Part shown: piece by piece, positions 1 to 64,000 of the stretch
Numbering within the stretch: position 1 is the stretch's first letter
How the letters are laid out: every line of letters starts with the position of its first letter
Source: a virus
Direction: 5' to 3' (one strand)
IMG/VR virus record: IMGVR_UViG_3300003322_000730
Span: 1-64,000 of that record
Length of the DNA: 64,000 nt
Notes under the pieces: model-generated
The model's database searches: none
What the model was told of the DNA's origin: nothing
The model's input: the letters and a program-made list of their open reading frames with translations, nothing else
Translations under genes and position numbers: made by a program

Positions 1-232
1 GCTGCATTATGTCGCGTAGGCTTATCCGAGCATCTTCTTCCGCGCCTTCTCTGTTATCTTCAAACATGACAGCGTGCCAATCTTCTTCTTTTACCAGTGT
101 AGCAATAATGGTTTCCGATATGTCAGCCTCGTATCCTTCTCGTTTTTCCATAGCCAGTGCAATTGCATCAAAAGTTGTTTCGGAGGCTATGTAGAAGAAT
201 GTGCCTGTGATTTGTACTTCGTAAACATTCAT
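1..232 (-). CDS. hypothetical phage protein, truncated by window edge
   Basis: Read by eye: ATG at 232 (MNVYEVQITG...), open to position 1, overlaps the stop of the upstream ORF (ATGA). Confidence 0.65.
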   Translation of the reverse strand, partial: MNVYEVQITGTFFYIASETTFDAIALAMEKREGYEADISETIIATLVKEEDWHAVMFEDNREGAEEDARISLRDIMQ

Positions 233-411
233 TTCTCTATTGATTTAAAAGTGATTTCTACCGGCTCGATCTCCGGGGAGAGCCTGATTAACCCATGTCC
301 CGATAGCATCATCAGGGCGATTTGCTTTTGCTCGTGAGTGGCGAGTACTTGGTGCGCCTTCCCGTCGTCGGTTTCTACCAGGATCAGGATTTTCTTTACG
401 TTGGGGATCAT
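229..411 (-). CDS. hypothetical protein
   Basis: Part of tightly packed leftward ORF run with overlapping start/stop codons. Confidence 0.65.
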   Translation of the reverse strand: MIPNVKKILILVETDDGKAHQVLATHEQKQIALMMLSGHGLIRLSPEIEPVEITFKSIEK

Positions 412-662
412 GGCAGGATGATTTCGGTGGATTTAACCATATCCATTGCGGTTGCGTATTCTTCTAATTCAAGTTTGATTAAGCCCGGCTTCGCATTCTC
501 CGCGCACCGCTGCCGCAGGTCTTCGCAGCACTGGCGGGCGTATTCTTTCCCAATCTCGACCACCCCATTGAAAACGTCCCATTCCATCTGCTCATGATTC
601 GGGTATTTTTCGGCAATCATGTCTGATAACTTTTTCATATCACTCTTCGGTTTGATTTGCAT
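408..662 (-). CDS. hypothetical protein
   Basis: Packed leftward ORF; exact start uncertain. Confidence 0.6.
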   Translation of the reverse strand: MQIKPKSDMKKLSDMIAEKYPNHEQMEWDVFNGVVEIGKEYARQCCEDLRQRCAENAKPGLIKLELEEYATAMDMVKSTEIILP

Positions 663-864
663 TTAGGGAGGTGACTTCAATCCTCACAAGTTCGTAGTTC
701 GAAAGATCAATTTTTAACCCTATTGATATGTTTTCTATTGTTGATGTGTCAGGGTACGGCGTAGGCCACCTTTCTGGTCTTATTGACCAAGTTCCCTTGT
801 AATACCTGGCAACACCCCACAGACTTTTCCCTGGTTTTGATCTTTTATATAAAAGCGCTTTCAT
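640..864 (-). CDS. hypothetical protein
   Basis: Packed leftward ORF. Confidence 0.6.
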   Translation of the reverse strand: MKALLYKRSKPGKSLWGVARYYKGTWSIRPERWPTPYPDTSTIENISIGLKIDLSNYELVRIEVTSLNANQTEE

Positions 865-1142
865 AAGTTGAATGGGATTTTTCTAATATTCCCAGAGCAC
901 GTTTCAAAAATAATTTTACTAAGCCCATTGTCTTGCTTACCATTATATCTTCCGCGCCTCCATTCACCATCTTCTAGGTCTTGCCATTCAATAATATCTC
1001 CCACCTTGGGAGTCCACACTTCCGTCGCCGGATCATTCGGGTTTGTTTTCATTGTCTTTTCGTTGTTTAAACTTTCCAAATACTTCTCGACAGACCCAAA
1101 CTCTTGGATCATGTCATCAATGTGCCGGACTATTGATCCCAT
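861..1142 (-). CDS. hypothetical protein, possible SH3/Tudor-like C-terminus
   Basis: PKVGDIIEW...WRRG pattern; packed ORF. Confidence 0.55.
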   Translation of the reverse strand: MGSIVRHIDDMIQEFGSVEKYLESLNNEKTMKTNPNDPATEVWTPKVGDIIEWQDLEDGEWRRGRYNGKQDNGLSKIIFETCSGNIRKIPFNL

Positions 1143-1657
1143 GGAACTACCTGATCATCCCAACGCCACTGGTACTTCCCCGCGGTCTTCTGAAGACCGT
1201 TGGCGCACCTGATGATCAGCGGAGGGGCCACGCCGGTCCTGAGATGCGCCGCGAACACTGTCTTGTGCCTGGCGATCACTCTTCCGTTGCGCCTGTGGCA
1301 CTGTAAAAGCAGGCTCGGCTTCTGGAACGGGTTCTCCCCTTCGATCTCGTCAGAGCGCTCAAATGGCATCTCAAAGATGATCCTGGGCCTCTTCTTGCAA
1401 ACCTCTTGCAGAAACATGCTGCATAAGATGCTGATCTGACCCGGGAACAGCTTCTTTGCGTTTTCAATAACCTCCCTTTCCAAAGTAATTGTTGTGACAA
1501 CCGGATCTTTCCACGCCGGCTGTTTGGTTTGATTGGGGCGGGCAAGCAGGCTGTAGCCTTCCTTTCTGCTGTTCAGCAGGCTTTTGGGGCGGCCTTTGGT
1601 CTTTCCGCTGGGCATTGCCTGCTTTTGTTTAGTCGAGGTATTTGATTGGGTTTTCAT
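1130..1657 (-). CDS. basic hypothetical protein, possibly DNA-binding
   Basis: KGRPK AT-hook-like motif, K/R-rich, follows the HTH gene. Confidence 0.5.
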   Translation of the reverse strand: MKTQSNTSTKQKQAMPSGKTKGRPKSLLNSRKEGYSLLARPNQTKQPAWKDPVVTTITLEREVIENAKKLFPGQISILCSMFLQEVCKKRPRIIFEMPFERSDEIEGENPFQKPSLLLQCHRRNGRVIARHKTVFAAHLRTGVAPPLIIRCANGLQKTAGKYQWRWDDQVVPWDQ

Positions 1658-1928
1658 CGAATTTCTTCTCCAAGTCCAAGATCATTAAAAGCATCGGTGA
1701 GGTGGGGTATGATTTTCCGTCTTCCCATTTGGATACGTGATTGGAAGATGTTCCCAGTGCCTGACCGAATTCGTAGCGTGTCATTTCCATTTTCTCGCGG
1801 ATGCCTGTTACCAGGTCGCGGACCTTTTGTTCATATTCCTCCCGTAGCTGCTTCTTTTGTCTGGCGGCGGTCTGGATTGCTTCGGCTTTGGCTTCTGCCC
1901 TTTGTATGAGTTGATTTGTTTCTGACAT
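1629..1928 (-). CDS. XRE-family helix-turn-helix regulator
   Basis: IREKMEMTRYEFGQALGTSSNHVSKWEDGKSYP matches the HTH_3 pattern; N-terminal coiled coil. Confidence 0.85.
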   Translation of the reverse strand: MSETNQLIQRAEAKAEAIQTAARQKKQLREEYEQKVRDLVTGIREKMEMTRYEFGQALGTSSNHVSKWEDGKSYPTSPMLLMILDLEKKFDENPIKYLD

Positions 1929-2023
1929 AATTAGTGGCTATTTTTGTGGGGCAGGAGCGGTTTTCTGTGAGAGTTTATCGTGAATGTATTGCCTGGTGGC
2001 GGGGAGGCCGTAGCCGGGCTTTT

Positions 2024-2677
2024 TCATGCGGTACCGAACATCTGTTCTGCAATAGCTTGCGCAATGCCGGGATATGTTTTACTTCTAAGTTCGGCCCTGT
2101 TGTCTGATGGAGACAAATTGTTTTGCCCCGAGTCAGTTTGGTTTGACCATAATTTTTTACCATTTACAATTCTGGGAAGTACGTAGTTATCAGCAGAATG
2201 CCAAACCTTTGGCAAGTTCTTGATCCACAAGCACGTTTTTTTGCTTGCGTCATCTCCAAACATCCATGGCTGAATGACTTGATCTGGCTTGCGAAAGTAC
2301 CGACTCATAACGCCAACTGGATTCTCGATCACAATCCTTTGAATCCCGCAATTCCATAGGGCCATGAAGAATTCATAAGCATCTGCGCGGGCGTTTCTTC
2401 TGGCTTCGCCAACAAGTGTTCCCGGTTTGACCTTCTGGTGATATGGTCCGTCTTTATAGGCCCATTCAGCAGAGCATGTTAGGTATGTGCAATCGGGGAA
2501 GAATACACCAGCGTCCCATTTTTGCATTTTGAGTGCGGCGAAAACATCCATCTGCAAGTGCCATTCAGGGTGACCGCCAGAACATGGCTTTAAATCACAG
2601 GAATATGCTTCGTGACCCAGCTTCCGTAGTTCGATGGTGACAGCTTGGCTCTCTTCGCAGCCTACAAGTATTTTCAT
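2024..2677 (-). CDS. phage DNA cytosine-5 methyltransferase (short type)
   Basis: Motif I variant ILVGCEES, catalytic P-D-C (FPDCTYL), IENPV, C-terminal RSKTYPGIAQAIAEQ. Confidence 0.85.
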   Translation of the reverse strand: MKILVGCEESQAVTIELRKLGHEAYSCDLKPCSGGHPEWHLQMDVFAALKMQKWDAGVFFPDCTYLTCSAEWAYKDGPYHQKVKPGTLVGEARRNARADAYEFFMALWNCGIQRIVIENPVGVMSRYFRKPDQVIQPWMFGDDASKKTCLWIKNLPKVWHSADNYVLPRIVNGKKLWSNQTDSGQNNLSPSDNRAELRSKTYPGIAQAIAEQMFGTA

Positions 2678-2678
2678 A

Positions 2679-3119
2679 TTATTGTTTAGACATACTTACT
2701 AATAACTGACGAACCCGAGCATTAACGGCATATTCAAAAGCATGATCAGTCATTCTCTCTTTCATTTCAGAAGCTATATTGTCGGCAACTTCATTGATGC
2801 TTTTGTCAGCTGCCACACAAATAGCATTGTCAATCCTGTCCATTACTGCTTTTTTGATTTTATCATGGACTGCTGTGCTTATGTGAGAGTCAACGCCCGT
2901 AGGCTTGATACCCAATGCTTCATTTGCCTCTCTTACGACCATTTCAATGAGAGATTTGATGTACATTGGAAGCTTTTCTTCGGCGATAGATCTCAAGTGC
3001 TTTTTTGTGAATTCTTGGACGATTGAATTTCGTAACTCAATCTCCATTTCGGTGTCATTCCCAATCAAGCGCTCTAGCGCCGCTAAACTATTTATTTGAA
3101 TTTTTGTTCCCATAGTCAC
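2679..3119 (-). CDS. hypothetical alpha-helical protein
   Basis: 146-aa packed ORF. Confidence 0.7.
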   Translation of the reverse strand: MTMGTKIQINSLAALERLIGNDTEMEIELRNSIVQEFTKKHLRSIAEEKLPMYIKSLIEMVVREANEALGIKPTGVDSHISTAVHDKIKKAVMDRIDNAICVAADKSINEVADNIASEMKERMTDHAFEYAVNARVRQLLVSMSKQ

Positions 3120-3364
3120 TCCTGAATTTCAAATTTCTGATCAAACTCTTCCCTTGAAACCGGCCACACCTTGCCTACCTTGTCAACAATCTGACCGGAG
3201 CCGTTATATGCCTTTTTCTGCCCGCCAATAAAAACAACCCCGGGATGGAGCTGTTTTCTGGCGCAGATGAATATTTCACCGGTTTCTTTTTGCTTGCAAA
3301 ACTTCCCTTTCGGGAGAAACGGTACGCTGTCGTATGGGGTTGGATTGTCGAAGTTGGCTGTCAT
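3116..3364 (-). CDS. hypothetical protein
   Basis: Start re-called at ATG 3364 (MTANFDNP), coupled to the upstream stop. Confidence 0.6.
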   Translation of the reverse strand: MTANFDNPTPYDSVPFLPKGKFCKQKETGEIFICARKQLHPGVVFIGGQKKAYNGSGQIVDKVGKVWPVSREEFDQKFEIQE

Positions 3365-4383
3365 CTCAGCCACAAATAAAATTCCCGTGAATATGTCTTG
3401 CCAACCACAAAAGCATCCGGTTTCTCCGTGAAGTTTGTTGTCCACCGCCGGCCGTCGGGTGATGTTTCCAGGCGCATCTTGCTGAGACCTGAATTTTCTG
3501 TTATATCAAAGCTGATATGTCCTTTGGTATTTCCTTCATTGTCGATCGATGAAGTCAGCCGCAGGTTGTTGTAACGAACCGGAAGGGCATCAGGTTTGCA
3601 GGATGGTTCGCATGTCAGCTTAGCAGCTCCAAGTTTTGTTTTGTCGTTGATGTTTCCTGTGTAGCAGAATTCAATGTCTGAGCTTTTGGTCAGCTTGGCA
3701 TTCAGGTTGAGATTGCCCGTAACCTTCACAAAGCCTTTGCCGCTTAACTTCTCCGAAGAGTTCACATTCAAGCCATTAGTCTCCAAATATCCGCAGTCGC
3801 AGGCAACATAATCCCCTGAATGCAGGTTGGTGTAATTGGATACTGCCAGCCTTCCGCAGTTGTAGTAAAAACTGCCGCCGGATGAAAGTTGCAAGTCACC
3901 GATAACCGTATGGGTTCCGTAGTTGTAGAAGGTATTTTTCCCGTTTTGTAACTCGACTGATTGAGAGATGATTTTGCCTTTGTTGGTCACGGTTATTTTC
4001 CCGTTCAGGTTCATTGGCCCAATGGATAACTCTCCGGTCTGCGAGACGAATATAGAGGCTTCTTTGCCGCCGTTGGTAGCGTTCAGGTTTCCAATGGATA
4101 CCGGTCCAGTGATGGTCAGTTTCCCATCGCCTTGAAGCTCTACGACATCGTAGTGCCCATCGGATAATGAAACGTCACCAGAGACTACCAGATTTTGATT
4201 GGTACGCTGCGATCTGCCGACTTCCAAAGGAAAGATGCGTGACGCATCGAAAGTGCCGTCAGAATACTCAAAAACAGCCCGGGCGTACAGCATGTTTTCG
4301 GGGTTAGGGAATTGTACTACCTGCTCTTTGCAGGAAAAAGTTAGCGCCAGCAGCGCGAAGAGAAAAGTGATTTTTGTTTTCAT
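3361..4383 (-). CDS. lipoprotein with beta-helix core and split Ig-like domain
   Basis: Lipobox LTFSC after a hydrophobic leader; G/N-rich beta-helix-like repeats; C-terminal ALPV...ETSPDGRRW like Cytophagales secreted-protein Ig domains. Confidence 0.75.
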   Translation of the reverse strand: MKTKITFLFALLALTFSCKEQVVQFPNPENMLYARAVFEYSDGTFDASRIFPLEVGRSQRTNQNLVVSGDVSLSDGHYDVVELQGDGKLTITGPVSIGNLNATNGGKEASIFVSQTGELSIGPMNLNGKITVTNKGKIISQSVELQNGKNTFYNYGTHTVIGDLQLSSGGSFYYNCGRLAVSNYTNLHSGDYVACDCGYLETNGLNVNSSEKLSGKGFVKVTGNLNLNAKLTKSSDIEFCYTGNINDKTKLGAAKLTCEPSCKPDALPVRYNNLRLTSSIDNEGNTKGHISFDITENSGLSKMRLETSPDGRRWTTNFTEKPDAFVVGKTYSREFYLWLR

Positions 4384-4410
4384 TGGTTTGTATTTGATTT
4401 TTGATGGTTA

Positions 4411-4734
4411 CTATATCTCGCCGGTGTCAACAAACTTTTGAAGAATTGGAAGCATCTTTTTGACTTGGTTTCTTGTCAGGTGCATCCTGGTGTTAAGCAG
4501 AACCTCTTTTGGGATTTCGAATTTAGTCCATCCATTATCTGCCTCGGTATAAGTCCGCTCTCTCAGTCCCATCCTGATCGCATCAGAAGACATAATTTTC
4601 GGATCAGCATCATCAATACCTAGCCAGATGGCATCAGCGGTGGCCAAGCTGGATTTTTGAATGGAGCAGCTTGCCCCGTACTGATCTTTAAATTCGTAAT
4701 ACTGAAAGCCTCTTTGTGTTGTTTTCTTTTTCAT
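4411..4734 (-). CDS. conserved phage hypothetical protein
   Basis: RGF..EFKDQYG..CSIQKSSLAT..AIWLG motif recalled from other phage proteins. Confidence 0.75.
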   Translation of the reverse strand: MKKKTTQRGFQYYEFKDQYGASCSIQKSSLATADAIWLGIDDADPKIMSSDAIRMGLRERTYTEADNGWTKFEIPKEVLLNTRMHLTRNQVKKMLPILQKFVDTGEI

Positions 4735-4740
4735 TTTGGT

Positions 4741-5007
4741 TTATATTTCTCCGTAAATCGATTTGTAAAGTTTAAGCTTCTCGGAGTCATCAAAATGATC
4801 TTCCAATGCACGTTCAAGGTCTTTATTCCACTTGATTTGCTCGTCGAGCATAGCTTTTGTCTTATCGTGCGTTTCAATCATTGTTTTTGCAGATTCGGCC
4901 AACGACTCAAACACTTTATTCCACTGATTGGTCAGATAAAAGTTGAATATCTCCTGAAGCAAAATGATCACCGCAAAGCACATATATAATATCTCCTGTG
5001 TACTCAT
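4741..5007 (-). CDS. membrane-anchored coiled-coil protein
   Basis: N-terminal hydrophobic helix followed by a charged helical tail. Confidence 0.65.
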   Translation of the reverse strand: MSTQEILYMCFAVIILLQEIFNFYLTNQWNKVFESLAESAKTMIETHDKTKAMLDEQIKWNKDLERALEDHFDDSEKLKLYKSIYGEI

Positions 5008-5009
5008 AG

Positions 5010-5321
5010 CTATCTAAGTCTTGGCGGAATCATGAAGTGAGTGGGATTGAGAACTTTGTTGACCACGGTCTGAACTTTACCTTCTGAGTCAAACCAGCGT
5101 ATCAGTGTACACCATGCTTCTTTCTCAGGCAGGTAAAGGCAGTTAGTAAACCGGACAACTCCGTTTGATAGAATGTCAACATACACGCCTTCAGGAGCTT
5201 CGGAGATGTCTTGCCAGGAAAACATCTGCATGATCTCAGCGGCGGCTGATTCTGCCTGATGCTGCTTGCAGGCGGTCCATTCAGCGATTATTTCGGTTAA
5301 GGCGCTCGTGGTAATTTCCAT
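5010..5321 (-). CDS. DUF551-like phage protein
   Basis: WQDISEAP...NPTHFMIPP pattern. Confidence 0.6.
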   Translation of the reverse strand: MEITTSALTEIIAEWTACKQHQAESAAAEIMQMFSWQDISEAPEGVYVDILSNGVVRFTNCLYLPEKEAWCTLIRWFDSEGKVQTVVNKVLNPTHFMIPPRLR

Positions 5322-5420
5322 AGTCGTTAGTTTTCTTTGTGTCTTTTACATGCAATCTGATCGCTGTTCGGAAACCGTGTACTCCCAGCAGTAACAGGAT
5401 GGTGGCGGAGATGTATTCGG

Positions 5421-5735
5421 TCATGGAACCCGTGCGTCGTATTTATGTTTCAGCAACTCCCATTTGCGTTCCGCTTCTTCCCGTTTCTCTGGGGTGTCTG
5501 CTTCGATAAGCTCGTCGAAAATCCGGTCTTGTTGCCGGTGATCATGGATTGCTTTGAATCCTATGCTTGCAATGGCAAATAGTAGTATAACAGCATAGAT
5601 GTCATACGGGATCAAAACGATCCACCAGGGCCAGTCAAGTACTCCGGAGATCTTTAAGGCTACCGGAAGCAGAAGCAATGCAGCCCACCACAGCAGGTGG
5701 TAGGATGGCTTTTTCTTTTCAGGGGTTTGTGTCAT
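5421..5735 (-). CDS. membrane protein
   Basis: LKISGVLDWPWWIVLIP transmembrane motif. Confidence 0.7.
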   Translation of the reverse strand: MTQTPEKKKPSYHLLWWAALLLLPVALKISGVLDWPWWIVLIPYDIYAVILLFAIASIGFKAIHDHRQQDRIFDELIEADTPEKREEAERKWELLKHKYDARVP

Positions 5736-5737
5736 GA

Positions 5738-5971
5738 TTAGATGTTCTTATTCTGAGTGATAAATGTGAGAATTTCTTTGAGGTCGTGTGCGGCCCGGCG
5801 GAGAGCCCCGTGTTTACGGGTGCCGCTGGTTTGATATGCATATTTCATTTCTTGCGTCTGCGCCTTACGGGTCCGATCTTCGTTTTCCTGTTCAATCCGT
5901 CGAACATCTGCCAGGCGTTGCAGGAATCTTTGCGTTTCGGCTTCGATTTGGTCAAGTGTTTTTGTTGTCAT
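5738..5971 (-). CDS. hypothetical protein
   Basis: Packed leftward ORF. Confidence 0.6.
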   Translation of the reverse strand: MTTKTLDQIEAETQRFLQRLADVRRIEQENEDRTRKAQTQEMKYAYQTSGTRKHGALRRAAHDLKEILTFITQNKNI

Positions 5972-6156
5972 GCTGAATAATCAAGGTTTGGCACAAAAGT
6001 GATTGAAATACTGTTGTTGAGGATTGCTCGAAGGATATACCCACCAGGAACAAATGCCTTGGCAAAATCTATTTGCTGCTCCAAGTTTCCATTTGATTTC
6101 TCCGCAGGCACATGGTGCCATACCAGTTTGTTTGGTTTTGTCATGAGAGTTTTGGT

Positions 6157-7197
6157 TTAATTATTCACAGGATTGATCAGCGAAGGGTCAGATGCTTCGA
6201 GACCCCACTTGGTTACTACCAGCACCCCGCCGCGAACTTTTTGGAAAACAATAGGGTCTTCTTTGACGATTGTTTTCGTATAACCGAACTTGGAAGACTG
6301 GCTGTATCCAGTGAGATCAAAGTGATCTTTCGGGGCTGCGATGTGAAATGGGGAGTCTTCGACAATTTGCACTTCCTTGTACCCAAATTCAAGTGCATAT
6401 TCATTATGCAGTTCATTGCCCTTGGGGTGAGAGTAAAACTTAGTGTTTTTCTTTACAAATTCAATTAGCTCTGACCTAGTTTTGCCAGAAAAAACAGGTC
6501 CCCCATTGGCTTTTATTTTGTACAAAACATCTTGGTGTACGATCCTTTCTCCAGACTCAAATTCTGACTCACCTCCCCACATGCGAGACCCGAATGCTCT
6601 CGACATAAAACCCCTAATTGATCTGGTGAAAAACAAATCGTCTTCTACATCTTCAACCTTGACCTCCTGCGCGTTCTCCATTTCGGCGATGTTCTTATCT
6701 GGAACCGTTTTGATATACCGGTTAACAGGAGCATAAATAAGCCCATAGGTCTGGCAGATACGGTCCAGTTCGGCTGTAGAAAGAAACTTTGTGAATGGGT
6801 ATGTCCGCTGATAGTACAGTACAAGCTCAGCGAATTCAATGGCCTGTTTCCTGGTTTGCTCAATCTTCTGGTTCTGCTTTTTTATTTCTTCCAGCTCAGC
6901 CTGTTTCTTTTGGACACTTATAGACTCAATGGCTTTTGTAAATCCAAGCTTCATGAGCCGTGCTCCTTTTTCTTCTACACCTTCAGGCAGCGGTGAGGCT
7001 ACTTCCGGCAAGAGTTGCGCCGCTTCGACAATGTCCCTGGCGGACTGGATTAGTCTCTCCGGTGCCGTGTCAAACTCACTGTGGATTTTTTCAATCAGTG
7101 CTTTCTGAGAAACACCTGCTGCTTCTAGTATTGGCTCTGAAACAACAGTTTGTTTTACTGGATCACTTCCAAATGTTAACATTCTGAATAGGCTCAT
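6157..7197 (-). CDS. hypothetical protein (346 aa)
   Basis: Long ORF with a coiled-coil segment; ends DPIVFQ...GVLVVTKWG. Confidence 0.8.
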   Translation of the reverse strand: MSLFRMLTFGSDPVKQTVVSEPILEAAGVSQKALIEKIHSEFDTAPERLIQSARDIVEAAQLLPEVASPLPEGVEEKGARLMKLGFTKAIESISVQKKQAELEEIKKQNQKIEQTRKQAIEFAELVLYYQRTYPFTKFLSTAELDRICQTYGLIYAPVNRYIKTVPDKNIAEMENAQEVKVEDVEDDLFFTRSIRGFMSRAFGSRMWGGESEFESGERIVHQDVLYKIKANGGPVFSGKTRSELIEFVKKNTKFYSHPKGNELHNEYALEFGYKEVQIVEDSPFHIAAPKDHFDLTGYSQSSKFGYTKTIVKEDPIVFQKVRGGVLVVTKWGLEASDPSLINPVNN

Positions 7198-7217
7198 GAT
7201 TTTTTGTGTTTAAGTGG

Positions 7218-7442
7218 TTAATCTTTTACAAACAGTTGATCATTCATCAAAGAAGGCACCCAGCTTTCCCCAAGTGCCTCAAATATTTCTGTATGCCCGT
7301 TGCGTGTGTACTCAATCCGTATCTTATGACCGGCACAGAATTTCAGCACCTTTACGGTCATGTCAAACTGATCGCTGCGGAAGATGTCGCCGACACGCAA
7401 GGGCAGGGGGTTCATTTTGAAGGGCCTTTTGAAACAGCCCAA
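7218..7442 (-). CDS. hypothetical protein
   Basis: Packed ORF; true start probably ATG 7415. Confidence 0.5.
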   Translation of the reverse strand: MGCFKRPFKMNPLPLRVGDIFRSDQFDMTVKVLKFCAGHKIRIEYTRNGHTEIFEALGESWVPSLMNDQLFVKD

Positions 7443-7663
7443 GAAATGATTTCTGCATCATTCGAAAAGTCAACTCCGGTAGATTTCATTTCATCAATGT
7501 CGGATTGTGACAATTCTCTAAAAACAACGTGCTGACCTCGTTTTCCTGAATACTTGTCCCACTGGCAGACCCAAATTTTTCCACTGGAAGATCGTGTAAC
7601 AGACATTGACCCATCAACTTGGGTGTCGCGCAAAACGCTATTTATCTTTTTCTTGTTGTACAT
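7412..7663 (-). CDS. hypothetical protein
   Basis: Overlaps the end of the nuclease gene. Confidence 0.55.
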   Translation of the reverse strand: MYNKKKINSVLRDTQVDGSMSVTRSSSGKIWVCQWDKYSGKRGQHVVFRELSQSDIDEMKSTGVDFSNDAEIISWAVSKGPSK

Positions 7664-8276
7664 AGTTTATAATCTTTTGACCTATAAATTTGTATTTAGT
7701 CAGTACCTCATAAAGATCGAAATTACCTTTCATGGCTTTGTAGGCTGAAATTCTTACGGTCCTCCCAAATCCCTTTAATCGAAGTCTTTGATCTCTTATA
7801 GAGTCGTACTCCTTGGTATTCATGTGAGCAATACCGTCAACCTCAATGATGCAGTTTATCGGTTTTTTCAGGTAGAAGTCTAATACGTATAACTTTATGT
7901 CACTTTTCTTCTTTGACAAACGCACGACCACGGGTTTCTCTCGCTCATAAGGGATATTTAGACGAATCAACTCTCGCTCCACATTTTCAACCGGCGGGCT
8001 ATTGTGATTGGATATATTTTGCTTCGAAAAGATATTCCCAATCTTTTTTAATCCGTTAGTGGCTTTTATCCTATCGGACTTCGATTTGCTATTTTTCAGT
8101 TTAATGCCATTCTCCGAAAGAGAACAGGCATACCTAATAATCACAGTATCCGTCTGATCTGATGATCCAGTTAAAGACCTTATCCTTGACGCAACCGCTT
8201 TCTTGCCTATGTCTTTTCTAAGACCCAGCTCTTGGCAACACAAAAAAAGTTGATAAAGCGTTGGTTTTACTTTCAC
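7638..8276 (-). CDS. DUF559/Vsr-like PD-(D/E)XK endonuclease with basic N-terminal extension
   Basis: YVLDFY...IIEVDGIAH...YDSIRDQRLRLKG...VRI motifs; GTG start. Confidence 0.8.
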   Translation of the reverse strand: MKVKPTLYQLFLCCQELGLRKDIGKKAVASRIRSLTGSSDQTDTVIIRYACSLSENGIKLKNSKSKSDRIKATNGLKKIGNIFSKQNISNHNSPPVENVERELIRLNIPYEREKPVVVRLSKKKSDIKLYVLDFYLKKPINCIIEVDGIAHMNTKEYDSIRDQRLRLKGFGRTVRISAYKAMKGNFDLYEVLTKYKFIGQKIINYVQQEKDK

Positions 8277-8289
8277 GGAAAAATTGGGG

Positions 8290-8894
8290 AAATTAAAAAA
8301 AATGAAAAACTGCTTTTAGTTAATATTAACCAATCTCTTTTCTTTTTCTACCGGATGGTGTCTCTTCCTGTTAGATCGAGTGGCGAGGCTGACGCACAAT
8401 CCGTCCAACACGCGTGAGAAACAAATCTCACCCATGCTGGGGGCTGCGTCATCATCCTTTATGAGTCTCGGACTGAGTGTGAGCGCATCACGTAACACCA
8501 CTCTACGTGAATTTGGGACATCTTACAGAGGATATTGTGGTTCCCCCAACCTTACTACGCAATTCCCTTACCCTTGCGCTGATCCAGAGGTTTCGCTGTT
8601 GATCATTTTCGGAGAGCGGCCAGCCGTGAGTATCATTGCCCGTACAACCATTAAGAGGCTTCCACCTCACTTCCTATCCTTGTTTCAGTAAATCAGTCTG
8701 GATTGTTCGGCCCGCAGCCTATTGAATCGGGTTTGATTCGCCAGGGCACAAAAGGATAGCCCTAACAGAGAGCGGCGGGTGATGAGTCCATAATTAAGAG
8801 CCACAGATAACTCCTAAAACCGCTGCCCTGTTAGGGCTAAATTTCTTTCTGTGTACGTTACAGTCATCAACTAAAACGGAACTCATGTCGAGAA
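8290..8894 (-). ncRNA. putative long structured leader or ncRNA upstream of the DUF559 gene
   Basis: ~600 nt without a convincing ORF, with its own promoter. Perfect inverted repeats: 8757-8768/8828-8839, 8674-8681/8752-8759, 8488-8494/8504-8510, and 8390-8396/8445-8451 enclosing 8414-8419/8426-8431. Confidence 0.6.
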
Positions 8895-8900
8895 CAGAAG

Positions 8901-8933
8901 TAAAATTACCACATCCTTCACATGAAAGTCAAG
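8901..8933 (-). promoter_or_regulatory. Bacteroidota-type sigma-A promoter
   Basis: Minus strand CTTG-N21-TAATTTTA, close to consensus TTTG-N19-21-TAnnTTTG. Confidence 0.55.
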
Positions 8934-8952
8934 TATTCTAACAAGAAAATTT

Positions 8953-9153
8953 TCAATTAAGCCCAACAGCCTTCCAAAAGTTGTCAATTGCGCGTTTCGC
9001 GCACATATGCAAGTGATACGCTTGAAATCCCAAAGTGCCTCGCACGGCCTTCCTGAAGTTCTCTTTGTAGATGTAGGACTTCTGTTTTACGTAGTATTCC
9101 TGATTGATATAGTCATCCAGGTCTTTCTCGCGTTCTTCATCCTGTTTTCCCAT
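8953..9153 (-). CDS. hypothetical protein, paralog of 9137-9325
   Basis: Shared LD.Y...VR.T.GF..YHL motif. Confidence 0.65.
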   Translation of the reverse strand: MGKQDEEREKDLDDYINQEYYVKQKSYIYKENFRKAVRGTLGFQAYHLHMCAKRAIDNFWKAVGLN

Positions 9154-9325
9154 CCTCCCTATCCTTTAAAACCTGTGTATACTTATCCAAGTGATACCTT
9201 TTGAATCCCATCGTTTGCCGGACATTTTCGACGAACTCTTTCAAGACCGGCCGCTTGTCAAATCCGAATACAATTTTCAGATACTCATCCAAATGCTGAT
9301 CTTCCAACTCTTCGCGTGTTTTCAT
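9137..9325 (-). CDS. hypothetical protein, paralog of 8953-9153
   Basis: Shared motif as above. Confidence 0.65.
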   Translation of the reverse strand: MKTREELEDQHLDEYLKIVFGFDKRPVLKEFVENVRQTMGFKRYHLDKYTQVLKDREDGKTG

Positions 9326-9525
9326 CGGGTGATGGAGTTGAATTGTTCGACGAGTTCTTTGATTGGCTCTTTGGCGTAAGTGCCACTATAGGAATCCGCC
9401 TCATCGTACTTATTGAAAATACGCGTAGTGTTATCATCCATTTGCATGAAGCCTTCAACGAAATCTGTTCGCATAGCCAGCATCATTCCGTCGTCCGGGT
9501 TGGTGTAGAGTAGCATCTTGTTCAT
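9322..9525 (-). CDS. hypothetical protein
   Basis: ATGA-coupled ORF. Confidence 0.65.
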   Translation of the reverse strand: MNKMLLYTNPDDGMMLAMRTDFVEGFMQMDDNTTRIFNKYDEADSYSGTYAKEPIKELVEQFNSITR

Positions 9526-9713
9526 CCTCTCAACGGTACAAGTTCATAATGATCTTTCAACAACTTCTCACCCCAAATTGTCGATAAAGTCTCTATACTC
9601 ATCGAATCAGGGATTTTAAAAGGCTCTTCACATTTTTCAAGTACTACTGCGCCTTTGCGGTTTACCGGCTTCACCCACGGGTGTGGCCAGTGTTTTGAGC
9701 GGATTGATTTCAT
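9522..9713 (-). CDS. hypothetical protein
   Basis: ATGA-coupled ORF. Confidence 0.6.
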   Translation of the reverse strand: MKSIRSKHWPHPWVKPVNRKGAVVLEKCEEPFKIPDSMSIETLSTIWGEKLLKDHYELVPLRG

Positions 9714-9719
9714 TGTGGG

Positions 9720-10613
9720 TTATACGATTTTAATTTGCTCCGGGAAGACATTGTATTCTTTTGCGAAAACACGAGCCACCTCTGAAAAAGGAACTTCAAC
9801 AGCGGCCCCAAATTTAGCATGATTCTTCCATGCTGTAATTCTCCCTGGGTCAACATTAAATTCATGAGGACTCCCTTCGCACACCAGCGTCTCACCGAGC
9901 TTATTAACTCCCAAGAAAAATCTGTTGTACCGGTTTCCTGTTGGGGAGTCCCATACCTGCACCAATTCCCCGAATTCAGGAGTCCATTCTCTTTTGCAAT
10001 CCCTGTTAAGCATGTAGTTTTCTTCGTTTTGTGGATCAACCCCATGAATCAGGTCCTCATTGAGTTGCTCATCGGCGCCTGGCTTGATTTCTTTTCGTGC
10101 AAAATGCGCGATGATCTCTTCGACGGTTGCTTTTCGGAAGTTTTCCGGCAGTGTCCAGCCTCCTTTTTCTCCGCCACCCTTTACCCATTCATCTTCAATT
10201 TGAATACCGTTGGATTTTGAGACAGACTGAATCTTGTACAATTCTCCTTGTTTTACGTGTCCGGTTCCGTTAAGGGTTTTTAATGATACCCCGTATTCAC
10301 CGGGCCAGAATTCCGGACCAGCAGAACATGCTGCTAACGCCAAAAATAAATCAGGGTTGAAAGTTTCAAGACCAATGTATCTTGAATCCCATTCATGCCT
10401 GCCATTGTCATTCGGGTCATGCATGGATACGCAAGCTAGAGATGGATTGGCATCAAAAAATGTACAAATAACTGGGTAGGTAGAATAGTCAATTTCGTAC
10501 TTATCATACCATTTATAGCCCCATTCAAGCAACGCGCCTTTTAATGCTGCTTGCTGCAATTCACTTTCGCAATTCATCCATACTGGTTGCGTAAACACTC
10601 TTTTATCACTCAT
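9720..10613 (-). CDS. hypothetical multi-domain protein
   Basis: 297 aa; FNPDLFLALAA and FRKATVEEII motifs recalled from Bacteroidota phage proteins. Confidence 0.8.
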   Translation of the reverse strand: MSDKRVFTQPVWMNCESELQQAALKGALLEWGYKWYDKYEIDYSTYPVICTFFDANPSLACVSMHDPNDNGRHEWDSRYIGLETFNPDLFLALAACSAGPEFWPGEYGVSLKTLNGTGHVKQGELYKIQSVSKSNGIQIEDEWVKGGGEKGGWTLPENFRKATVEEIIAHFARKEIKPGADEQLNEDLIHGVDPQNEENYMLNRDCKREWTPEFGELVQVWDSPTGNRYNRFFLGVNKLGETLVCEGSPHEFNVDPGRITAWKNHAKFGAAVEVPFSEVARVFAKEYNVFPEQIKIV

Positions 10614-10752
10614 TTTGTAGCATGTATTAAATCCAAAGAATCAACATCAATTACTTTCTCATCAGCCCGGTGAAGGTCTGCGTAGGAGACAACGGCCGCA
10701 TACAGCACGGCGACAATCAGCAGCACAATTAGCCGCTGGCGTTGGGAGGTGG

Positions 10753-11037
10753 TTAGAACGGGCATAGTCCAGGAGGTTTGCTTTTTGAACTGATAGAATA
10801 CTTACCGATGTGTATCCATTCCAGACTTGGATTTTCTGCCATCCATTCACAAATTTTCAAATACGCGTAGATCGGTGTAACATCCCACGACAAAGTGATA
10901 TCAACACCACCGAACCTAAAAGAAATATCCCTCTGTGCCGACTTTGCGACATTCAAAGCCTCTTCTACGAGGTACTCCAGTTCTGCGCCGTCAACTTCCT
11001 CTTCGTCTCCCATAAGGGTAAAAATTGGCTTACTCAT
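10753..11037 (-). CDS. hypothetical protein
   Basis: Coupled leftward ORF. Confidence 0.65.
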   Translation of the reverse strand: MSKPIFTLMGDEEEVDGAELEYLVEEALNVAKSAQRDISFRFGGVDITLSWDVTPIYAYLKICEWMAENPSLEWIHIGKYSISSKSKPPGLCPF

Positions 11038-11627
11038 AATGTTTCTTCTTTTTCTGCCCGGAGGCGCCTTACAATTTCATCGTATGCGTCAAAGATCGCC
11101 AGTAGCCAGAACGGCGTAGCGTAGACAAGAACCAAGTCCTCATAATCCATAAATACAGGGTGATACCTTGCGAACTCGATGTATTCATGTTCATCATCCA
11201 CATATTCGAGGCATTCAGAGTAATATTCTCTCGCTTTGTCAATTTTATCTTGCTGATCTCCGTAGATATCTTCCAGTTCTTCGATCTTCTCATTTAAAGC
11301 TTCTCGCATCTTCTCCGCATCCCATTCTTTAGTGCTTTGGGTAGAGACTGTCCGTATCTTTTCTTTCCAATACCCATCAGAAACAAAATCAGATTCAGCA
11401 GAAGGCACAAACGAGCGGCAGAATATCCAGTTTCCATAATCACCGGTAACCGCAAGAATGCCATGCGTATTGATGAATTTTACGCTCTGCATGATTGTGT
11501 CCGGCCTTTTGAAGTAATGGACAATCTGATCTGCTTCGGGGTGGTCTTGGATAATAATTTCGTGCTTTGACCAGTCTATGCTGGTACGTTTTTCAGGGGT
11601 GTATGCCAAATTCTTCTGATTACTCAT
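11034..11627 (-). CDS. conserved phage hypothetical protein (acidic C-terminus)
   Basis: GILAVTGDYGNWIF motif. Confidence 0.75.
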   Translation of the reverse strand: MSNQKNLAYTPEKRTSIDWSKHEIIIQDHPEADQIVHYFKRPDTIMQSVKFINTHGILAVTGDYGNWIFCRSFVPSAESDFVSDGYWKEKIRTVSTQSTKEWDAEKMREALNEKIEELEDIYGDQQDKIDKAREYYSECLEYVDDEHEYIEFARYHPVFMDYEDLVLVYATPFWLLAIFDAYDEIVRRLRAEKEETL

Positions 11628-11925
11628 ATCGTTCTCCAGTTGTCTTAAACAAATAATACGGTTCGACCCTTACGCAAAAACAAGCTGCTCCCAAGTCATC
11701 AGGAATACCCATTACCAGCATCCCGCAAGAATGCCAGTCCATGATCAGGTCTATGTCTTGATCGCCATTCAAAAAGGCCGCTGCAACATCTTCCAGGTTC
11801 AGGGAGGCGTCTACTTCGAAGCATGTTGTAATTGCTGGATCCCAGTGTACGTAATTGGCTATGGCGGCAGTACTGGTTAAATCTGCCATCCATGCCACAT
11901 CAGCGCCGGTTAGTTTCTTTGTCAT
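11620..11925 (-). CDS. hypothetical protein
   Basis: Start re-called at ATG 11925 (MTKKLTG). Confidence 0.6.
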   Translation of the reverse strand: MTKKLTGADVAWMADLTSTAAIANYVHWDPAITTCFEVDASLNLEDVAAAFLNGDQDIDLIMDWHSCGMLVMGIPDDLGAACFCVRVEPYYLFKTTGERYE

Positions 11926-12415
11926 ATAGTTTATTAATTGAATCCACATTCGCCCTATACTGATCAACCACGGCATCAATTTGATGCTCCCGTAGCTTCT
12001 CTTCATTTACAAAGATTTTCCTCCCGAAGTAAACTACATACTCTTCGCAGTAGCCCTTTTTCACATTGCGATAAAACCTGATAGGCCATTCTTTGCAGTC
12101 CCATTTAAACCCGGAACAATCAGCGACAATATAATCGGACTCGCCGGTTTTCAGATCAATCGTTGCTACCGGTTCGCGGTAATCTCCATAAAGCGTCAAA
12201 ACATTCAAACTTCTGCGTGCTGCGGTAATTTCAGGCGCATCGATCGGAGGGCAACAATACAGCGAATCCGGGTTATATTCGGTGAACGCAGGATGTGTTT
12301 TTGTGCATGACACAAGCGAAAGAATACCGAAAACAATCAACACCCAAACAATCACGCAATCGATCCACGGCGCGACAACATACCAGTCAATACCGGTTCT
12401 TTGATTTGCTTTCAT
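11900..12415 (-). CDS. putative lipoprotein or membrane protein
   Basis: Hydrophobic leader ending in lipobox-like LVSC. Confidence 0.65.
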   Translation of the reverse strand: MKANQRTGIDWYVVAPWIDCVIVWVLIVFGILSLVSCTKTHPAFTEYNPDSLYCCPPIDAPEITAARRSLNVLTLYGDYREPVATIDLKTGESDYIVADCSGFKWDCKEWPIRFYRNVKKGYCEEYVVYFGRKIFVNEEKLREHQIDAVVDQYRANVDSINKLYDKETNRR

Positions 12416-12491
12416 AGCGAAGAAACAAAAAGTAAAATAACCAATACCATAACCAGCAGCACTTGGGTCGCTTCTTTTGTGAGTTTATCCA

Positions 12492-12932
12492 TCATAAACC
12501 AGCAGCTTTGAGTTTGTTGCAATATTCTTGAACGGCGGGGAGTTGTTCGCGCCAGTCCCTCGAATGAAGTGAAAATTCTGGATATCGCAATTCGTCACTT
12601 ATAAACCTATCGTAATACTCGGAAAGTCCTTTCGTGTCTCCTGCTCGTAGGTCATCTATGGCGAACTCAAAATCTATCACATCTTTGAGGTCAAAACCTA
12701 AAAATTCGGCCTCTTCTCTTGCCATGCCGATAACATCCGCAGGCAAATCCTTACCTGCAATCTTCTGAACCGCACAAGTAGCCGCGCATCCATAGCAAAT
12801 TCCGTCCATAGAAGATCCGAAAGTATCCATATCGACCTTAAACCCTTTCCGCGCATCTTGCTCTAAAAGCCCGTCAATCATTGCCTGTACGGCATCGGAA
12901 GGCTTTGGTACAATATCTTTTATCAGTCGCAT
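12492..12932 (-). CDS. hypothetical protein with CxxCxxxC
   Basis: ICYGCAATC motif. Confidence 0.7.
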   Translation of the reverse strand: MRLIKDIVPKPSDAVQAMIDGLLEQDARKGFKVDMDTFGSSMDGICYGCAATCAVQKIAGKDLPADVIGMAREEAEFLGFDLKDVIDFEFAIDDLRAGDTKGLSEYYDRFISDELRYPEFSLHSRDWREQLPAVQEYCNKLKAAGL

Positions 12933-12950
12933 GTTTAAAGTGGTTTGTGG

Positions 12951-13139
12951 TTAAGATTTGGGCGGGAAGTTGGCTTTAAACCAGTGATCAATCAAGTTCG
13001 CCACTCCGAAGCCACTCAGTAAATAAATTAGTGAAATATACTCGGGAGGTACGTTCAATTGCTGGATAGCAGCGGAAACAATAAAGCTTGCCGGAATGCT
13101 GCAAATTATCACATTGAAAATTCGCTCTATCGTGCTCAT
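12951..13139 (-). CDS. small two-helix membrane protein
   Basis: Two hydrophobic segments. Confidence 0.6.
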   Translation of the reverse strand: MSTIERIFNVIICSIPASFIVSAAIQQLNVPPEYISLIYLLSGFGVANLIDHWFKANFPPKS

Positions 13140-13302
13140 AGCTTCGCTTCAAAAAAGAATCCTGAAATTGATTTACCTGTGTGCTCTGCATGTAGATACG
13201 CAACACCCAGTATTGCGGCCAAAGAAAACACCCTTACCGGCACATCTTCGGTTTCTCCGTTGTGGTAGTGGATTGTTAGCATGACTCAAAAAGTTTAGAA
13301 GT

Positions 13303-13393
13303 TGGTCACCAGAGAAAGAGTCGAACTTTCAATATCTATGCGTCCATAGAAACCGGATACTCTCCGGCGGGTCTACCATTCCCCTATCTGGTG
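13303..13393 (-). tRNA. tRNA-Leu-like (type II) RNA with a 5-nt anticodon loop; probably non-decoding
   Basis: Perfect 7-bp acceptor CACCAGA/TCTGGTG plus ACCA; D-arm GGG-GAATGGTAGA-CCC; stem CCGGA-GAGTA-TCCGG; variable arm TCTATG-GACG-CATAGA; T-arm GAAAG-TTCGACT-CTTTC. Confidence 0.85.
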
Positions 13394-13400
13394 TTACAAG

Positions 13401-13442
13401 AAAGCCCGCTCCGCGTGTTGAGGCATCAAAAGAGCAGGCTTT
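13401..13442 (-). promoter_or_regulatory. AAAGCC...GGCTTT hairpin immediately 5' of the tRNA-like RNA
   Basis: Minus strand AAAGCCTGCTC-N20-GAGCGGGCTTT. Confidence 0.55.
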
Positions 13443-13898
13443 CCAAAATATTTAGTACCTAAAAGATTGTATTAAAATCGCTTGACTATTTCATGATTTC
13501 TATCGGTTTGTTTCTCCCTGCCGGATTTTCCGGACTTTCAAAAGGGTTTGTTTCTGCATAGCGCCGGGCATCATCCGGCATGTTTCCCAAAATTTACATT
13601 CGGCAACGTGTCTAATCATTACCGTAAACGGCCGTTTTTCTTCCCCTGCGACCACCACGACCAGGACACAGGCATACACACGGAAGATTTACTTTTATCG
13701 CTTTGGAAGTTGCTTAAAAAGCCAATACGATAAACCCGGTTTGTTTCTTAGCCACCGACCAACAAACCAGGCGAAAAAGGAAGGCCAGACAAAGACCGGT
13801 TTTAACTCCCCCACCGATAAGGATTTACATTGTCTTCACTACATCCAAGAATACACACCCAAACATTCTAAGGTGAATAGATGGGTTATGTAAGGTTT

Positions 13899-14114
13899 TT
13901 ACGGGACTTGTCTGGCAACCTCAAGTGTAGGCTGATTGATAAGATGACCGTTTTCCCATATCTGAATCGTAATCAATGGCGATTGATGGGATAATTCCTT
14001 TTCTCGCTGTTCACCCGCTGATTTCGCAGCCGCCCAGCTATTGCCAGCATAAGCGATAAGCCCCGCCATGCTGCCGGCAAGATCGTATTCAACGATTGTA
14101 ACGTAAGTGTTCAT
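13899..14114 (-). CDS. hypothetical protein
   Basis: Leftward ORF. Confidence 0.6.
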   Translation of the reverse strand: MNTYVTIVEYDLAGSMAGLIAYAGNSWAAAKSAGEQREKELSHQSPLITIQIWENGHLINQPTLEVARQVP

Positions 14115-14128
14115 AATGGATCAGTGGG

Positions 14129-14533
14129 TTAAACGCGGACCTTCATAACAACCTGAATGAAGTCAACCAGGCATTTCCAAACAGCATCAATTTTTGTAAT
14201 CCCTTCGCGGGAAAAGATGTGCCCCCATTCGCCTGTGTGCTTTTGCCCCTGAATTTCACAGTATCCATCTTTGATCAAAACAGAGTATGAGTCATCCTCG
14301 ATTTTTTGAACCGCTAACATGAGCCAATCCCATGATTCGTAAAACCTAAGACCGCATATTGGAATATGTATTCCCACAGTCATTCCTAATTTCTGCTGAA
14401 TGCCTGAAACTTCCATACCGGTCCACGCGCCGTAGTGTGGATATCCATTAGGGTTGTATGGATTGGCTATTCTTCCTCCCATGAATTTAGCAATCACACA
14501 ATTGCCGTATTCAATTTCCGTAAGTTCTTCCAT
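14129..14533 (-). CDS. phage hypothetical protein
   Basis: N..IAKFMG...FYESWDWLMLAVQKIE motif; start re-called at 14533. Confidence 0.75.
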   Translation of the reverse strand: MEELTEIEYGNCVIAKFMGGRIANPYNPNGYPHYGAWTGMEVSGIQQKLGMTVGIHIPICGLRFYESWDWLMLAVQKIEDDSYSVLIKDGYCEIQGQKHTGEWGHIFSREGITKIDAVWKCLVDFIQVVMKVRV

Positions 14534-14655
14534 TGATTTACCGGCGTTTAACAACAAACTGTTTATCAAAGGACTTTTGAGCAAGCCACGCAGCCCCAAA
14601 GAAGAGGGCCCAAAAGATCAGAGTAGCATAGAGTAGTTCCATGAGTGAAAGAAGT

Positions 14656-14886
14656 TTAAGTAGTCATATATTTTTTGAGCTTTGCGGAGACAAAATACCG
14701 AGTCTCTTCCTGATTCCGATCTATCGGCAACGGGCTCCCGTCGAGCGCAACAACGGCGTGTGAAGAAATCTTAGCCCCAGTAACGGCATTGAAGGCTTGG
14801 CGGGATTCAACACAAGATATTTTATCAAAATGCTTTGAAACCAACTCTTGTAGTTGGTCTTTGGTTACTTCTACAAGTGCTGCCAT
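14656..14886 (-). CDS. hypothetical protein
   Basis: Start re-called at ATG 14886 (MAALVEV). Confidence 0.6.
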   Translation of the reverse strand: MAALVEVTKDQLQELVSKHFDKISCVESRQAFNAVTGAKISSHAVVALDGSPLPIDRNQEETRYFVSAKLKKYMTT

Positions 14887-15084
14887 GAGTGAAAAGGGGG
14901 TTGAATGTGAGTGGTTAGATTTCGGTTGCCTGCCCAAACATTTGTTCGGCAATAGTCCAAGAAATACAAAAATGTTTTAACGTAAAATTTCGCGTATAAG
15001 CCACGATCTCTTCGCGGCCTTAGTGATTGTGCCGGACAATACAGAAAGCCCGGCGTGGCTTGGATTTGGCGGGGAGAAGTCGAT

Positions 15085-15651
15085 TTAAGATAGTTGCGGA
15101 ATATTCACAATGTCCCATTCTATCATGTCTTCTACATCGTCGATGAAAATTTCGGCAGAAGAGAAAACCTCCGATACCTTGCGTTCGATACGTGAAATAC
15201 CCCAGTCGTCGAATAGATCGTTTCTCAATGCTTGTGCAAGAAAGTACCCCTTCAAAAGCGAAAGATCGTTAGAGATACGTATGGACGTGATTTCTTCCGG
15301 CAGGATGTTCCGGTATACACAAGATGCATGACCCATATTTTCATGGCTATCATCCATGCATACTTCGCTTTCGTCGATTGACACTTCAACAACAACCAGC
15401 CGGCAGTCTTTTGATGTTGCTGCGGCAAATTTAGCGGATTCGGATGCAAACCTGAAACCAATTTGTAAAACCTCATCCTGATTCAATTCGTCATCTTCGC
15501 GGCATTCGTATTCGACCAGTTTTTCGGAATCCCAAAGGTAAACAGCATCCCGTGAGCAGGACCAAACTTTAGTATCATCGCAGACTAATCCGTTTTCGAG
15601 AATGAAAGGAAGGTTATCGGCGCATGTTCCGTGGAAATATGTCTTTTTCAT
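15085..15651 (-). CDS. ADP-ribosyltransferase-fold protein (Tpt1/KptA C-domain or ARTD-like)
   Basis: YFHGT...ILENGL...AVYL...VVEV...NILPEEI pattern. Confidence 0.6.
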   Translation of the reverse strand: MKKTYFHGTCADNLPFILENGLVCDDTKVWSCSRDAVYLWDSEKLVEYECREDDELNQDEVLQIGFRFASESAKFAAATSKDCRLVVVEVSIDESEVCMDDSHENMGHASCVYRNILPEEITSIRISNDLSLLKGYFLAQALRNDLFDDWGISRIERKVSEVFSSAEIFIDDVEDMIEWDIVNIPQLS

Positions 15652-15688
15652 GATAATGAGTAGTTAATGGTTAATCAATGTTTTTCGT

Positions 15689-15740
15689 GAGCTTTGCCGG
15701 ATTCGATCCGTACTACCGGTAAAACCGTAGTGCAAAGCCC
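15689..15740 (-). ncRNA. minimal tRNA-like RNA (acceptor-like stem plus T-loop)
   Basis: 9-bp GGGCTTTGC/GCAAAGCTC, side hairpin ACTAC/GTAGT, T-arm CGG-ATCGAAT-CCG, 3' ACGA. Confidence 0.65.
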
Positions 15741-15753
15741 TGGTAAATGGCTG

Positions 15754-15924
15754 TTATGCGAGGTCAGGGTTTATTAAGGTGCCTTGTTCGGAATAGATAT
15801 CGTCCCCTTCATCTTCCAAGTAATCAATAGCCTCTTCATACGAGCACCCTACACATTCCATGTATTCATGTGCGGCTTTATCTTTGGCTTGTTCGGCAAG
15901 TTCTGTGAATTTGTAGCGTTTCAT
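15754..15924 (-). CDS. small acidic protein (56 aa, below ORF-track cutoff)
   Basis: MKRYKFTELAEQAKDKAAHEYMECVGCSYEEAIDYLEDEGDDIYSEQGTLINPDLA; A-rich leader. Confidence 0.7.
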   Translation of the reverse strand: MKRYKFTELAEQAKDKAAHEYMECVGCSYEEAIDYLEDEGDDIYSEQGTLINPDLA

Positions 15925-16038
15925 GTTGGTTTATGGGTTTATGGTTATTATATTTGCGTCACTCATTCTGCCACGATAGGAGAAAGGAGTTTCAAAGCCC
16001 GATGCATCAAGACATGTACCGGGCTTTGCGGTTTTAGA

Positions 16039-16092
16039 AACTGTTTCAACCTTTCGGCCATCATCAGATAGGGCACACACCCTATTACAGTT
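16039..16092 (-). ncRNA. type III hammerhead ribozyme
   Basis: Minus strand AACTG-TA^ATAGGG-TGTGTG-CCCTAT-CTGATGA-T-GGCC-GAAA-GGTT-GAAA-CAGTT: full CUGAUGA/GAAA/UH core and three stems; predicted cut between 16086 and 16085. Confidence 0.9.
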
Positions 16093-16250
16093 CGCGTAAT
16101 GTTGCTATGAAACACACAGGCCGGAGAATAACCGTAGCCTATCGTTGCCTTACGCGGGTGTCCCTCACCTAGCGGCCAGCGGGATTCCGGTACCGCTGAT
16201 TATCCGTCTTACTCTGTAAAGCCGAGTGATAAAGCTATCAAAGACGTGGC
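16093..16250 (-). ncRNA. structured intergenic RNA 5' of the hammerhead
   Basis: Three-way junction CGTCTT/AAGACG with TGATA/TATCA; hairpin CAGCGG/CCGCTG; long stem CGCGTAA/TTACGCG. Confidence 0.55.
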
Positions 16251-16469
16251 TTACTCTACTTTTTGCGACATTGCGATTGTAGTTGCAATATGCTCAACTG
16301 TCAACGTTTGTCCCATGAATTGGTGAGTGGCAAGATAAGTGATCTTAACAACCTCACCCTGGCTATTGGTAGTGGTCAGAATATCCACGATAGTTTCAAC
16401 ATCCCTGCGGATCTTTTTGCCGCGCGTCTGAATGAACTGATAGCCGATAGGGAATTGAGGTGTTTTCAT
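16251..16469 (-). CDS. hypothetical protein
   Basis: Start re-called at ATG 16469 (MKTPQFPIG). Confidence 0.7.
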   Translation of the reverse strand: MKTPQFPIGYQFIQTRGKKIRRDVETIVDILTTTNSQGEVVKITYLATHQFMGQTLTVEHIATTIAMSQKVE

Positions 16470-16587
16470 AATTGAAAGTAGAGTTAAGTACTTGATTCTC
16501 AAAAAGCTGATACGTTGCTGCATATGTGCGGTGCGCTCTCTGTATCACTGCCGGATCTTTTCATTTCCGTTTGTCTTTCTGATGATG

Positions 16588-16629
16588 TAAAGATAGGCAA
16601 AAACTTTAATATACAAAAACTTTTACCTA
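16588..16629 (-). promoter_or_regulatory. early promoter with overlapping inverted repeat
   Basis: TTTG-N18-TATCTTTA; homologous to the promoter at 18012-18054. Confidence 0.7.
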
Positions 16630-16659
16630 ATGTTTTTGATTTATTTTTTCGGGGATGGG

Positions 16660-17082
16660 TTAGAGGCAATAAACCGACCTCACGGCGTTGTATTGCTTAA
16701 TATTCGGGATAATATCGCGTATATCAACATCCCATTTAAAGGGGCCTAACTTATCGCTTATATCCTGAGCAAGCCTCTTTGCGCTTTTGTGGTATCCATG
16801 CTTTACCGGTATATCCGTGGCCTCGTGTAGCAGATAAAATTTATAATCACCATCCTGTCTTTTAGAGCAATACAGAGCAAGCCCAGGGATATTTACCTCT
16901 ATCTTTTGAAACGGTCTGTCGTATAGTTGAAACCAAGCGTTTGCTTGCTGCATATACGCCGCCCAAATATCGAATTCTTGCTTACACTCGGTCATTGCCA
17001 CAAACATAAAGCTAGTTTCCAGGTCAGTAACAAACGCGGTTTCTGGCATTGCGTAGAAAGATGGATTTGGTTTAGTAGACAT
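16660..17082 (-). CDS. hypothetical protein
   Basis: 140-aa leftward ORF. Confidence 0.7.
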   Translation of the reverse strand: MSTKPNPSFYAMPETAFVTDLETSFMFVAMTECKQEFDIWAAYMQQANAWFQLYDRPFQKIEVNIPGLALYCSKRQDGDYKFYLLHEATDIPVKHGYHKSAKRLAQDISDKLGPFKWDVDIRDIIPNIKQYNAVRSVYCL

Positions 17083-17145
17083 GATTGAAAAGCATTTAAG
17101 AGGTTGAAAGTGATTTTGTTTGCTACCAAGGGCGCAAAGTCTAGG

Positions 17146-17388
17146 TTAAAGTTGAATAGAAAGTATGTAGTAGTCTTTTCCGCTGCCCTCGTGGAAAACT
17201 CGGTTTGCGCATAGTTCATCAAAGTTAGAATCATGCAAGAATCTATTCCAATCACACTTTTTAAGATTGATCCGGCAAGCAGAATGTGTGTATTGGTGAG
17301 TGAAAGAGTATCCTAATTTAGTTGCCAGCGACAGGAACTTAACCCGCTGTAATCGTAGCCTTTTGATTTCTTTTCGGATCGCATTCAT
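17146..17388 (-). CDS. hypothetical protein
   Basis: Leftward ORF. Confidence 0.6.
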   Translation of the reverse strand: MNAIRKEIKRLRLQRVKFLSLATKLGYSFTHQYTHSACRINLKKCDWNRFLHDSNFDELCANRVFHEGSGKDYYILSIQL

Positions 17389-17403
17389 TTGATAAATAGA
17401 GGT

Positions 17404-17598
17404 TTAAAGCGTAAAAGAAATAACAGAAACACCTTTGTATTCAGCCACATCCAAATCCCTCCACAATCCCCCATACAACCGATACCGCGCAGGACGCTGC
17501 TCAACTTCAATAGAGTGCCCCGGACGAATCCGCTGAACCTCCGTAGTAGCTAATTTCACGTCTACGGCTAAATGAGTGTTGTTGATAATGGTTTTCAT
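17404..17598 (-). CDS. hypothetical protein
   Basis: Leftward ORF. Confidence 0.6.
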   Translation of the reverse strand: MKTIINNTHLAVDVKLATTEVQRIRPGHSIEVEQRPARYRLYGGLWRDLDVAEYKGVSVISFTL

Positions 17599-17666
17599 TG
17601 GTGAGAGTTGTTTATCAAGTGAACCTACCGCCGAAGCGGTAACGCACGGTTTTCACGCCTTAATCA

Positions 17667-17960
17667 CTATATCTTGGTAAAGCCTCCAGAATAAGGACCG
17701 CGTCCATCCCACTTCTTACCGTTGAGATACCAATCACCTTTGACTTGCTGGATATACACCCCAGGAATGCCATTTAAACGCTCTTTGGTAGTATCAGAGA
17801 ACCAACCGGCATTAGAGATAAAGATATCGCTACCCTCACGGTAAGCAATCAGATTTCCATGCAAATACAAGCCTGATCCATCAGAAGATGTATTGCCCAT
17901 AGTAAGTTTTTGACCAGTTAAGAAGGCTGAAACAGTTGCGGTAGTTACTTTACGTGCCAT
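17667..17960 (-). CDS. conserved phage early protein
   Basis: LYLHGNLIA...AGWFSDTTKERLNG motif; first gene after the leftward promoter. Confidence 0.8.
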   Translation of the reverse strand: MARKVTTATVSAFLTGQKLTMGNTSSDGSGLYLHGNLIAYREGSDIFISNAGWFSDTTKERLNGIPGVYIQQVKGDWYLNGKKWDGRGPYSGGFTKI

Positions 17961-18011
17961 GATTTCTAAGTGTTTAAGTAGGTTGGTTTTGTGATTGCCT
18001 TAGCTTCATAT

Positions 18012-18054
18012 CAAAGGTAAGAATAAAGTTTTAATATGCAAAAGTTTTTGCCTA
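18012..18054 (-). promoter_or_regulatory. main leftward early promoter
   Basis: Perfect Bacteroidota consensus TTTG-N19-TACCTTTG. Confidence 0.8.
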
Positions 18055-19150
18055 AATATTTTCAAAATAAATATGAAATAGGCAAAAACAGGCATATTTT
18101 AACAGGCAAAAGTGCGTTTCCAGTGAATAGGGGCACTTTTAGGGGTGCAAAGTGGTGTATAAATAATTCAGCAAAATACCGAAGGCATCAAGTGTTTTCC
18201 CGGGAAAATCGGAGACTTTCAAGCAGACCTGCATACAAAAGCACTAAAATATACCAAGCAGTATTATACATTCCCAGGATAACATTGCACCTAAAAGAAA
18301 CCACGTAATTCTACTTATAAGACGCGCGCGCGGAATGGTACTTATATAGACCAGCGGACTACCATATAAGCCCCGTATATGGCATTGGATAGGGCAAGGG
18401 ACTGATGTGTGTACGTAGGAGTATAGAGACGAACAATAAGGGCATATACAGCAATAGAAGAGAATCAGACAAGAATATACTTTGTATAGTGGATAGTAAT
18501 GTGCCATACAGTACATTTTCATGATTCGATATACGGCAGAAACAGAGGGCTGACAAGGAAGTGGCAGGATCAGGGATTTTTACACTTTTTCGCCCCGTTT
18601 TTCTCTATGCATGCGGGCGAATCAGGATACCTATGCGAACACACCTATGAACGCCCCGGTTTTCGCGGAATAATACAACGGCCTTTTGTCTCCCTTGTGC
18701 ATTTTTGCCTATACATAGAAACGGCTTTGATTAGTACTATTTTGCACTATTCACAGACACCTGCGCCAATGTATAGCAGGATCATGCATAACTAACTGTA
18801 TATCAGCTCACAACAGTAGAAAGTCTATTATGTAGTAAGTAATAGAACGCACCGTGGCCTGATTTGCTTTGCGCCGCAGAGGACTTTGGCAGGACCGGTT
18901 TAGGGGGGGTGGGGGTCGGCCGATTTGGGCAATTGGGAATTGTACACAAACTTTTCACAAAAAACGCCCTCACGGGCCTTCGGCCCTTTCCTGCCCTCTG
19001 CCAAACAATCCAGCGATCACCCTGTCACACCAAGCAACCACAGCAGATCACGTCTCACACGCAAGAAAACAGGCCAATCCAGCCATTCTGCTTTCATAAT
19101 CCTGACTAACATCCATAATCCACCTGAGAATCCGTATCTTTCGCCAAAAA
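18055..19150. other. non-coding divergence region; candidate origin, packaging or terminus region
   Basis: Gene orientation switches here; no credible ORF; AGGCAAAA repeats, a TATA-rich tract and a G-run GGGGGGGTGGGGG near 18903. Confidence 0.5.
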
Positions 19151-19161
19151 ACTCGACAAAC

Positions 19162-19461
19162 ATGCAGAACACAAAGAAACTCTCACTTTTTCAGGTTGAC
19201 CCTTGGGATGGTCACTGCCTGAGTATTTGGTATTGGCGCACTTACCGCTATGGTAGATGGGATTATACCCGAACGCTGAATATTTCGTGGATGTGGTATT
19301 GGTGGCGCAAGAATGGTGTATCTTCCCAGTGGGGGTATCGTAACAATGGGGCCAAGAAGTCAGATGGCGACACCTGTCTTGATCAAACACTCTCCTTGGG
19401 GTATCTTGTTTTCAATCATATCAACTGGAATCTGCAAGGTGTTTCAAAGTCTCAGATTTGA
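19162..19461 (+). CDS. Trp-rich hypothetical protein
   Basis: Start re-called at ATG 19162 (MQNTKK). Confidence 0.55.
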   Translation: MQNTKKLSLFQVDPWDGHCLSIWYWRTYRYGRWDYTRTLNISWMWYWWRKNGVSSQWGYRNNGAKKSDGDTCLDQTLSLGYLVFNHINWNLQGVSKSQI

Positions 19462-19547
19462 TTTGCGTAACTTTTGTCTCGACATTTTGAGCAAAAACAC
19501 TTTTTCAGTATTGAATTTCGTAAGTTTCACCCTAAAAGCATTCATTC

Positions 19548-19742
19548 ATGGGCTTTATCACACTCGACAGTGGCCATGTAGTCCACGCCAGCTGCTTACC
19601 GCCACTGAATCCTCACGGAGGCATTGAGATTGTCTGGATTGATCCGGAAACGGGGAAGATTCACACTCTCGTAGAGAAGACCGTTGATCTAGACGGAGAG
19701 GTAGTTGACCTGGTAGACGAGCATTTCTGGGATTTGATCTGA
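19548..19742 (+). CDS. small acidic hypothetical protein
   Basis: ORF followed by a terminator. Confidence 0.6.
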   Translation: MGFITLDSGHVVHASCLPPLNPHGGIEIVWIDPETGKIHTLVEKTVDLDGEVVDLVDEHFWDLI

Positions 19743-19789
19743 GCCTTCTGCTATCTTTACATAATTTTCGTAGATTTTCATTTATACTT

Positions 19790-19822
19790 AGACGCACATT
19801 CTCCTGGGGTGTGCGTCTTTTT
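19790..19822 (+). terminator. intrinsic terminator
   Basis: AGACGCACA...TGTGCGTCT plus T-run. Confidence 0.7.
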
Positions 19823-19927
19823 GTTGATACCATCGGTAGTACCGATAGAACCCATTCAAAACCGGAGGTCTTTATACGCAAAATCAAGGTGGCCAAAAAT
19901 TTTCCGGCAGAAATTGTCCCTCACGGG

Positions 19928-19958
19928 CTTGACATTAAGTTAGAAATTGTTACTTTTG
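19928..19958 (+). promoter_or_regulatory. rightward sigma-A promoter
   Basis: CTTG-N19-TACTTTTG. Confidence 0.75.
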
Positions 19959-19983
19959 ATTGAACATTAAAAGACGGTTGATT

Positions 19984-20355
19984 ATGTTGTCAGATTATTC
20001 AGACGAAGAGTTAAGAGACGAGTTGTCTCGACGACACTCAAAGCCAAAACATCTACTTGATTACTTTGCGAATCCAGAGGACCTTTACTCGGCTCATGGA
20101 CTTACACTTGTTCAGACCTGCGGTGCGTGTCCGGAGCAATATGATGTATTTCGTGGTGATGAACAGGTCGCCTATCTACGGCTAAGACACGGATTTTTCC
20201 GGGTTGATCTTGGAGAGTGTGGTGGTGAGATTATCGCTTCTGGTCATCCAAAGGGAGATGGGTGCTTTGAGCCGGACGAAAGGATGCATTTTATGCACCG
20301 GGCACTTAGAGCAATCATTTCCCGCATTCATCCAACAATATCAAGTAAATCATGA
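19984..20355 (+). CDS. conserved phage hypothetical protein
   Basis: TCGACPEQYDV...YLRLRHG motif. Confidence 0.75.
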   Translation: MLSDYSDEELRDELSRRHSKPKHLLDYFANPEDLYSAHGLTLVQTCGACPEQYDVFRGDEQVAYLRLRHGFFRVDLGECGGEIIASGHPKGDGCFEPDERMHFMHRALRAIISRIHPTISSKS

Positions 20356-20537
20356 AGTGTTACGCCCTAAAAAGGAAAGATGATGAGTGGTCTGGCAGGT
20401 GGGAGATTATTGGTATTTACTCAACAGAAGAATTGGCCAACGAAGCCATGAGAAACGCCGCAAAAGCTATGCCTGATTTCTGGAGTTTTCGGATAGAATC
20501 AATGCCTTTTGATTGGATGTTTTTATCACACGAATAA
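20352..20537 (+). CDS. hypothetical protein
   Basis: IIGIYSTEELA motif common in small phage proteins. Confidence 0.65.
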   Translation: MKCYALKRKDDEWSGRWEIIGIYSTEELANEAMRNAAKAMPDFWSFRIESMPFDWMFLSHE

Positions 20538-20673
20538 TGCGCGACACCTTCTGCATTACCTACGGGATCGTTTCATTGTACCTGCTATACAAAGAGCGGT
20601 TTTTGGAATACGGGTATTTGACATTGGCTTTTACTGGTGTTTGGTTTATTGTTCAAGAAATTCAGAAGAAGAG

Positions 20674-20997
20674 ATGAATGACCTCATATACGAAGAAACT
20701 CTCTTGGAGTACGATGGGCCGCTCATAGCCGTTTACAGAGACTCTCTGGGATGTCCGTATATCCTATTCTGGGTAGATAATACCGAAACACAGAATGTAT
20801 GGCTTATTTTGAAGATAAATCAAGAGGCATTGGATCTTTTCTCTGGCGGATCTGTTGGGTTCAACTGGATTCTTGAAAGTTTCGGTCATGATGCCGATTA
20901 TATAGATATTGATTCTGTGGGCAAGTGGAGCAACAGAAGAAAAGTGAGCCAATTCGAAGTGATAAATTTCATAAGTGTGGAGGATTTTTATTTATAA
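20674..20997 (+). CDS. DUF6575-like hypothetical protein
   Basis: LLEYDGPL...Y..FWVD pattern; start re-called at 20674. Confidence 0.55.
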   Translation: MNDLIYEETLLEYDGPLIAVYRDSLGCPYILFWVDNTETQNVWLILKINQEALDLFSGGSVGFNWILESFGHDADYIDIDSVGKWSNRRKVSQFEVINFISVEDFYL

Positions 20998-21001
20998 CCA
21001 T

Positions 21002-21307
21002 ATGAACCGTAAAGACTTTTTCAAAACATTGCTTGGCGGGGCTGCTGTTGCAGCTGTGGCGCCGGAGATTGTGAGTGCTGAGCCTACAAGAAGGATGGCG
21101 AAGTTTGTTCCGTTCCCCAGTGGGGGTGTTGTTAACTGGTCAAGTACGGAAGACCTGATTTCTGCCACAGAAGCCAAGATTGATCACATTGCTCTTAATG
21201 AGCACTTGCGAGTAGAAGCAGATAGGCGCAGCAAGATGATTGAAGAGGCAGTCAGAAAGTGGAATTCGGTATTTGAGGAGCACAGAAAAGAACTTGACGC
21301 TTTATGA
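21002..21307 (+). CDS. protein with Tat-like signal peptide
   Basis: MNRKDFFKTLLGGAAVAAVAPEIVSA. Confidence 0.65.
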   Translation: MNRKDFFKTLLGGAAVAAVAPEIVSAEPTRRMAKFVPFPSGGVVNWSSTEDLISATEAKIDHIALNEHLRVEADRRSKMIEEAVRKWNSVFEEHRKELDAL

Positions 21308-21567
21308 GTAATAAATCAGTAACCCTCGAAGAGTTCACAAACCTGTTTGATCCGCCGGTGGGAACATTGATCTACTGGGGTGGATATGAGTTCAGACGGG
21401 AAGAATCGGGTTGGTCTGCGACTGGCCTAGCTTATGATACTATGGATGGCCATCATGGACAGTTTTACATGACCGGAAAAGTTGAGCCAGAGACCTTCCC
21501 GGTAGAAGGCCGGTTGCCAGACGGCACCAGTATTGTGTATGATGTACCTTACAAGATGTTGAAGTAA
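21304..21567 (+). CDS. hypothetical protein
   Basis: ATGA-coupled ORF. Confidence 0.65.
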   Translation: MSNKSVTLEEFTNLFDPPVGTLIYWGGYEFRREESGWSATGLAYDTMDGHHGQFYMTGKVEPETFPVEGRLPDGTSIVYDVPYKMLK

Positions 21568-21575
21568 ATTTATAA

Positions 21576-21733
21576 TTGAATATTGATCAGGTGGCGGAAG
21601 TTAGACGCAGCTGTTCACTGGCAGTGTTGTATGACCCAGCGATGGCAAACGCGAGAAGTCCAGTAGAAGCTCGCATCCGAGGGGACGAAAAAAGACAATG
21701 CAGGTATTAAATCCTGCCCTGATCAATATTCAA
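21576..21733 (+). ncRNA. tRNA-Leu-like scaffold with an ~90-nt structured insert replacing the anticodon and variable arms
   Basis: Acceptor GATCAGG/CCTGATC (21585-21591/21718-21724) extended to a perfect 16-bp stem; D-arm GCG-GAAGTTAGA-CGC; T-arm GCAGG-TATTAAAT-CCTGC; no encoded CCA. Confidence 0.75.
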
Positions 21734-21755
21734 CAAAACTATCACAACCCACTCC

Positions 21756-22259
21756 ATGATCTCAAACTTCCACCGCCAAATCTCCGAACACCGTCAGTAC
21801 TTGCTGACATACGCCAAGAAACTTTCCTGGCAAGACCAAGAAGCTGCTGAGGATCTTGTGCAGAACACTTACGTCGCGGCCATACGTTTCGAAAGCACCT
21901 TTCAGCCCGGGACAAACATGCGTGCCTGGTTGAAGACTATTTTGTACAACGATTTTGTCAACGGCTTCCGCCGGCAAAGAAAAGAAGCTGGTCGTGTTGA
22001 CTTTGATATGGTCTACTTGGGATACCAGGGGCCATCGGTGATTCCGCACAGAGATGAGGTAGGCGATGAAGTAAAGCAAGCAATCGCTAAATTGCACCCG
22101 AAAGACCGGAAGATTGTGGTAATGTCCTTTATTCAGGATTACACCTACGAAGAAATCGCCAAGGTTGTCGGAATTCCGTTAGGCACCGTTCGGAGCCGGC
22201 TTCACAGAAGCAGAAAGATATTGCAGCAGTCGCTGCGAGAATACCAAAGAGCAAGTTGA
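21756..22259 (+). CDS. ECF-type sigma-70 factor (SigH/SigR-like)
   Basis: Region 2 AEDLVQNTY...PGTNMRAWLKTILYN; region 4 TYEEIAKVVGIPLGTVRSRLHR. Confidence 0.92.
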   Translation: MISNFHRQISEHRQYLLTYAKKLSWQDQEAAEDLVQNTYVAAIRFESTFQPGTNMRAWLKTILYNDFVNGFRRQRKEAGRVDFDMVYLGYQGPSVIPHRDEVGDEVKQAIAKLHPKDRKIVVMSFIQDYTYEEIAKVVGIPLGTVRSRLHRSRKILQQSLREYQRAS

Positions 22260-22288
22260 AAAGGTTTTGAGGTTTAGGAATAGTCAGC

Positions 22289-22322
22289 AAAGGCCGGCCT
22301 CATTGATGTTGGCCTTTCTTTT
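22289..22322 (+). terminator. probable terminator after the sigma gene
   Basis: AAAGGCC...GGCCTTT plus T-rich tail. Confidence 0.6.
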
Positions 22323-22334
22323 AACATCAAAAAC

Positions 22335-22769
22335 ATGCCAGAAGAGATACAATTGACAAAAACTATAAAATGGATTGATTTTGCTTTATTTCCTCAGAGT
22401 GTCATGTTAGCTAATGGGTACTCCTATGAAGAACTATTGGCTAAATTTGGCAAGAGGTTCCCTACATGGGTGAAGCCTCTTGAGGAGCACAAGAAACTTT
22501 TCGACACCTGCTGGGGATTTGTTCACCGACACCAGTGGACAGATAAAAACGGAGTAAAAAAGTGCCATTATTGGCTAATAATTAAAGATCCTTTTGATTT
22601 CAGCGATGAAGCCATGTGTAATCTGGCTCACGAAGTGCTGCATGTGGTACAATTTGTGCTGGCAGACAAGATCAACCGGGATGACGAAGTAGAATTTGAA
22701 GCATATTTTCACACATATCTGATGACAGAGTGCCTGAAGGCGCTCCGAGCTCCGGTAAAAATAAAATAA
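22335..22769 (+). CDS. HExxH zincin-like phage protein
   Basis: LAHEVLH...EFEAY. Confidence 0.65.
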   Translation: MPEEIQLTKTIKWIDFALFPQSVMLANGYSYEELLAKFGKRFPTWVKPLEEHKKLFDTCWGFVHRHQWTDKNGVKKCHYWLIIKDPFDFSDEAMCNLAHEVLHVVQFVLADKINRDDEVEFEAYFHTYLMTECLKALRAPVKIK

Positions 22770-22770
22770 T

Positions 22771-23037
22771 ATGGCACAATCCACGAAATTCAGGTTAGTC
22801 TCACAATTGTTGACGGAACAGAAACTTAATAGTCATTTCAGATACGATGGACCAATGTCTTTCCCCGCGAATGTATACGACTCTCATAATCCTGAAAATG
22901 ATCTAAAAGATGGAGATGTAGCCTTTTTATTGCACTTCATGCCAGGATCAGATATTCAGCAAATTTACTTTAGGAGTTCAGACGAAGCGGAGGTTGAGTC
23001 AATTGTCGATTTAATTCAGAAGAACTACATAAAATAG
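22771..23037 (+). CDS. hypothetical protein
   Basis: Packed rightward ORF. Confidence 0.65.
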   Translation: MAQSTKFRLVSQLLTEQKLNSHFRYDGPMSFPANVYDSHNPENDLKDGDVAFLLHFMPGSDIQQIYFRSSDEAEVESIVDLIQKNYIK

Positions 23038-23039
23038 CC

Positions 23040-23417
23040 ATGAACACTACACCACATGACACATTAGAGCAAATATCTGTATACGACCGGGTTTTGACCG
23101 GATCGGACGGGAATTTGAACGATCTCAATGAACACATCTTGATTTGGGGCTACTCAAAGGACATGATCTGGCGCGACAATCGCTTCAAACAGATGGCCAA
23201 GGTCACTGAGGAAGTCGGGGAGGTCGCCGGCGCCCTGTGCAAGGACAATGTCGACAACTTGAAATCGGAAATCGGTGATGTCTTCGTCACTTTGGTGCTT
23301 TTAGCGGCCCAGAACGGGCTTTCGATGAACGAATGTGTCAGTGCGGCCTACGAGAAGATCAAGAACCGCCAGGGCGAAATGAAAGACGGTATTTTTGTTA
23401 AAGCGGAGGACTTATAA
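23040..23417 (+). CDS. MazG-like nucleotide pyrophosphohydrolase
   Basis: KVTEEVGEVA...EIGDVFVTL...AYEKIKNRQG...GIFVK. Confidence 0.9.
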   Translation: MNTTPHDTLEQISVYDRVLTGSDGNLNDLNEHILIWGYSKDMIWRDNRFKQMAKVTEEVGEVAGALCKDNVDNLKSEIGDVFVTLVLLAAQNGLSMNECVSAAYEKIKNRQGEMKDGIFVKAEDL

Positions 23418-23483
23418 GCAACTTTTTGTTACCTTTACTTCACGGCGTGACCACGAAGGCGCGGACGAAAACTTATAAGTAAA

Positions 23484-23828
23484 ATGGTACAATCAAAAAT
23501 CGGTTTGGTCCTGAAAGACGGGCAGCCCGTAATCAAAATGACCTGTGTTGATTCAGAAGAAATTGTCGACACAGTATTCAAGATGTTTGCAGAGAAGTTC
23601 GGACACGTCTCCACGCTTTGCAAAGTAGATGTTGAATACAACAGAGACGGGCAGAAGATTTTCTTCATCTCCCCGGTCGCCCCGGACGATCTCGCAGAAA
23701 CATGCAGCAAGATACTGGAAGCCCAGCCGCGTGTGTCTGGCAACAAATTTGTTAGATACGAATCAAATGGGGTACAGCTAACCGGTGATGGCCTGCCAAT
23801 GCCAACTACCGATCGCATAGCGGAATAA
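23484..23828 (+). CDS. hypothetical protein
   Basis: ORF with upstream TACCTTTA box and downstream terminator. Confidence 0.7.
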   Translation: MVQSKIGLVLKDGQPVIKMTCVDSEEIVDTVFKMFAEKFGHVSTLCKVDVEYNRDGQKIFFISPVAPDDLAETCSKILEAQPRVSGNKFVRYESNGVQLTGDGLPMPTTDRIAE

Positions 23829-23860
23829 AATTTTATAATCAACCTATTCTTCACGCAACT

Positions 23861-23890
23861 AAGGCTACTCTGATTCGGGGTAGCCTTTTT
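23861..23890 (+). terminator. intrinsic terminator
   Basis: AAGGCTACTC...GGGGTAGCCTTTTT. Confidence 0.75.
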
Positions 23891-23938
23891 AATTAACAGA
23901 AATTAAAGTTAGATTTGCTTACATTAAAATAAACTCTC

Positions 23939-24160
23939 ATGATCATCACAGAAGAACAGGTACTCGAAGACATCAAACATTTACTGGCCCATAAAGAAGA
24001 GCACGGTATCGCCCCGACAGATCAAGTTACCCGCAAGGAGCTTGACACCTACTACCAGAACTTGGTAGCCCAGGCACTGAACAAACTCTTCGTTCAGAAG
24101 AAAATATACGTCGGGCCGACGATGAACGGCAAGTACATCAAACTCAAAGACCCGCAGTAG
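23939..24160 (+). CDS. small winged-helix-like protein
   Basis: ALNKL...KIYVGPTMNGKYI; TAGATTTG box at 23910-23917. Confidence 0.6.
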   Translation: MIITEEQVLEDIKHLLAHKEEHGIAPTDQVTRKELDTYYQNLVAQALNKLFVQKKIYVGPTMNGKYIKLKDPQ

Positions 24161-24227
24161 TGTTATAATAGAGACAACTTTTGTTATCTTTGGCTGACAT
24201 GCAATTAATAACCCAAGGGATACTTTA

Positions 24228-24827
24228 ATGGAAAAGCGCAATAAGAGGCAGCCCTTCATGGTTCCGCGAGAAGAGAACAGAACAGTAGTGGAGTTGTTTG
24301 AATACGGCAGCAAAGGTGACCGGGTCAGCAAAGGGAAGTTTGAACACGACGACTTGATTGACGCGGACCTGCCATCCAACATGAAGATGGTTTCCCGGTT
24401 CAACGGAGGAGTGCTTCCGAAATACGAGAACTTTCAGGACTTGTACATCAAAGGGGTTCAATATTTCAAGTGGGCCGTCGAAAATCCAATACAGAAAACA
24501 GAATTGATCAAGGGCGGGGCGATGGCTGGATCACCAGGCACCATAGATGTACCGAGGCCATGGACCATTGCTGGTTTGCGGACGTGGTTGGGCATGGGTT
24601 CCAAGATATACGAGAAGTTTAGAAGTGGCGAAGGATACGAACAATTTCACCCGGTCATTGAGTTTTTCGAGGACTGCATCAGGACGCAGAAGTTTGAACA
24701 TGCTGTGGTGGGTATTTACAACGCCGGCTTGGTAAGCCGTGATCTTGGATTGGCGGATAAAACAGAGGTCAAAGAAGAAATCAACATCAAGGCGCAGATC
24801 ATTGGGATGAAAATTATTGCTGATTAA
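24228..24827 (+). CDS. terminase small subunit (P22 gp3-like)
   Basis: YFKW..ENP...RPWTIAGLRTWLG...AVVG.YNA.LVSRDLGL; directly before the large subunit; TATCTTTG box at 24185-24192. Confidence 0.85.
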   Translation: MEKRNKRQPFMVPREENRTVVELFEYGSKGDRVSKGKFEHDDLIDADLPSNMKMVSRFNGGVLPKYENFQDLYIKGVQYFKWAVENPIQKTELIKGGAMAGSPGTIDVPRPWTIAGLRTWLGMGSKIYEKFRSGEGYEQFHPVIEFFEDCIRTQKFEHAVVGIYNAGLVSRDLGLADKTEVKEEINIKAQIIGMKIIAD

Positions 24828-26284
24828 TGGAGAGCACAGATAAGGGGCAGATCATAGAATTCAGGGCCCACGGGAACTTAAAGCAAGTAGAAGCGTTTAA
24901 GTATTGGACGGATAAGTCTACTTACCATATAGTCTATGGAGGCAGTAAAGCGTCGGGCAAGAGCTTTTTAGGTTGCTCTCTTATACTTGCCGACGCCCTC
25001 ATATATCCCGGAACTCATTATTTCATAGCCAGAAAGACACTTTCTGATCTTCGTAAGCACACTACAACTTCCATAGCGGAGGTGTTGAATGGTTGGGGTA
25101 TTCCTAGCAACATGTACCGGTATAACGGCCAAGACAACTTCTATCAATTCAAGAATGGCTCAAAGGTGTATTTTTTTGGCTGCGAACCGCGTCCGAGCGA
25201 CCCAAAATACACCAGATTAGGGTCAATCCAGATGACACGTGGTTGGATCGAAGAATCAGGAGAGGTTGAGGAAGCCGCCAAAAATGCCTTATCAGCTACG
25301 ATAGGTCGCTGGAAAAACGAAGAATACGGGCTATGGAGGAAGTTGCTGATGACTTGTAACCCAGATAAGGGCTGGTTGTACAGCGAGTATTATGAGCCAT
25401 GGAAGAACAATTCACTTGATAAGGACAAGAAATTCATCCAAGCCCTCCCAACCGACAACAAAATGCTGGATGATGGCTATCTCGAAGGTCTTGAACAAAG
25501 CTTGAACTACAATGAAAGACAACGTCTCCTTCACGGCAACTGGGAGTTTGATGATGATCCATCGGTGCTCATCGACTACGAAGCCATCATGGACATTTTC
25601 AGAAACTTCAGTGTTCCTCACGGAAAGAAATATATCACTGTCGACGTGGCCCGTATGGGAGGAGCCAGAATTGTGTGTGTCGAGTGGGACGGATATCGTG
25701 GTCACGTTCGCAGCTGGGACAGAGCCGAATTTCCGGAGACCTTGAAAAGGATTGAGGAATCCAGGATGAAGCTGGGAATCAGCCCCAAAGATGTACTGGT
25801 CGACGGTGATGGCATGGGTGCCGGCCTGGCCGACTTTGGCAGATACAGTGAGTTCAGAAACAACTTCCCTGCGGTTCCATCGAAAGATCAAAGAAAACGG
25901 AGGGACGCCAATGGAAATATCATCAAGGAGAACTTTGACAACCGCAAGTCTCAGATGGGGTTCTATATGTCAGACTTAATTAACGAAAGAAGGGTGTTCC
26001 TCACCTGTGAACGAGAGGAGGACAAAGTGTTGATCCGGCAGGAACTCGAACAGGTCCGGAAGAAGCGGATGGATTCAGATATGAAAAATGCGCTGGTGCC
26101 AAAAGAAGAAGTGACCAAGCGCCTTCGACGCTCCCCTGATTTCTGGGATGCCATCCTGATGCGTCACTTCTTCGAATACAAAGGTCAAGTAATTCAAATC
26201 AAACAGAGAAATGGAAATGACAGAAACCTCTTCCCGGGCCTCCCAGACCGTCGCCGGTGGGAAAGGGCTGAATACAATCGATAA
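24827..26284 (+). CDS. terL: terminase large subunit
   Basis: Walker A YGGSKASGKS, Walker B GWIEE, motif III TCNP, nuclease VDVA...RSPDFWDA. Confidence 0.95.
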   Translation: MESTDKGQIIEFRAHGNLKQVEAFKYWTDKSTYHIVYGGSKASGKSFLGCSLILADALIYPGTHYFIARKTLSDLRKHTTTSIAEVLNGWGIPSNMYRYNGQDNFYQFKNGSKVYFFGCEPRPSDPKYTRLGSIQMTRGWIEESGEVEEAAKNALSATIGRWKNEEYGLWRKLLMTCNPDKGWLYSEYYEPWKNNSLDKDKKFIQALPTDNKMLDDGYLEGLEQSLNYNERQRLLHGNWEFDDDPSVLIDYEAIMDIFRNFSVPHGKKYITVDVARMGGARIVCVEWDGYRGHVRSWDRAEFPETLKRIEESRMKLGISPKDVLVDGDGMGAGLADFGRYSEFRNNFPAVPSKDQRKRRDANGNIIKENFDNRKSQMGFYMSDLINERRVFLTCEREEDKVLIRQELEQVRKKRMDSDMKNALVPKEEVTKRLRRSPDFWDAILMRHFFEYKGQVIQIKQRNGNDRNLFPGLPDRRRWERAEYNR

Positions 26285-26513
26285 AAGCAAGCTTCAGATC
26301 AAGCGCTTCGGGACCAAGATGACCCCGGAAGAATGCTTTCGTTTGTTTGAGATCATTTTGGAGAATAACAAGGAGCTTTATATGCATGAAGCCTATGAGA
26401 TTCTGGAGAACCACTGTATCGAAGAAGGGCTTCTGTTGAGCTATTCCAACTTCTATGCGTTCAAGAATTCTTATTACCGGAGAATACACAGTATGAACAA
26501 GGTGGCAGTGTAG
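26211..26513 (+). CDS. hypothetical protein
   Basis: Follows terL; start uncertain. Confidence 0.55.
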   Translation: MEMTETSSRASQTVAGGKGLNTIDKSKLQIKRFGTKMTPEECFRLFEIILENNKELYMHEAYEILENHCIEEGLLLSYSNFYAFKNSYYRRIHSMNKVAV

Positions 26514-26563
26514 TTGTCTTGTTCGCTTCCTCGTTGTATATTTGCCAAGTAACCTTCGCAGAC

Positions 26564-27358
26564 ATGGACAACAGGCCGGCCAGAATAACCAAGAACATCA
26601 TAGCTTTCCGGGGCTCCTCCCGATCGATCAAGATCAATTTTCCAACTGGCTATGATCTCGCCGATTTGTCTGTATCCTTCAAAGTAGACCGACTGCCATA
26701 TGACCTGCAAATTATCCCAACTACTTCCAATATAACCGGATTTACTCAGGTAGAGATACTGCTTTCGGCAGAACAAGTCCGTTTACTTCCCAACTTCATT
26801 GATTTCTACCTTTTCCGAGGAGAAGAGGCGATTCTTCAAGGCGCCATAACGCCGCGGATGGGAGGTGAAGATAATGTCCCAGACGATGGGGAAGTATATG
26901 AAGTTATCTTGTCAGAGGGAGATATTACGGTAGTGGAGATAATGGGGCTAGATTTGGTGACAGCGCAGGTAACTATAGCCACCCAAAAAGCAAATGAAGC
27001 GTCTGTTAGTGCTGCCCAGTCTTCTGAATGGGCGCAGGTATCACAGGATTTTTCGGCATCGGCTCAAAGCTCAGCTACTACGGCCACAAATGCTAAAAAC
27101 CAAGCGCAAGCCGCACAAACTGCTTCGGCTCAGGCTAAATCAGATGCGGAGGCGGCGAGGGACATAGCTATTCAATCCAGGCCATCGAGGATTTCCACAT
27201 TTGCTACAATGTTGGCGCTTTGTGTAGCTAACCAACCAAGACTATTTACTGTGGCTTCTGACGAACTTCAGGGAGACACTAATGTGCCCTACACTTGGGA
27301 CGGTGCTGTTCTTTTGGAATATGGATTAACACCATGCGACACTCAACCTGTCATATAA
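26564..27358 (+). CDS. fibre or anchor protein (BppU-like N-terminus plus Ala-rich coiled coil)
   Basis: N-terminus similar to 51941-53971; A/S/Q-rich heptads; TATATTTG box at 26537-26544. Confidence 0.7.
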   Translation: MDNRPARITKNIIAFRGSSRSIKINFPTGYDLADLSVSFKVDRLPYDLQIIPTTSNITGFTQVEILLSAEQVRLLPNFIDFYLFRGEEAILQGAITPRMGGEDNVPDDGEVYEVILSEGDITVVEIMGLDLVTAQVTIATQKANEASVSAAQSSEWAQVSQDFSASAQSSATTATNAKNQAQAAQTASAQAKSDAEAARDIAIQSRPSRISTFATMLALCVANQPRLFTVASDELQGDTNVPYTWDGAVLLEYGLTPCDTQPVI

Positions 27359-28258
27359 ATGAGCTTTTTCACTAAAACGGCGCAGGCAATTGGGGAGTAC
27401 CTGCAATCCGTTAATACACCAACATATGACCCGCAGATATCCGGTGTGCTAGATGACGGCACTAACGAAGGCTCAATACGCGCTAAACTTGTTACTGGCG
27501 AGCTGGTTAAAGTACCGTTGTCGGCCATTGATTATTCTACGGTTATTTCTGGATCGGCAACTGTCTCAGATCTTTTCAACATTTACACCAACGGGGACGG
27601 CACGGGTCAGATAGTTAACATGTCTACGGTAGCTGGGCTGGGAACAAATGCATGCGCATTAAGAACCGTAATTTATGGCCGGGTGGTTGGCGTTCGATAC
27701 AGAAGAAACTCTTCTACGCCTGCTTTTTCTGTACTGATTGATGGCACTCCATACGGGGTTCCAGCTTACAATACCGCTCCACGCTTTACCAACTCTTCGG
27801 GCCCGGCAGATAGGGAGGCACTTTTTATTATCGCCGATGACCTTACGGATACTGCTCATAGTGTTGAAATTGTTTTGTATCCTGACGCATCTGTTGCTAA
27901 AACACTGATTGTTTACGGGTTCACTGCTGAGCGCCGGGCGGGGTATCTTCCTGCTGACCGGATCGATGTTATTTATAGCCAAGGGACTCTTACGAATGCT
28001 TCGGTAGCCGTTCCAGGATCAACGAGCGTTCGTTCTATAAAATATATATGGTATCAAAATACAGACTTAACTAATCCACATAGAGTTACAGTCAATTTCA
28101 ACAGCGTGTCTTCTTGGTCTAAAATGATTGCCGCAGGCGATACCGAGATACTTAGAATATCTGAGGTAGGAGCAACATTGAGCGGGAACAGCTCAACATG
28201 GAGTCATTTAGCTGACGCGAATAGTGTGGTCAAGTTTACATGCATAGGTAACGGATAA
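27359..28258 (+). CDS. beta-sandwich virion or receptor-binding protein
   Basis: S/T/G-rich; FSVLIDG...LTDTAHSVEI resembles jelly-roll domains that accompany SGNH esterases. Confidence 0.6.
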   Translation: MSFFTKTAQAIGEYLQSVNTPTYDPQISGVLDDGTNEGSIRAKLVTGELVKVPLSAIDYSTVISGSATVSDLFNIYTNGDGTGQIVNMSTVAGLGTNACALRTVIYGRVVGVRYRRNSSTPAFSVLIDGTPYGVPAYNTAPRFTNSSGPADREALFIIADDLTDTAHSVEIVLYPDASVAKTLIVYGFTAERRAGYLPADRIDVIYSQGTLTNASVAVPGSTSVRSIKYIWYQNTDLTNPHRVTVNFNSVSSWSKMIAAGDTEILRISEVGATLSGNSSTWSHLADANSVVKFTCIGNG

Positions 28259-29475
28259 TGAGAAAGCAGCAAACCAATCCTTCGCGCAAGAAGATTTACC
28301 CTATTCTCGCGATAGGTCACAGTCAATCTGATCCAAGAGCTACTTACGGCGTCCCTCCCGAAAGGATGTGGTATAGCTTGCTTTCGAATCATTTGAATAA
28401 ACTCGGGTGTCTGACGATTCCGAAGGTATTTGCTATTAGTGGTCAAACGGCAGCACAGTTTCTAGGAAGGTCGGATGTCTTTTTCATGTACCCTGAAAAG
28501 CCAGGCATTATATGTCTGGATGGAGATGTGAACGGCCCAAATGATACCGAGACCGGAACTGCACAGGCAGGATCTGCTAATACTATCACACTACGATCAG
28601 CAGCCACTACGGTATTAAATTCATTCGTTGGCAGTGTCATTAGTATAACGTCAGGCACTGGATCTGGTCAGAGCAAAACCATAATTAGTTATTCGGGGAC
28701 AGGTCAGATCGCAACGGTAGACAGCAACTGGTCTGTTACTCCAAATAACACATCGGTTTATTCCATTGCCGCACCGACGCAATCAGCCATGCAGGCCACT
28801 CAACAGGCGCTCATTAAAGTAGCAAAGTATGCGGTAGTGGGATACGGAGCTGGCTTAGGACTTGGGGTTTCTCTATGGAATCAATCACAGCTCCCACCCA
28901 ATGGGTTTCCTGGACAGAGGTTTGTGATTATGCAGGATAACAACAACGGTTCAGGCGCAGCAAAAACTTTATCTACCCAGCACGATAATGTCGCAGGTAA
29001 TTACTCTTCTTCCCCTATTCAATCGGTTTGGGAATATCGAAACCCACAAGCTGGTGTAGCTGGTTGGGGCCGGGTGGCTATTAATACTACGCCCACTTTC
29101 TCTGAGGGGGTTTCGAAGGTGATTATATCGGGTAGCAATTATCTAAACTATTCATCTGGCGGGGACAACTGGAATCCAAATACTTCGTCAGGAACACAAT
29201 ACACGCCTTATGTATCAGTAAGGGCAGCTAGTCTTGCGGCAGCACAGGCCGAAAGTGTTATTTACTGTGACGACTACGATTACTACGCAAAACTGATTTG
29301 GGGCGGAACGTATGAGGGACAAACGGTAGTAGCCGAAACCACGCAGGGCTCTAACTCCTGGCACTACACGGCAGGCAACCAACACCACAACCAGTATGGT
29401 CATGAAGTGAAAGCCAGGGCTGTGTTGTTAAAGATCAATAATCAATCTAATTGGATCACCGATTTAAGCAGTTAA
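28258..29475 (+). CDS. SGNH/GDSL hydrolase-like protein with inserted beta domain
   Basis: Block I IGHSQS, block II AISGQT, block III VN, block V QHHNQYGH; insert ITSGTGSGQSKTI...ATVDSNW. Confidence 0.7.
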   Translation: MRKQQTNPSRKKIYPILAIGHSQSDPRATYGVPPERMWYSLLSNHLNKLGCLTIPKVFAISGQTAAQFLGRSDVFFMYPEKPGIICLDGDVNGPNDTETGTAQAGSANTITLRSAATTVLNSFVGSVISITSGTGSGQSKTIISYSGTGQIATVDSNWSVTPNNTSVYSIAAPTQSAMQATQQALIKVAKYAVVGYGAGLGLGVSLWNQSQLPPNGFPGQRFVIMQDNNNGSGAAKTLSTQHDNVAGNYSSSPIQSVWEYRNPQAGVAGWGRVAINTTPTFSEGVSKVIISGSNYLNYSSGGDNWNPNTSSGTQYTPYVSVRAASLAAAQAESVIYCDDYDYYAKLIWGGTYEGQTVVAETTQGSNSWHYTAGNQHHNQYGHEVKARAVLLKINNQSNWITDLSS

Positions 29476-29476
29476 T

Positions 29477-29704
29477 ATGGACACAAAACTAGAATTTACA
29501 ACTGACTTCCTGATTAGTCGTGGATTTTCCGAGAAATCACAGGGCTATTATGTATCGCAAGATGCTCCGCACGGGGCTGAAATTTATGTGAACTACTATC
29601 CGGGAGATGTTTCCTTCGGGATAGGCGGTATTTCTTTTGTGGTGCCAGATTGCACGAAAGAGGATCACATTGACAGATTGATCAAGTTCTTGAATATAGG
29701 ATAG
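29477..29704 (+). CDS. hypothetical protein
   Basis: Packed ORF. Confidence 0.6.
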   Translation: MDTKLEFTTDFLISRGFSEKSQGYYVSQDAPHGAEIYVNYYPGDVSFGIGGISFVVPDCTKEDHIDRLIKFLNIG

Positions 29705-29862
29705 CGATGCGCGCGCTAGTCTTAAAGATCGCTATCTTTCTTTTATACTTTCCACTTCTGTGTCATTCTCAGGAGATAAGAGAGCGCATCCCTGACAGCA
29801 CCTACACTGCTGGATGGATATTGTTAACACAATAGCCACAAAGACAAAGTTAGATTTGTTGT

Positions 29863-29893
29863 CTTGACATTGCTTTTCATGAAGTTATATTTG
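29863..29893 (+). promoter_or_regulatory. structural-operon promoter
   Basis: CTTG-N19-TATATTTG; a second TAGATTTG at 29851-29858. Confidence 0.75.
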
Positions 29894-29898
29894 CTTCC

Positions 29899-30001
29899 AG
29901 CATGTAGTCGAGTTTCCCTTACTGTATTATCAAGGCGGTAGAGACGCCACTTTGATAAATACAGTTTCTCTCGAAGCCCGGCTACTTCCGACGACATGCT
30001 A
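29899..30001 (+). promoter_or_regulatory. structured 5' leader
   Basis: AGCATGTAGTCG pairs with CGACGACATGCT; inner hairpin ACTGTATT-ATCAAG/TTTGAT-AATACAGT. Confidence 0.6.
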
Positions 30002-30032
30002 CGTAGTCAGAAACGCTAATCCAAATATATTC

Positions 30033-30659
30033 ATGGCAGTCACTTTATATGCTTGTCCAACGCCGACGGCACTCCCCGATGTAGACCCACCAGGTTGCAC
30101 AGTACAATATGGCAACATCATTGCCGTAGCCTTCCAAATAAAGCAGGCAACTCCGTCTTTCGATGCCACCACCATTAAGGCCCAAGCAACATGGACTCCG
30201 CTTTTAGCGTCCACTACTGCTACTGGCATCCGCTTGGTGCCTGCCAACAACTATACTACAACCCCAGGGGAGGCTATCACTGAGGGGGGTAACGATCAGA
30301 CTACTTTCCGTGGCCGTAAGAAGCTGAAATATGTAGGGTACACTGACGTGAACTTTGTGATGGAAGGTGTGTCTCCTGCGTTTGCAACATCCGTTCGTGA
30401 TCTTACCAAGTTCAGTGCACAGGCCGGACAGCGCAGCGTACTTCGCGCATTCTTGTTGACTGACGAAGATTATGTCATTTCCGCCAGCGATTTCAACGGC
30501 CTTGATATTCACGCATTGATTGTGATGGATGCTACCCAAGGCGGTTCTTACAAGCCAAGCAACGACTATGGAGTGATGTTCAGCCTTGACTATGGCTGGT
30601 CTCACGACATGATCGGAACGAAAGCCAGCTTTGACGTATCACTGCTTCAAAACCCATAA
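30033..30659 (+). CDS. probable major tail (tube) protein
   Basis: CP.P.ALP...C...G.I..VAFQ N-terminus recalled from Bacteroidota siphovirus structural proteins; no other tube candidate in the window; start re-called at 30033. Confidence 0.6.
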   Translation: MAVTLYACPTPTALPDVDPPGCTVQYGNIIAVAFQIKQATPSFDATTIKAQATWTPLLASTTATGIRLVPANNYTTTPGEAITEGGNDQTTFRGRKKLKYVGYTDVNFVMEGVSPAFATSVRDLTKFSAQAGQRSVLRAFLLTDEDYVISASDFNGLDIHALIVMDATQGGSYKPSNDYGVMFSLDYGWSHDMIGTKASFDVSLLQNP

Positions 30660-30661
30660 CC

Positions 30662-30883
30662 ATGGCTAAGAAACAAATAGAGCCATCGGGCCCGGAAAAA
30701 GGGTTCACTCGCCTAGAGAAAACAGGTCCAGATGGTGGATTCATTGACCTTCCTGAAAAAGATGCCAAGCGTTTGCTATCTTTGGAAAAAAAACTAGGTA
30801 TAGAGAATTACGTTTTACCAGCAACAGATGGCGACCCTGGATCAGAATCAGATACAACAAGTATGGGAGAAGCCGAAAAATAA
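30662..30883 (+). CDS. small hypothetical protein
   Basis: Fills the gap before the portal. Confidence 0.55.
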   Translation: MAKKQIEPSGPEKGFTRLEKTGPDGGFIDLPEKDAKRLLSLEKKLGIENYVLPATDGDPGSESDTTSMGEAEK

Positions 30884-32585
30884 ATCGGCAATTGATAGGG
30901 CCGACCTGGATAACAAGAGACAGTTGTTCCATGCGCAGCTATCAGTTGACAGAAATGATTCGAACTCATACCTGAATACGTATCTTTCATGGATCAGGGG
31001 GATTCTCAATAACGACGAGAAATTCTATAAGTTCGACAGCCTGCTTGCCTTCCCATTGGCATCTAATCACCTTATCAGTAAGGCGACAGATGAATGGAAC
31101 AAGGTTTTCAAGGCTCAGGACCGGGTAGAAGAATATAATTTTACGGAAGATGAAGCGGCGATAGACTTCCAGGCGTTCCTTGACAAAATTAATTTCCGCG
31201 CTACAATCGAACAGAACCTGTTCACCAAAGTAAAGCAGGCGGTCAATACCATAGCGGTAGTTGATATTCCTGTGATTACAGAGGGTGTGACAGGACTTTC
31301 TGAGCCATACGTTTACTTCATTGAAACGGGCCGGCTCAGGGATGTAGACGTTGACCATTCAGGTGCCATCAAATACGTGATGTTTGAGCGCGGCAAAAAG
31401 GGCGATCCTGATCACCGGGTAGTGTTCATCGATGAGGAGTATTACCGGGTATACCGGTTCCCCGAGAACTCAGAGATGTTGATTTTGGAAACAGAGTCGG
31501 CGCATGAGCTCGGTTATTGCCCGGCTGCGTTCTTGTGGAGTGATGTGGTTGATCCGGATAACCCGATCCGTAGATATAACTCCGTGTTGGAAATCTGTGA
31601 TGTGCTGGATGAATATGTGATGTGGAAGACCTTTGGGGATCACGTGGATCTCTATTCGTCCTTTCCGATCATGTGGAAATACAGCAATGAGTGCGATGAC
31701 AGTGATGTCGAAAAGAGCCCATACGGAGTTCCCATAGAATACGATCAGTTTGGTCGGCCGATACGGAAGACTCAAGATGATTACATTGGGCCCGGACATC
31801 AGATAGACTTAACATTACCAGTCGGCGAAGGGGCAAACATGGGAGTGCCTGTTGGATTTGTTGATCCTAAGCCGGCGCTATTGGAATACAACCAAGAGAA
31901 ACTCAGAAGGAAAGAGGTTCAGATTATCAAGCACCTTACCGGTGTCGACAATGAGATCCAGAATGAGAAAGCCTTCAACGAATCGCAGATCCGTTCTCAG
32001 TATGAGACAAGGCATTCAGTGCTCCGGTATTGGGCTGAGAACATGCAGGCGATCCACACGTTCCTTGTGAGCACGATTGCAAAGCTGCGATACCGGGATG
32101 TGTTTGAAAGTGCCACGATCGACTACGGGATGGATTACTTCCTGTACGATACGATTACCGCGGATGTGGATTACAAAGCAGCGAAAGAAGCCGGACTTGC
32201 TCAATCGATCATCATGTTCCGCAGGGAGATCGTTCAGCAGATTGAAACACGCAACTCTCCGAACAAGAAATCCAGACTTGACCTGCTCATTGAACTGGAG
32301 CCTTATGTGGATGTTGACCTGAGTAGAATTGACAAAGGAATCCCGGAATACGAACTAAAAGCCAACTTCCAGCTTTACATTAACAAATTTGAGAGGGAGA
32401 ACGGGGATATAGTCAGATTTGGCAAGGATATTGACTATGAGGATAAAATTGCACTAATACTTAAAACACTTTACGGATATGTCAAAGAAAACAGAAAATA
32501 CCAAGAAAGCAACAGACTCGCAGACCCAGCGCTACGGCAACCTGGACAAGGAAAAGAAGTACCCGTTTCCAGCGGCGTGGCTTGA
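30828..32585 (+). CDS. portal protein
   Basis: 585 aa, HELGYCPA motif typical of SPP1-like portals, position before scaffold and capsid. Confidence 0.85.
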   Translation: MATLDQNQIQQVWEKPKNKSAIDRADLDNKRQLFHAQLSVDRNDSNSYLNTYLSWIRGILNNDEKFYKFDSLLAFPLASNHLISKATDEWNKVFKAQDRVEEYNFTEDEAAIDFQAFLDKINFRATIEQNLFTKVKQAVNTIAVVDIPVITEGVTGLSEPYVYFIETGRLRDVDVDHSGAIKYVMFERGKKGDPDHRVVFIDEEYYRVYRFPENSEMLILETESAHELGYCPAAFLWSDVVDPDNPIRRYNSVLEICDVLDEYVMWKTFGDHVDLYSSFPIMWKYSNECDDSDVEKSPYGVPIEYDQFGRPIRKTQDDYIGPGHQIDLTLPVGEGANMGVPVGFVDPKPALLEYNQEKLRRKEVQIIKHLTGVDNEIQNEKAFNESQIRSQYETRHSVLRYWAENMQAIHTFLVSTIAKLRYRDVFESATIDYGMDYFLYDTITADVDYKAAKEAGLAQSIIMFRREIVQQIETRNSPNKKSRLDLLIELEPYVDVDLSRIDKGIPEYELKANFQLYINKFERENGDIVRFGKDIDYEDKIALILKTLYGYVKENRKYQESNRLADPALRQPGQGKEVPVSSGVA

Positions 32586-33039
32586 TAAGGATGTTGTTGT
32601 CGTGAAACAGGAGGCTTTGCGCGACATTTATGGCAACGGTCAACTCGTGGCGATCCCACATGCTCACCCGGTTCAGGTTTATCCTAAGCAGACCTATGAT
32701 GCATTGTCTATCGTTCCGGTAGGCGCCAAACAAAATGGCTTTGCTGATCAGGGACTGCAGGTGACTCCGCTTCACAGCACTTCCGAGCCCGACGAGGACA
32801 TCCAGTGGGCAACCAATCCGCCAGCGGCCAACGTAGCGCTCACTGAGTTCGATGAAGCAGCCAAGAAAGCTGTTGCCATGGTAGAGAAAGGCACCGACCA
32901 GACTCCTGCCGAAGAGTTCAAAGAAAAATCAGACGAAGCTGCCAAAGAAGAAGGGACTTTGGTTGACGAGGATGAAGAAATTGCCAAGGCTATCGAAGCT
33001 GAAGAAGCTGACAAAAAGAAAGCCAACGGCAAAAAATAG
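32479..33039 (+). CDS. hypothetical head-module protein with acidic tail
   Basis: Between portal and scaffold. Confidence 0.7.
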   Translation: MSKKTENTKKATDSQTQRYGNLDKEKKYPFPAAWLDKDVVVVKQEALRDIYGNGQLVAIPHAHPVQVYPKQTYDALSIVPVGAKQNGFADQGLQVTPLHSTSEPDEDIQWATNPPAANVALTEFDEAAKKAVAMVEKGTDQTPAEEFKEKSDEAAKEEGTLVDEDEEIAKAIEAEEADKKKANGKK

Positions 33040-33062
33040 TTTTCACTTAAATAATCGATTAC

Positions 33063-33944
33063 ATGCCACTTAAAGTAAAGAATGAAGAAGGTGTAGAGAT
33101 TGAGGTAGACCTTGATCAATACGCCGATGACGTAAAGGCCCACTTAGAGGGAAAGGGCCTTGTATGGAAGACCCAAGCAGAGCTGGATGCCGAATGGAAG
33201 GCCCGTGAGACAGAGACGATCAACACGACTACCAAAAAGGTTCACGGCGAATGGGAGGGTAAAGTAGAGGGTATCGTAGGGGAGAAGCGCCCTGATGGGG
33301 TTAAGGGTCTTGACTGGGCAACCGGTCACCTGACAAAGCTCAAAGAAAAGGCCAGTACTCCACCGCCGGTAGAACAACCGAAAGGTACTGTTGAAAGCGA
33401 TGCCCTGAAAGCACAATTGAAACAAACGCAGGATGAACTGGCCAACTTCAAGTCCTCTATTGAGAACAAGGAGAAGGAGGCCAAGAATCTAGCGAAAAAG
33501 ACCGCATTGAAGTCTTCGATCAAAGCGCTGAACCTGTTGGGAGATTCTCCGGCAGAGAAGGCAGAAATGGCAGCGGGACTGGAAACCATTATTGGCTCCA
33601 AATATCGGCTGGAATTTGACGAAGATGGAGACCTGGCCCTTTATGACGGGGAGAATCTAGTGACAGATCCTGACGCAGGGAATGCGCCGATGAGAATCGA
33701 TAAGTTGGTGAAGGATAAGTTCAAAAACTTCCTTGCGGCCCCGAAAGAACAACCAAAGCCAACCGGCGGCAGCGGCACCAAACAAGAGGATGTAGGTGGC
33801 GTTACTTCGGATGGTACCCAATTCTTCAAGGGCAAGTCCCGAGATGAAATAAGGGAGAAAATGCAGGCAAAAGGATTCATCATGGGGTCACCGGCATACA
33901 ACAAGGTGATGGCCGAGTCCTTGAAGCAGAGTGGGCTCGAGTAA
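33063..33944 (+). CDS. capsid scaffolding protein
   Basis: Charged coiled coil, GGSG linker near the C-terminus, directly before the capsid gene. Confidence 0.8.
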   Translation: MPLKVKNEEGVEIEVDLDQYADDVKAHLEGKGLVWKTQAELDAEWKARETETINTTTKKVHGEWEGKVEGIVGEKRPDGVKGLDWATGHLTKLKEKASTPPPVEQPKGTVESDALKAQLKQTQDELANFKSSIENKEKEAKNLAKKTALKSSIKALNLLGDSPAEKAEMAAGLETIIGSKYRLEFDEDGDLALYDGENLVTDPDAGNAPMRIDKLVKDKFKNFLAAPKEQPKPTGGSGTKQEDVGGVTSDGTQFFKGKSRDEIREKMQAKGFIMGSPAYNKVMAESLKQSGLE

Positions 33945-34017
33945 AAATTGCTACTGCCTGGGGAACTTTGACGACGACATGCTAATCGATTGTTAAAAAA
34001 TTAACACAATTCAACCC

Positions 34018-35043
34018 ATGGCATTAACATTAACATTGCTTGAAAAAGCGGTTCAGCCGTCTACCGAGATGATGCAGTCCTTCGAGAACCGTGTTCCGAA
34101 GGACAACGTAATCAATGCATTCAAATCTGGTACCAATGCTGTAATCGACCCACAGGCTTACATTGAAGCCAAAGCCTCCCTGCGCCGCCCTGTTGACATT
34201 GCGGTGGTGAAATCAGAGTCGTACTTCGTCAATACTGTACGTGAGATGAACCCGACGCCGAACACTGTCAGCACCGCGAAAGTGCCTTTGACATTCGTGA
34301 CAAAGACATTCAGCTTCCAGTTGTCTGAGCCTCTTGCTGCCGACAATTATATCCGCTACGAACGTCTGTTCCAACAAGCGGTTTTCGATGGTGTATGGTC
34401 TGCGATGATCCGCGACAACACCAAATCCTTGGAGGTTACCGCGATCTCTTACCTGGAAGCCAACAAGTGGGCAGTTCCGCCTACCTCCAATGTTCCAGGC
34501 GTAACTGTTGGTACTGGCGCCTACGAGATGGACCCGGATGATTATATCATCAAAGCCCCTGTTGTAATGCGTGAGCTGAATATGTTCCCGCGCTTCATGG
34601 ATATTGGCAACGTGGCATCAATGGCCCGTCAGCGCGACATTGCAACTTTCGGACGGTACAACAACCGCAACTTGGATCAGTACAATGACCAGATGGACTT
34701 CTATTACTCGAACCGTATCGCGCCGACTTCCGGGGCAACCGAGACGCACTTCGTAGTCCCTGAGAATTCACTGGGCATCCTGAACTGGGTGGAATGGGAT
34801 GCGCGTAACAACACGCAGACTGACACTGGTCGCTTCACTACTGTTCAAGATCCGTACTTCGGGTTTGACTGGGGTGTGTATATCACCAAGGGCCGTGCTG
34901 ATCAGAGCGCGGATGGTGGCGTAGGTTTGGAGCGTGCTTCCAACATTCGGTACGACTTCGCGGCATCCTTTGCCTTCGTTTCGCCGTACTCTTCTGTTGC
35001 CGGCACATCTCCGATCGTGAAGATGGATCTCGTAGAAGTATAA
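34018..35043 (+). CDS. major capsid protein
   Basis: 341 aa, position after scaffold, C-ending codon preference suggesting high expression, downstream hairpin. Confidence 0.8.
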   Translation: MALTLTLLEKAVQPSTEMMQSFENRVPKDNVINAFKSGTNAVIDPQAYIEAKASLRRPVDIAVVKSESYFVNTVREMNPTPNTVSTAKVPLTFVTKTFSFQLSEPLAADNYIRYERLFQQAVFDGVWSAMIRDNTKSLEVTAISYLEANKWAVPPTSNVPGVTVGTGAYEMDPDDYIIKAPVVMRELNMFPRFMDIGNVASMARQRDIATFGRYNNRNLDQYNDQMDFYYSNRIAPTSGATETHFVVPENSLGILNWVEWDARNNTQTDTGRFTTVQDPYFGFDWGVYITKGRADQSADGGVGLERASNIRYDFAASFAFVSPYSSVAGTSPIVKMDLVEV

Positions 35044-35098
35044 AATAATCAACTTGGGGGTATCGCGAAACACGATATCCCCGCAACACTTTGATCAG

Positions 35099-35533
35099 AT
35101 GAAAAAGATTTTGCTTTTACTTTTTGCTTTTACGGTCACTATCGCAACTGCATTGGCCCAGGAAATACGTGAGGTCTCGTTGATCTCTGAAACAAATGCG
35201 ACGTTGACAGACACGGTAACCAACACCGGGGTAAAGATTGTTGCAACACCGAACACTCCTGGATTCTGGGATTTGGCCGGCGTCAGCGTGACAATCACCA
35301 AAATTTCGGGGACGGTAGCTGGGGTAGCCAGGCTGGTAGGTAGTTATGATGGAACGAACTTCTTTCGAATTGTCCCCACAGACTCTTTGAATGCGGCAAA
35401 CGTTACTACAAATATCAAGTCATTTGTTGTCACCAGTTATCCTTATAAGTACTTGGGAGTGCAATACACCGGAACTGGTACAATGGCAGCCAAGCTGAAC
35501 GCTACCGCGATCTTTAAGCGGGCCAAACGCTGA
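35099..35533 (+). CDS. putative capsid decoration protein with Sec signal peptide
   Basis: MKKILLLLFAFTVTIATALA|Q leader; all-beta body with L.GSYDG.NF; follows the capsid gene and precedes a terminator. Confidence 0.65.
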   Translation: MKKILLLLFAFTVTIATALAQEIREVSLISETNATLTDTVTNTGVKIVATPNTPGFWDLAGVSVTITKISGTVAGVARLVGSYDGTNFFRIVPTDSLNAANVTTNIKSFVVTSYPYKYLGVQYTGTGTMAAKLNATAIFKRAKR

Positions 35534-35558
35534 TTAACACCTCATTTTGGAATCACAG

Positions 35559-35589
35559 AAAGATACCTTACTTTTAGGGTATCTTTTTT
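35559..35589 (+). terminator. intrinsic terminator ending the capsid/decoration unit
   Basis: AAAGATACCT...GGGTATCTTTTTT. Confidence 0.8.
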
Positions 35590-35602
35590 GCTTTATAAGC
35601 CA

Positions 35603-36832
35603 ATGATTTACGACAGAACTAACATCGTAGAAAACTTCCGTGGGCTGATCGGATTCAAGCCTTCATTCGATGCCAGCAACGCTACGGCAAAGATCGATGA
35701 GTCATTGAAGCAAAGCCAATCCGGACAGTATCTCAACAGTCTTCACAGTTATTTTACGCCGGAAGTATTCTCCAATGTAGCCAATAACTACGCTGAGTAT
35801 TCGGTATCTGCATGGTCGAATACGACCGGTTACCTCAAAGATGATGTGGTAATGTATAATGCTGCTTATTATGTGGCACTCAGGGCTACTACTGGTGGCC
35901 AACCAGCCTCTTCTCCAAGTGACTGGCAGAAGACCACATTGCTGAGCCGGTGGGTGCAAGACAAATATGATGGCGCTGTGCTGGCCACTGTAGACGCATT
36001 GATGGAAGCTAATAAACTAGAAGGCCAAGGCAAAGAATTGAAAGGCAACTTGGCTTTATTTGACGGTGAGGGATTAAAGTCAAACACCATCACCAAATCC
36101 GGCCGGTTTGTTGGCTTTGAAATTGACATCACACAGCCAAACATCTCGGTGACGCTTCAGCGCATGGGAATGCAGTTGACTCAGGGAGCTACAGTTCCAA
36201 TCCACATCATCTACAACGGAGTGGACACGGTGATCAATCCGACATTCAATGGTAATAGCCGATTCAACTACCAAGACGTAACGCCGATTACTTTCTTCGA
36301 CGGTATGGGGCCAATTCAAATCGGGTATTACGAAGATGATCTTGGCCCCGCCAGCGCGATTTATGTAAATAACCAGACATTCTCTCAAAGCCCTTGCTAC
36401 ACCTGTGGATCTTCGGATACCGGCCGCCGGTCGACATGGGGCAAATGGATTAACGTGACGCCTATTTCTATCTTGGACGACGAGACAGCCGAGCACTACG
36501 ATACAAATTTTGGGATGAACCTAACGTTTAGCTTCCGCTGCGACCTGTCGGATATTCTTATCCGCGAAAAGATGAGTTTGGTACCGGCATTGAAAGCTAT
36601 GCTGAAAGTTACTTTCATGGAGGCTATTGCTGCGAATGTTCGTAACAACCAGCAAGCCGACCAGACGCAGGTGTTGGTTTACAATCAACTCAGGGATTAC
36701 CAGCATCCATCAAATCCATACACCGAACTTAAAAGGGCAATAAAGGCTTTACAATTCGAGTTCAGCAACATCAACCCGGACTGCTTGCCATGCAAGACAG
36801 GTGGCATCCGAATCAGGCACAGGGTAATATGA
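35603..36832 (+). CDS. head-tail adaptor-like structural protein with CBM5/12-like insert
   Basis: AWSNTTGYLKDDVVMYNAAYYVA...P...SDWQK module; position after the head genes. Confidence 0.65.
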   Translation: MIYDRTNIVENFRGLIGFKPSFDASNATAKIDESLKQSQSGQYLNSLHSYFTPEVFSNVANNYAEYSVSAWSNTTGYLKDDVVMYNAAYYVALRATTGGQPASSPSDWQKTTLLSRWVQDKYDGAVLATVDALMEANKLEGQGKELKGNLALFDGEGLKSNTITKSGRFVGFEIDITQPNISVTLQRMGMQLTQGATVPIHIIYNGVDTVINPTFNGNSRFNYQDVTPITFFDGMGPIQIGYYEDDLGPASAIYVNNQTFSQSPCYTCGSSDTGRRSTWGKWINVTPISILDDETAEHYDTNFGMNLTFSFRCDLSDILIREKMSLVPALKAMLKVTFMEAIAANVRNNQQADQTQVLVYNQLRDYQHPSNPYTELKRAIKALQFEFSNINPDCLPCKTGGIRIRHRVI

Positions 36833-37278
36833 GACCGGAGAATTTTAATTTTGCCAGAAAACTAAAATCAATCAACCTACGGGCTATATACAGGAATGCA
36901 ATTAAAGAACACGAGCGCGACATTCTGGACCTTCAAAAAGAGCAGATGTCGGCAGGTCTTGCGGATCAGGGCGATGATATTGAGCCAGGTTACCGCCCTC
37001 GCACGATTGAACTTAAAAAGGCAAAAGGACAAGAAACCGATCATGTGACGCTACAAGATACCGGAGCCTTCTACCGCGGGCAGTACGTTAAGTTTGCGGT
37101 AGACCACTTTGAGCTCACGTCCCGTGACAGAAAGCGTAACAAACTGGTGCGAAAATACCATGGTAACCGCGGCGGGGATATATTCGGTCTTGCCCCGGAA
37201 AGCAAAGAAGTTTTGGGCGCCATGATTTTACCGGACATCCAAGATGAATTCAGAGACAGACTTTTAAGCCAGAGATAA
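36829..37278 (+). CDS. neck or tail-completion protein
   Basis: Basic; Y.P.TI..KK.KGQ....VTL.DTGAFY motif. Confidence 0.7.
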   Translation: MRPENFNFARKLKSINLRAIYRNAIKEHERDILDLQKEQMSAGLADQGDDIEPGYRPRTIELKKAKGQETDHVTLQDTGAFYRGQYVKFAVDHFELTSRDRKRNKLVRKYHGNRGGDIFGLAPESKEVLGAMILPDIQDEFRDRLLSQR

Positions 37279-37279
37279 T

Positions 37280-37870
37280 ATGCCTTATTCATCACCATCC
37301 GTAATGGAAGCAACCAGGGCCGACGTGGGCCTTGACAAGGCATTGAAGTCTTTGCAGGCATCGTTCAGCGAAATTGACTGGCTGGATGGCAAGGTGTTCC
37401 TGCGGGCTTATGTGGACACATTTCCTGATGTGACTGGTGACGACAGGACTTACCCGCAGGTTTATACCGGAAATGGCGAATACTACAACGCCTCCATCAA
37501 TGACAACTTGAGCTGCGCGATGTTCTTCCAGGCAAAGGGGCCGGAGAAGGTAACCTATGTAAAACCAGCTAACAGCCGGATAATCCAATACGAGCGGCCG
37601 ATGGCGGTGTTGTTCTGGTGTAACCTGCGCCGGCTGGCAGATGAGTTCTCGCAGGACTACATTTACACTGAGCAGATCAAGCCGCGGTTCATGGAGAAGC
37701 TGGCCAGGCATAAGAATGTTCGAAGCATAGACCAGTACTTCGATGAGCCCATGGAGATCGTCTTCGATGGCTTCACGGTATTCGAAGAGAAGCAATACAA
37801 CAAATTCCCGTTTGCCGGGATACGCATCAATTTTACTATTCAGTACGACGAACCTGTAACACCATGTTGA
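37280..37870 (+). CDS. tail terminator-like protein
   Basis: Position and size; C-terminal GIRINFTIQY strand. Confidence 0.55.
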   Translation: MPYSSPSVMEATRADVGLDKALKSLQASFSEIDWLDGKVFLRAYVDTFPDVTGDDRTYPQVYTGNGEYYNASINDNLSCAMFFQAKGPEKVTYVKPANSRIIQYERPMAVLFWCNLRRLADEFSQDYIYTEQIKPRFMEKLARHKNVRSIDQYFDEPMEIVFDGFTVFEEKQYNKFPFAGIRINFTIQYDEPVTPC

Positions 37871-38115
37871 TTCATTTAGCCGAGTTTCTTTTATTTGCGT
37901 TATTGGCCGGATTTGTTAATTGTGGCGTCTATATTGTCACATTGAAGCAAAACATTTACCAACGCCTCAATATCAGGGAGTGCGCTTTTTGCCTCATGTT
38001 TTGGCTTTCAATAGCCGAGTTCTTTTTGATCTTTCCTTTCGGTGCAGTACTTTATTGGATACCCATCTCATTGGCCTCGGCGACGATAGGAAGACTTGCA
38101 GCAACCAATTTATAA
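37864..38115 (+). CDS. small membrane protein with CxxC (DUF1360-like)
   Basis: ECAFCLMFWLS between hydrophobic helices. Confidence 0.65.
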   Translation: MLIHLAEFLLFALLAGFVNCGVYIVTLKQNIYQRLNIRECAFCLMFWLSIAEFFLIFPFGAVLYWIPISLASATIGRLAATNL

Positions 38116-38116
38116 T

Positions 38117-38581
38117 ATGAAGACGATTACATGCGGACCTTACACGTTAAAGATTTACGATTCGATTGAGAATATCCCGCCGTCCCGGGAGTCCCTGATG
38201 CAGCAGTATCAGCTGGAGGAGTTCGGGATTGGTCATACATGGGAGTCGATTGATAGTCATCTGAGCTCTCTTTTGATGGCTGTTCACCAGAATGATTTAA
38301 CATCGGTGTACCAAGAGGTAGAGAACCTTAGACTGAACTATTACTCCATGGCTCAGGGATACAATCCGGAGCATCTATCCTGGCTCTGTTTGATCCAGTC
38401 GATCGACGGGGAGCCGTTCACAGATATGTCGGAGGAAAACCTGAAAGAGTGGAGCAAAAGACTCGGAGAGCAGGAAGATGGAGAGCTGGCGTGGAGGCTG
38501 GTGTTCGATGAAGTAAAAAAAAAATTTCCAGAGAACTTCGAATCCACTTTCCTGAATGGACCACTCCAGAACGCAGCCTGA
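38117..38581 (+). CDS. tail assembly chaperone (gpG-like)
   Basis: Upstream of the tape measure; A10 slippery run at 38515-38524. Confidence 0.75.
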   Translation: MKTITCGPYTLKIYDSIENIPPSRESLMQQYQLEEFGIGHTWESIDSHLSSLLMAVHQNDLTSVYQEVENLRLNYYSMAQGYNPEHLSWLCLIQSIDGEPFTDMSEENLKEWSKRLGEQEDGELAWRLVFDEVKKKFPENFESTFLNGPLQNAA

Positions 38582-38895
38582 GACTAATAAAGTCGTATTG
38601 GCTTGCCCGTATAGCCAACGTTGTAAATCCCTCGGAAGAAACTGCGGAGAACCTAAACCGGGCGATGGAAAAGCTTGCAAAGCAAAACACGCCAAAGAAG
38701 TTCACGGAGGGGTCGGGTAATGTATTGGTAGACCATCAAGCTTCATTCGAGAGGCAATGCGCCATGATTGAGAAGCATTTTCACATCAAGGCAAATGACT
38801 TAACTTTGTACCAATTCATCAGCAGACTGGAAGCGATAAAAGAAGATTTGAAATCACAGTCCAAGAGCGGGCTAGTTACCGAACAACCAAAGTAA
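38117..38895 (+). CDS. tail assembly chaperone -1 frameshift product (gpGT-like)
   Basis: The -1 frame after GTA AAA AAA AAA is open (ISRELRIHFPEW...) and runs into ORF 38665-38895. Confidence 0.8.
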
Positions 38896-39665
38896 TGGCA
38901 GACGCATTAAACAGAAACAGTTTTGTCAGGGTATACAGCGGCGCAAGCAAAATAAGCTTACCGGTCATTCCTTTGCGTGAGCCAGGACTCATCAGCCCGC
39001 CGATCATATTTGTGCCGGGGGAATCTCTGTCTTTCTATATTGCGGCGGCGGTGGGCGGCGGTCTTACGTTGACCAACGGTAGCGGCGGGTCTTTTGGTGG
39101 TGGAGGTTCGATATCCAGCTTCTCCACTACGCCAGAATATGGGACTCATAGCGTAATGAATGTCACAGTGCCTTCGGTGCCTGATGGGACATATAAAATG
39201 ACTGTAGGTGGCATGGAGTCCAACTATGTGGAAGTAATCAGTGATGTGGCGCTGGCCAATCAGATATCAGCATTCTTTGAGGTAAGTCACAACAAGCCCA
39301 TTGATGTATTCAGGTATCCATACGCCGGCGAGGGGTATAAGCAGAAGATGCGCCTGCGGCTTACGGTAGTCGACATGCAGCCAGAGACAAACATCGACGG
39401 GTACGAGGCAACCAACACCGGAAAACAGCGGAACCTACAAGGGGTTTCCAAGAAATATGTGACGTTCCAGACGCCGGATTATCAACTGGAAGACCATGAT
39501 GCCATGCACGTTTTAAGCCTCCACGACAACATCCTGATCAACGGTAAAAGCTATATCCGCCGGCCCTCCGGATCATACAAGATGAGTCCGGCTATGGATA
39601 CACCAGTCAGCAATGGGGAGTTCAGCTTATACGACAATGAGAACACATTTTTGTTAAGGTGCTAA
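38895..39665 (+). CDS. tail structural protein
   Basis: Between chaperone and tape measure; beta-rich. Confidence 0.6.
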   Translation: MADALNRNSFVRVYSGASKISLPVIPLREPGLISPPIIFVPGESLSFYIAAAVGGGLTLTNGSGGSFGGGGSISSFSTTPEYGTHSVMNVTVPSVPDGTYKMTVGGMESNYVEVISDVALANQISAFFEVSHNKPIDVFRYPYAGEGYKQKMRLRLTVVDMQPETNIDGYEATNTGKQRNLQGVSKKYVTFQTPDYQLEDHDAMHVLSLHDNILINGKSYIRRPSGSYKMSPAMDTPVSNGEFSLYDNENTFLLRC

Positions 39666-39738
39666 AAACACTATATTTACCGGTAATCAATTAACTCACA
39701 CCCTTTTCATCTAAGTTAAGGGTTTTTCTTTATAAGAG

Positions 39739-42700
39739 ATGGCCGTTATCAAAGGGCAGGACATTGTTGATTTTGACGGCACCGCCAGAGAGATTGAAAA
39801 ACTCGAACAGCGGTTCCTGGCTTATGGTAAAGCTTCGATTGGTATCATCGAAAAGATCACCGATGCCCGCGAGAAAGATATCGAAGCTGTTAAGCGACTA
39901 GAGGCCGCCCTGAAATCCATCAACGTCAAAAAGGGCGGAGGGGATGTTGGTATTGGATCAGTCGGAAAAGACATCGACAAGACAATATCTTCCATTGAGC
40001 GCTACAAGTCCATTTTGGACTCTATGGCTGATGTTTCCGCTCTCAGCGAGAAAAGTATAGCCGAACTGAAAGAAGGGGTCTCTGCTCTTAAAAGACAATA
40101 CGACAACCTTGATCCTACTTCAAAGGATTTCGTTGCTGATCAGCAGCGTATAGGTAACCAGGTAAAAGTAGCCACTCAGGCTATCACTGCTCAAAGCCTT
40201 GTCATGAAGACAATGGTGAAGACGGCCAATGATGTCAATAATACCTACAATAAGCTCAGCCGGGAGACGGCAGATTTAAAGAATCAACTTCGGAATTTAC
40301 CAGGTGCTTTTGATTTGGTCACCGGCGCCATCAACAAGAATAACGCGCAGGCTGTAATCTGGCAGAAGACTATTGAGCGAAATGACGCTGCATTGAAGAA
40401 GATGGATGCCTCTATGGGCAACTATCAGCGAAATGTCGGCAACTATTCTTCTGCGTTCAAAGGGCTGAACCTGTCAATTTCTGGGTTAATAGCCCCGATT
40501 CTTGGGGTGTCCACCGCTTACGAGGCTATGGCCAAGTCAATCCAGATCATCGACCAGATGACCCGGTTGAAACTTGGGCTAGAAGCCGTATCATCCAGCT
40601 CTCAGCAGGTAACCCGCCGTTGGCAGTTTTTGGCAGAGCTTGCTGATCGGACCGGTCAAGACGTTGAGAAGCTGACAGAAAACTATATTTCATTTGCTGG
40701 CGCTGCACGTAACACCAGCCTTGAAGGGGCAAAAGGAGATGCCATATTTAGGGCATTCTCGAATACTTTCGCGGCACTAGGGAAAAGTAGTGACGTGGCC
40801 AATAGGGGGCTGTATGCTATTCAGCAGATGATCTCGAAGACAAAGGTTAACTCAGAAGAGCTCAATCAGCAACTGGCCGAAGCCCTGCCAGGCGCGAACA
40901 AGTTATTTGCAGATGCACTGGGTGTCAGCACGGCCAAGTTAGCCGACATGATGAAGAAAGGGGAAGTGTTGGCGATCGACGTTCTTCCAAAAGTTGCCGC
41001 GGCCCTGGAGAAGACATATGGAGAGAGGGCTCAAAAGAATATTGAAACAATATCTGGTAGCTGGAGCCGGTTAACAACTCAGTTTAAATTATTCCTTGAC
41101 GATCTCAACAAAGACAATGCAATCTCTGGATTCTTCGCCAGGCTCAATAACGGAATAGCTGATGCAATCCGGAACATGAGCGCCTTGCGTACCAGCAAAA
41201 ATGATGTGATTGGCAGAGCTCAGTTGCTGGGCCAGAATCAAAGTACAGGGGCAAATCTCGTGGGAGCGTTTGTTCCCGGCATCAACCAAGGCAGGAATGT
41301 TTATAATGCTACTCAGCAGATAGGCGCAGAAAATGCCAACATCAAGGCTCAGGTCGATAAAGTACAAGCCGTATCTGACAATAAAAAGCGTATTGATATT
41401 ATCATGCGTGAGCAACAGGAGCTCAAAAAGGTTACCGCAGCATTGAAAGACTGGGAGGAGCAAACGAGTAACACTGTTATTCGCACAGAGGAAATGCGTG
41501 CAAAAACGGTCAACCTGAATATTGCAGTCGACAGACAAAGGAGGCTGGTAGAAGCACTTGGACAAGCCGAGATAAAAAGAGCCAATACGGCGAAAGAAGT
41601 AGCACCCAAAGATGCGCCGGCGGAGCCAACAGATCCAAAATCGTCTAAAAGAGTCCTTACTCAATTCGAAAAACTTGTCAAAGAAGCTGAAAAAGTCCGC
41701 GGCATAATCATCGATGATCTACTCGCCGACCAGAAGGCCGGACGTGCTTTGGAGCCATCTGATGAATCGGTTGAGAAGTTCAACAAGATCTATGAGAGGC
41801 TGCGGGAGATCAATAATATCATTGGAGAGCAGATGCCATCCAATCTCAAAGAACTCTACGACAAAATCAACAAGACTCCTGTGGATATCGCCGGGCAGAT
41901 ACCTATTATCGGCATGGAGAAGCAGGATCAAACGCCTGCGGGCCCCGCTGCCTCTACTGGGGAGTATATTGATCTAACCAAGTATAATGCTTTATTGAAG
42001 GTTCATCAGGAAGAAAACGAGCTTCTCCGGAAGAAAGTAGGAGAGTACGGAATCCTGAAATACGTAAGCAAAGATTATACTGAAAAGCTTATATCGGAAC
42101 AGCAGAAGGTTCAGGAGTTAGAAAAGCAATTGGCTGTCGAAACGGTAGAGGCTAAGAAGCAAGCCATCAATGAGGAGCTTCAAGCTGAAAAGCAGAAGTT
42201 CCAGCAGATCATGGAGTATGCCAGGCTAGAGGCCCAAGGGAAAAGAGAAATCTATGAGCAGTCATGGAACTTGGCTCTTGAATCCGCCAATGCAATATTT
42301 CAAATAGCGCAGGACCAAAGAGCTGCTGATCTGGAGGCCAATCAAATGGCAATGGAGCACGAGTTATCACTTGTACAAGGTAATCAAGCAGCCCAGGACC
42401 GTATCAAAAAAGAATACGCCAAGAAAGATCTAGAGCTCCGCCAGAAGCAAGCACGTCTCGAAAAAGCACAGGCGGCATTTTCTATTGGCATCAGCACAGC
42501 CCGTGCTGTAGTAAACGCATTGGCTACCGGTGGTCCTCCGTGGATTGGTATTGCCCTGGCTGCAATTGTAGGGGCAATGGGTGCAGTTCAGCTGGCTGCG
42601 GTACTTGCCAAGCCGCTTCCACAGTTCTACAAAGGAACCGACAACGCTCCGGAAGGTCCGGCATGGGTTGCTGAGCGCGGGCCGGAGATTGTGGAATCAA

Positions 42701-43068
42701 GAGGCAAAATGTCGTTGGTAAAAGACAAAAGTATCATACCTCTTCGCCGGGGGGATAAGGTTTATACCGCAGCAGAAACAAGGGCGCTTTTAAGTGGATC
42801 TATGAGGGCCGACAGAGTAGATCAGGTATTGTCCCGCGGTATTGCGGCAGAGCGCAACAGGGCAGAAATTTCGGCAGCACAAGCTGCGATCATTGCCAGG
42901 CCATTGGGACAGCAAATTGACTACGATAAAATGACCAGTACATTTACCAAAGCTCTCGACAGCCGGCCACTTCATCAGACCCTTGTTGATGAGCAAGGCA
43001 TCCGTCACAGACACATTCGTCAGAACAGCACAACCACATACCATAACTCCAGATTCTCCCTTAAATAA
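39739..43068 (+). CDS. tape measure protein
   Basis: 1109 aa helical; QQMISKTKVNSEELNQQLAEALPGA tape-measure domain; RNVGNY; FYKGT...VAERGPE. Confidence 0.93.
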   Translation: MAVIKGQDIVDFDGTAREIEKLEQRFLAYGKASIGIIEKITDAREKDIEAVKRLEAALKSINVKKGGGDVGIGSVGKDIDKTISSIERYKSILDSMADVSALSEKSIAELKEGVSALKRQYDNLDPTSKDFVADQQRIGNQVKVATQAITAQSLVMKTMVKTANDVNNTYNKLSRETADLKNQLRNLPGAFDLVTGAINKNNAQAVIWQKTIERNDAALKKMDASMGNYQRNVGNYSSAFKGLNLSISGLIAPILGVSTAYEAMAKSIQIIDQMTRLKLGLEAVSSSSQQVTRRWQFLAELADRTGQDVEKLTENYISFAGAARNTSLEGAKGDAIFRAFSNTFAALGKSSDVANRGLYAIQQMISKTKVNSEELNQQLAEALPGANKLFADALGVSTAKLADMMKKGEVLAIDVLPKVAAALEKTYGERAQKNIETISGSWSRLTTQFKLFLDDLNKDNAISGFFARLNNGIADAIRNMSALRTSKNDVIGRAQLLGQNQSTGANLVGAFVPGINQGRNVYNATQQIGAENANIKAQVDKVQAVSDNKKRIDIIMREQQELKKVTAALKDWEEQTSNTVIRTEEMRAKTVNLNIAVDRQRRLVEALGQAEIKRANTAKEVAPKDAPAEPTDPKSSKRVLTQFEKLVKEAEKVRGIIIDDLLADQKAGRALEPSDESVEKFNKIYERLREINNIIGEQMPSNLKELYDKINKTPVDIAGQIPIIGMEKQDQTPAGPAASTGEYIDLTKYNALLKVHQEENELLRKKVGEYGILKYVSKDYTEKLISEQQKVQELEKQLAVETVEAKKQAINEELQAEKQKFQQIMEYARLEAQGKREIYEQSWNLALESANAIFQIAQDQRAADLEANQMAMEHELSLVQGNQAAQDRIKKEYAKKDLELRQKQARLEKAQAAFSIGISTARAVVNALATGGPPWIGIALAAIVGAMGAVQLAAVLAKPLPQFYKGTDNAPEGPAWVAERGPEIVESRGKMSLVKDKSIIPLRRGDKVYTAAETRALLSGSMRADRVDQVLSRGIAAERNRAEISAAQAAIIARPLGQQIDYDKMTSTFTKALDSRPLHQTLVDEQGIRHRHIRQNSTTTYHNSRFSLK

Positions 43069-45380
43069 TGCCAGTAACAGACATCATATACGACAACTGG
43101 GGTAATGCAACAGAAGTAGACCGGCTCTACGACGAAATGGTTGTGACCTATGAGTTGACTACATCGGCGGGTACTTTTCCCATAGAAGAACCAGAGGGCT
43201 GGGGAAAGGTGACATTCATTCACAAGAGAGACAAGGATTACTACGGGTTCAACTATGAGTTTACTGGAACTGATTTCAATCTGATATTTGATTGTGACTC
43301 AGGACTTGATTATGTAGAGGCCGAGTACGCCCTGAACGGGAATGATGGTGAAGTGATTTTCCGACGAATCCTGAGCGCTGGGGCCACTGAGATCATTGAG
43401 TACGAGGGCCGGCTGAATTTGAATGAAAGAAAGCGGCAGGACTATAGCGTAGAATGCTCTGTCGAGCGAAAGTCCCTTCATCAGCAAATCAACAGCCGGC
43501 TGAGCTCTAAAATCAATCTGTATTCGACAGAGGACTTGGATCAAAATCCGGTATCCGCAATGCAATTGATTTATGTGCTCATGCCTGGGCAAATGCTCTC
43601 AGAAAGTTTTAAAACCTCTCAGACGGTAACCAAGCAAGAGGATTTTACTGAGACTCGTACAGGCGATTCGCTTGCGTTCGCGTTTTTTGATATTACTGAT
43701 CCAAAGCCAAATACTATAAAAGGCTTTTTGGGGAGTACGCTGGGAATTTCAGGAGATGCAGATGCGATCACCAGCGGGAATCATGCCATATTTGAGTTTG
43801 AGGCCAACGGAAGTTTTGAAATTCACGTAGAATTGGATTTTGAAATTTACATCAAAATCAACCCACGGTTTTTGGCTGGATTCAGGGATTTGGATATGGT
43901 CCAACTTTGGGTCGAATTTACTATAAAGCATGTCAATGGTGATCCCGATTCCACGTTGGTTATTTATGAAAGCCCACTATATCATCCCAACACAAGGGCA
44001 TTTACAATACCGCGGGTACAGGTAGATGAAAGTTTCTTTTTTGAGGTTTCTGATGGTGACATGATTAGCTTGTATGCCAGAATCGGATATGCTCATGGGG
44101 CCAAGAAGCTCAAGTCCGTAAATATGAATATCAAACAATATAAGTCTATTGTTGAGATTACAGGCAGCTCCGAACAGGCTCCATCGCTTGTATTTGTCGC
44201 CCCTATTAAAACAGCAATGAATGCCCTTCTGGAGCGGGTTACCGGAACGGCAGGACTCATTCAAAGTACTTTTTATTCTTGGCAAGGCCCCGACCAAGCG
44301 GAGGACGGATGCGGATCAAACAGGGTTATATTTAATGGAGGAGCTCTTCGTGGAGCCCCGAATGATCAAATTCCTCTCACCACTACTGTTAAAGACATGC
44401 TGTCGTCAATGGGAGCGATAGACTGTATAGGCATGGGGTATGAATGGGATGCGGATGGAGAAAAAGAGGTAATCAGAGTAGAGCCCGCAGAATATTTTTT
44501 CCAAGATGTTGAAATAGATTCGATAGATACTGTTTTTGACTACCGAGAGGAGACCGCCAAGGATATGATCTATAACCGACTTGTGTTTGGATACGATAAA
44601 TACAAAGAGGAGGATGAGTATAGCTTCGATGAGATCCATGCTGTTCATGAGTATCAGACTCCGATAAAGTCAGAGAGCAATGAGTATACTCAGATGAGCA
44701 AATACAATGCTTCTGGATATCTGATAGAAATAACCCGCCGCATCCAATTTGAAGATGACCCAAATAACTCCACTACATACGATGATGATATTTTCATACT
44801 TCATGTGATTGGGGATTCTAGTGAGCCAACCGGCGGGCCATGGCATCCAGTTAATGATGAGCCTTTTGACGATGTCACCGGTATACTTGATCCGGACTCC
44901 ACAGTGAACCTAACGCTTACTCCTAAACGGATGTTAATGGCCCACAGCAAGTTTTTGATGTCTTCTTTGATCTATAAAGATGCTGGTCAGCCGATCAAGT
45001 GTACCTTTGTAAAGCAGAACAAAGACTTCACAACAACACTAAAAGCTGATTATTGTCATAGAGGAGACGAATCTTTACTTCCGTTGCGGGCTGCTGATGA
45101 CATTTTGATTGGCGCCTTTCGTCCGGATCTGGACGGCATATATAGCCCTGAGTGGGTATGGTTCAAGTGCCGGATGAGTATGACCAAAGTCAGGTACATC
45201 ATGAATGCATTGCGGGGCCTGAGTGAAGATGGAAATAATTATGGTTATATTACCTACTCAACAGACAGGGTAGACGAAGATGGAGAGCCGATACTTGGCA
45301 AAGGGTGGGTTTACGAAATCAGTTTCAACAGGGACGTTGAGGAAGTTTCTTTCAAACTATTAAAAAAAAAATTCCCTTAG
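43068..45380 (+). CDS. tail tip or baseplate hub-like protein
   Basis: 770 aa, acidic, directly after the tape measure; VIRVEP.EYFF motif. Confidence 0.7.
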   Translation: MPVTDIIYDNWGNATEVDRLYDEMVVTYELTTSAGTFPIEEPEGWGKVTFIHKRDKDYYGFNYEFTGTDFNLIFDCDSGLDYVEAEYALNGNDGEVIFRRILSAGATEIIEYEGRLNLNERKRQDYSVECSVERKSLHQQINSRLSSKINLYSTEDLDQNPVSAMQLIYVLMPGQMLSESFKTSQTVTKQEDFTETRTGDSLAFAFFDITDPKPNTIKGFLGSTLGISGDADAITSGNHAIFEFEANGSFEIHVELDFEIYIKINPRFLAGFRDLDMVQLWVEFTIKHVNGDPDSTLVIYESPLYHPNTRAFTIPRVQVDESFFFEVSDGDMISLYARIGYAHGAKKLKSVNMNIKQYKSIVEITGSSEQAPSLVFVAPIKTAMNALLERVTGTAGLIQSTFYSWQGPDQAEDGCGSNRVIFNGGALRGAPNDQIPLTTTVKDMLSSMGAIDCIGMGYEWDADGEKEVIRVEPAEYFFQDVEIDSIDTVFDYREETAKDMIYNRLVFGYDKYKEEDEYSFDEIHAVHEYQTPIKSESNEYTQMSKYNASGYLIEITRRIQFEDDPNNSTTYDDDIFILHVIGDSSEPTGGPWHPVNDEPFDDVTGILDPDSTVNLTLTPKRMLMAHSKFLMSSLIYKDAGQPIKCTFVKQNKDFTTTLKADYCHRGDESLLPLRAADDILIGAFRPDLDGIYSPEWVWFKCRMSMTKVRYIMNALRGLSEDGNNYGYITYSTDRVDEDGEPILGKGWVYEISFNRDVEEVSFKLLKKKFP

Positions 45381-45494
45381 AGATGGGTGATTGCTCGGAA
45401 TACGCCGATTGGACGTTCGAGATGTTCGAAACGCGGCCTGATACGCCAGGCGACTGGATAGAGGAATGCCGATTCATAAACTTTAATTGATACT

Positions 45495-48400
45495 ATGCCG
45501 CTTTCGTTAGGCCCGCTGAAAATAAACCTGAACGACAAATTAAGGACCGGATTCAGGGTAAAATATAATCTCCTTGTCGACAAAGTGATCAAGGATGGGC
45601 AGGCTTATACGTCAGGCATAAAGCTGATCACCCACGACGGCACTGAGATTGAAATAGACATAACCGAATTCTTCTACACAAAAGAGGCTATCGATGAAAT
45701 GTTCTTCATTGATTATGCCACAGAAGAAGAAGCCGGGAAAATACGTATTGCCACTATCGAAGAGGTTCTTGATGGTGAAGACGACACGACTGTTGTAACC
45801 CCTTATAAATTATTCCAGATGCTTAATGGCATCAGCGGAAGATATGTTACGGCCGGAGAAGACTTGGTTGCGGGGGATTACGTATATCTTACATTGCCAG
45901 AAGAAGAGGAAGAGCCTGATCCGGAAGAGGAGCCGGACTTGTATCCTACCATGGTAGCATTCAAAGCTATCGCTACATCCAGGGCCACAATGGCTATGGG
46001 ATTTGTTGAAGAAGATGCATTGGAAGGGGATGAATCGGCTATTAAGTTCTCTAGCAATGTAAATACATACCACACAGATTTAATACCTGGCAAATACTAT
46101 TATCTGTCAGACGAAGACCCTGGCGTACTCATTCCGTCGCCACCATTTTCAGCGGGCTCTGTAACCCAAGTAGTGGGATATGCAATCTCCAACTTGGAGA
46201 TGATGGTGGAAATAGACAAGCCGGAAATAAACGACACTACGCCATACGACACAGACTTTCCTGATCTGTATTTCTTTGTAGGAGAAGAATCTACCGAGTC
46301 TATATATCTCCCTGATTATATTTTAGAAGCCTACGAAGACACTGTATTCAGATATGAATATGTAGACCTTCCAGAATGGATTACGGATCATGTGGTTGTT
46401 TTTGACAATGCCAGCCTCACCGGCAAACCAACGGAGGTAGGGAAGTGGACTTCATATCTTGAGGCGATCGATGAGGATGGAAAGGTATTTAAACAGCCGC
46501 TGATTATCTATGCGATAGAGAAATCTGTTCCGGATACGGTATTGTTGGATACGACCACCCAGCCAGGAGAAGAAGTTGGAGCGATACCCGGCGCCTGGCC
46601 TATCCCTGACAGGTGGAACCCTTTGACCACAATAGACATCCAGCACGATGAAATAAGCATTCAGATCGTCGGAGGCGGCCCTGATGGACTCAGCGTGAAT
46701 GAGAAATATACCGAGCCGCTTCTTGACCCGGTAGAATCAGGAGAGTATCTTGGTGATCCCTATAACGGAGGTTTCGTTTCGTTGCCTGGTGTATACAGGA
46801 TGATTGTCTTGGCCTACTACAAAAAAAGAATTGTAGTTGAGGCGACGATCATTTTTACGCTATATGACGAAGAGTATCTTGGTAAGGCGAAAATAGAGCT
46901 ATACGATTCTGTCACTGACACGCTTATAGGGGAAGTGAATCCAGACGGTAGTTCTACTTTTATAAAGCCGGCCAATGGATTTGACCTGAAATTCACTATT
47001 GATGGCAACTCTCACTCAGAGGCGACATTGTCCTTGCTTTCTGCTGATGAGGTAATGAAGGAGCGAAAGATAGGGCCCATAACGCCCGTCGAAGATGCCG
47101 AGTATTTCCTTTACAATGCAGAGGCTCCCATACAGCCATCAGGAGATTACCAGGCATCTTTGACAATGAAGCTGTCGGGAACGCAAAATTACGAAAGGGT
47201 CACCCCATTCTCTATCCTTGAAGAAGAGGTAAAGCCAAAAGGAGGATTGATATTAGTGAGGATGCTTCCCAATACAATCAATCATGAAGTTATAGGGGAG
47301 CTACCCAAATCGGGAGGAGAGTTTGACTTGCCGGATTTGCCAGGGTGGAATACGCTCTCTGAATACGAAGGCGAAGAAATAGACTTTGAAGAATGGTTTA
47401 ACTTCGAGAAAAGGAATGGGTCTTTGTTTGAGTTTGACAGCTCACTGTATACTGGCAAACCGCAGGCTATCTCTTATACTAAGCCGGTAAAGAAAAGCAG
47501 TTTAAGGACGTTTTGGAACAAGGGGTCTGGCGATATTAATTCTATCCATAAATTTCCTTCATCATTCAGACAGATCGTTCGAAGAAAGGTTGGTGGCATT
47601 AACGGCAAGGTAGTCGACATTCAGATGGCCGACTTTTCCTTTCGTGAGCCTCTGTCTCCGGCAGATTACTCTGGGTTAAGGTTTTTGATTGACGACGCTG
47701 CCGGGCTTACTTTGATCGATACGAATATGCCTAAAACGGGCAGGGAGTATCAAATACCGGTCGCGCCGGCAAGATGGACTACATCTGTCAGATCTTTTGG
47801 CGGTGCATCGTTTAACAGGGTTAGAATCAAACTTCGGAAGTTCATTGGTGGATCGTTCGTAACACTTCATCAGTCTGGTATTGATTATCTGTACGATATC
47901 AATCTGGGTGGATCGTTCACGGAACTTGACAATGATCAGGCCACATTATTGACCGCACTGATAGGTGCAGGGGAACTTCGGTATGCCCTTGATCCATCCA
48001 ATGTTCAGCAGGTCATTGATGAGGCCGGAAGATATGAGGTGAGCTACCTGGGTTACTTGAATACTACGCTGGTAGGTACTTTGACTTCTGATTTTACGCT
48101 CATAGATCCAGACGAAGAAGAGCCGCCTATCGAAGAGTGTTGCGGCAGTGGAATGTTTGTGGTTTATGCGGGAGAGGGGTTGTCCGAGGTTGTTGACGAC
48201 AGATTAAAAACACTGAATGTTGAGTACGACAACATAGGCATTGGTATAAACGGAGCTAACCAGCTGTATATAAAAGCGGTGGATTTCGCCTTGCTGGGAG
48301 AGTTTATGCCAAGAACCATATTGGGCAACATGAATGTCATTGCTGGCAATGCATACATGGTTTCGGTCATAAACAACATGTCACTGGCCACTAATTCAAA

Positions 48401-51293
48401 CTTGGCTGATGCGTTGACATCAAAGCAATATATAGACTCGGCACTGACAGGGGCTATCACCGGAACGGTTGGGTATTTACCGAAATTCGGGACAACCACC
48501 TCATTGACAAACAGCATTGCGAGAGAAGTAACGGGAACCGTTTTCGTGGATGGATTTTTAGTTGTTGGCGCAACCACGAATGAGCGGCTTCGAATCTCTT
48601 CTGATGCCGCAAACCTATATGTAAACTTTGCTGACTCTTCGTTAACGAGCAGATTTGCTATACACTCTCAAGCTACAAAATTAGGCTTTGAGATTTCGGG
48701 AACAGAAGTTTTCAGGATTAACCAGTCAACTGCCGATGTAACATTCATCAAGGCTATAACTATCGGCGGCGCCCCGGCTCCATTGAACGTAACCAGCCAG
48801 TTATTGTGTACAAACCTGAACGCTGACCTCTTGGATGGACAGCACGGAGCATATTATTTGTCCCGGGCAAATCACACCGGCACTCAGCTAGCCAGCACTA
48901 TCAGCGATTTTAGCACCGCGACTTTAGCAGTAGCGTTGACAGGGTTATCCATTGTGGCTGGGTCACCTATTACGGCTTCCGATACGATATTGTCCGCTTT
49001 CGGGAAATTACAAGGCCAGGTAAATACCAATGCTGCCAGTGTTAGCGGAACCGCGGGTCAACTAGCATATTTCGTCACTAGCTCAACGATAGGCAATAGT
49101 ATCGCCAAGCAGGCATCTGGAACGCTTACCATCGAGGGTTTTGCTGTTGTAGGGACTACCGCAAATGAAAAGGTACGCATTGCGATGGATACCGCTAACT
49201 CATACGTGCAGTTTTCTGATGCGTCTCTTGTTAGTCGGTTCGCGCTGCATTCTCAGCCCACTAAGCTGGGATTCGAAGTGGCTGGTACGGAAGCTTTCAG
49301 GATTAATCAATCAACGATTGACGTAACGTTCGTTAAAGCCATCACGATATCGGCCACGACAACGGCTCCGCTTGTGGTAAGTTCTACAATACTGGTGACA
49401 AGCTTGAATGCTGATTTATTAGATGGGCAACACGGAATTTATTATCTGGATCGAGCAAATCACACCGGAACGCAATTGGCCAGCACAATCAGCAACTTCA
49501 GTGCTACCGTATTGGCCACAGCATTGACTGGACTGTCAATCGTTACCGGCTCAGCCATCACGGCTTCGGATACAATACTCTCAGCCTTCGGCAAGCTTCA
49601 GGGGCAAGTCAACACAAACGCATCGGCTGTCTCTGGCACTGCTGGGCAGTTGGCGTATTTTGTGACTGGATCAACGATCGGCAGCAGCATAGCAAAACAG
49701 GCTTCCGGCACTATGACGGTCGAAGGATTCCTGGTTGTTGGCGCGTCTGCTAATGAAAAAGTACGTATCGCCATGGATACGGCCAATTCTTATATTCAAT
49801 TTTCAGACTCTGCTCTGGTAAGCCGATTTGCCCTTCACGCACAGCCTACAAAGTTAGGTTTTGAAGTTGCGGGAACAGAAGTTTTCAGGATAAACCAAAG
49901 TACAGCAGACACTACTTTTATCAAGGCAATCAATATAAGTGCTACGCTTACATCTCCACTTGTAGTTGCGTCTACTATTTTAGTGACTAATCTGAATTCT
50001 GACCTACTAGATGATCAACATGGGGTTTACTATTTGGATAGGGCGAATCATACCGGATCACAAGCCATATCTACCGTAACCGGTCTTCAGACCGCTTTGG
50101 ATGCCAAGCTAACCGGTACGGGAACCGCAAACAGATTTGTAGTTTGGACCGGTACCAGTACAGTGGCTTCAAGTAACCTATTTTATAATGGCGGTAATGT
50201 AGGGGTAGGCGTCAACCCTGGATATCAATTTGAAGTGGCTGGGTCAATCAGATATAGCAATCAATTATCAAGTACGGTTGCTACTGGAACGGCGCCATTG
50301 GACGTTACCAGCACAACGTTGTGTATAAATCTGAATGCGGATCTTTTGGATGGACAACATGGCAGTTATTATCTCAGCAGGGCAAACCATACTGGTTCAC
50401 AGGCAATATCCACTGTTACTGGTCTACAGACAGCACTTGACGCCAAGCCGGCAGGTTCGGGCACGGCAAATTATTTTGCTCTGTGGACCGGAACTAATAC
50501 ACTGGGAGCGGGCACGCTTCAATATAATGGAGGCAATGTTGGCGTTGGCATGAACCCTGGGTATCAATTTGATGTCAATGGGTCAATACGTTATTCTAAT
50601 CAACTTGCGTCATCTGTAGCTACGGGTACTGCGCCGCTGGATGTCACCAGCACATCATTGTGCGTAAATTTAAATGCAGATTTACTTGACGGAAACCATG
50701 CGTCTGCCTTTGCTTTAGCAAGCCATACACACACTTCATCGCAAATAACTGATTTCACTTCGGCTGTCCGAGGGTCTATATCTGGCAGCGGCGGTATATC
50801 ATACAATTCAAGTACTGGAGTTATTTCTTATACAGGCGGAACCGGGATCAGCGGAAGTGGCACCAGTGGGGTGATCGCCAAGTGGACCGGTAGCGGGTCG
50901 ATAGGCAACAGCACAATAACGGACACCGGCACCGAAATTAACTTCGCAAATACAAGATCTCTTGGAGTCGAGGGTCCCGCCGCTATGCGGGACTACCTGC
51001 ACGTATGGGGATATTGTAATATGGGAACATCTTCTAATCACGGAACCTTATTGATACATCAAGCTAACTCTGGCACTATAAATGCGGCAGCGGCACTTGA
51101 AATAAGAAGTACAACCAAGGGAGTATTGTTCCCTATGATGACTACGACTCAAAGAAGAGCCATTAGCAGCCCCCCTGTTGGGCTGATTGTTTATCAGACT
51201 GATTCATCAGGTGCCGGTAGCAGTCAAGGATTATATAAACACTTGGGTTCTAATGTCTGGTCAAATGAGGACGGCAGTTATGTGGGAGCGTAA
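45495..51293 (+). CDS. giant tail fibre or adhesin
   Basis: ATEEEAGKIRIAT...VTP fibre repeat, DUF2190-like module, Ig-like domains, five NADLLDG.H repeats, C-terminal STTKG.L.PMMTT.QR.AI motif. Confidence 0.85.
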   Translation: MPLSLGPLKINLNDKLRTGFRVKYNLLVDKVIKDGQAYTSGIKLITHDGTEIEIDITEFFYTKEAIDEMFFIDYATEEEAGKIRIATIEEVLDGEDDTTVVTPYKLFQMLNGISGRYVTAGEDLVAGDYVYLTLPEEEEEPDPEEEPDLYPTMVAFKAIATSRATMAMGFVEEDALEGDESAIKFSSNVNTYHTDLIPGKYYYLSDEDPGVLIPSPPFSAGSVTQVVGYAISNLEMMVEIDKPEINDTTPYDTDFPDLYFFVGEESTESIYLPDYILEAYEDTVFRYEYVDLPEWITDHVVVFDNASLTGKPTEVGKWTSYLEAIDEDGKVFKQPLIIYAIEKSVPDTVLLDTTTQPGEEVGAIPGAWPIPDRWNPLTTIDIQHDEISIQIVGGGPDGLSVNEKYTEPLLDPVESGEYLGDPYNGGFVSLPGVYRMIVLAYYKKRIVVEATIIFTLYDEEYLGKAKIELYDSVTDTLIGEVNPDGSSTFIKPANGFDLKFTIDGNSHSEATLSLLSADEVMKERKIGPITPVEDAEYFLYNAEAPIQPSGDYQASLTMKLSGTQNYERVTPFSILEEEVKPKGGLILVRMLPNTINHEVIGELPKSGGEFDLPDLPGWNTLSEYEGEEIDFEEWFNFEKRNGSLFEFDSSLYTGKPQAISYTKPVKKSSLRTFWNKGSGDINSIHKFPSSFRQIVRRKVGGINGKVVDIQMADFSFREPLSPADYSGLRFLIDDAAGLTLIDTNMPKTGREYQIPVAPARWTTSVRSFGGASFNRVRIKLRKFIGGSFVTLHQSGIDYLYDINLGGSFTELDNDQATLLTALIGAGELRYALDPSNVQQVIDEAGRYEVSYLGYLNTTLVGTLTSDFTLIDPDEEEPPIEECCGSGMFVVYAGEGLSEVVDDRLKTLNVEYDNIGIGINGANQLYIKAVDFALLGEFMPRTILGNMNVIAGNAYMVSVINNMSLATNSNLADALTSKQYIDSALTGAITGTVGYLPKFGTTTSLTNSIAREVTGTVFVDGFLVVGATTNERLRISSDAANLYVNFADSSLTSRFAIHSQATKLGFEISGTEVFRINQSTADVTFIKAITIGGAPAPLNVTSQLLCTNLNADLLDGQHGAYYLSRANHTGTQLASTISDFSTATLAVALTGLSIVAGSPITASDTILSAFGKLQGQVNTNAASVSGTAGQLAYFVTSSTIGNSIAKQASGTLTIEGFAVVGTTANEKVRIAMDTANSYVQFSDASLVSRFALHSQPTKLGFEVAGTEAFRINQSTIDVTFVKAITISATTTAPLVVSSTILVTSLNADLLDGQHGIYYLDRANHTGTQLASTISNFSATVLATALTGLSIVTGSAITASDTILSAFGKLQGQVNTNASAVSGTAGQLAYFVTGSTIGSSIAKQASGTMTVEGFLVVGASANEKVRIAMDTANSYIQFSDSALVSRFALHAQPTKLGFEVAGTEVFRINQSTADTTFIKAINISATLTSPLVVASTILVTNLNSDLLDDQHGVYYLDRANHTGSQAISTVTGLQTALDAKLTGTGTANRFVVWTGTSTVASSNLFYNGGNVGVGVNPGYQFEVAGSIRYSNQLSSTVATGTAPLDVTSTTLCINLNADLLDGQHGSYYLSRANHTGSQAISTVTGLQTALDAKPAGSGTANYFALWTGTNTLGAGTLQYNGGNVGVGMNPGYQFDVNGSIRYSNQLASSVATGTAPLDVTSTSLCVNLNADLLDGNHASAFALASHTHTSSQITDFTSAVRGSISGSGGISYNSSTGVISYTGGTGISGSGTSGVIAKWTGSGSIGNSTITDTGTEINFANTRSLGVEGPAAMRDYLHVWGYCNMGTSSNHGTLLIHQANSGTINAAAALEIRSTTKGVLFPMMTTTQRRAISSPPVGLIVYQTDSSGAGSSQGLYKHLGSNVWSNEDGSYVGA
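48813..50700 (+). repeat. tandem protein repeats within the fibre
   Basis: xLNA/SDLLD motif starts at 48813, 49401, 49989, 50328 and 50667 (periods 588, 588, 339, 339 nt). Confidence 0.9.
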
Positions 51294-51357
51294 ATGTTTG
51301 TTCCTTACGTGACTACATTGTCGTATATTTGAAAAGTAAAATAAAAACTCGATAAAC

Positions 51358-51930
51358 ATGCAAAAATCAAAATTATTCATGTCTTTAGTGATAGAGACGG
51401 GGCTATTGGCCGAAATTGTGTCAAAGTGTAATAAATTAGAGTTCACAGAAGACATAGAACTATCAAAACTTGCGCTATTCTGTAAGGATATGGCCACACA
51501 TGATATTGGAGACGAGTATAAAAAGCTCTCCGAAGAAAAGCGTGATCTTATGGATAAAATCATTGCCCCGTTCAATGATCGCATTTCTGAGATGACCAAT
51601 GCAGGTGCCAGTCAGGAAGAAGTTGAGGCTCAAAGTGCTATTTTCAATGCCGAGGCCAACAAAGCGCTGAACTCTAATGAAGACATAAAATCGATCAACA
51701 GGAAAATAAGCAAACTGTTTGAAGAAAAGCCAACGTCAGAGATTCCTGTAGTTTACATATCAAACAAAGATTATAAATGTATATTTGATGACACAGAGAT
51801 GACTGATGAATATATGGGACTGACCCTTACTATGAAGGGATATGATGCATTAAAAGCGTTGGCAGCCAGAGGACATGTAGAGGTAAAGTCGGTAAACAAG
51901 CCGTCGGAAGAACTTGTAGAAAACCAATAA
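51358..51930 (+). CDS. helical protein, possible fibre chaperone
   Basis: Follows the fibre; TATATTTG box at 51324-51331. Confidence 0.55.
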   Translation: MQKSKLFMSLVIETGLLAEIVSKCNKLEFTEDIELSKLALFCKDMATHDIGDEYKKLSEEKRDLMDKIIAPFNDRISEMTNAGASQEEVEAQSAIFNAEANKALNSNEDIKSINRKISKLFEEKPTSEIPVVYISNKDYKCIFDDTEMTDEYMGLTLTMKGYDALKALAARGHVEVKSVNKPSEELVENQ

Positions 51931-51940
51931 TATTACAGAG

Positions 51941-53971
51941 ATGAATAACCAGCCGAGAAGTCTTGGTGATTTTATTGCCTTTAAGCTGAACCCGTTTCCG
52001 GTTCAGATGATATTTCCAGATTCCTATGCACTTCCGGCTGGCATTACTGTTGAAATATGGAATAACGGGGCAATAATGCCGAGCATTACGGTCCCTGTTG
52101 TAATTTCCGGCAACAGCATTTCTTTTGAGATAACACCTGTTCAACTCCAAGCACTACCAGCCAAGAAGGCTCAGTTATTTGTAAAGTTCGGGGCTGATGA
52201 CTATCGATTTGAGGCGCCAATCATCCCAACGCTATCTGGGTCTACTCCTGCTGGCAAGGTTATAAACGTCTCCGTAGATCTTAATCAGACCATTAGGATA
52301 ACATCCATTACGGATGACAGTGCCGTTGCTATCTCATCTCTCACAAAGAAGCTGGGTGATATGGTTTCGGCCACGCTGGAAGATGAGGATGTGTCATGGG
52401 AGCCGATTGTTGTTCCCGCAACGGCCATTGCCTCTTTAAATGGCGGGGTTGCAAATGGGGCCGCAAAATCAATCGTAATCACTTCTAATCACGGCAGGGG
52501 TACTGGATTGCGACAAACCGTGAATATGGGTTCTTTCATTGAAGTGTCCTCTGGTGATATTGTGTACCTGAGATCTTTATGGGTAGAATCCGTGGCGGGA
52601 TCTATTACGGGCAGCACGTTCTCGGTATCTATGACTGTAAATGGAGAGGCGGTTTATATACAGCCATCCTTTACCAGGCTGGATAGCACGACCTACCAGA
52701 TTGTTGTTCCTTATTTCAGGCAGACATCTAATGATACAGTCATTCTTAGTATGATTATAGGGCCTTCGGCTCCCACGATCGTCGGTTCTGTTGAATATGA
52801 CTGGGGTTCTTTGGAGGTTTCTAGCGGTAGTTTGTTGTTCACTCAATTCGGAGAGTTGCAGTCGGATTTGAATTCAAAAATGAAAATTCTCTATCCGTAT
52901 TACCAAAAGTCGTCGATTATATCTAAATGCGTAGGCGACAATGTGACCAACGAAGCGGCCAGGCTTACGGATGAAATTGGAGACGCCGCTGCGACATCCG
53001 GCGAGTTAAGGCTGCTGCCTAACAAAATTATCAGGACAAGCTCTGCTGTTGTAGTACAGGGTCAGGTCAAAATTAGCTGCCCGGAAAATGCCAATTGCAG
53101 AGTAAGTCCATTTCACAATGGGGATGGATTTCAGGTAAACACAGAACTACCAGTACACTTTGAGAACTTCGAGATATACAGGAGTCTCGGAAATGCCAAT
53201 ACCGCTACCGCGATCCGGTTTATGACAACTGTTGTCAACAATGGTTCAAGGATAAGAAATATGAAAATCGGTACAGATAAGGGGTTGGCTATTTTCAAAG
53301 CAATTGGTCTGGTTATAGAAAGGACCGAATTTACGGGAATTAAAGGGGCTAACGGAGCAGTAGCTGTTGACGAAGCCTCCACATCAACCACCGTAGAAGA
53401 TTTAGTTCTCAGGGAGTTGTCGTTTAAGGGTTGTACAGGGAATGTTCTCAACCTTTATTCCGTGAAAAACACAATGGTGAAAGACATAAAATACACCCCT
53501 GTTGGGTCTGATTATCCAGGCATTTGTTTCAGAGTTTCAGCTTCTACGGCGGGTAGCGCCTTTTCCGATTTGTATCTCGAAAATATCGTTTGTAACGAAT
53601 TTTTAACATACGGCATATATGCAAGTCTTGCGGCCGGCAAAACGCTTTCCAGAGTAAACATTCATAAGGCTACACTTATACCTAGAACTGGCACAACGCC
53701 AGCGCAAATGATGTACCTATTTGGATCTGACGCCAACTCAATTAATGATGTTGAGCTGTCAGGATTCAAGATTTACAATCCCCTCGTGGGCGTATTGGCG
53801 CAGAACGTAAATAACTTTGCTATTGGTGATGGGTTGTTTTCTCCGGTAGGTTCCGCAGCTGGACAAAGGGCCTTTTCGTTTACCAATGTAAAATACAAGT
53901 TTGGCTCGTTTATCCGTAACACGCATGTAGCAGCAGACAGTATAACAGGAACCTCATCAGCTCTTACGTAA
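51941..53971 (+). CDS. tailspike with right-handed beta-helix (pectin-lyase-like)
   Basis: VGDNVTNEA entry motif followed by periodic I.N/V.D strands; BppU-like N-terminus. Confidence 0.75.
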   Translation: MNNQPRSLGDFIAFKLNPFPVQMIFPDSYALPAGITVEIWNNGAIMPSITVPVVISGNSISFEITPVQLQALPAKKAQLFVKFGADDYRFEAPIIPTLSGSTPAGKVINVSVDLNQTIRITSITDDSAVAISSLTKKLGDMVSATLEDEDVSWEPIVVPATAIASLNGGVANGAAKSIVITSNHGRGTGLRQTVNMGSFIEVSSGDIVYLRSLWVESVAGSITGSTFSVSMTVNGEAVYIQPSFTRLDSTTYQIVVPYFRQTSNDTVILSMIIGPSAPTIVGSVEYDWGSLEVSSGSLLFTQFGELQSDLNSKMKILYPYYQKSSIISKCVGDNVTNEAARLTDEIGDAAATSGELRLLPNKIIRTSSAVVVQGQVKISCPENANCRVSPFHNGDGFQVNTELPVHFENFEIYRSLGNANTATAIRFMTTVVNNGSRIRNMKIGTDKGLAIFKAIGLVIERTEFTGIKGANGAVAVDEASTSTTVEDLVLRELSFKGCTGNVLNLYSVKNTMVKDIKYTPVGSDYPGICFRVSASTAGSAFSDLYLENIVCNEFLTYGIYASLAAGKTLSRVNIHKATLIPRTGTTPAQMMYLFGSDANSINDVELSGFKIYNPLVGVLAQNVNNFAIGDGLFSPVGSAAGQRAFSFTNVKYKFGSFIRNTHVAADSITGTSSALT

Positions 53972-56643
53972 TGCCTATTACAATCACCACAGACTCATCT
54001 CTCAACAAAGACTTCATTACTGACAGGGCAAATAAGATCTACCCTGTTTTTGTGGATGGAACGCCATATAAAAGATACATTCCCGCAACTACTTTTGCTG
54101 CTGGTAGAATCCCGTATTACCAATTTCAGGCAACCGGAGGTACGACCTATGAATGGCGGGTGATAGGCGGCAGCTTGCCGGACGGATTAACATTGTCGCT
54201 TGATGGGAAACTATCTGGGACGCCCACAAGAACCGGTGATTTTGCTTTTACGGTAAGCTGCACATCAGGCGCAGAAACCAAGGAAAAAGATTTCAATCTT
54301 ACGGCTCATCCATGGAGGGCCCAATGGCACGCTGAGCGAAGGTTTGGAATATGGGCTAGTGTCCAGCCCAAGCAATATCCCATTATTAAAACAACAGCAG
54401 AAGTAGCTACTTATGAAGCCAGATTAACAGAATATAATGAGGAAGAATGGGCTCAGATCATGTTTGATCACAATATTGATTTAATCAATAACGGGGTATT
54501 CACCGCCGAGTCGTTCAGACCCTGGCCAAGCACAACCCCATCTCCAAAAGAGTTCAAGGCTTCAAGAAACTACGTGACGGCCTTGATGAATGCTTGTCAT
54601 GCAAAAGGGATTAAGTTCATAGGATATACTGCGCCAGATCACTTCACCAACGCCCCAACCTTTCAAAGTGACTTTCCCAGTGAAAGGGTGTATGCAAGCT
54701 ACGACCCAGTTGGGAAATCAACATATTCAACAAACGAGGCTCAATTTGCCGATCCTTTCCCTTACAGGCAGTACCAGAGCACCAATCCGGCCGATACGGA
54801 AACCTATCGCAATACGCCAGAATATTTCCGAGATGGAGCGACCATGTTGGTGGGAAAGAAGCTTATGCTGCGAGAAAACGGCATACGCGTCCCGACGGCC
54901 GACTCTTATTTTGCCGACCCTGATGACGTACAGTTATGGCCAAACTTCAACCGGGACATCTGGATTGAGTTATTTAAAATGCAGATAGACGGACTGTGGT
55001 TTGATGTTGGAGCCGGAGACCCTAATATTATTCCCGGACTTAACCCTTTATTTTATTTGAGAGAAGAGGTGACTTGCAACATGAGATACTGGGCTCCATG
55101 GTGTATTTTCGGAATCAACCAGGGCACTAATGACGCAGGTAATCAATACTTTCAGCCGGAGATTGACTTTGTGGTATATGAAGGAACTGTTCAGAACTTC
55201 TTGGCTGAGACATTAATCGTCGGTTTCGAACAATGGAACCAAAAGAAGATATCAATAGATGTGGCCTCTGTTTTGGGAAACACTTTTGTAAGTTCCAGGG
55301 TAGGGGATGATGCGGATACTCGCGTTAAAACATCAGCCATGTTCATTGAAAATTTCAAGGCAAATTACGAACAAGGGGCAACACCCAGCGTTGTGATAAA
55401 TGCCATGGCGGATGGGACTCTAATTAAAGATCCCTATAAACCAGCAATGCGAGAAATTGCAGACTTTGTTGCAGCACAAGGGAAACTAAGCGAAGAGCCC
55501 GGGATATACATTGATGGGAATGTCTTAACCATGGATACGAAGCTTGGAGGAACTATTTATTATACCCTTGATGGGGAGAAGCCAACGGCCAGCAGCCAAG
55601 TATATGGAGGGCCCATTACATTGACGGATGATTGTATAATCAAAGCAGTCTCTCAGCAGTCCGGGAAGGCTTTAAGTATTGTCAACCGGAAGACATACCG
55701 CAATGCATCAAAAAGCTTAGATTGGCCAGACCTGATACCAACCATAACATCTCCTGTGTCCGGTAATTCGCTTGTTAAAGAAACAAGAGCCTATTACAGG
55801 GGCATGACCATTATCGTTGGAAACAGACCTATACAGTTGTGTCAGGTGGGTAGATATGGAGCCACAGCCATAGATCGGGAAATAATTGTCCGCAAAAAGG
55901 TTTCGGGACAATGGATTCTTCGAGATACTTTTTATGCCACTGGGGCGGTGCAGTCAAACGGGTTTAAATATAGCAATATCATACCCATCAAATTGCAGGC
56001 CGGTGGGGAATACCTGATTGCGCTTAAAGAAAACAATACAGACAACTATGCATCAAATTCTATGTCGGCTATACCTCAAACAAGAGGTTTCAGGATTACC
56101 GGCAAGTGTATTTTGAACACAGATGGAGAGGTTCGGGCCGTTACAGATGACGGAAAAGGTCAGTTTCTGGACCTGAAATTTAAGTTCCTTAAACAAAAGG
56201 TTTCGGACAAAGTAAAAGGAGCGACGGTAGTTTTTAAGCTCAATAGCTCACCATATTCACAATTCGGATATTTAAGGAGTTACTATCCGGGCAATGCTGC
56301 TGATGGAGATGTAAATACCTACTCAAAACCAGATGCCGGAGGATATACCTATTATCAGGAATTTGATATTGGGTACCTGACCAAGCTGACTTACATTGAA
56401 GTAGAATTTTTCAATGCTATACCTACCGAGATACAAATGAACGTCAGTCCTGTGGCATTGACTTCGACCACGGCATCCAGGCAGATACGGATTGGAACAA
56501 AGTTCAATAATTATTCAAACAAGATCCGTTTTGACTTTGCGCCTACTTACGCTAGGTATGTTCAGTTCAGATCAATGAAGCCGGATGGTGCAGGGCAAAT
56601 TGGTCTCGATGCGATGATAAGGGAGTTGAAGGCAGGGGATTAA
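53971..56643 (+). CDS. GH29 alpha-L-fucosidase-like multidomain enzyme
   Basis: He_PIG Ig domain; W...RFGIW...RNYV..L.NAC..KGIK..GY...IDGLWFD; TIYYTLDG.KP Fn3-associated domain; C-terminal F5/8-like NAADGD...ARYV. Confidence 0.75.
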   Translation: MPITITTDSSLNKDFITDRANKIYPVFVDGTPYKRYIPATTFAAGRIPYYQFQATGGTTYEWRVIGGSLPDGLTLSLDGKLSGTPTRTGDFAFTVSCTSGAETKEKDFNLTAHPWRAQWHAERRFGIWASVQPKQYPIIKTTAEVATYEARLTEYNEEEWAQIMFDHNIDLINNGVFTAESFRPWPSTTPSPKEFKASRNYVTALMNACHAKGIKFIGYTAPDHFTNAPTFQSDFPSERVYASYDPVGKSTYSTNEAQFADPFPYRQYQSTNPADTETYRNTPEYFRDGATMLVGKKLMLRENGIRVPTADSYFADPDDVQLWPNFNRDIWIELFKMQIDGLWFDVGAGDPNIIPGLNPLFYLREEVTCNMRYWAPWCIFGINQGTNDAGNQYFQPEIDFVVYEGTVQNFLAETLIVGFEQWNQKKISIDVASVLGNTFVSSRVGDDADTRVKTSAMFIENFKANYEQGATPSVVINAMADGTLIKDPYKPAMREIADFVAAQGKLSEEPGIYIDGNVLTMDTKLGGTIYYTLDGEKPTASSQVYGGPITLTDDCIIKAVSQQSGKALSIVNRKTYRNASKSLDWPDLIPTITSPVSGNSLVKETRAYYRGMTIIVGNRPIQLCQVGRYGATAIDREIIVRKKVSGQWILRDTFYATGAVQSNGFKYSNIIPIKLQAGGEYLIALKENNTDNYASNSMSAIPQTRGFRITGKCILNTDGEVRAVTDDGKGQFLDLKFKFLKQKVSDKVKGATVVFKLNSSPYSQFGYLRSYYPGNAADGDVNTYSKPDAGGYTYYQEFDIGYLTKLTYIEVEFFNAIPTEIQMNVSPVALTSTTASRQIRIGTKFNNYSNKIRFDFAPTYARYVQFRSMKPDGAGQIGLDAMIRELKAGD

Positions 56644-56670
56644 TATTTTTAACGTTTAAATCTACATAAA

Positions 56671-56949
56671 ATGAGTAAGCAAAAATTAAACATCGAAAAC
56701 ATTCACGTTTCGATCTCCGTCGCTGGATTAGAAGGAAGCGGCGAAAATGTTAAACCAGTCAATATATCTGACTCCTCGGTGATCGATTTTAGCAATATCG
56801 ATCAAATGGATCGCATCCTGAACGAGAAGCCTTATTTGAAGGAAATATTGCCGACGGTAATCAAAGCAATGACTGAGCATTACGACGCCACGCGCAGCAG
56901 CGCCACCAAGTTGAAGGAATCATTGAAAGACTTCATCGCAAACGAATAA
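56671..56949 (+). CDS. hypothetical protein
   Basis: Rightward ORF with A-rich leader. Confidence 0.65.
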   Translation: MSKQKLNIENIHVSISVAGLEGSGENVKPVNISDSSVIDFSNIDQMDRILNEKPYLKEILPTVIKAMTEHYDATRSSATKLKESLKDFIANE

Positions 56950-56973
56950 CCGTTTTGCGCCAACACTAACGAC

Positions 56974-59742
56974 ATGGCAAAATCAAACAAAATTGAGGTT
57001 ACCGATCCTGATTCTAAAATAACTTATTTGATAGATTTCAGCGATGCGGACATTTCCATCTCCGGAAACATAAAGGTCAAGCCAAAGGAGCAGCCCAAGC
57101 CGGAAGAGCCTAAGCCAGAAGAGCCGGTAAATTATTGCAAGCAGGGGCCAGAGCCAAAGAAAATCACAAACCCAACCCAAACCAGCTTAATGCTTGGTTG
57201 GCATGGAGAGGATGTGTTTGGCTGGGACTGGAAAATAATGAAGGGAGATATAAGTGTCGCCGGCGGCGCCATATCTCCGAAAGGCAACCAGGAAAGGGTT
57301 TCATACCCGCAGCTCGACCCGGGCGATTACCGGTTTGTAATGCAGGGCAACACTTGTCAAAGTCAGCCAAAAGGACTTGACTTTACCATACCTAAAACAG
57401 ACTCAGGAGGCGGTACGCAGCCACCACCGGTGGTAAACCGCAAAGGAAAGTTCCAGATCGTAATGGGAACGACGGGCGGAGGTTTTGACTCAAAGGCCAA
57501 GTACGGGATCAAAGAGGGAGAGTGGGAAAACGGGAAATACCATGAAGGATGGCTAGACCGAATCGAGGCGACAAAATTCAGCTGGGGATATGGTATTTCC
57601 GGAATTTGTATTTGGATCGGATGGGAGGAATATGAGCCAAAGCCGGGGCAATATGAAGAAGCAGCTTTCCAGCGAGTAATCGACTTTTGTAAAGATCGAG
57701 GGTTGACGTTAAGTGTTGCTTTTATGCCACGCAGGCACCGAGGAGATGGATTTATTAATGAAGATGAGATCATCACTGGAAGCGGCGGTACGCAATACTG
57801 GGAGGGCGTCTATGAGACAGGGATGGTCTATGCCGGCTATGCAAATGATCGTGTAAACAAACTCATGCAAGGCGCAGTCAAATCCATCGCAAAGCTGCTG
57901 AAAAAGTACAACAATGCCTACTACATGGCAAGGACCGGCGGTGGCGCAGGAGAGCATGTCAACTACGTATTCCGCAATTCAAAAGGGATATGGGAAACGG
58001 CGGATTTTTCAGATGACTCGCTCCGCAGGTTTGATGCGTGGAGAATTCCTCGTGGCATTGACAAGAGCCCATCTGGAAGGCCGCCAATGATTCAAGGGCC
58101 TGGAATAGACTGGCCTCATCCTGATTGGAATAATCCGAAAGGAGAAGAATTTGGTAGATTTACCACATATGGCATCAAGAAGTCGCTAGACAGCTTCGTG
58201 GAGGCTGTTAAAAGTGTGAGCGATATCAAATGTCTTTACTTCTATTCGGCCACATCTAACCGGCAAATGCGTGCCACCGCCAACCCGCTCCTCGGCTGGA
58301 TCGCGGAAAAAGCGGATGGGTTTTACGGAAGTGATGGAGACGGGCCAGGAGATTTGTATGCGAAGATAAAAGTCAACTCGCTGAACCTTGGGCTTTACCC
58401 TGATAAAATCTCTTCCACAGAGCTCGATCCGGACGACATGAGCCCTTCCAGGAACAATACGGGGAAAATGCCTGACTACGGACAGGGAGGGCTTCTGTAC
58501 AACAACTTCCTGCAAATAGCCCGGGATCTTTATTCTCGTGGATTAGAATGCCTGCACTTGGCAATGGCATTCTCCGTCCAAGAGTTGAAAGATTTTGAGC
58601 CTACACTGAAAACGCTGAACGAAGAGTGGCTGAACCGAGACTATTTCCGGCCACAAATCACCGCCGCTAACACTGTCGAGGTTGACGTGACCGATAAGTA
58701 CAGAAGCGACAGGGATTTGATGGATGGAGTCAAAGCTTATGATGTGTACACCAAGTATGTAGGCCCTACATTCTGGGGAGGAGTGCCCCCGGAGTTGGGT
58801 GACGGTGGAACTACGGCTCCTCCACCGTCAAACGCTGATTATTCGCCGGTGAAATCTTATCTGGAAGGAAATATTGCCAATTATAATTGGAATGTAATCT
58901 TTGATCTCCGTGACCCAGGTAAAGAGCTTTATTCGTTTACGAAGGGCCAGTATGACAAGAGCTCTCGACTGAAAGTAATGTCTCACTCTAAGTTCACAAC
59001 GGGCGTAATCATCGCTTACTTAATAGACCAAGGGAAGCTTTCTTTAGACACCAAAGTAGGCGATGTGATACGTTCATGGGATCATCCCGATCGCGCTGGT
59101 ATTACAGTTCGTCAAATTATGGGACACCTGTCTGGTATTCCTGACAATACCGACAACGAAGGTGCCGATACGCTGGAATACTATGTAGACAATTTGGTTA
59201 ATAAACCAGGATTTTCTACGCCTGGAGAGCAATTTATATATTCCACATCTTCTTATCAGGTGGTAGCTAGGATGGCCGAGTTGGTATCCGGCAAGACATG
59301 GAGGGGCTTGTTCAAAGAGATACTGGTAGATCCGTGTGAAATGGGCAATGCAGAATACAATCCAACTATCGGAGATATCAAAGGCAAGCCGTTGAACCCG
59401 CTGGCCGGATATGGACTAGTATGCTCTGAAAGCGAATGGATGAACTTTATCAGTATGATTAGGGATGGCGGGACGTATAAAGGCAGACGGGTTCTTTCGC
59501 AGAACGTGTTGGATATATTAAAAACCAAAACATCCCCGGGATGGAGCGACTGGGGCGTGGGTGTTATGTTCACTGACGATCAATTTATCAGCGAGGCGGC
59601 GTCAGGGTGCTTTACGTTTATATTACCATCCAAGTATGCTGGGACTATTTTCACACAGTCAAACTATGAAAGTACATATGGCTCTAACCATTATGTTCGC
59701 AGGATGGTGTATGATATTTATTCCCAAGGGGCTATGTCTTAA
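56974..59742 (+). CDS. clan GH-A-like glycoside hydrolase fused to a beta-lactamase-fold serine hydrolase
   Basis: W...EPKPGQY....FQRVID.C...GL (GH35/42-like); C-terminal SHSK (SxxK), ITVRQIMGHLSG, PGEQFIYS. Confidence 0.75.
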   Translation: MAKSNKIEVTDPDSKITYLIDFSDADISISGNIKVKPKEQPKPEEPKPEEPVNYCKQGPEPKKITNPTQTSLMLGWHGEDVFGWDWKIMKGDISVAGGAISPKGNQERVSYPQLDPGDYRFVMQGNTCQSQPKGLDFTIPKTDSGGGTQPPPVVNRKGKFQIVMGTTGGGFDSKAKYGIKEGEWENGKYHEGWLDRIEATKFSWGYGISGICIWIGWEEYEPKPGQYEEAAFQRVIDFCKDRGLTLSVAFMPRRHRGDGFINEDEIITGSGGTQYWEGVYETGMVYAGYANDRVNKLMQGAVKSIAKLLKKYNNAYYMARTGGGAGEHVNYVFRNSKGIWETADFSDDSLRRFDAWRIPRGIDKSPSGRPPMIQGPGIDWPHPDWNNPKGEEFGRFTTYGIKKSLDSFVEAVKSVSDIKCLYFYSATSNRQMRATANPLLGWIAEKADGFYGSDGDGPGDLYAKIKVNSLNLGLYPDKISSTELDPDDMSPSRNNTGKMPDYGQGGLLYNNFLQIARDLYSRGLECLHLAMAFSVQELKDFEPTLKTLNEEWLNRDYFRPQITAANTVEVDVTDKYRSDRDLMDGVKAYDVYTKYVGPTFWGGVPPELGDGGTTAPPPSNADYSPVKSYLEGNIANYNWNVIFDLRDPGKELYSFTKGQYDKSSRLKVMSHSKFTTGVIIAYLIDQGKLSLDTKVGDVIRSWDHPDRAGITVRQIMGHLSGIPDNTDNEGADTLEYYVDNLVNKPGFSTPGEQFIYSTSSYQVVARMAELVSGKTWRGLFKEILVDPCEMGNAEYNPTIGDIKGKPLNPLAGYGLVCSESEWMNFISMIRDGGTYKGRRVLSQNVLDILKTKTSPGWSDWGVGVMFTDDQFISEAASGCFTFILPSKYAGTIFTQSNYESTYGSNHYVRRMVYDIYSQGAMS

Positions 59743-59769
59743 TAACTCAGAGCGATTCTTAGATATGCA

Positions 59770-59913
59770 ATGAAAATTTCTAAGGAGTTTTTGACAAAGT
59801 TTGTGATATTTGTAGTATTACTTTTATTGGCAATATGGCTAACTGAGAGTTATTACCACAAGCCTATTGTCATAAATAAAGTAAAGGTAACAAAGCCATT
59901 AAATAAGTTTTGA
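59770..59913 (+). CDS. 47-aa single-pass membrane protein (below ORF-track cutoff)
   Basis: MKISKEFLTKFVIFVVLLLLAIWLTESYYHKPIVINKVKVTKPLNKF. Confidence 0.55.
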   Translation: MKISKEFLTKFVIFVVLLLLAIWLTESYYHKPIVINKVKVTKPLNKF

Positions 59914-59968
59914 TTATCTTTCGATACCCTTGGAACACTTATTGTATTACTTTGCATAGCCCACCGCG

Positions 59969-60385
59969 ATGAAACAGCTTTTTGATGTCGTCGGCAAGTT
60001 TTTTGCCGCACTTACCGCAAAAGATTATGTTGCCGTATCAATTATCATCGCGCTGACAGTAGCGTACTTCGGACGATCTGATAAGCAGGCCGCCGAAGAG
60101 GCCGCCAGAATCGCCCAGGAAATATGCCGGCTGGACCGGATCAGAAGTGATTCGGCTTGGCAGGCACGTTTTGATCAGAGGGATGCTTTCTGGGAGGCCA
60201 AATTTGAACGGAGAACGCAGGAATATATTAACAGCTTGCGTGGTATCACAGATACAGTACAGCTGGCGGTAGGCGGCATAAAAAGGGCTGTTGTGGAGCG
60301 GGAACTAACCCGAAGCGAGATAAACCGAAAGGTAAACAGAAATGGACGGGAGTTGGAAGCTATCAAAAAAGAAAGGGTGCAGTGA
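59969..60385 (+). CDS. lysis-cassette membrane protein (holin or i-spanin-like)
   Basis: One N-terminal TM helix plus coiled coil, upstream of the endolysin. Confidence 0.55.
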   Translation: MKQLFDVVGKFFAALTAKDYVAVSIIIALTVAYFGRSDKQAAEEAARIAQEICRLDRIRSDSAWQARFDQRDAFWEAKFERRTQEYINSLRGITDTVQLAVGGIKRAVVERELTRSEINRKVNRNGRELEAIKKERVQ

Positions 60386-60882
60386 TGATCTTATTCGTAT
60401 ACACGATTTTCAGGGTGTTTCTTTTGTTCCTTCTCAATATTGGGCTCGAATCGGACCAGCAGGTGCGGGCACAGGATACTGCCCGCCGGATTCCAGCCCC
60501 CGTAGATTCTTCGGAAGTATTCCGCAGCGACAAGGTTATAGATGCGGCGCTGGACAGTGCCATAAGGGCGGTACAAGAACTAAGGGATATCCACAAGCTG
60601 GTTAAAAAAGGGACAGCTCAAAACAAGAGACTCAGCAAAAAACTGGATAGCATTTATTACGGATCGATCCTCCCGCTGAAATATCTTCAAGGCCGTACTA
60701 CGACGACTAGTACTACAATAACCGGCAATATAACGGTGATGCCAGCAATCCATGAAGTCCGCTTTGTGAACAATGAGCTTTGCATCGACAGACTGCCTCA
60801 CAAAGTCACGCCAGAAGCTGCCATGTCCCGGGTTAAGCCCAAATTCTTCCAGCGGATCAAGAACTTCTTTAAGAAGAAATAA
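60382..60882 (+). CDS. lysis-cassette membrane-anchored protein
   Basis: Hydrophobic N-terminus, basic C-terminus, coupled to the previous gene. Confidence 0.5.
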   Translation: MMILFVYTIFRVFLLFLLNIGLESDQQVRAQDTARRIPAPVDSSEVFRSDKVIDAALDSAIRAVQELRDIHKLVKKGTAQNKRLSKKLDSIYYGSILPLKYLQGRTTTTSTTITGNITVMPAIHEVRFVNNELCIDRLPHKVTPEAAMSRVKPKFFQRIKNFFKKK

Positions 60883-60918
60883 TGCTGTATTTTTGGTTGA
60901 AACCAAACGACATGCTTT

Positions 60919-61581
60919 ATGAATCTGGATAACTTGGATCTGCTGTTTCCCGTCGGGAGATCTGCATACCGCAATATCAAAATCCCTATCAAATCGGCAT
61001 TTGAATATGCTGGCATAGACACCCCGAAGGCAGCCGCCTTGTTTTTGGCAAATTGTGCTCATGAAACGGGTGGCTTTACATCATTCCGGGAGAATACATT
61101 GTATACAGCTGATAGATTGGCTGAGGTTTGGCCTGGCCGCTTTAAAGGACCTGATGGAGAGCCCAACGAGCTGGCCAGAAAACTGCACCGGAAACGGGAT
61201 GCCATCGCTGATCACGTGTATGCAAATCGCCTATCGAACGGAGACGTTAAATCCCATGATGGATCTCGATACATTGGTCGTGGGCTACCTATGCTTACCG
61301 GTAGATACTGGTATACCAAGATGGACCAGGAATTCAACATGAATGGCAAGCTGCTAATGATCCCATCGATGTTGGAAGACAAATATTGGTCGGCAATGGC
61401 GGGCGGGTTCTTCTGGAAAGAAAAGAAGATGTCCCAGTATGCTGACAGAATCGGCAACAGAAAGGATAAGGACACCGGGATTGACTTGGCTATCGTGCAG
61501 GCCCGTAAAGCGTGGCAGGGAGGCTCTTTGGGGCTAAAAGAAGTGAATGAATGGTATCAGAAATTTATTAAACTGCTGTAG
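60919..61581 (+). CDS. GH19 endolysin
   Basis: FLANCAHETGGF...EN..Y...YANR..NG...DG.RYIGRG..MLTGR; TATTTTTG box at 60888-60895. Confidence 0.92.
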   Translation: MNLDNLDLLFPVGRSAYRNIKIPIKSAFEYAGIDTPKAAALFLANCAHETGGFTSFRENTLYTADRLAEVWPGRFKGPDGEPNELARKLHRKRDAIADHVYANRLSNGDVKSHDGSRYIGRGLPMLTGRYWYTKMDQEFNMNGKLLMIPSMLEDKYWSAMAGGFFWKEKKMSQYADRIGNRKDKDTGIDLAIVQARKAWQGGSLGLKEVNEWYQKFIKLL

Positions 61582-62658
61582 GTGCTCATGGTTCCTGATC
61601 AATTATTCCAAAGAACAAGACATGCATTCTGTTTACCCGGAGGGGGCGCCAAAGGGGCCGTGCAGACGGGAGCCATTAACCGCTGCTTGGAGTTGGGAGT
61701 AGAAGCCGACATGGTGTTTGCTACTTCGGCCGGCAGCCTCAATGGGATTATGGTGGCCATGAGAAAATATGAGCTTCTCAATGAACTATGGGAGCAAACC
61801 GGGAACACGGCAGGAAGATTTATTTTCGAATCATACTTGGCCGAGCTGCATGATGGCACCGTCAGGGCTAATGTAGGCGAGATTCGCAACATCCTATCGG
61901 CAGGATTGAACTTCGGAGATAAGATCGGATTGATCACCAAGAAAGGACAAAAGAAATTTCTGCAAAAAATCGTCGACAACGCCAAAGGGATCGATCACTT
62001 GCTGGACAATTCTCCACTTCGGGAGACACTGTTGAAGCACGTGAGAATGGAAGATGTGAAGGTGCCGTTTAGCTGTACATTGGTCAGCCTGTATGACGGA
62101 GCGCTTTATACAGTGCCTCACACGAGATTCAGGGACAGCACTAACCTTGCACTTGGCGTCCTTGCATCTACCAGCATCCCTGGCATTTGCGCTCCGGTAC
62201 AGGAGATACAACTTGCAGATGGGACTGTGATCTTCGACGCGGTAGACGGCGGACTACGCAGTTCCAGCCCGCTACCTCAATGCATGGCCGCAATCCCAGC
62301 AGAGGACGAATGGGTTGTGTGGGGATTTAATTGCAACAGCATCAAGCAGCAACTCAACAAGACAAGGAAGAACCTGCTTACTCAGGCCGGAGCATCGGTA
62401 GATATTATGCTTAATGATGGATTTGCCCGAGATGTGAAGATGTCGACAAAGATCAACGAGTGGGCAATGAAGTACCCTGAGTTCAGGGAAGGGGAAGGGA
62501 TCAAAGTAGCCAGGATATTCAACATCGAGGCGCCTCTGGATAAAGAAGGAAATCCACTCCTTGGGAGCACAATGGACTTCCGGCAGGAGTGGATCAAAAA
62601 ACGGATGGCAATTGGGTACGAGTCGGTCAATATGTACTTTGAGCAGCTGAGCGTTTAA
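61582..62658 (+). CDS. patatin-like phospholipase
   Basis: GGGAKG loop, ATSAG nucleophile elbow, ASTSIP, DGG catalytic Asp. Confidence 0.9.
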   Translation: MLMVPDQLFQRTRHAFCLPGGGAKGAVQTGAINRCLELGVEADMVFATSAGSLNGIMVAMRKYELLNELWEQTGNTAGRFIFESYLAELHDGTVRANVGEIRNILSAGLNFGDKIGLITKKGQKKFLQKIVDNAKGIDHLLDNSPLRETLLKHVRMEDVKVPFSCTLVSLYDGALYTVPHTRFRDSTNLALGVLASTSIPGICAPVQEIQLADGTVIFDAVDGGLRSSSPLPQCMAAIPAEDEWVVWGFNCNSIKQQLNKTRKNLLTQAGASVDIMLNDGFARDVKMSTKINEWAMKYPEFREGEGIKVARIFNIEAPLDKEGNPLLGSTMDFRQEWIKKRMAIGYESVNMYFEQLSV

Positions 62659-63353
62659 TGTTTATACTTACCGGTTAAATATACCTGACCTTTTGGTGTA
62701 ATAAAAGTCTGAGAATGGAGTCTTGTATTCCCTTCTGGGCCAACGACAGTCTCTTTTACATCAAAAATTCCCATTTGGAGATAATTCTGGTAAGGCAAGT
62801 TTTTCTTTGCTCCAAGAGCGATAAGATATTTATGATTCCTCAACCATTCAAAGAATAGATTCTGACCGGTGCCAAGTATTTTGGCAAACTCCCCTACTGT
62901 AATATTGTCTCCGGTAGTCAGCAGCTCTTCCGCCGCTCTTACTTTCGGCGCGTCTTCTTCGATTTTACTTTCCAGTGCCAAGCGCTCTTCTTCTAAACGC
63001 ACAACCTCTTTCATTGCCTCGAGATAAGTTGTCGGAGTTTTTGGTTTGAGAAGTTCCTGTTCGCAGGCGATAAAATAATTTCTAATCTGCTCGCCCTTTT
63101 CTGTTCTTGCGAGCATTGATAGTCTCTTTGCAAAATCAATTGTGAGGTAAAAATCTCGAGACTGGTTACCGTTCGACATGATGTCGAACCCCATCCAATC
63201 CCTCATTTCCTCCGCATACGGGTTCTTTTCAATATTCTTTTTTGCCCAGCGAGACCATTGAGACTTTTCAAACCCAAGGAATTCATACAGATCCTTTGCT
63301 GAGACAATTGACTTCCCTCCTTCGCTTTTTGAAACTTTGATTAACTGGTCCAT
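62655..63353 (-). CDS. phage antirepressor (AntA/AntB N-domain plus KilAC C-domain)
   Basis: VSAKDLYEFL...AKRLSM...GEQIRNYFI; FAKILG.GQN..FEWLR...T.ITPKGQ; start re-called at 63353. Confidence 0.9.
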   Translation of the reverse strand: MDQLIKVSKSEGGKSIVSAKDLYEFLGFEKSQWSRWAKKNIEKNPYAEEMRDWMGFDIMSNGNQSRDFYLTIDFAKRLSMLARTEKGEQIRNYFIACEQELLKPKTPTTYLEAMKEVVRLEEERLALESKIEEDAPKVRAAEELLTTGDNITVGEFAKILGTGQNLFFEWLRNHKYLIALGAKKNLPYQNYLQMGIFDVKETVVGPEGNTRLHSQTFITPKGQVYLTGKYKH

Positions 63354-63369
63354 GATTGTTAAAACAGAA

Positions 63370-63468
63370 AAAGCCCGCCATCGAGGTAGGAGTCTCTCCG
63401 GCAAGGCTTTCTTCAATTTAAGGTCTTTGATTCAGCTCCTACCCTGAATAATTTCTTAATCAAAGATA
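63370..63468 (-). promoter_or_regulatory. antirepressor promoter and attenuator-like leader
   Basis: TATCTTTG at 63461-63468; terminator-like hairpin 63370-63410 whose loop is complementary to 63436-63443. Confidence 0.65.
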
Positions 63469-63487
63469 GAAACATTCTCACAAAATC

Positions 63488-63919
63488 TCAATCATTTTTC
63501 TTCTCAAACTCCCCACTATAATCCTGCTGCGGCCACGGTTGATGCCGGGGCCTGATAACGTTCTCCGGATCGGGGATGTCTATCCCGCCGAACCTCATTG
63601 CAAAGTGGCGCACTTTCAAGACGAATTTCCACATATCTTCCATACTGATGTTAGTTGTAGTCAGATCCTGATAATCCCGGAAGGTCACCAGCGGTAGCAT
63701 AGATTCCACAAAGATGTCATGCAGCTCATCGATGGTGTGACCGGTTCTTTCGGAGATTTTCTGCAACACCACACCGTGCCAGTAGTTGTTCAGCGGCAGG
63801 CTGCGGACATACTGCTGGCTTTCAATGTGGATCACCTTTCTGCCGCGGAGCGTCTTGACGTATTCGATGAATCTGTCACGTTCTCTTGGGTCTGAAAAAT
63901 CTGCTGATATGTCTTCCAT
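63488..63919 (-). CDS. NinB/Orf-like recombination accessory protein
   Basis: RSLPLNNYWHGVV...I...TG....ELH. Confidence 0.7.
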   Translation of the reverse strand: MEDISADFSDPRERDRFIEYVKTLRGRKVIHIESQQYVRSLPLNNYWHGVVLQKISERTGHTIDELHDIFVESMLPLVTFRDYQDLTTTNISMEDMWKFVLKVRHFAMRFGGIDIPDPENVIRPRHQPWPQQDYSGEFEKKND

Positions 63920-64000
63920 TTACAACTTCGTGATCAATATCCAAGTCCGGGGATTCTCATCATATTTCTTGCTGATACTTCCATCGCACACAATACTGTC
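63920..64000 (-). CDS. C-terminus of a RusA-like resolvase (truncated by window edge)
   Basis: DSIVCDGSISKKYDENPRTWILITKL*. Confidence 0.6.
   Translation of the reverse strand, partial: DSIVCDGSISKKYDENPRTWILITKL

Follow-up and report, generated by a model that had tools for sequence, protein, structure and literature searches.

We identified, on the minus strand of a 64,000-nucleotide viral DNA (the window), a conserved element of approximately 520 nt at positions 8366–8884 that is predicted to form a structured RNA with three domains, namely a hairpin domain at the 5′ end, a core in the middle, and a nested-stem domain at the 3′ end. We consider it likely that this element is a gene in its own right, encoding a large noncoding RNA with an elaborate fold, that the RNA is a core element of a small phage clade, and that the nuclease gene behind it belongs to a homing nuclease. 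This gene, which encodes a DUF559 protein, looks like an interchangeable, free-standing homing endonuclease of the Vsr-like (EDxHD) kind and not like a partner of the RNA.

The element lies within an ORF-free stretch (8277–8952) in which the longest minus-strand ORF encodes 61 aa and the GC content is 0.50, compared with 0.37–0.45 in the flanks. A preliminary description of this DNA had reported a noncoding RNA of about 600 nt in a stretch with no credible gene. The ORF scan and the lack of a credible Pfam match bore out the absence of a gene, but the conserved element has a length of about 520 nt. A second, full copy was found at 1825–2318 on the minus strand of a related 57.6-kb IMG/VR phage (L010), in the same place between two common anchor genes. 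The upstream anchor encodes a protein of 297 or 322 aa (34% identity between the window and L010) and the downstream anchor encodes a 77-aa protein (53–55% identity). The RNA core shares 81% DNA identity over 299 nt between the two phages, including a 43-nt invariant block, whereas the proteins around it share just 34–55% identity. Only the RNA is conserved between the two anchors, and every small ORF there differs. When the window was compared with 14–16 kb of L010, the only regions that matched at the DNA level were the RNA core and a cluster of genes at window positions 228–1059. The 3′ part of the RNA was also found at positions 1–158 of a metagenome contig (L004), where it is 97–99% identical to that of L010. 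On this sequence evidence, the RNA is an element of a tiny group of phages from soil and root metagenomes. The nearest cultured relatives by terminase are phages of Cellulophaga, Bacteroides, Flavobacterium, and Polaribacter (33–37% identity), and the host of the phage clade is probably a member of the Bacteroidota.

The RNA would fold into three domains held together by helices with covariation support. The 5′ hairpin (8856–8878; alignment columns 13–35) is also present in L010, where one of its pairs differs by a compensatory change (U-A to C-G). A long hairpin follows at 8757–8839, the base of which is a perfect 12-bp stem (8757–8768 and 8828–8839; an inverted repeat with 100% complementarity) that the preliminary description had also noted. 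Two compensatory double changes occur in 9 bp of this hairpin relative to L010, and its distal part differs in length between the phages. A 5-bp hairpin at 8655–8668 carries a GGAA tetraloop of the GNRA type, with an A-U to C-G compensatory change and an invariant loop. The most constrained stretch of the core in the alignment is the 43-nt block identical in the window and L010 (8587–8629). Within this block, GCCGCUCU (8620–8613) has two possible partners, namely 8711–8720 or the invariant loop AGAGUGGU at 8504–8497. This loop, 7 nt long, caps an 8-bp hairpin at 8488–8510, in which an 11-nt invariant run, AGAGUGGUGUU, spans the loop and two closing pairs, and two neighboring pairs show compensatory double changes (G-C to A-U and U-A to C-G) in both L010 and L004. 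The 3′ domain (8373–8457, minus strand like all of these features) is a nested three-tier stem with four compensatory pairs and a 20-nt block, CGCGTGTTGGACGGATTGTG, that is present in the window, L010, and L004. The preliminary description had placed a nested stem at approximately 8390–8451; this stem recurred in both the single-sequence and the consensus folds and shows compensatory changes in the relative. Invariance extends to many of the RNA's unpaired nucleotides, suggesting tertiary interactions or a binding partner.

Covariation among homologues had been proposed as a check on the structure. Compensatory double changes were found in 20 of the 108 consensus pairs between the window and L010, whereas 100 column shuffles gave a mean of 8.0±2.8 and a maximum of 15, so that none of the 100 reached 20. 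The power of this comparison is limited, the set consisting of two full-length sequences (the window and L010) and one 3′ fragment (L004). The structure predicted from a single sequence was preserved in the other copy by 15–16 double changes, compared with 3–11 in slid controls. The consensus-energy z-score over 100 column shuffles was −4.24 on the minus strand, which is the gene strand, and −2.95 on the plus strand. For the window alone, the single-sequence fold had z-scores of −4.65 (minus) and −1.9 (plus) from only 20 shuffles; the fold of the L010 homologue had a z-score of only −1.4 on either strand and was no better than the shuffled sequences. Thermodynamic stability is therefore uneven, and the case for structure rests on conservation and covariation and not on helix counts. 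The excess of compensation is present on both strands; the strand was assigned because of the folding energy, the G-U pairs, and the direction of the genes.

A promoter-like element precedes the RNA at 8901–8932 on the minus strand. Read by eye, it comprises TTG (8932–8930), a 21-nt spacer, and TAATTTTA (8908–8901). The sequence TAnnTTTG is the −7 consensus known from Bacteroides and Flavobacterium promoters, and TAATTTTA fits it at 7 of the 8 positions. The counterpart in L010, also read by eye, is TTTG-N20-TAGTTTTG at 2360–2329 and has the same offset; both elements stop 15–16 nt ahead of the first conserved base of the RNA. A promoter had previously been proposed at 8901–8933. The promoter-like element itself held up, but a sigma-70 scan did not list this position among its sites, and the Bacteroidota-type arrangement TTG-N21-TAATTTTA fits better. 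We infer that the RNA would be transcribed in the direction of the surrounding early-type genes from such a promoter ending approximately 16 nt upstream. It is plausible that RNA and nuclease are transcribed together: the nuclease ORF starts only 11 nt past the RNA in both L004 and L010, and the nuclease is probably carried on the RNA's transcript. No match was obtained when RNA runs were searched for the sequence; the single matching run was a root metagenome recorded as probable DNA (“DNA?”), which is probably the sample from which the window came.

The nuclease gene of the window (7638–8276, minus strand) has a GTG start and encodes a 212-aa DUF559 protein of the Vsr-like PD-(D/E)XK type (PF04480, E = 3e-7). 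An AT-rich spacer (8277–8365) that is not conserved, and is absent in L004 and L010, separates it from the RNA. An acidic/His motif (D133, E145, D147, and H151; IEVDGxxH) does not vary among 12 DUF559 homologues. The extra N-terminal region of approximately 90 aa described previously was confirmed; it is helical and conserved in some homologues, and a Pfam search of this domain gave no NUMOD or HTH match. The AF2 model of the protein had a pLDDT of 90, and the top Foldseek matches were PvuRts1I and the catalytic domain of the homing endonuclease I-Bth0305I (Vsr-like, probability 1.0). The GTG of the window nuclease aligns with the ATG of the DUF559 protein of L004 (44% identity). In L010, the gene after the RNA occupies the same genomic position and also encodes a 212-aa protein, which is an HNH endonuclease (PF01844). 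BLASTP detected no similarity between the HNH protein and the window DUF559 protein, including outside the catalytic domains, and no DUF559 gene was found in the phage record of L010. The different nucleases of L004 (DUF559) and L010 (HNH) have their ATG at the same 11-nt offset after the RNA. A nuclease ORF lies directly downstream on the same strand, 11–90 nt away, in all three copies of the RNA, an arrangement that still allows some functional link. As in free-standing homing endonucleases, the nuclease fold is intact, the catalytic residues are conserved, and the gene is replaced at one locus among close relatives.

Searches for a known RNA family and for further members covered several databases. 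No match at the gathering score was obtained with Rfam 15 over the whole window. At E values up to 10, only chance archaeal snoRNA-like matches appeared in the window element and none in L010, and a tRNA search of the element was negative. The short colinear motifs AACAGCGA, GGUAAGGG, and GUAAG resemble the RNase P specificity domain. RNase P RNA was rejected as a candidate: RF00010 was not matched anywhere in the phage record at E values up to 10, in a search that did detect the controls, only 6–9-nt words were shared with two Bacteroidota RNase P RNAs, and the conserved 3′ P4 strand is absent as read from the alignment. A blastn search of the INPHARED phages with the RNA gave no match, and three exact-motif scans of IMG/VR recovered only L010. 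The 16-mer scan among them yielded 38 stretches, which besides L010 were chance matches; the three with the longest blastn match were inspected and lay in coding sequence. The five matches from a 20-mer scan of GTDB genomes were all chance matches in coding sequence, and in 401 Bacteroidota genomes BLAST found nothing beyond chance matches of 20–35 nt. Protein-anchored scans with the DUF559 protein, the 346-aa neighbor, the terminase, and an alignment of the 77-aa anchor returned the record of L010 or nothing, and a word-based search with the DUF559 protein returned only itself. A survey of structured RNAs in IMG/VR demanded at least three IMG/VR regions (PMC10690425). The RNA was probably missed by that survey because only two IMG/VR records carrying it were found.

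A hidden or decayed protein-coding sequence is hardly credible as an explanation of this conservation. The plus-strand frame of the antisense ORF (8380–8691) is open in both phages, with no stop over 88 aligned codons, and a minus-strand GTG ORF holds its frame between the window and L004. Against these observations, the pN/pS ratio is 0.81 in the open frame and 0.70–1.01 across all six frames, and the substitutions are distributed 42/50/47 over the three codon positions, which indicates no codon periodicity. The antisense ORF had no homologue, and was not called as a gene, among 5.8 billion proteins. Pfam searches of the small ORFs gave nothing credible, the sole match being DUF3895 (E = 0.01; 16.4 bits against a 25-bit cut-off). 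Taken with the alignment and the covariation, the absent coding signal supports the earlier view that the region is a structured noncoding RNA and not a decayed gene. It is very unlikely that the conserved unit acts as DNA, such as a replication origin (an origin or primer RNA had been raised previously), a packaging or recombination site, or a nuclease recognition region, with its palindromes serving as DNA hairpins or protein-binding sites. Compensatory changes on both strands are in line with a DNA element, and cis-acting DNA would also be conserved without coding. The stretch, however, has no iterons and no AT-rich unwinding region, its GC content is raised, and structure is stronger on the gene strand. 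The many G-U pairs and the G-C to G-U changes would be mismatches on the other strand, and nested helices reaching over hundreds of nucleotides fit RNA better than duplex DNA. A self-splicing intron of group I or II that is degenerate or atypical and carries a homing endonuclease would explain a structured RNA beside homing endonucleases of several families, which is the classic group I pattern, and I-Bth0305I, the EDxHD prototype, is intron-encoded in a phage (PMC3239194). This explanation is nevertheless most improbable. No intron model matched approximately 550 nt at E up to 10. The window and L010 have unrelated flanks and so no conserved exons, the 66-aa ORF upstream is intact and accompanied by a tandem paralogue, and the conserved RNA does not resume past the nuclease.

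Two further explanations tie the RNA to the nuclease. The preliminary description had likened the locus to HEARO/OMEGA systems, in which case the RNA would guide or scaffold the nuclease, with the DUF559 and HNH proteins as its alternative catalytic modules. The same-strand nuclease ORF behind every copy and the extra, conserved helical N-terminal domain of the DUF559 protein speak for such a partnership, which we nonetheless judge decidedly unlikely. The proposed pairing of the RNA with DUF559 was not supported, in that nearly identical RNA 3′ parts go with different nucleases. The dissimilarity of the DUF559 and HNH proteins even outside the catalytic domains means that no common RNA-binding module is visible. 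The suggested inspection of regions upstream of homologous nucleases also went against it: two DUF559 homologue loci (L002 and L003; 37–40% identity) consist of tightly packed genes with no upstream gap or RNA. Neither copy of the RNA matches HEARO or any other Rfam model, the RNA (81%, DNA) is far more conserved than the nuclease (44%, protein), and neither a variable guide-like end nor transposon ends were seen. Alternatively, the RNA could belong to a selfish cassette as a structured leader or ribozyme that controls, stabilizes, or processes the nuclease mRNA and moves along with the nuclease. The nuclease ORFs of L004 and L010 begin right behind the RNA with no room for a promoter of their own, and eukaryotic twin-ribozyme introns, in which ribozymes sit before homing-endonuclease ORFs, are a precedent for the layout. 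Such a cassette is unlikely, since the RNA stays in a fixed syntenic place and the ORF after it switches family, the 90-nt spacer of the window copy is not conserved, and a 520-nt fold with long invariant blocks exceeds the needs of a leader. The Rfam models of lariat-capping and self-cleaving ribozymes were also unmatched.

The stand-alone RNA gene with an adjoining homing nuclease can be compared with several known systems. The seg and mob genes of T4 are free-standing homing endonucleases beside conserved phage genes. Nuclease genes have been reported at the boundaries of genetic exchange between bacteriophages (PMC10055350). In such phages, as here, close relatives differ in whether an intergenic slot beside the locally most conserved sequence contains a nuclease ORF, lacks it, or has another in its place; unlike those cases, the neighbor here is a large RNA gene, and no empty site was found. 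The EDxHD homing endonucleases, whose prototype is I-Bth0305I, are carried by phages, either inside introns or free-standing (PMC3239194). The DUF559 protein resembles I-Bth0305I in the Vsr-like catalytic fold, the acidic/His motif, and an N-terminal helical domain, although the sequence identity is approximately 20% and the window copy is not in an intron. HEARO/omega-RNA with IscB likewise places a large structured RNA just upstream of a nuclease ORF, and L010 has an HNH enzyme. In contrast to IscB, the proteins here, of approximately 212 aa, have no RuvC and a single nuclease domain (DUF559 or HNH), the nuclease family is exchangeable, and the two components match no model and are not an obligate co-inherited pair. 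Group I introns also combine one RNA scaffold with different endonuclease families; the RNA here differs from them in having no exons and no model match, and the ORF comes after the RNA rather than in a loop. GOLLD and ROOL, the large ornate RNAs that phages and prophages carry (PMC12286853), are like the present RNA in being longer than 500 nt, rich in helices, noncoding, and phage-borne. Their Rfam models do not match the present RNA in sequence or structure, and only three copies of it are known.

From homing-endonuclease biology, selfish nuclease genes would be expected to settle beside highly conserved sequence, because such sequence offers a stable cleavage target in nuclease-free relatives, and to be copied in during repair. 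The slot at the 3′ end of the RNA has probably been filled independently by DUF559 genes in the window and L004 and by an HNH gene in L010. Homing is an inference here: no nuclease-free allele was found, and the contigs of the matching root-metagenome run show no variant and no nuclease-free joint. Our best guess, by analogy with GOLLD and ROOL, is that the RNA is a stable trans-acting RNA of infection, possibly a scaffold, decoy, or ribozyme. It is rather doubtful, though conceivable, that it founds a new class of large phage RNAs, which would act as ribozymes or assemble into ornate RNA-only complexes, and that this clade needs it enough for two unrelated homing-endonuclease families to have evolved to target its gene. 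The narrower form of that proposal, in which the RNA is a modular cofactor usable by either a Vsr-like or an HNH nuclease, is highly unlikely.

Few noncoding RNAs of bacteria and phages combine a length above approximately 400 nt with a complex conserved fold, and such large RNAs have proved to be ribozymes, ribonucleoprotein cores, or, lately, RNA-only assemblies. The locus cautions that a large RNA followed by a nuclease is, by itself, no evidence for an RNA-guided system. If real, it would provide a new class of large RNA from Bacteroidota-type soil phages and a clean natural example of competition between two unrelated families of selfish nucleases for a single slot next to an RNA gene.

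The window covers the first 64 kb of an IMG/VR phage record of 77 kb, and its sequence was present in one sequencing run, a root metagenome. The genes at ~1–17000 run on the minus strand, and an ORF-poor gap of 676 nt lies between a 66-aa ORF (8953–9153, minus strand) on its upstream border and the DUF559 ORF (7638–8276, minus strand) on its downstream border. The minus-strand ORFs in the gap were all ≤61 aa, which agrees with the stretch lacking a credible ORF before the nuclease noted in the preliminary description, and the GC content peaked there at 0.50, compared with 0.37–0.45 in the flanks. The 12-bp perfect stem noted earlier was located at 8757–8768/8828–8839, and the nested stem near 8390–8451 was seen in the folds. 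Directly upstream of the element, the 66-aa ORF and a 62-aa ORF (9137–9325, minus strand) are tandem paralogues, in which copies of a repeat, D1 (30 nt, 80%), lie 178 nt apart; in L010, a related IMG/VR phage, the pair is absent and unrelated small ORFs take its position. ARAGORN assigned 13303–13393 as tRNA-Thr with the anticodon AGT.

Scans with patterns derived from relatives of the DUF559 nuclease yielded further loci, among them L004. The 166 nt located 5′ of the nuclease gene in L004, a 1214-nt metagenome contig whose nuclease is 44% identical to that of the window over its full length, aligned at the DNA level to window ~8360–8515; the alignment contains long blocks of identity, and one hairpin in it has two neighboring compensatory pairs. 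An 18-mer from a block common to L004 and the window retrieved one IMG/VR record, L010 (57.6 kb, CheckV 100% complete), and DNA alignment to the window revealed that the element has a homologue there over its full length (1825–2318, minus strand). Additional motif scans revealed no further member, nor did blastn searches of cultured phages, a scan of GTDB genomes with a 20-mer, or BLAST of 401 Bacteroidota genomes. The known family therefore consists of two full-length copies and a single fragment of the 3′ part. A large survey of IMG/VR for candidate structured RNAs set a minimum of three IMG/VR regions (PMC10690425), and the element may have been overlooked there because only two records were found here.

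The window phage and L010 have two anchor genes in common, an upstream gene for a 297/322-aa protein (34% identity) and a downstream gene for a 77-aa protein that carries the motif GTRKHGAxRRAAHDLKE (53–55% identity). All small ORFs between the anchors differ between the two phages, and the non-coding element is the sole feature retained there. Over 299 nt, its core has 81% identity, and an invariant 43-nt block (8587–8629) lies within it. In the 14–16 kb of the relative covered by loci L010/L048, the DNA-level matches to the window were limited to the core and a gene cluster at 228–1059. The blocks of this cluster, the only other DNA-level conservation with the relative, are 228–414 (94.7% over 188 nt), 490–542, 632–674, and 1030–1059; a 60-aa minus-strand ORF (229–411) in the first block is conserved far above any other shared gene.

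The single-sequence RNA fold of the stretch in the window was better than 20 shuffles on the minus strand (z −4.65) but not on the plus strand (z −1.9); the folds of the L010 homologue were not unusual on either strand (z −1.4 on both). The RNAalifold consensus contained 108 pairs, and pairing is kept with both sides changed in 20 of them, a count from two full sequences, a number at which no phylogeny-aware test is possible. When the columns of the alignment were permuted inside conservation classes, in 100 rounds for each strand, the minus-strand shuffles gave 8.0 ± 2.8 double changes (maximum 15) and none reached 20, with a consensus-energy z of −4.24; for the plus strand, with 16 double changes and a z of −2.95, the shuffles gave 8.1 ± 3.0 (maximum 17) and 3 of 100 reached 16. 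Moreover, 15–16 double changes preserved the pairing predicted from one sequence in the other copy, compared with 3–11 in slid controls. The best-supported helices are the 9-bp base of the long hairpin, the 8-bp hairpin at 8488–8510, and a 7-bp stem in the core, each with two double changes; covariation is also seen in a 5-bp hairpin whose GGAA loop is invariant. The assignment of the element to the minus strand rests on the energy asymmetry, G-U pairs, G-C to G-U changes, and the direction of the neighboring genes. The invariant GCCGCUCU (8613–8620) can pair with the upstream strand 8711–8720, as in the consensus fold, or alternatively with the invariant hairpin loop AGAGUGGU (8497–8504), which could represent a pseudoknot or a conformational switch, with no covariation to choose between them. 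We consider it likely that the element is a real structured RNA gene.

The element is non-coding; a decayed coding sequence was one of the outcomes that, in the preliminary description, would refute the RNA reading. Substitutions by codon position were 42/50/47 in the element and 17/18/18 in the core, pN/pS was 0.70–1.01 across all six frames, and the small ORFs had no credible Pfam match. On the plus strand, both phages have an antisense ORF that runs through the RNA core without a stop (window 8380–8691, 103 aa; L010 1943–2182, 79 aa). Its pN/pS was 0.81, no homologue was found in a collection of 5.8 billion proteins, where it is not even called as a gene, and it probably arises as a side effect of conservation of the RNA sequence. 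The element contains no tRNA and matched no Rfam 15 family, either at the gathering score for the whole window or at E up to 10 for the element. An intron was rejected, as exons were lacking, no intron model matched, and the RNA does not continue beyond the nuclease; RNase P was also ruled out. The suggested replication origin was not borne out, since the element has neither iterons nor an AT-rich tract.

The promoter-like site at 8901–8933 is not listed by a sigma-70 scan but is plausible as a Bacteroidota promoter, for which the consensus is TTTG at −33 and TAnnTTTG at −7. Read by eye, the candidates are TTG-N21-TAATTTTA (window 8932–8901, minus strand) and TTTG-N20-TAGTTTTG (L010 2360–2329, minus strand), both ending 15–16 nt before the first conserved base. 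A Bacteroidota host would fit the nearest cultured relatives of the terminase, which are from Cellulophaga, Bacteroides, Flavobacterium, and Polaribacter phages (33–37% identity).

In regards to the nuclease, the DUF559 assignment was confirmed (PF04480, E = 3e-7). A collection of 1.84 billion representative proteins contained 39 distant relatives of the protein, several with the same N-terminal domain, and residues D133, E145, D147, and H151 do not vary among 12 homologues. At two more distant loci, L002/L005 (one contig, 37% identity) and L003 (40%), the nuclease gene lies among tightly packed genes with no gap upstream. The ORF following the RNA in L010 encodes a 212-aa HNH endonuclease (PF01844) with no BLASTP similarity to the DUF559 protein, and DUF559 occurs nowhere in that record. 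L004 (DUF559) and L010 (HNH) share a 169-nt stretch at 97% identity (99.4% over 158 nt), ending at the start codon, beyond which similarity is lost up to the downstream anchor gene (91% identical). One nuclease gene has therefore taken the place of another, in a slot located 11 nt 3′ of the RNA. The nuclease ORFs of L004 and L010 leave no room for their own promoter, and co-transcription with the RNA is therefore likely; the window differs in having 90 nt of non-conserved, AT-rich spacer between the RNA and the nuclease gene. Between its HNH gene and the gene for the 77-aa anchor protein, L010 has an additional 90-aa hydrophobic ORF (909–1181, minus strand), which is absent from L004 and may have come with the HNH cassette.

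When the DUF559 protein was modeled with AlphaFold (pLDDT 90), its best structural matches were enzymes of the PvuRts1I type and the catalytic domain of I-Bth0305I, the prototype of phage Vsr-like EDxHD homing endonucleases, which are intron-borne or free-standing (PMC3239194). Free-standing homing endonucleases adjoin the most conserved local sequence in other phages (PMC10055350), as does the swapped nuclease in the L004/L010 slot. The swap, the lack of DUF559 in L010, the I-Bth0305I-like model, and the invariant D/E/D/H residues together are the signature of free-standing homing endonucleases and not of an RNA-guided enzyme. The preliminary observation was largely right, but the HEARO-like coupling to DUF559 is unsupported, as HNH takes its place in L010. 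An RNA family whose 3′ end is flanked by interchangeable selfish nucleases, including the homing reading, is the full explanation that we consider fairly probable. The size of the RNA, its long invariant unpaired tracts, and its retention amid gene turnover lead us to guess that it is trans-acting with a complex tertiary fold, as a ribozyme, scaffold, or decoy, perhaps of a similar kind to GOLLD and ROOL, two RNAs carried by phages (PMC12286853). The element represents a credible new family of large structured RNAs with a narrow distribution.

Follow-up and report, generated by a model that had tools for sequence, protein, structure and literature searches.

The stretch of viral DNA analysed here, a window of 64,000 nucleotides from a complete 77,099-bp genome in IMG/VR, harbours a type III hammerhead motif of 54 nt on its minus strand (16092 to 16039), which is the coding strand at this position. 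We consider it probable that the motif is a genuine cis-acting ribozyme, a member of a large family from uncultured DNA phages, that cuts a leftward polycistronic mRNA. The motif lies between two genes, its parts are those of a type III hammerhead throughout, and it belongs to a set of viral sequences whose stems covary. We infer in addition that the ribozyme is transcribed, that it cleaves and that it affects the stability or the translation of the message.

Read as RNA, the site is AACUGU-A-AUAGGG-UGUGUG-CCCUAU-CUGAUGA-U-GGCC-GAAA-GGUU-GAAA-CAGUU, and its limits are exactly those drawn by the first-pass annotation. Direct reading of the sequence gives a full core (C3 U4 G5 A6 U7 G8 A9, G12 A13 A14, A15.1-U16.1, and A as H17), and the topology is that of type III, open at stem III with loops closing stems I and II. 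In isolation the 54-mer has the hammerhead structure as its minimum-energy fold (-14.7 kcal/mol, z -2.3). Stem III comprises 6 bp, or 7 with a possible extra G.U pair (16093/16038). The first-pass annotation had described an intact type III hammerhead with all core nucleotides and a GUA triplet, and the sequence, the minimum-energy fold and the covariance model introduced below all agree with it. The 6-bp stem I, the GAAA-capped stem II and the stem III that it listed can likewise be read from the sequence; what it left unmentioned is that stem II is asymmetric, with 5 nt in the 5′ strand (UGGCC) against 4 nt in the 3′ strand (GGUU). This stem can be read in two ways, either as an extra U after A9 followed by G.U, G.U, C-G and C-G, or as a U10.1.U11.1 mismatch followed by G.U, a bulged G, C-G and C-G. 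The quasi-conserved G10.1-C11.1 pair is missing under both readings.

The scissile bond is predicted to lie between 16086 and 16085, after the triplet GUA. Hammerhead chemistry leaves a 2′,3′-cyclic phosphate on the upstream product and a 5′-OH on the downstream product, which would here begin at 16085; the new 5′-OH end had been placed at this very nucleotide beforehand, and the alignment to the family is consistent with it. The loops of the window copy, UGUGUG and GAAA, were also thought to fit the loop–loop contact of fast natural hammerheads, and they do satisfy the docking motifs defined for these ribozymes, UNmYN in loop 1 and RNnA/GNRA in loop 2 (Dufour et al. 2009, PMC2632901). The parts of the ribozyme and its immediate surroundings are listed in Table 1.

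Table 1 The hammerhead ribozyme and neighbouring features, in the order of the minus-strand RNA (window coordinates)
Feature	Position	Strand	Basis or remark
Upstream gene, 90-aa ORF (likely true start gives 72 aa)	16251..16523	minus	phrog_28041; homologues P0002-P0005
Stem III, 5′ strand, AACUGU	16087..16092	minus	U16.1 = 16087; sequence, fold, family covariation
A17, nucleotide of the predicted cleavage site	16086	minus	Position from alignment to family
Stem I hairpin, AUAGGG / UGUGUG loop / CCCUAU	16068..16085	minus	Six Watson–Crick pairs
Core CUGAUGA (C3-A9)	16061..16067	minus	Invariant in alignment A2, whose collecting pattern itself demanded this core
Stem II hairpin, U GGCC GAAA GGUU	16048..16060	minus	Sequence
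Core G12 A13 A14	16045..16047	minus	Invariant in alignment A2
Stem III, 3′ strand, ACAGUU	16039..16044	minus	A15.1 = 16044; sequence, family covariation
Strong hairpin, 11 + 3 bp, 36 nt	15993..16028	minus	Fold of 16092..15925, z -3.06
Next downstream ORF, 56 aa	15754..15924	minus	Weak PHROG matches only

A hammerhead descriptor of our own (CUGANGA, GAAA, U16.1, H17 and three stems, with an optional one-nucleotide insertion) matches the window exactly once, at this site. When the window was shuffled 400 times with its dinucleotides preserved, loose matches came to 0.005 per shuffle, and no match equalled the real site. Since chance could still supply a few matches of such quality in a scan of a quarter of a million windows, the comparative evidence is decisive.

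For this comparison IMG/VR was searched in two steps. The first pattern, CUGAUGAU-N4-GAAA-N4-GAAAC, retrieved one true hammerhead, in the locus L020, with an extra U after A9 and with stems that differ from those of the window by compensatory changes; the exact core and stem II string of the window has no second copy in IMG/VR. With the second pattern, which specified the core, GAAA, loop II and a UGNGUG loop I and put no constraint on any stem, 67 loci were found against about 0.5 expected by chance, and 68 of the 69 sites are perfect type III hammerheads. Removal of duplicates left 44 distinct sequences, namely that of the window and 43 others.

Across the stems of these 44 sequences 91.8% of the cells are paired (55.5% in shuffles), with a covariation score of 0.967 (0.227 when shuffled) that none of 500 shuffles reaches. 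Both sides have changed in 14 of the 16 family pairs. Pairing is complete (100%) in stem I, where each position shows between two and six pair types, and the columns of stem III covary, its inner four pairs being 100% paired; when the register of the structure is slid, pairing always falls to 34-46%. A covariance model (R2, from alignment A3) was built from the 43 other viral hammerheads with the window sequence excluded. It scores the window site at 63.8 bits (E about 2e-20), whereas the next best site in the window reaches 10.8 bits. Because a model built without it recovers the window site at this score, membership of the window ribozyme in a viral type III family with a UGNGUG loop and a GAAA loop is established. 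Family members score about 62-75 bits, which places the window copy near the low end. In the energy of the hammerhead fold the window copy ranks 21 of 44, right at the family median, and thus it does not look decayed. A single extra nucleotide in stem II is seen in L070 and, twice, in L020 as well; the exact form found in the window is unique among the 44.

The same lineage is poorly served by Rfam. Searches with its models reported no hammerhead at the gathering threshold in the window, at E<=10 in segments of 1.2 kb and 91 nt, or at E<=1 in the whole window, and at E<=1 other ribozyme families were absent too; RF00008 (clan CL00010, gathering threshold 48.5 bits) found no match anywhere in the 77-kb virus record. 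In Rfam, the members of the family that have C17 or U17 obtain only 31.9-44.5 bits, under the threshold, and those that combine A17 with a U.U mismatch are not reported by RF00008 at E<=1. Since clear relatives also score below threshold or go unreported, the Rfam miss of the window ribozyme is a false negative that reflects a blind spot of the model for this lineage.

Applied to the 66 IMG/VR loci that were fetched, R2 found 119 hammerheads. Just over half of the loci (34 of 66) carry between two and five copies, all in one orientation within a locus, and the family sites are all intergenic and on the coding strand. Their spacing is regular: the distance from the 3′ end of the ribozyme to the next ORF of at least 50 codons has a median of 24 nt and lies between 15 and 40 nt in 55 of 65 sites. 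A constant gene downstream of the family ribozymes was considered and rejected, the products being diverse (among them a phrog_1297 ATPase, a porphyrin/AAA-like protein and unknowns). In L020 (5672-6836, minus strand) two type III hammerheads flank a 332-aa ORF, each 24 nt before a start codon, and the second of them has an unambiguous extra U after A9 beside a canonical stem II. Synteny between the window and L020 was also rejected, the match being confined to the 45-nt ribozyme. In L088, at 2086-2170 and about 1 kb from a family hammerhead, the RAGATH-1 hammerhead model matches with 30 bits, below its threshold of 56.3. The only gene common to the window and the family loci encodes a Kyano_Gp96-like small protein (PF23790, phrog_554; 17667-17960 on the minus strand of the window), whose homologues in L055, L057 and L095 are 50-55% identical, each 0.6-2.5 kb from family hammerheads.

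The hammerhead of the window is solitary in the 77,099-bp genome. It is flanked by minus-strand ORFs, and this orientation holds throughout the left arm (1 to about 18000); the first-pass annotation had put the motif on the coding strand between two ORFs, a placement that stands and that gains from the real homologues of the upstream ORF. That ORF ends 158 nt before the ribozyme, and the start codon of the 56-aa ORF follows 113-114 nt after the ribozyme 3′ end. The closest relatives of the 90-aa protein are P0002 (77% identity) and P0003 (75%). Its homologues in L002-L010, from IMG/VR, metagenomes and genomes, are only distantly related; what follows the gene differs there, and no hammerhead is present. 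Nucleotide searches with 15700-16600 (blastn) gave no match in the cultured-phage collection, and protein searches of IMG/VR with the terminase and with a 188-aa protein encoded downstream of the ribozyme (15085-15651, minus strand) returned nothing. The 188-aa protein has no Pfam or PDB sequence match; a protein atlas gave weak leads to ADP-ribosyltransferase folds (DarT/PARP, Arr) and to DUF6912. Further along the left arm, ARAGORN calls a 91-nt tRNA-Thr (agt) at 13303-13393 on the minus strand, and the Rfam tRNA model has no match at E<=1 window-wide; the call is therefore read as an atypical tRNA-like gene.

The genome either derives from a root metagenome or is also present in one. A sequencing-run lookup returned one DNA run, from a root metagenome, and no RNA runs with the phage, and an independent Logan assembly of the root metagenome contains an identical contig with no variants. 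Shine-Dalgarno sites are few (10 of 75 genes), and their rarity hints at a Bacteroidota-like host.

Between the ribozyme and the 56-aa ORF lies the strong hairpin of Table 1, separated from the former by 10 nt and from the latter by 68 nt of A-rich leader. It has no U-run and no T-run terminator was called there, and no homologue of it was found in the other loci; it could serve as a 5′ stabiliser or insulator hairpin, or as a terminator that lacks the U-run. An ATG at 16013-16015 (minus strand) lies 23 nt past the ribozyme 3′ end, the distance typical of the family, and opens a frame of two codons inside the hairpin loop. It could be there by chance or could be the remnant of a lost gene start. 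Two sigma-70-like matches were noted on the minus strand, TTGACA-17-TACAAT at 16304-16276 (11/12), within the terminal part of the upstream gene, and GTGGCA-16-TATAAT at 15974-15947 (10/12), just before the 56-aa ORF. Both are doubtful because promoter-like sites are not above the shuffled level (4 found, 7.0 expected) and because the genome is poor in Shine-Dalgarno sites. A structured RNA in the 158 nt upstream of the ribozyme is not supported (fold z +0.17, no Rfam match beyond noise, no homologue in the fetched loci). A ribozyme regulated by pairing of the flanks with the core was rejected, since shuffled flanks form duplexes of equal or better energy (z +0.45 and -0.2).

On the reading that we prefer, a leftward (minus-strand) polycistronic transcript would be made, in which the 54-nt motif would fold into a three-way junction and loop I (UGUGUG) would dock on loop II (GAAA). 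The RNA would then cut itself after A17, probably co-transcriptionally. The upstream message, comprising the 72/90-aa gene and the 158 nt behind it, would end in a 2′,3′-cyclic phosphate, and the downstream message, with the 56-aa ORF, the 188-aa ART-like gene and what follows, would start with a 5′-OH, the folded ribozyme body and the strong hairpin. By analogy, the outcome would resemble that of RiboJ, a defined and structured 5′ end that is independent of the upstream sequence and that probably stabilises the message. A 5′-OH end is a poor substrate for 5′-monophosphate-dependent RNases. Counting against this reading are the lack of G10.1-C11.1, the extra nucleotide in stem II, the solitary copy, the spacing of 113 nt instead of about 24 nt and the silence of Rfam.

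The first of these features recurs within the family, where it goes with the identity of the nucleotide at position 17. Among the 44 distinct sequences, C17 accompanies the canonical G10.1-C11.1 pair in 18 of 19, A17 accompanies U10.1.U11.1 in 22 of 22, and U17 accompanies U.U in both of two; A17 itself is found in 23 of the 44. The window copy, with A17 and a U on each side of helix II, obeys the A17 rule if it is read as U.U with a bulged G. A U.U mismatch at 10.1/11.1 is present in 25 of the other 43 family sequences, and the G10.1-C11.1 pair is therefore not required in this lineage. G10.1 together with the A9 phosphate is the best-known metal site of the hammerhead. We suggest, tentatively and as a possibility only, that the window copy belongs to a perhaps undescribed subclass of type III phage hammerheads, undetected by Rfam, in which A17 always occurs with U10.1.U11.1 in place of G10.1-C11.1. 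The A17/U.U sample was collected by a pattern that fixed both loops, and functional coupling and descent in two clades are for that reason confounded in it. No description of the subclass was found in the literature searched, a body that leaves key older papers outside, and strings from the family have no match in the supplement files of Perreault et al. that were searched. If the coupling is functional and not mere shared ancestry, these would be ribozymes working without the classical A9/G10.1 metal site, and with the spacing of about 24 nt to the start codon they would be natural RiboJ-like leader elements with an altered chemistry of the catalytic site. For ribozyme chemists, this association of A17 with U10.1.U11.1 is of interest as a naturally occurring change at the metal-binding corner of the core.

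An alternative that we hold to be unlikely, yet more serious than the others, is that the window ribozyme is a true family member that has become a weak or inactive relic, the gene that it once preceded having been lost or replaced, and that it has no role now. A single copy in 77 kb, as against two to five in half of the related loci, would suit a relic, as would the distance of 113 nt to the next ORF against the family median of 24 and the family-placed ATG that opens just two codons. The extra nucleotide and the two G.U pairs of stem II and the family-model score of 63.8 bits, near the low end, point the same way. A relic should, however, be reconciled with core positions and stem pairs that are all unbroken, with a fold energy at the family median and with the recurrence of helix II variants with one extra nucleotide in three other members. 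An extra U after A9 reportedly even raises the cleavage rate.

Considerably less probable is an action on the upstream RNA, with the hairpin at 16028-15993 ending the transcription unit. In one version cleavage would strip a protective 3′ hairpin and shorten the life of the upstream message; in another it would set the exact 3′ end, a cyclic phosphate, of an RNA of about 180 nt made from the promoter-like match at 16304-16276. The strong hairpin directly 3′ of the ribozyme, the two promoter-like matches (11/12 and 10/12) and the untranslated stretch of 158 nt ahead of the ribozyme are what such an action would call for. Yet the hairpin is without a U-run, promoter-like sites are no commoner than in shuffles, and the host, to judge by the scarcity of Shine-Dalgarno sites, may be Bacteroidota-like and use different promoters. 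The upstream 158 nt, moreover, have neither a fold signal nor a homologue, and the constant neighbour of the family ribozymes is a downstream start codon.

A chance look-alike unrelated to hammerheads, for which the silence of Rfam at any threshold and the few chance matches expected in a very large scan might be cited, is in effect refuted by the family model and the covariation: none of the 400 shuffles equals the real site, a model that excludes the window gives the site 63.8 bits (E about 2e-20), at least 43 covarying sequences share its loops and helix lengths, on which the core definition places no demand, and Rfam also misses clear relatives or scores them below threshold.

Taken as a genuine cis-acting ribozyme, the window copy adds one phage hammerhead to a class known since 2010-2011. 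The wider yield is that of the family: with 119 copies found in 66 loci, it escapes the Rfam type III model or falls below its threshold, which makes it probable that ribozyme annotation in phages is incomplete. The fixed distance before start codons in the family supports a role as leader or insulator.

The intergenic arrangement itself is well known and common among phage hammerheads (Perreault et al. 2011, PMC3088659). Those authors described clusters of intergenic hammerheads in prophages and phages, among small genes of unknown and non-constant identity, showed cleavage of polycistronic RNA in vitro and in E. coli, and proposed that long phage transcripts are thereby cut into gene-length messages (Perreault et al. 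2011, PMC3088659). The window ribozyme is like theirs in being a cis hammerhead, in its coding strand and in its position in an intergenic gap of a phage operon. The IMG/VR relatives are clustered likewise, with at least two copies at 34 of 66 loci, whereas the phage of the window has one copy. The window ribozyme further differs in being of type III, the bacterial and phage examples described being mostly of type I or II. Matches with a mispair at N10.1-N11.1 were rejected in that study unless tested (Perreault et al. 2011, PMC3088659), and it is a mispair of this kind that the window copy and its A17 relatives carry.

A close comparison is also offered by the sTRSV(+) hammerhead, the prototype of RF00008. 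Both are of type III, and both have a 6-bp stem I closed by a loop that begins with U (UGUGCUU in sTRSV) and a four-pair stem II capped by a GNRA loop (GUGA in sTRSV), with the docking motif in common (PMC2632901). The two part company in their setting, phage DNA as opposed to a circular satellite RNA, and in the cleavage triplet, GUA as opposed to GUC. The window copy, unlike sTRSV(+), lacks G10.1-C11.1, has one extra nucleotide in stem II and goes unreported by RF00008.

A nucleotide inserted behind A9 has precedents: it is reportedly an A (A10) in CChMVd and a U in two natural hammerheads. The CChMVd(+) hammerhead, with its extra nucleotide between A9 and G10.1 as given in the source cited in PMC6155905 (De la Pena & Flores 2001, ref. 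28 there), fits one of the two readings of stem II in the window. For the second hammerhead of L020 an extra nucleotide right after A9 of the CChMVd(+) kind is the only possible reading; for the window copy, by contrast, the alternative of U10.1.U11.1 with a bulged G suits the family rule better.

With regard to the order of parts, the nearest counterpart is RiboJ, an engineered element that joins the sTRSV hammerhead to a 23-nt hairpin and that in E. coli raises transcripts about twofold and protein two- to tenfold (PMC6206723). Cleavage of RiboJ leaves a standard structured 5′ end, and its hairpin adjoins the ribosome-binding site; in the window the hairpin is longer (36 nt) and is separated from the gene by 68 nt of A-rich leader. 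The order of parts in RiboJ and in the window is nonetheless identical, from type III hammerhead to hairpin to leader to gene.
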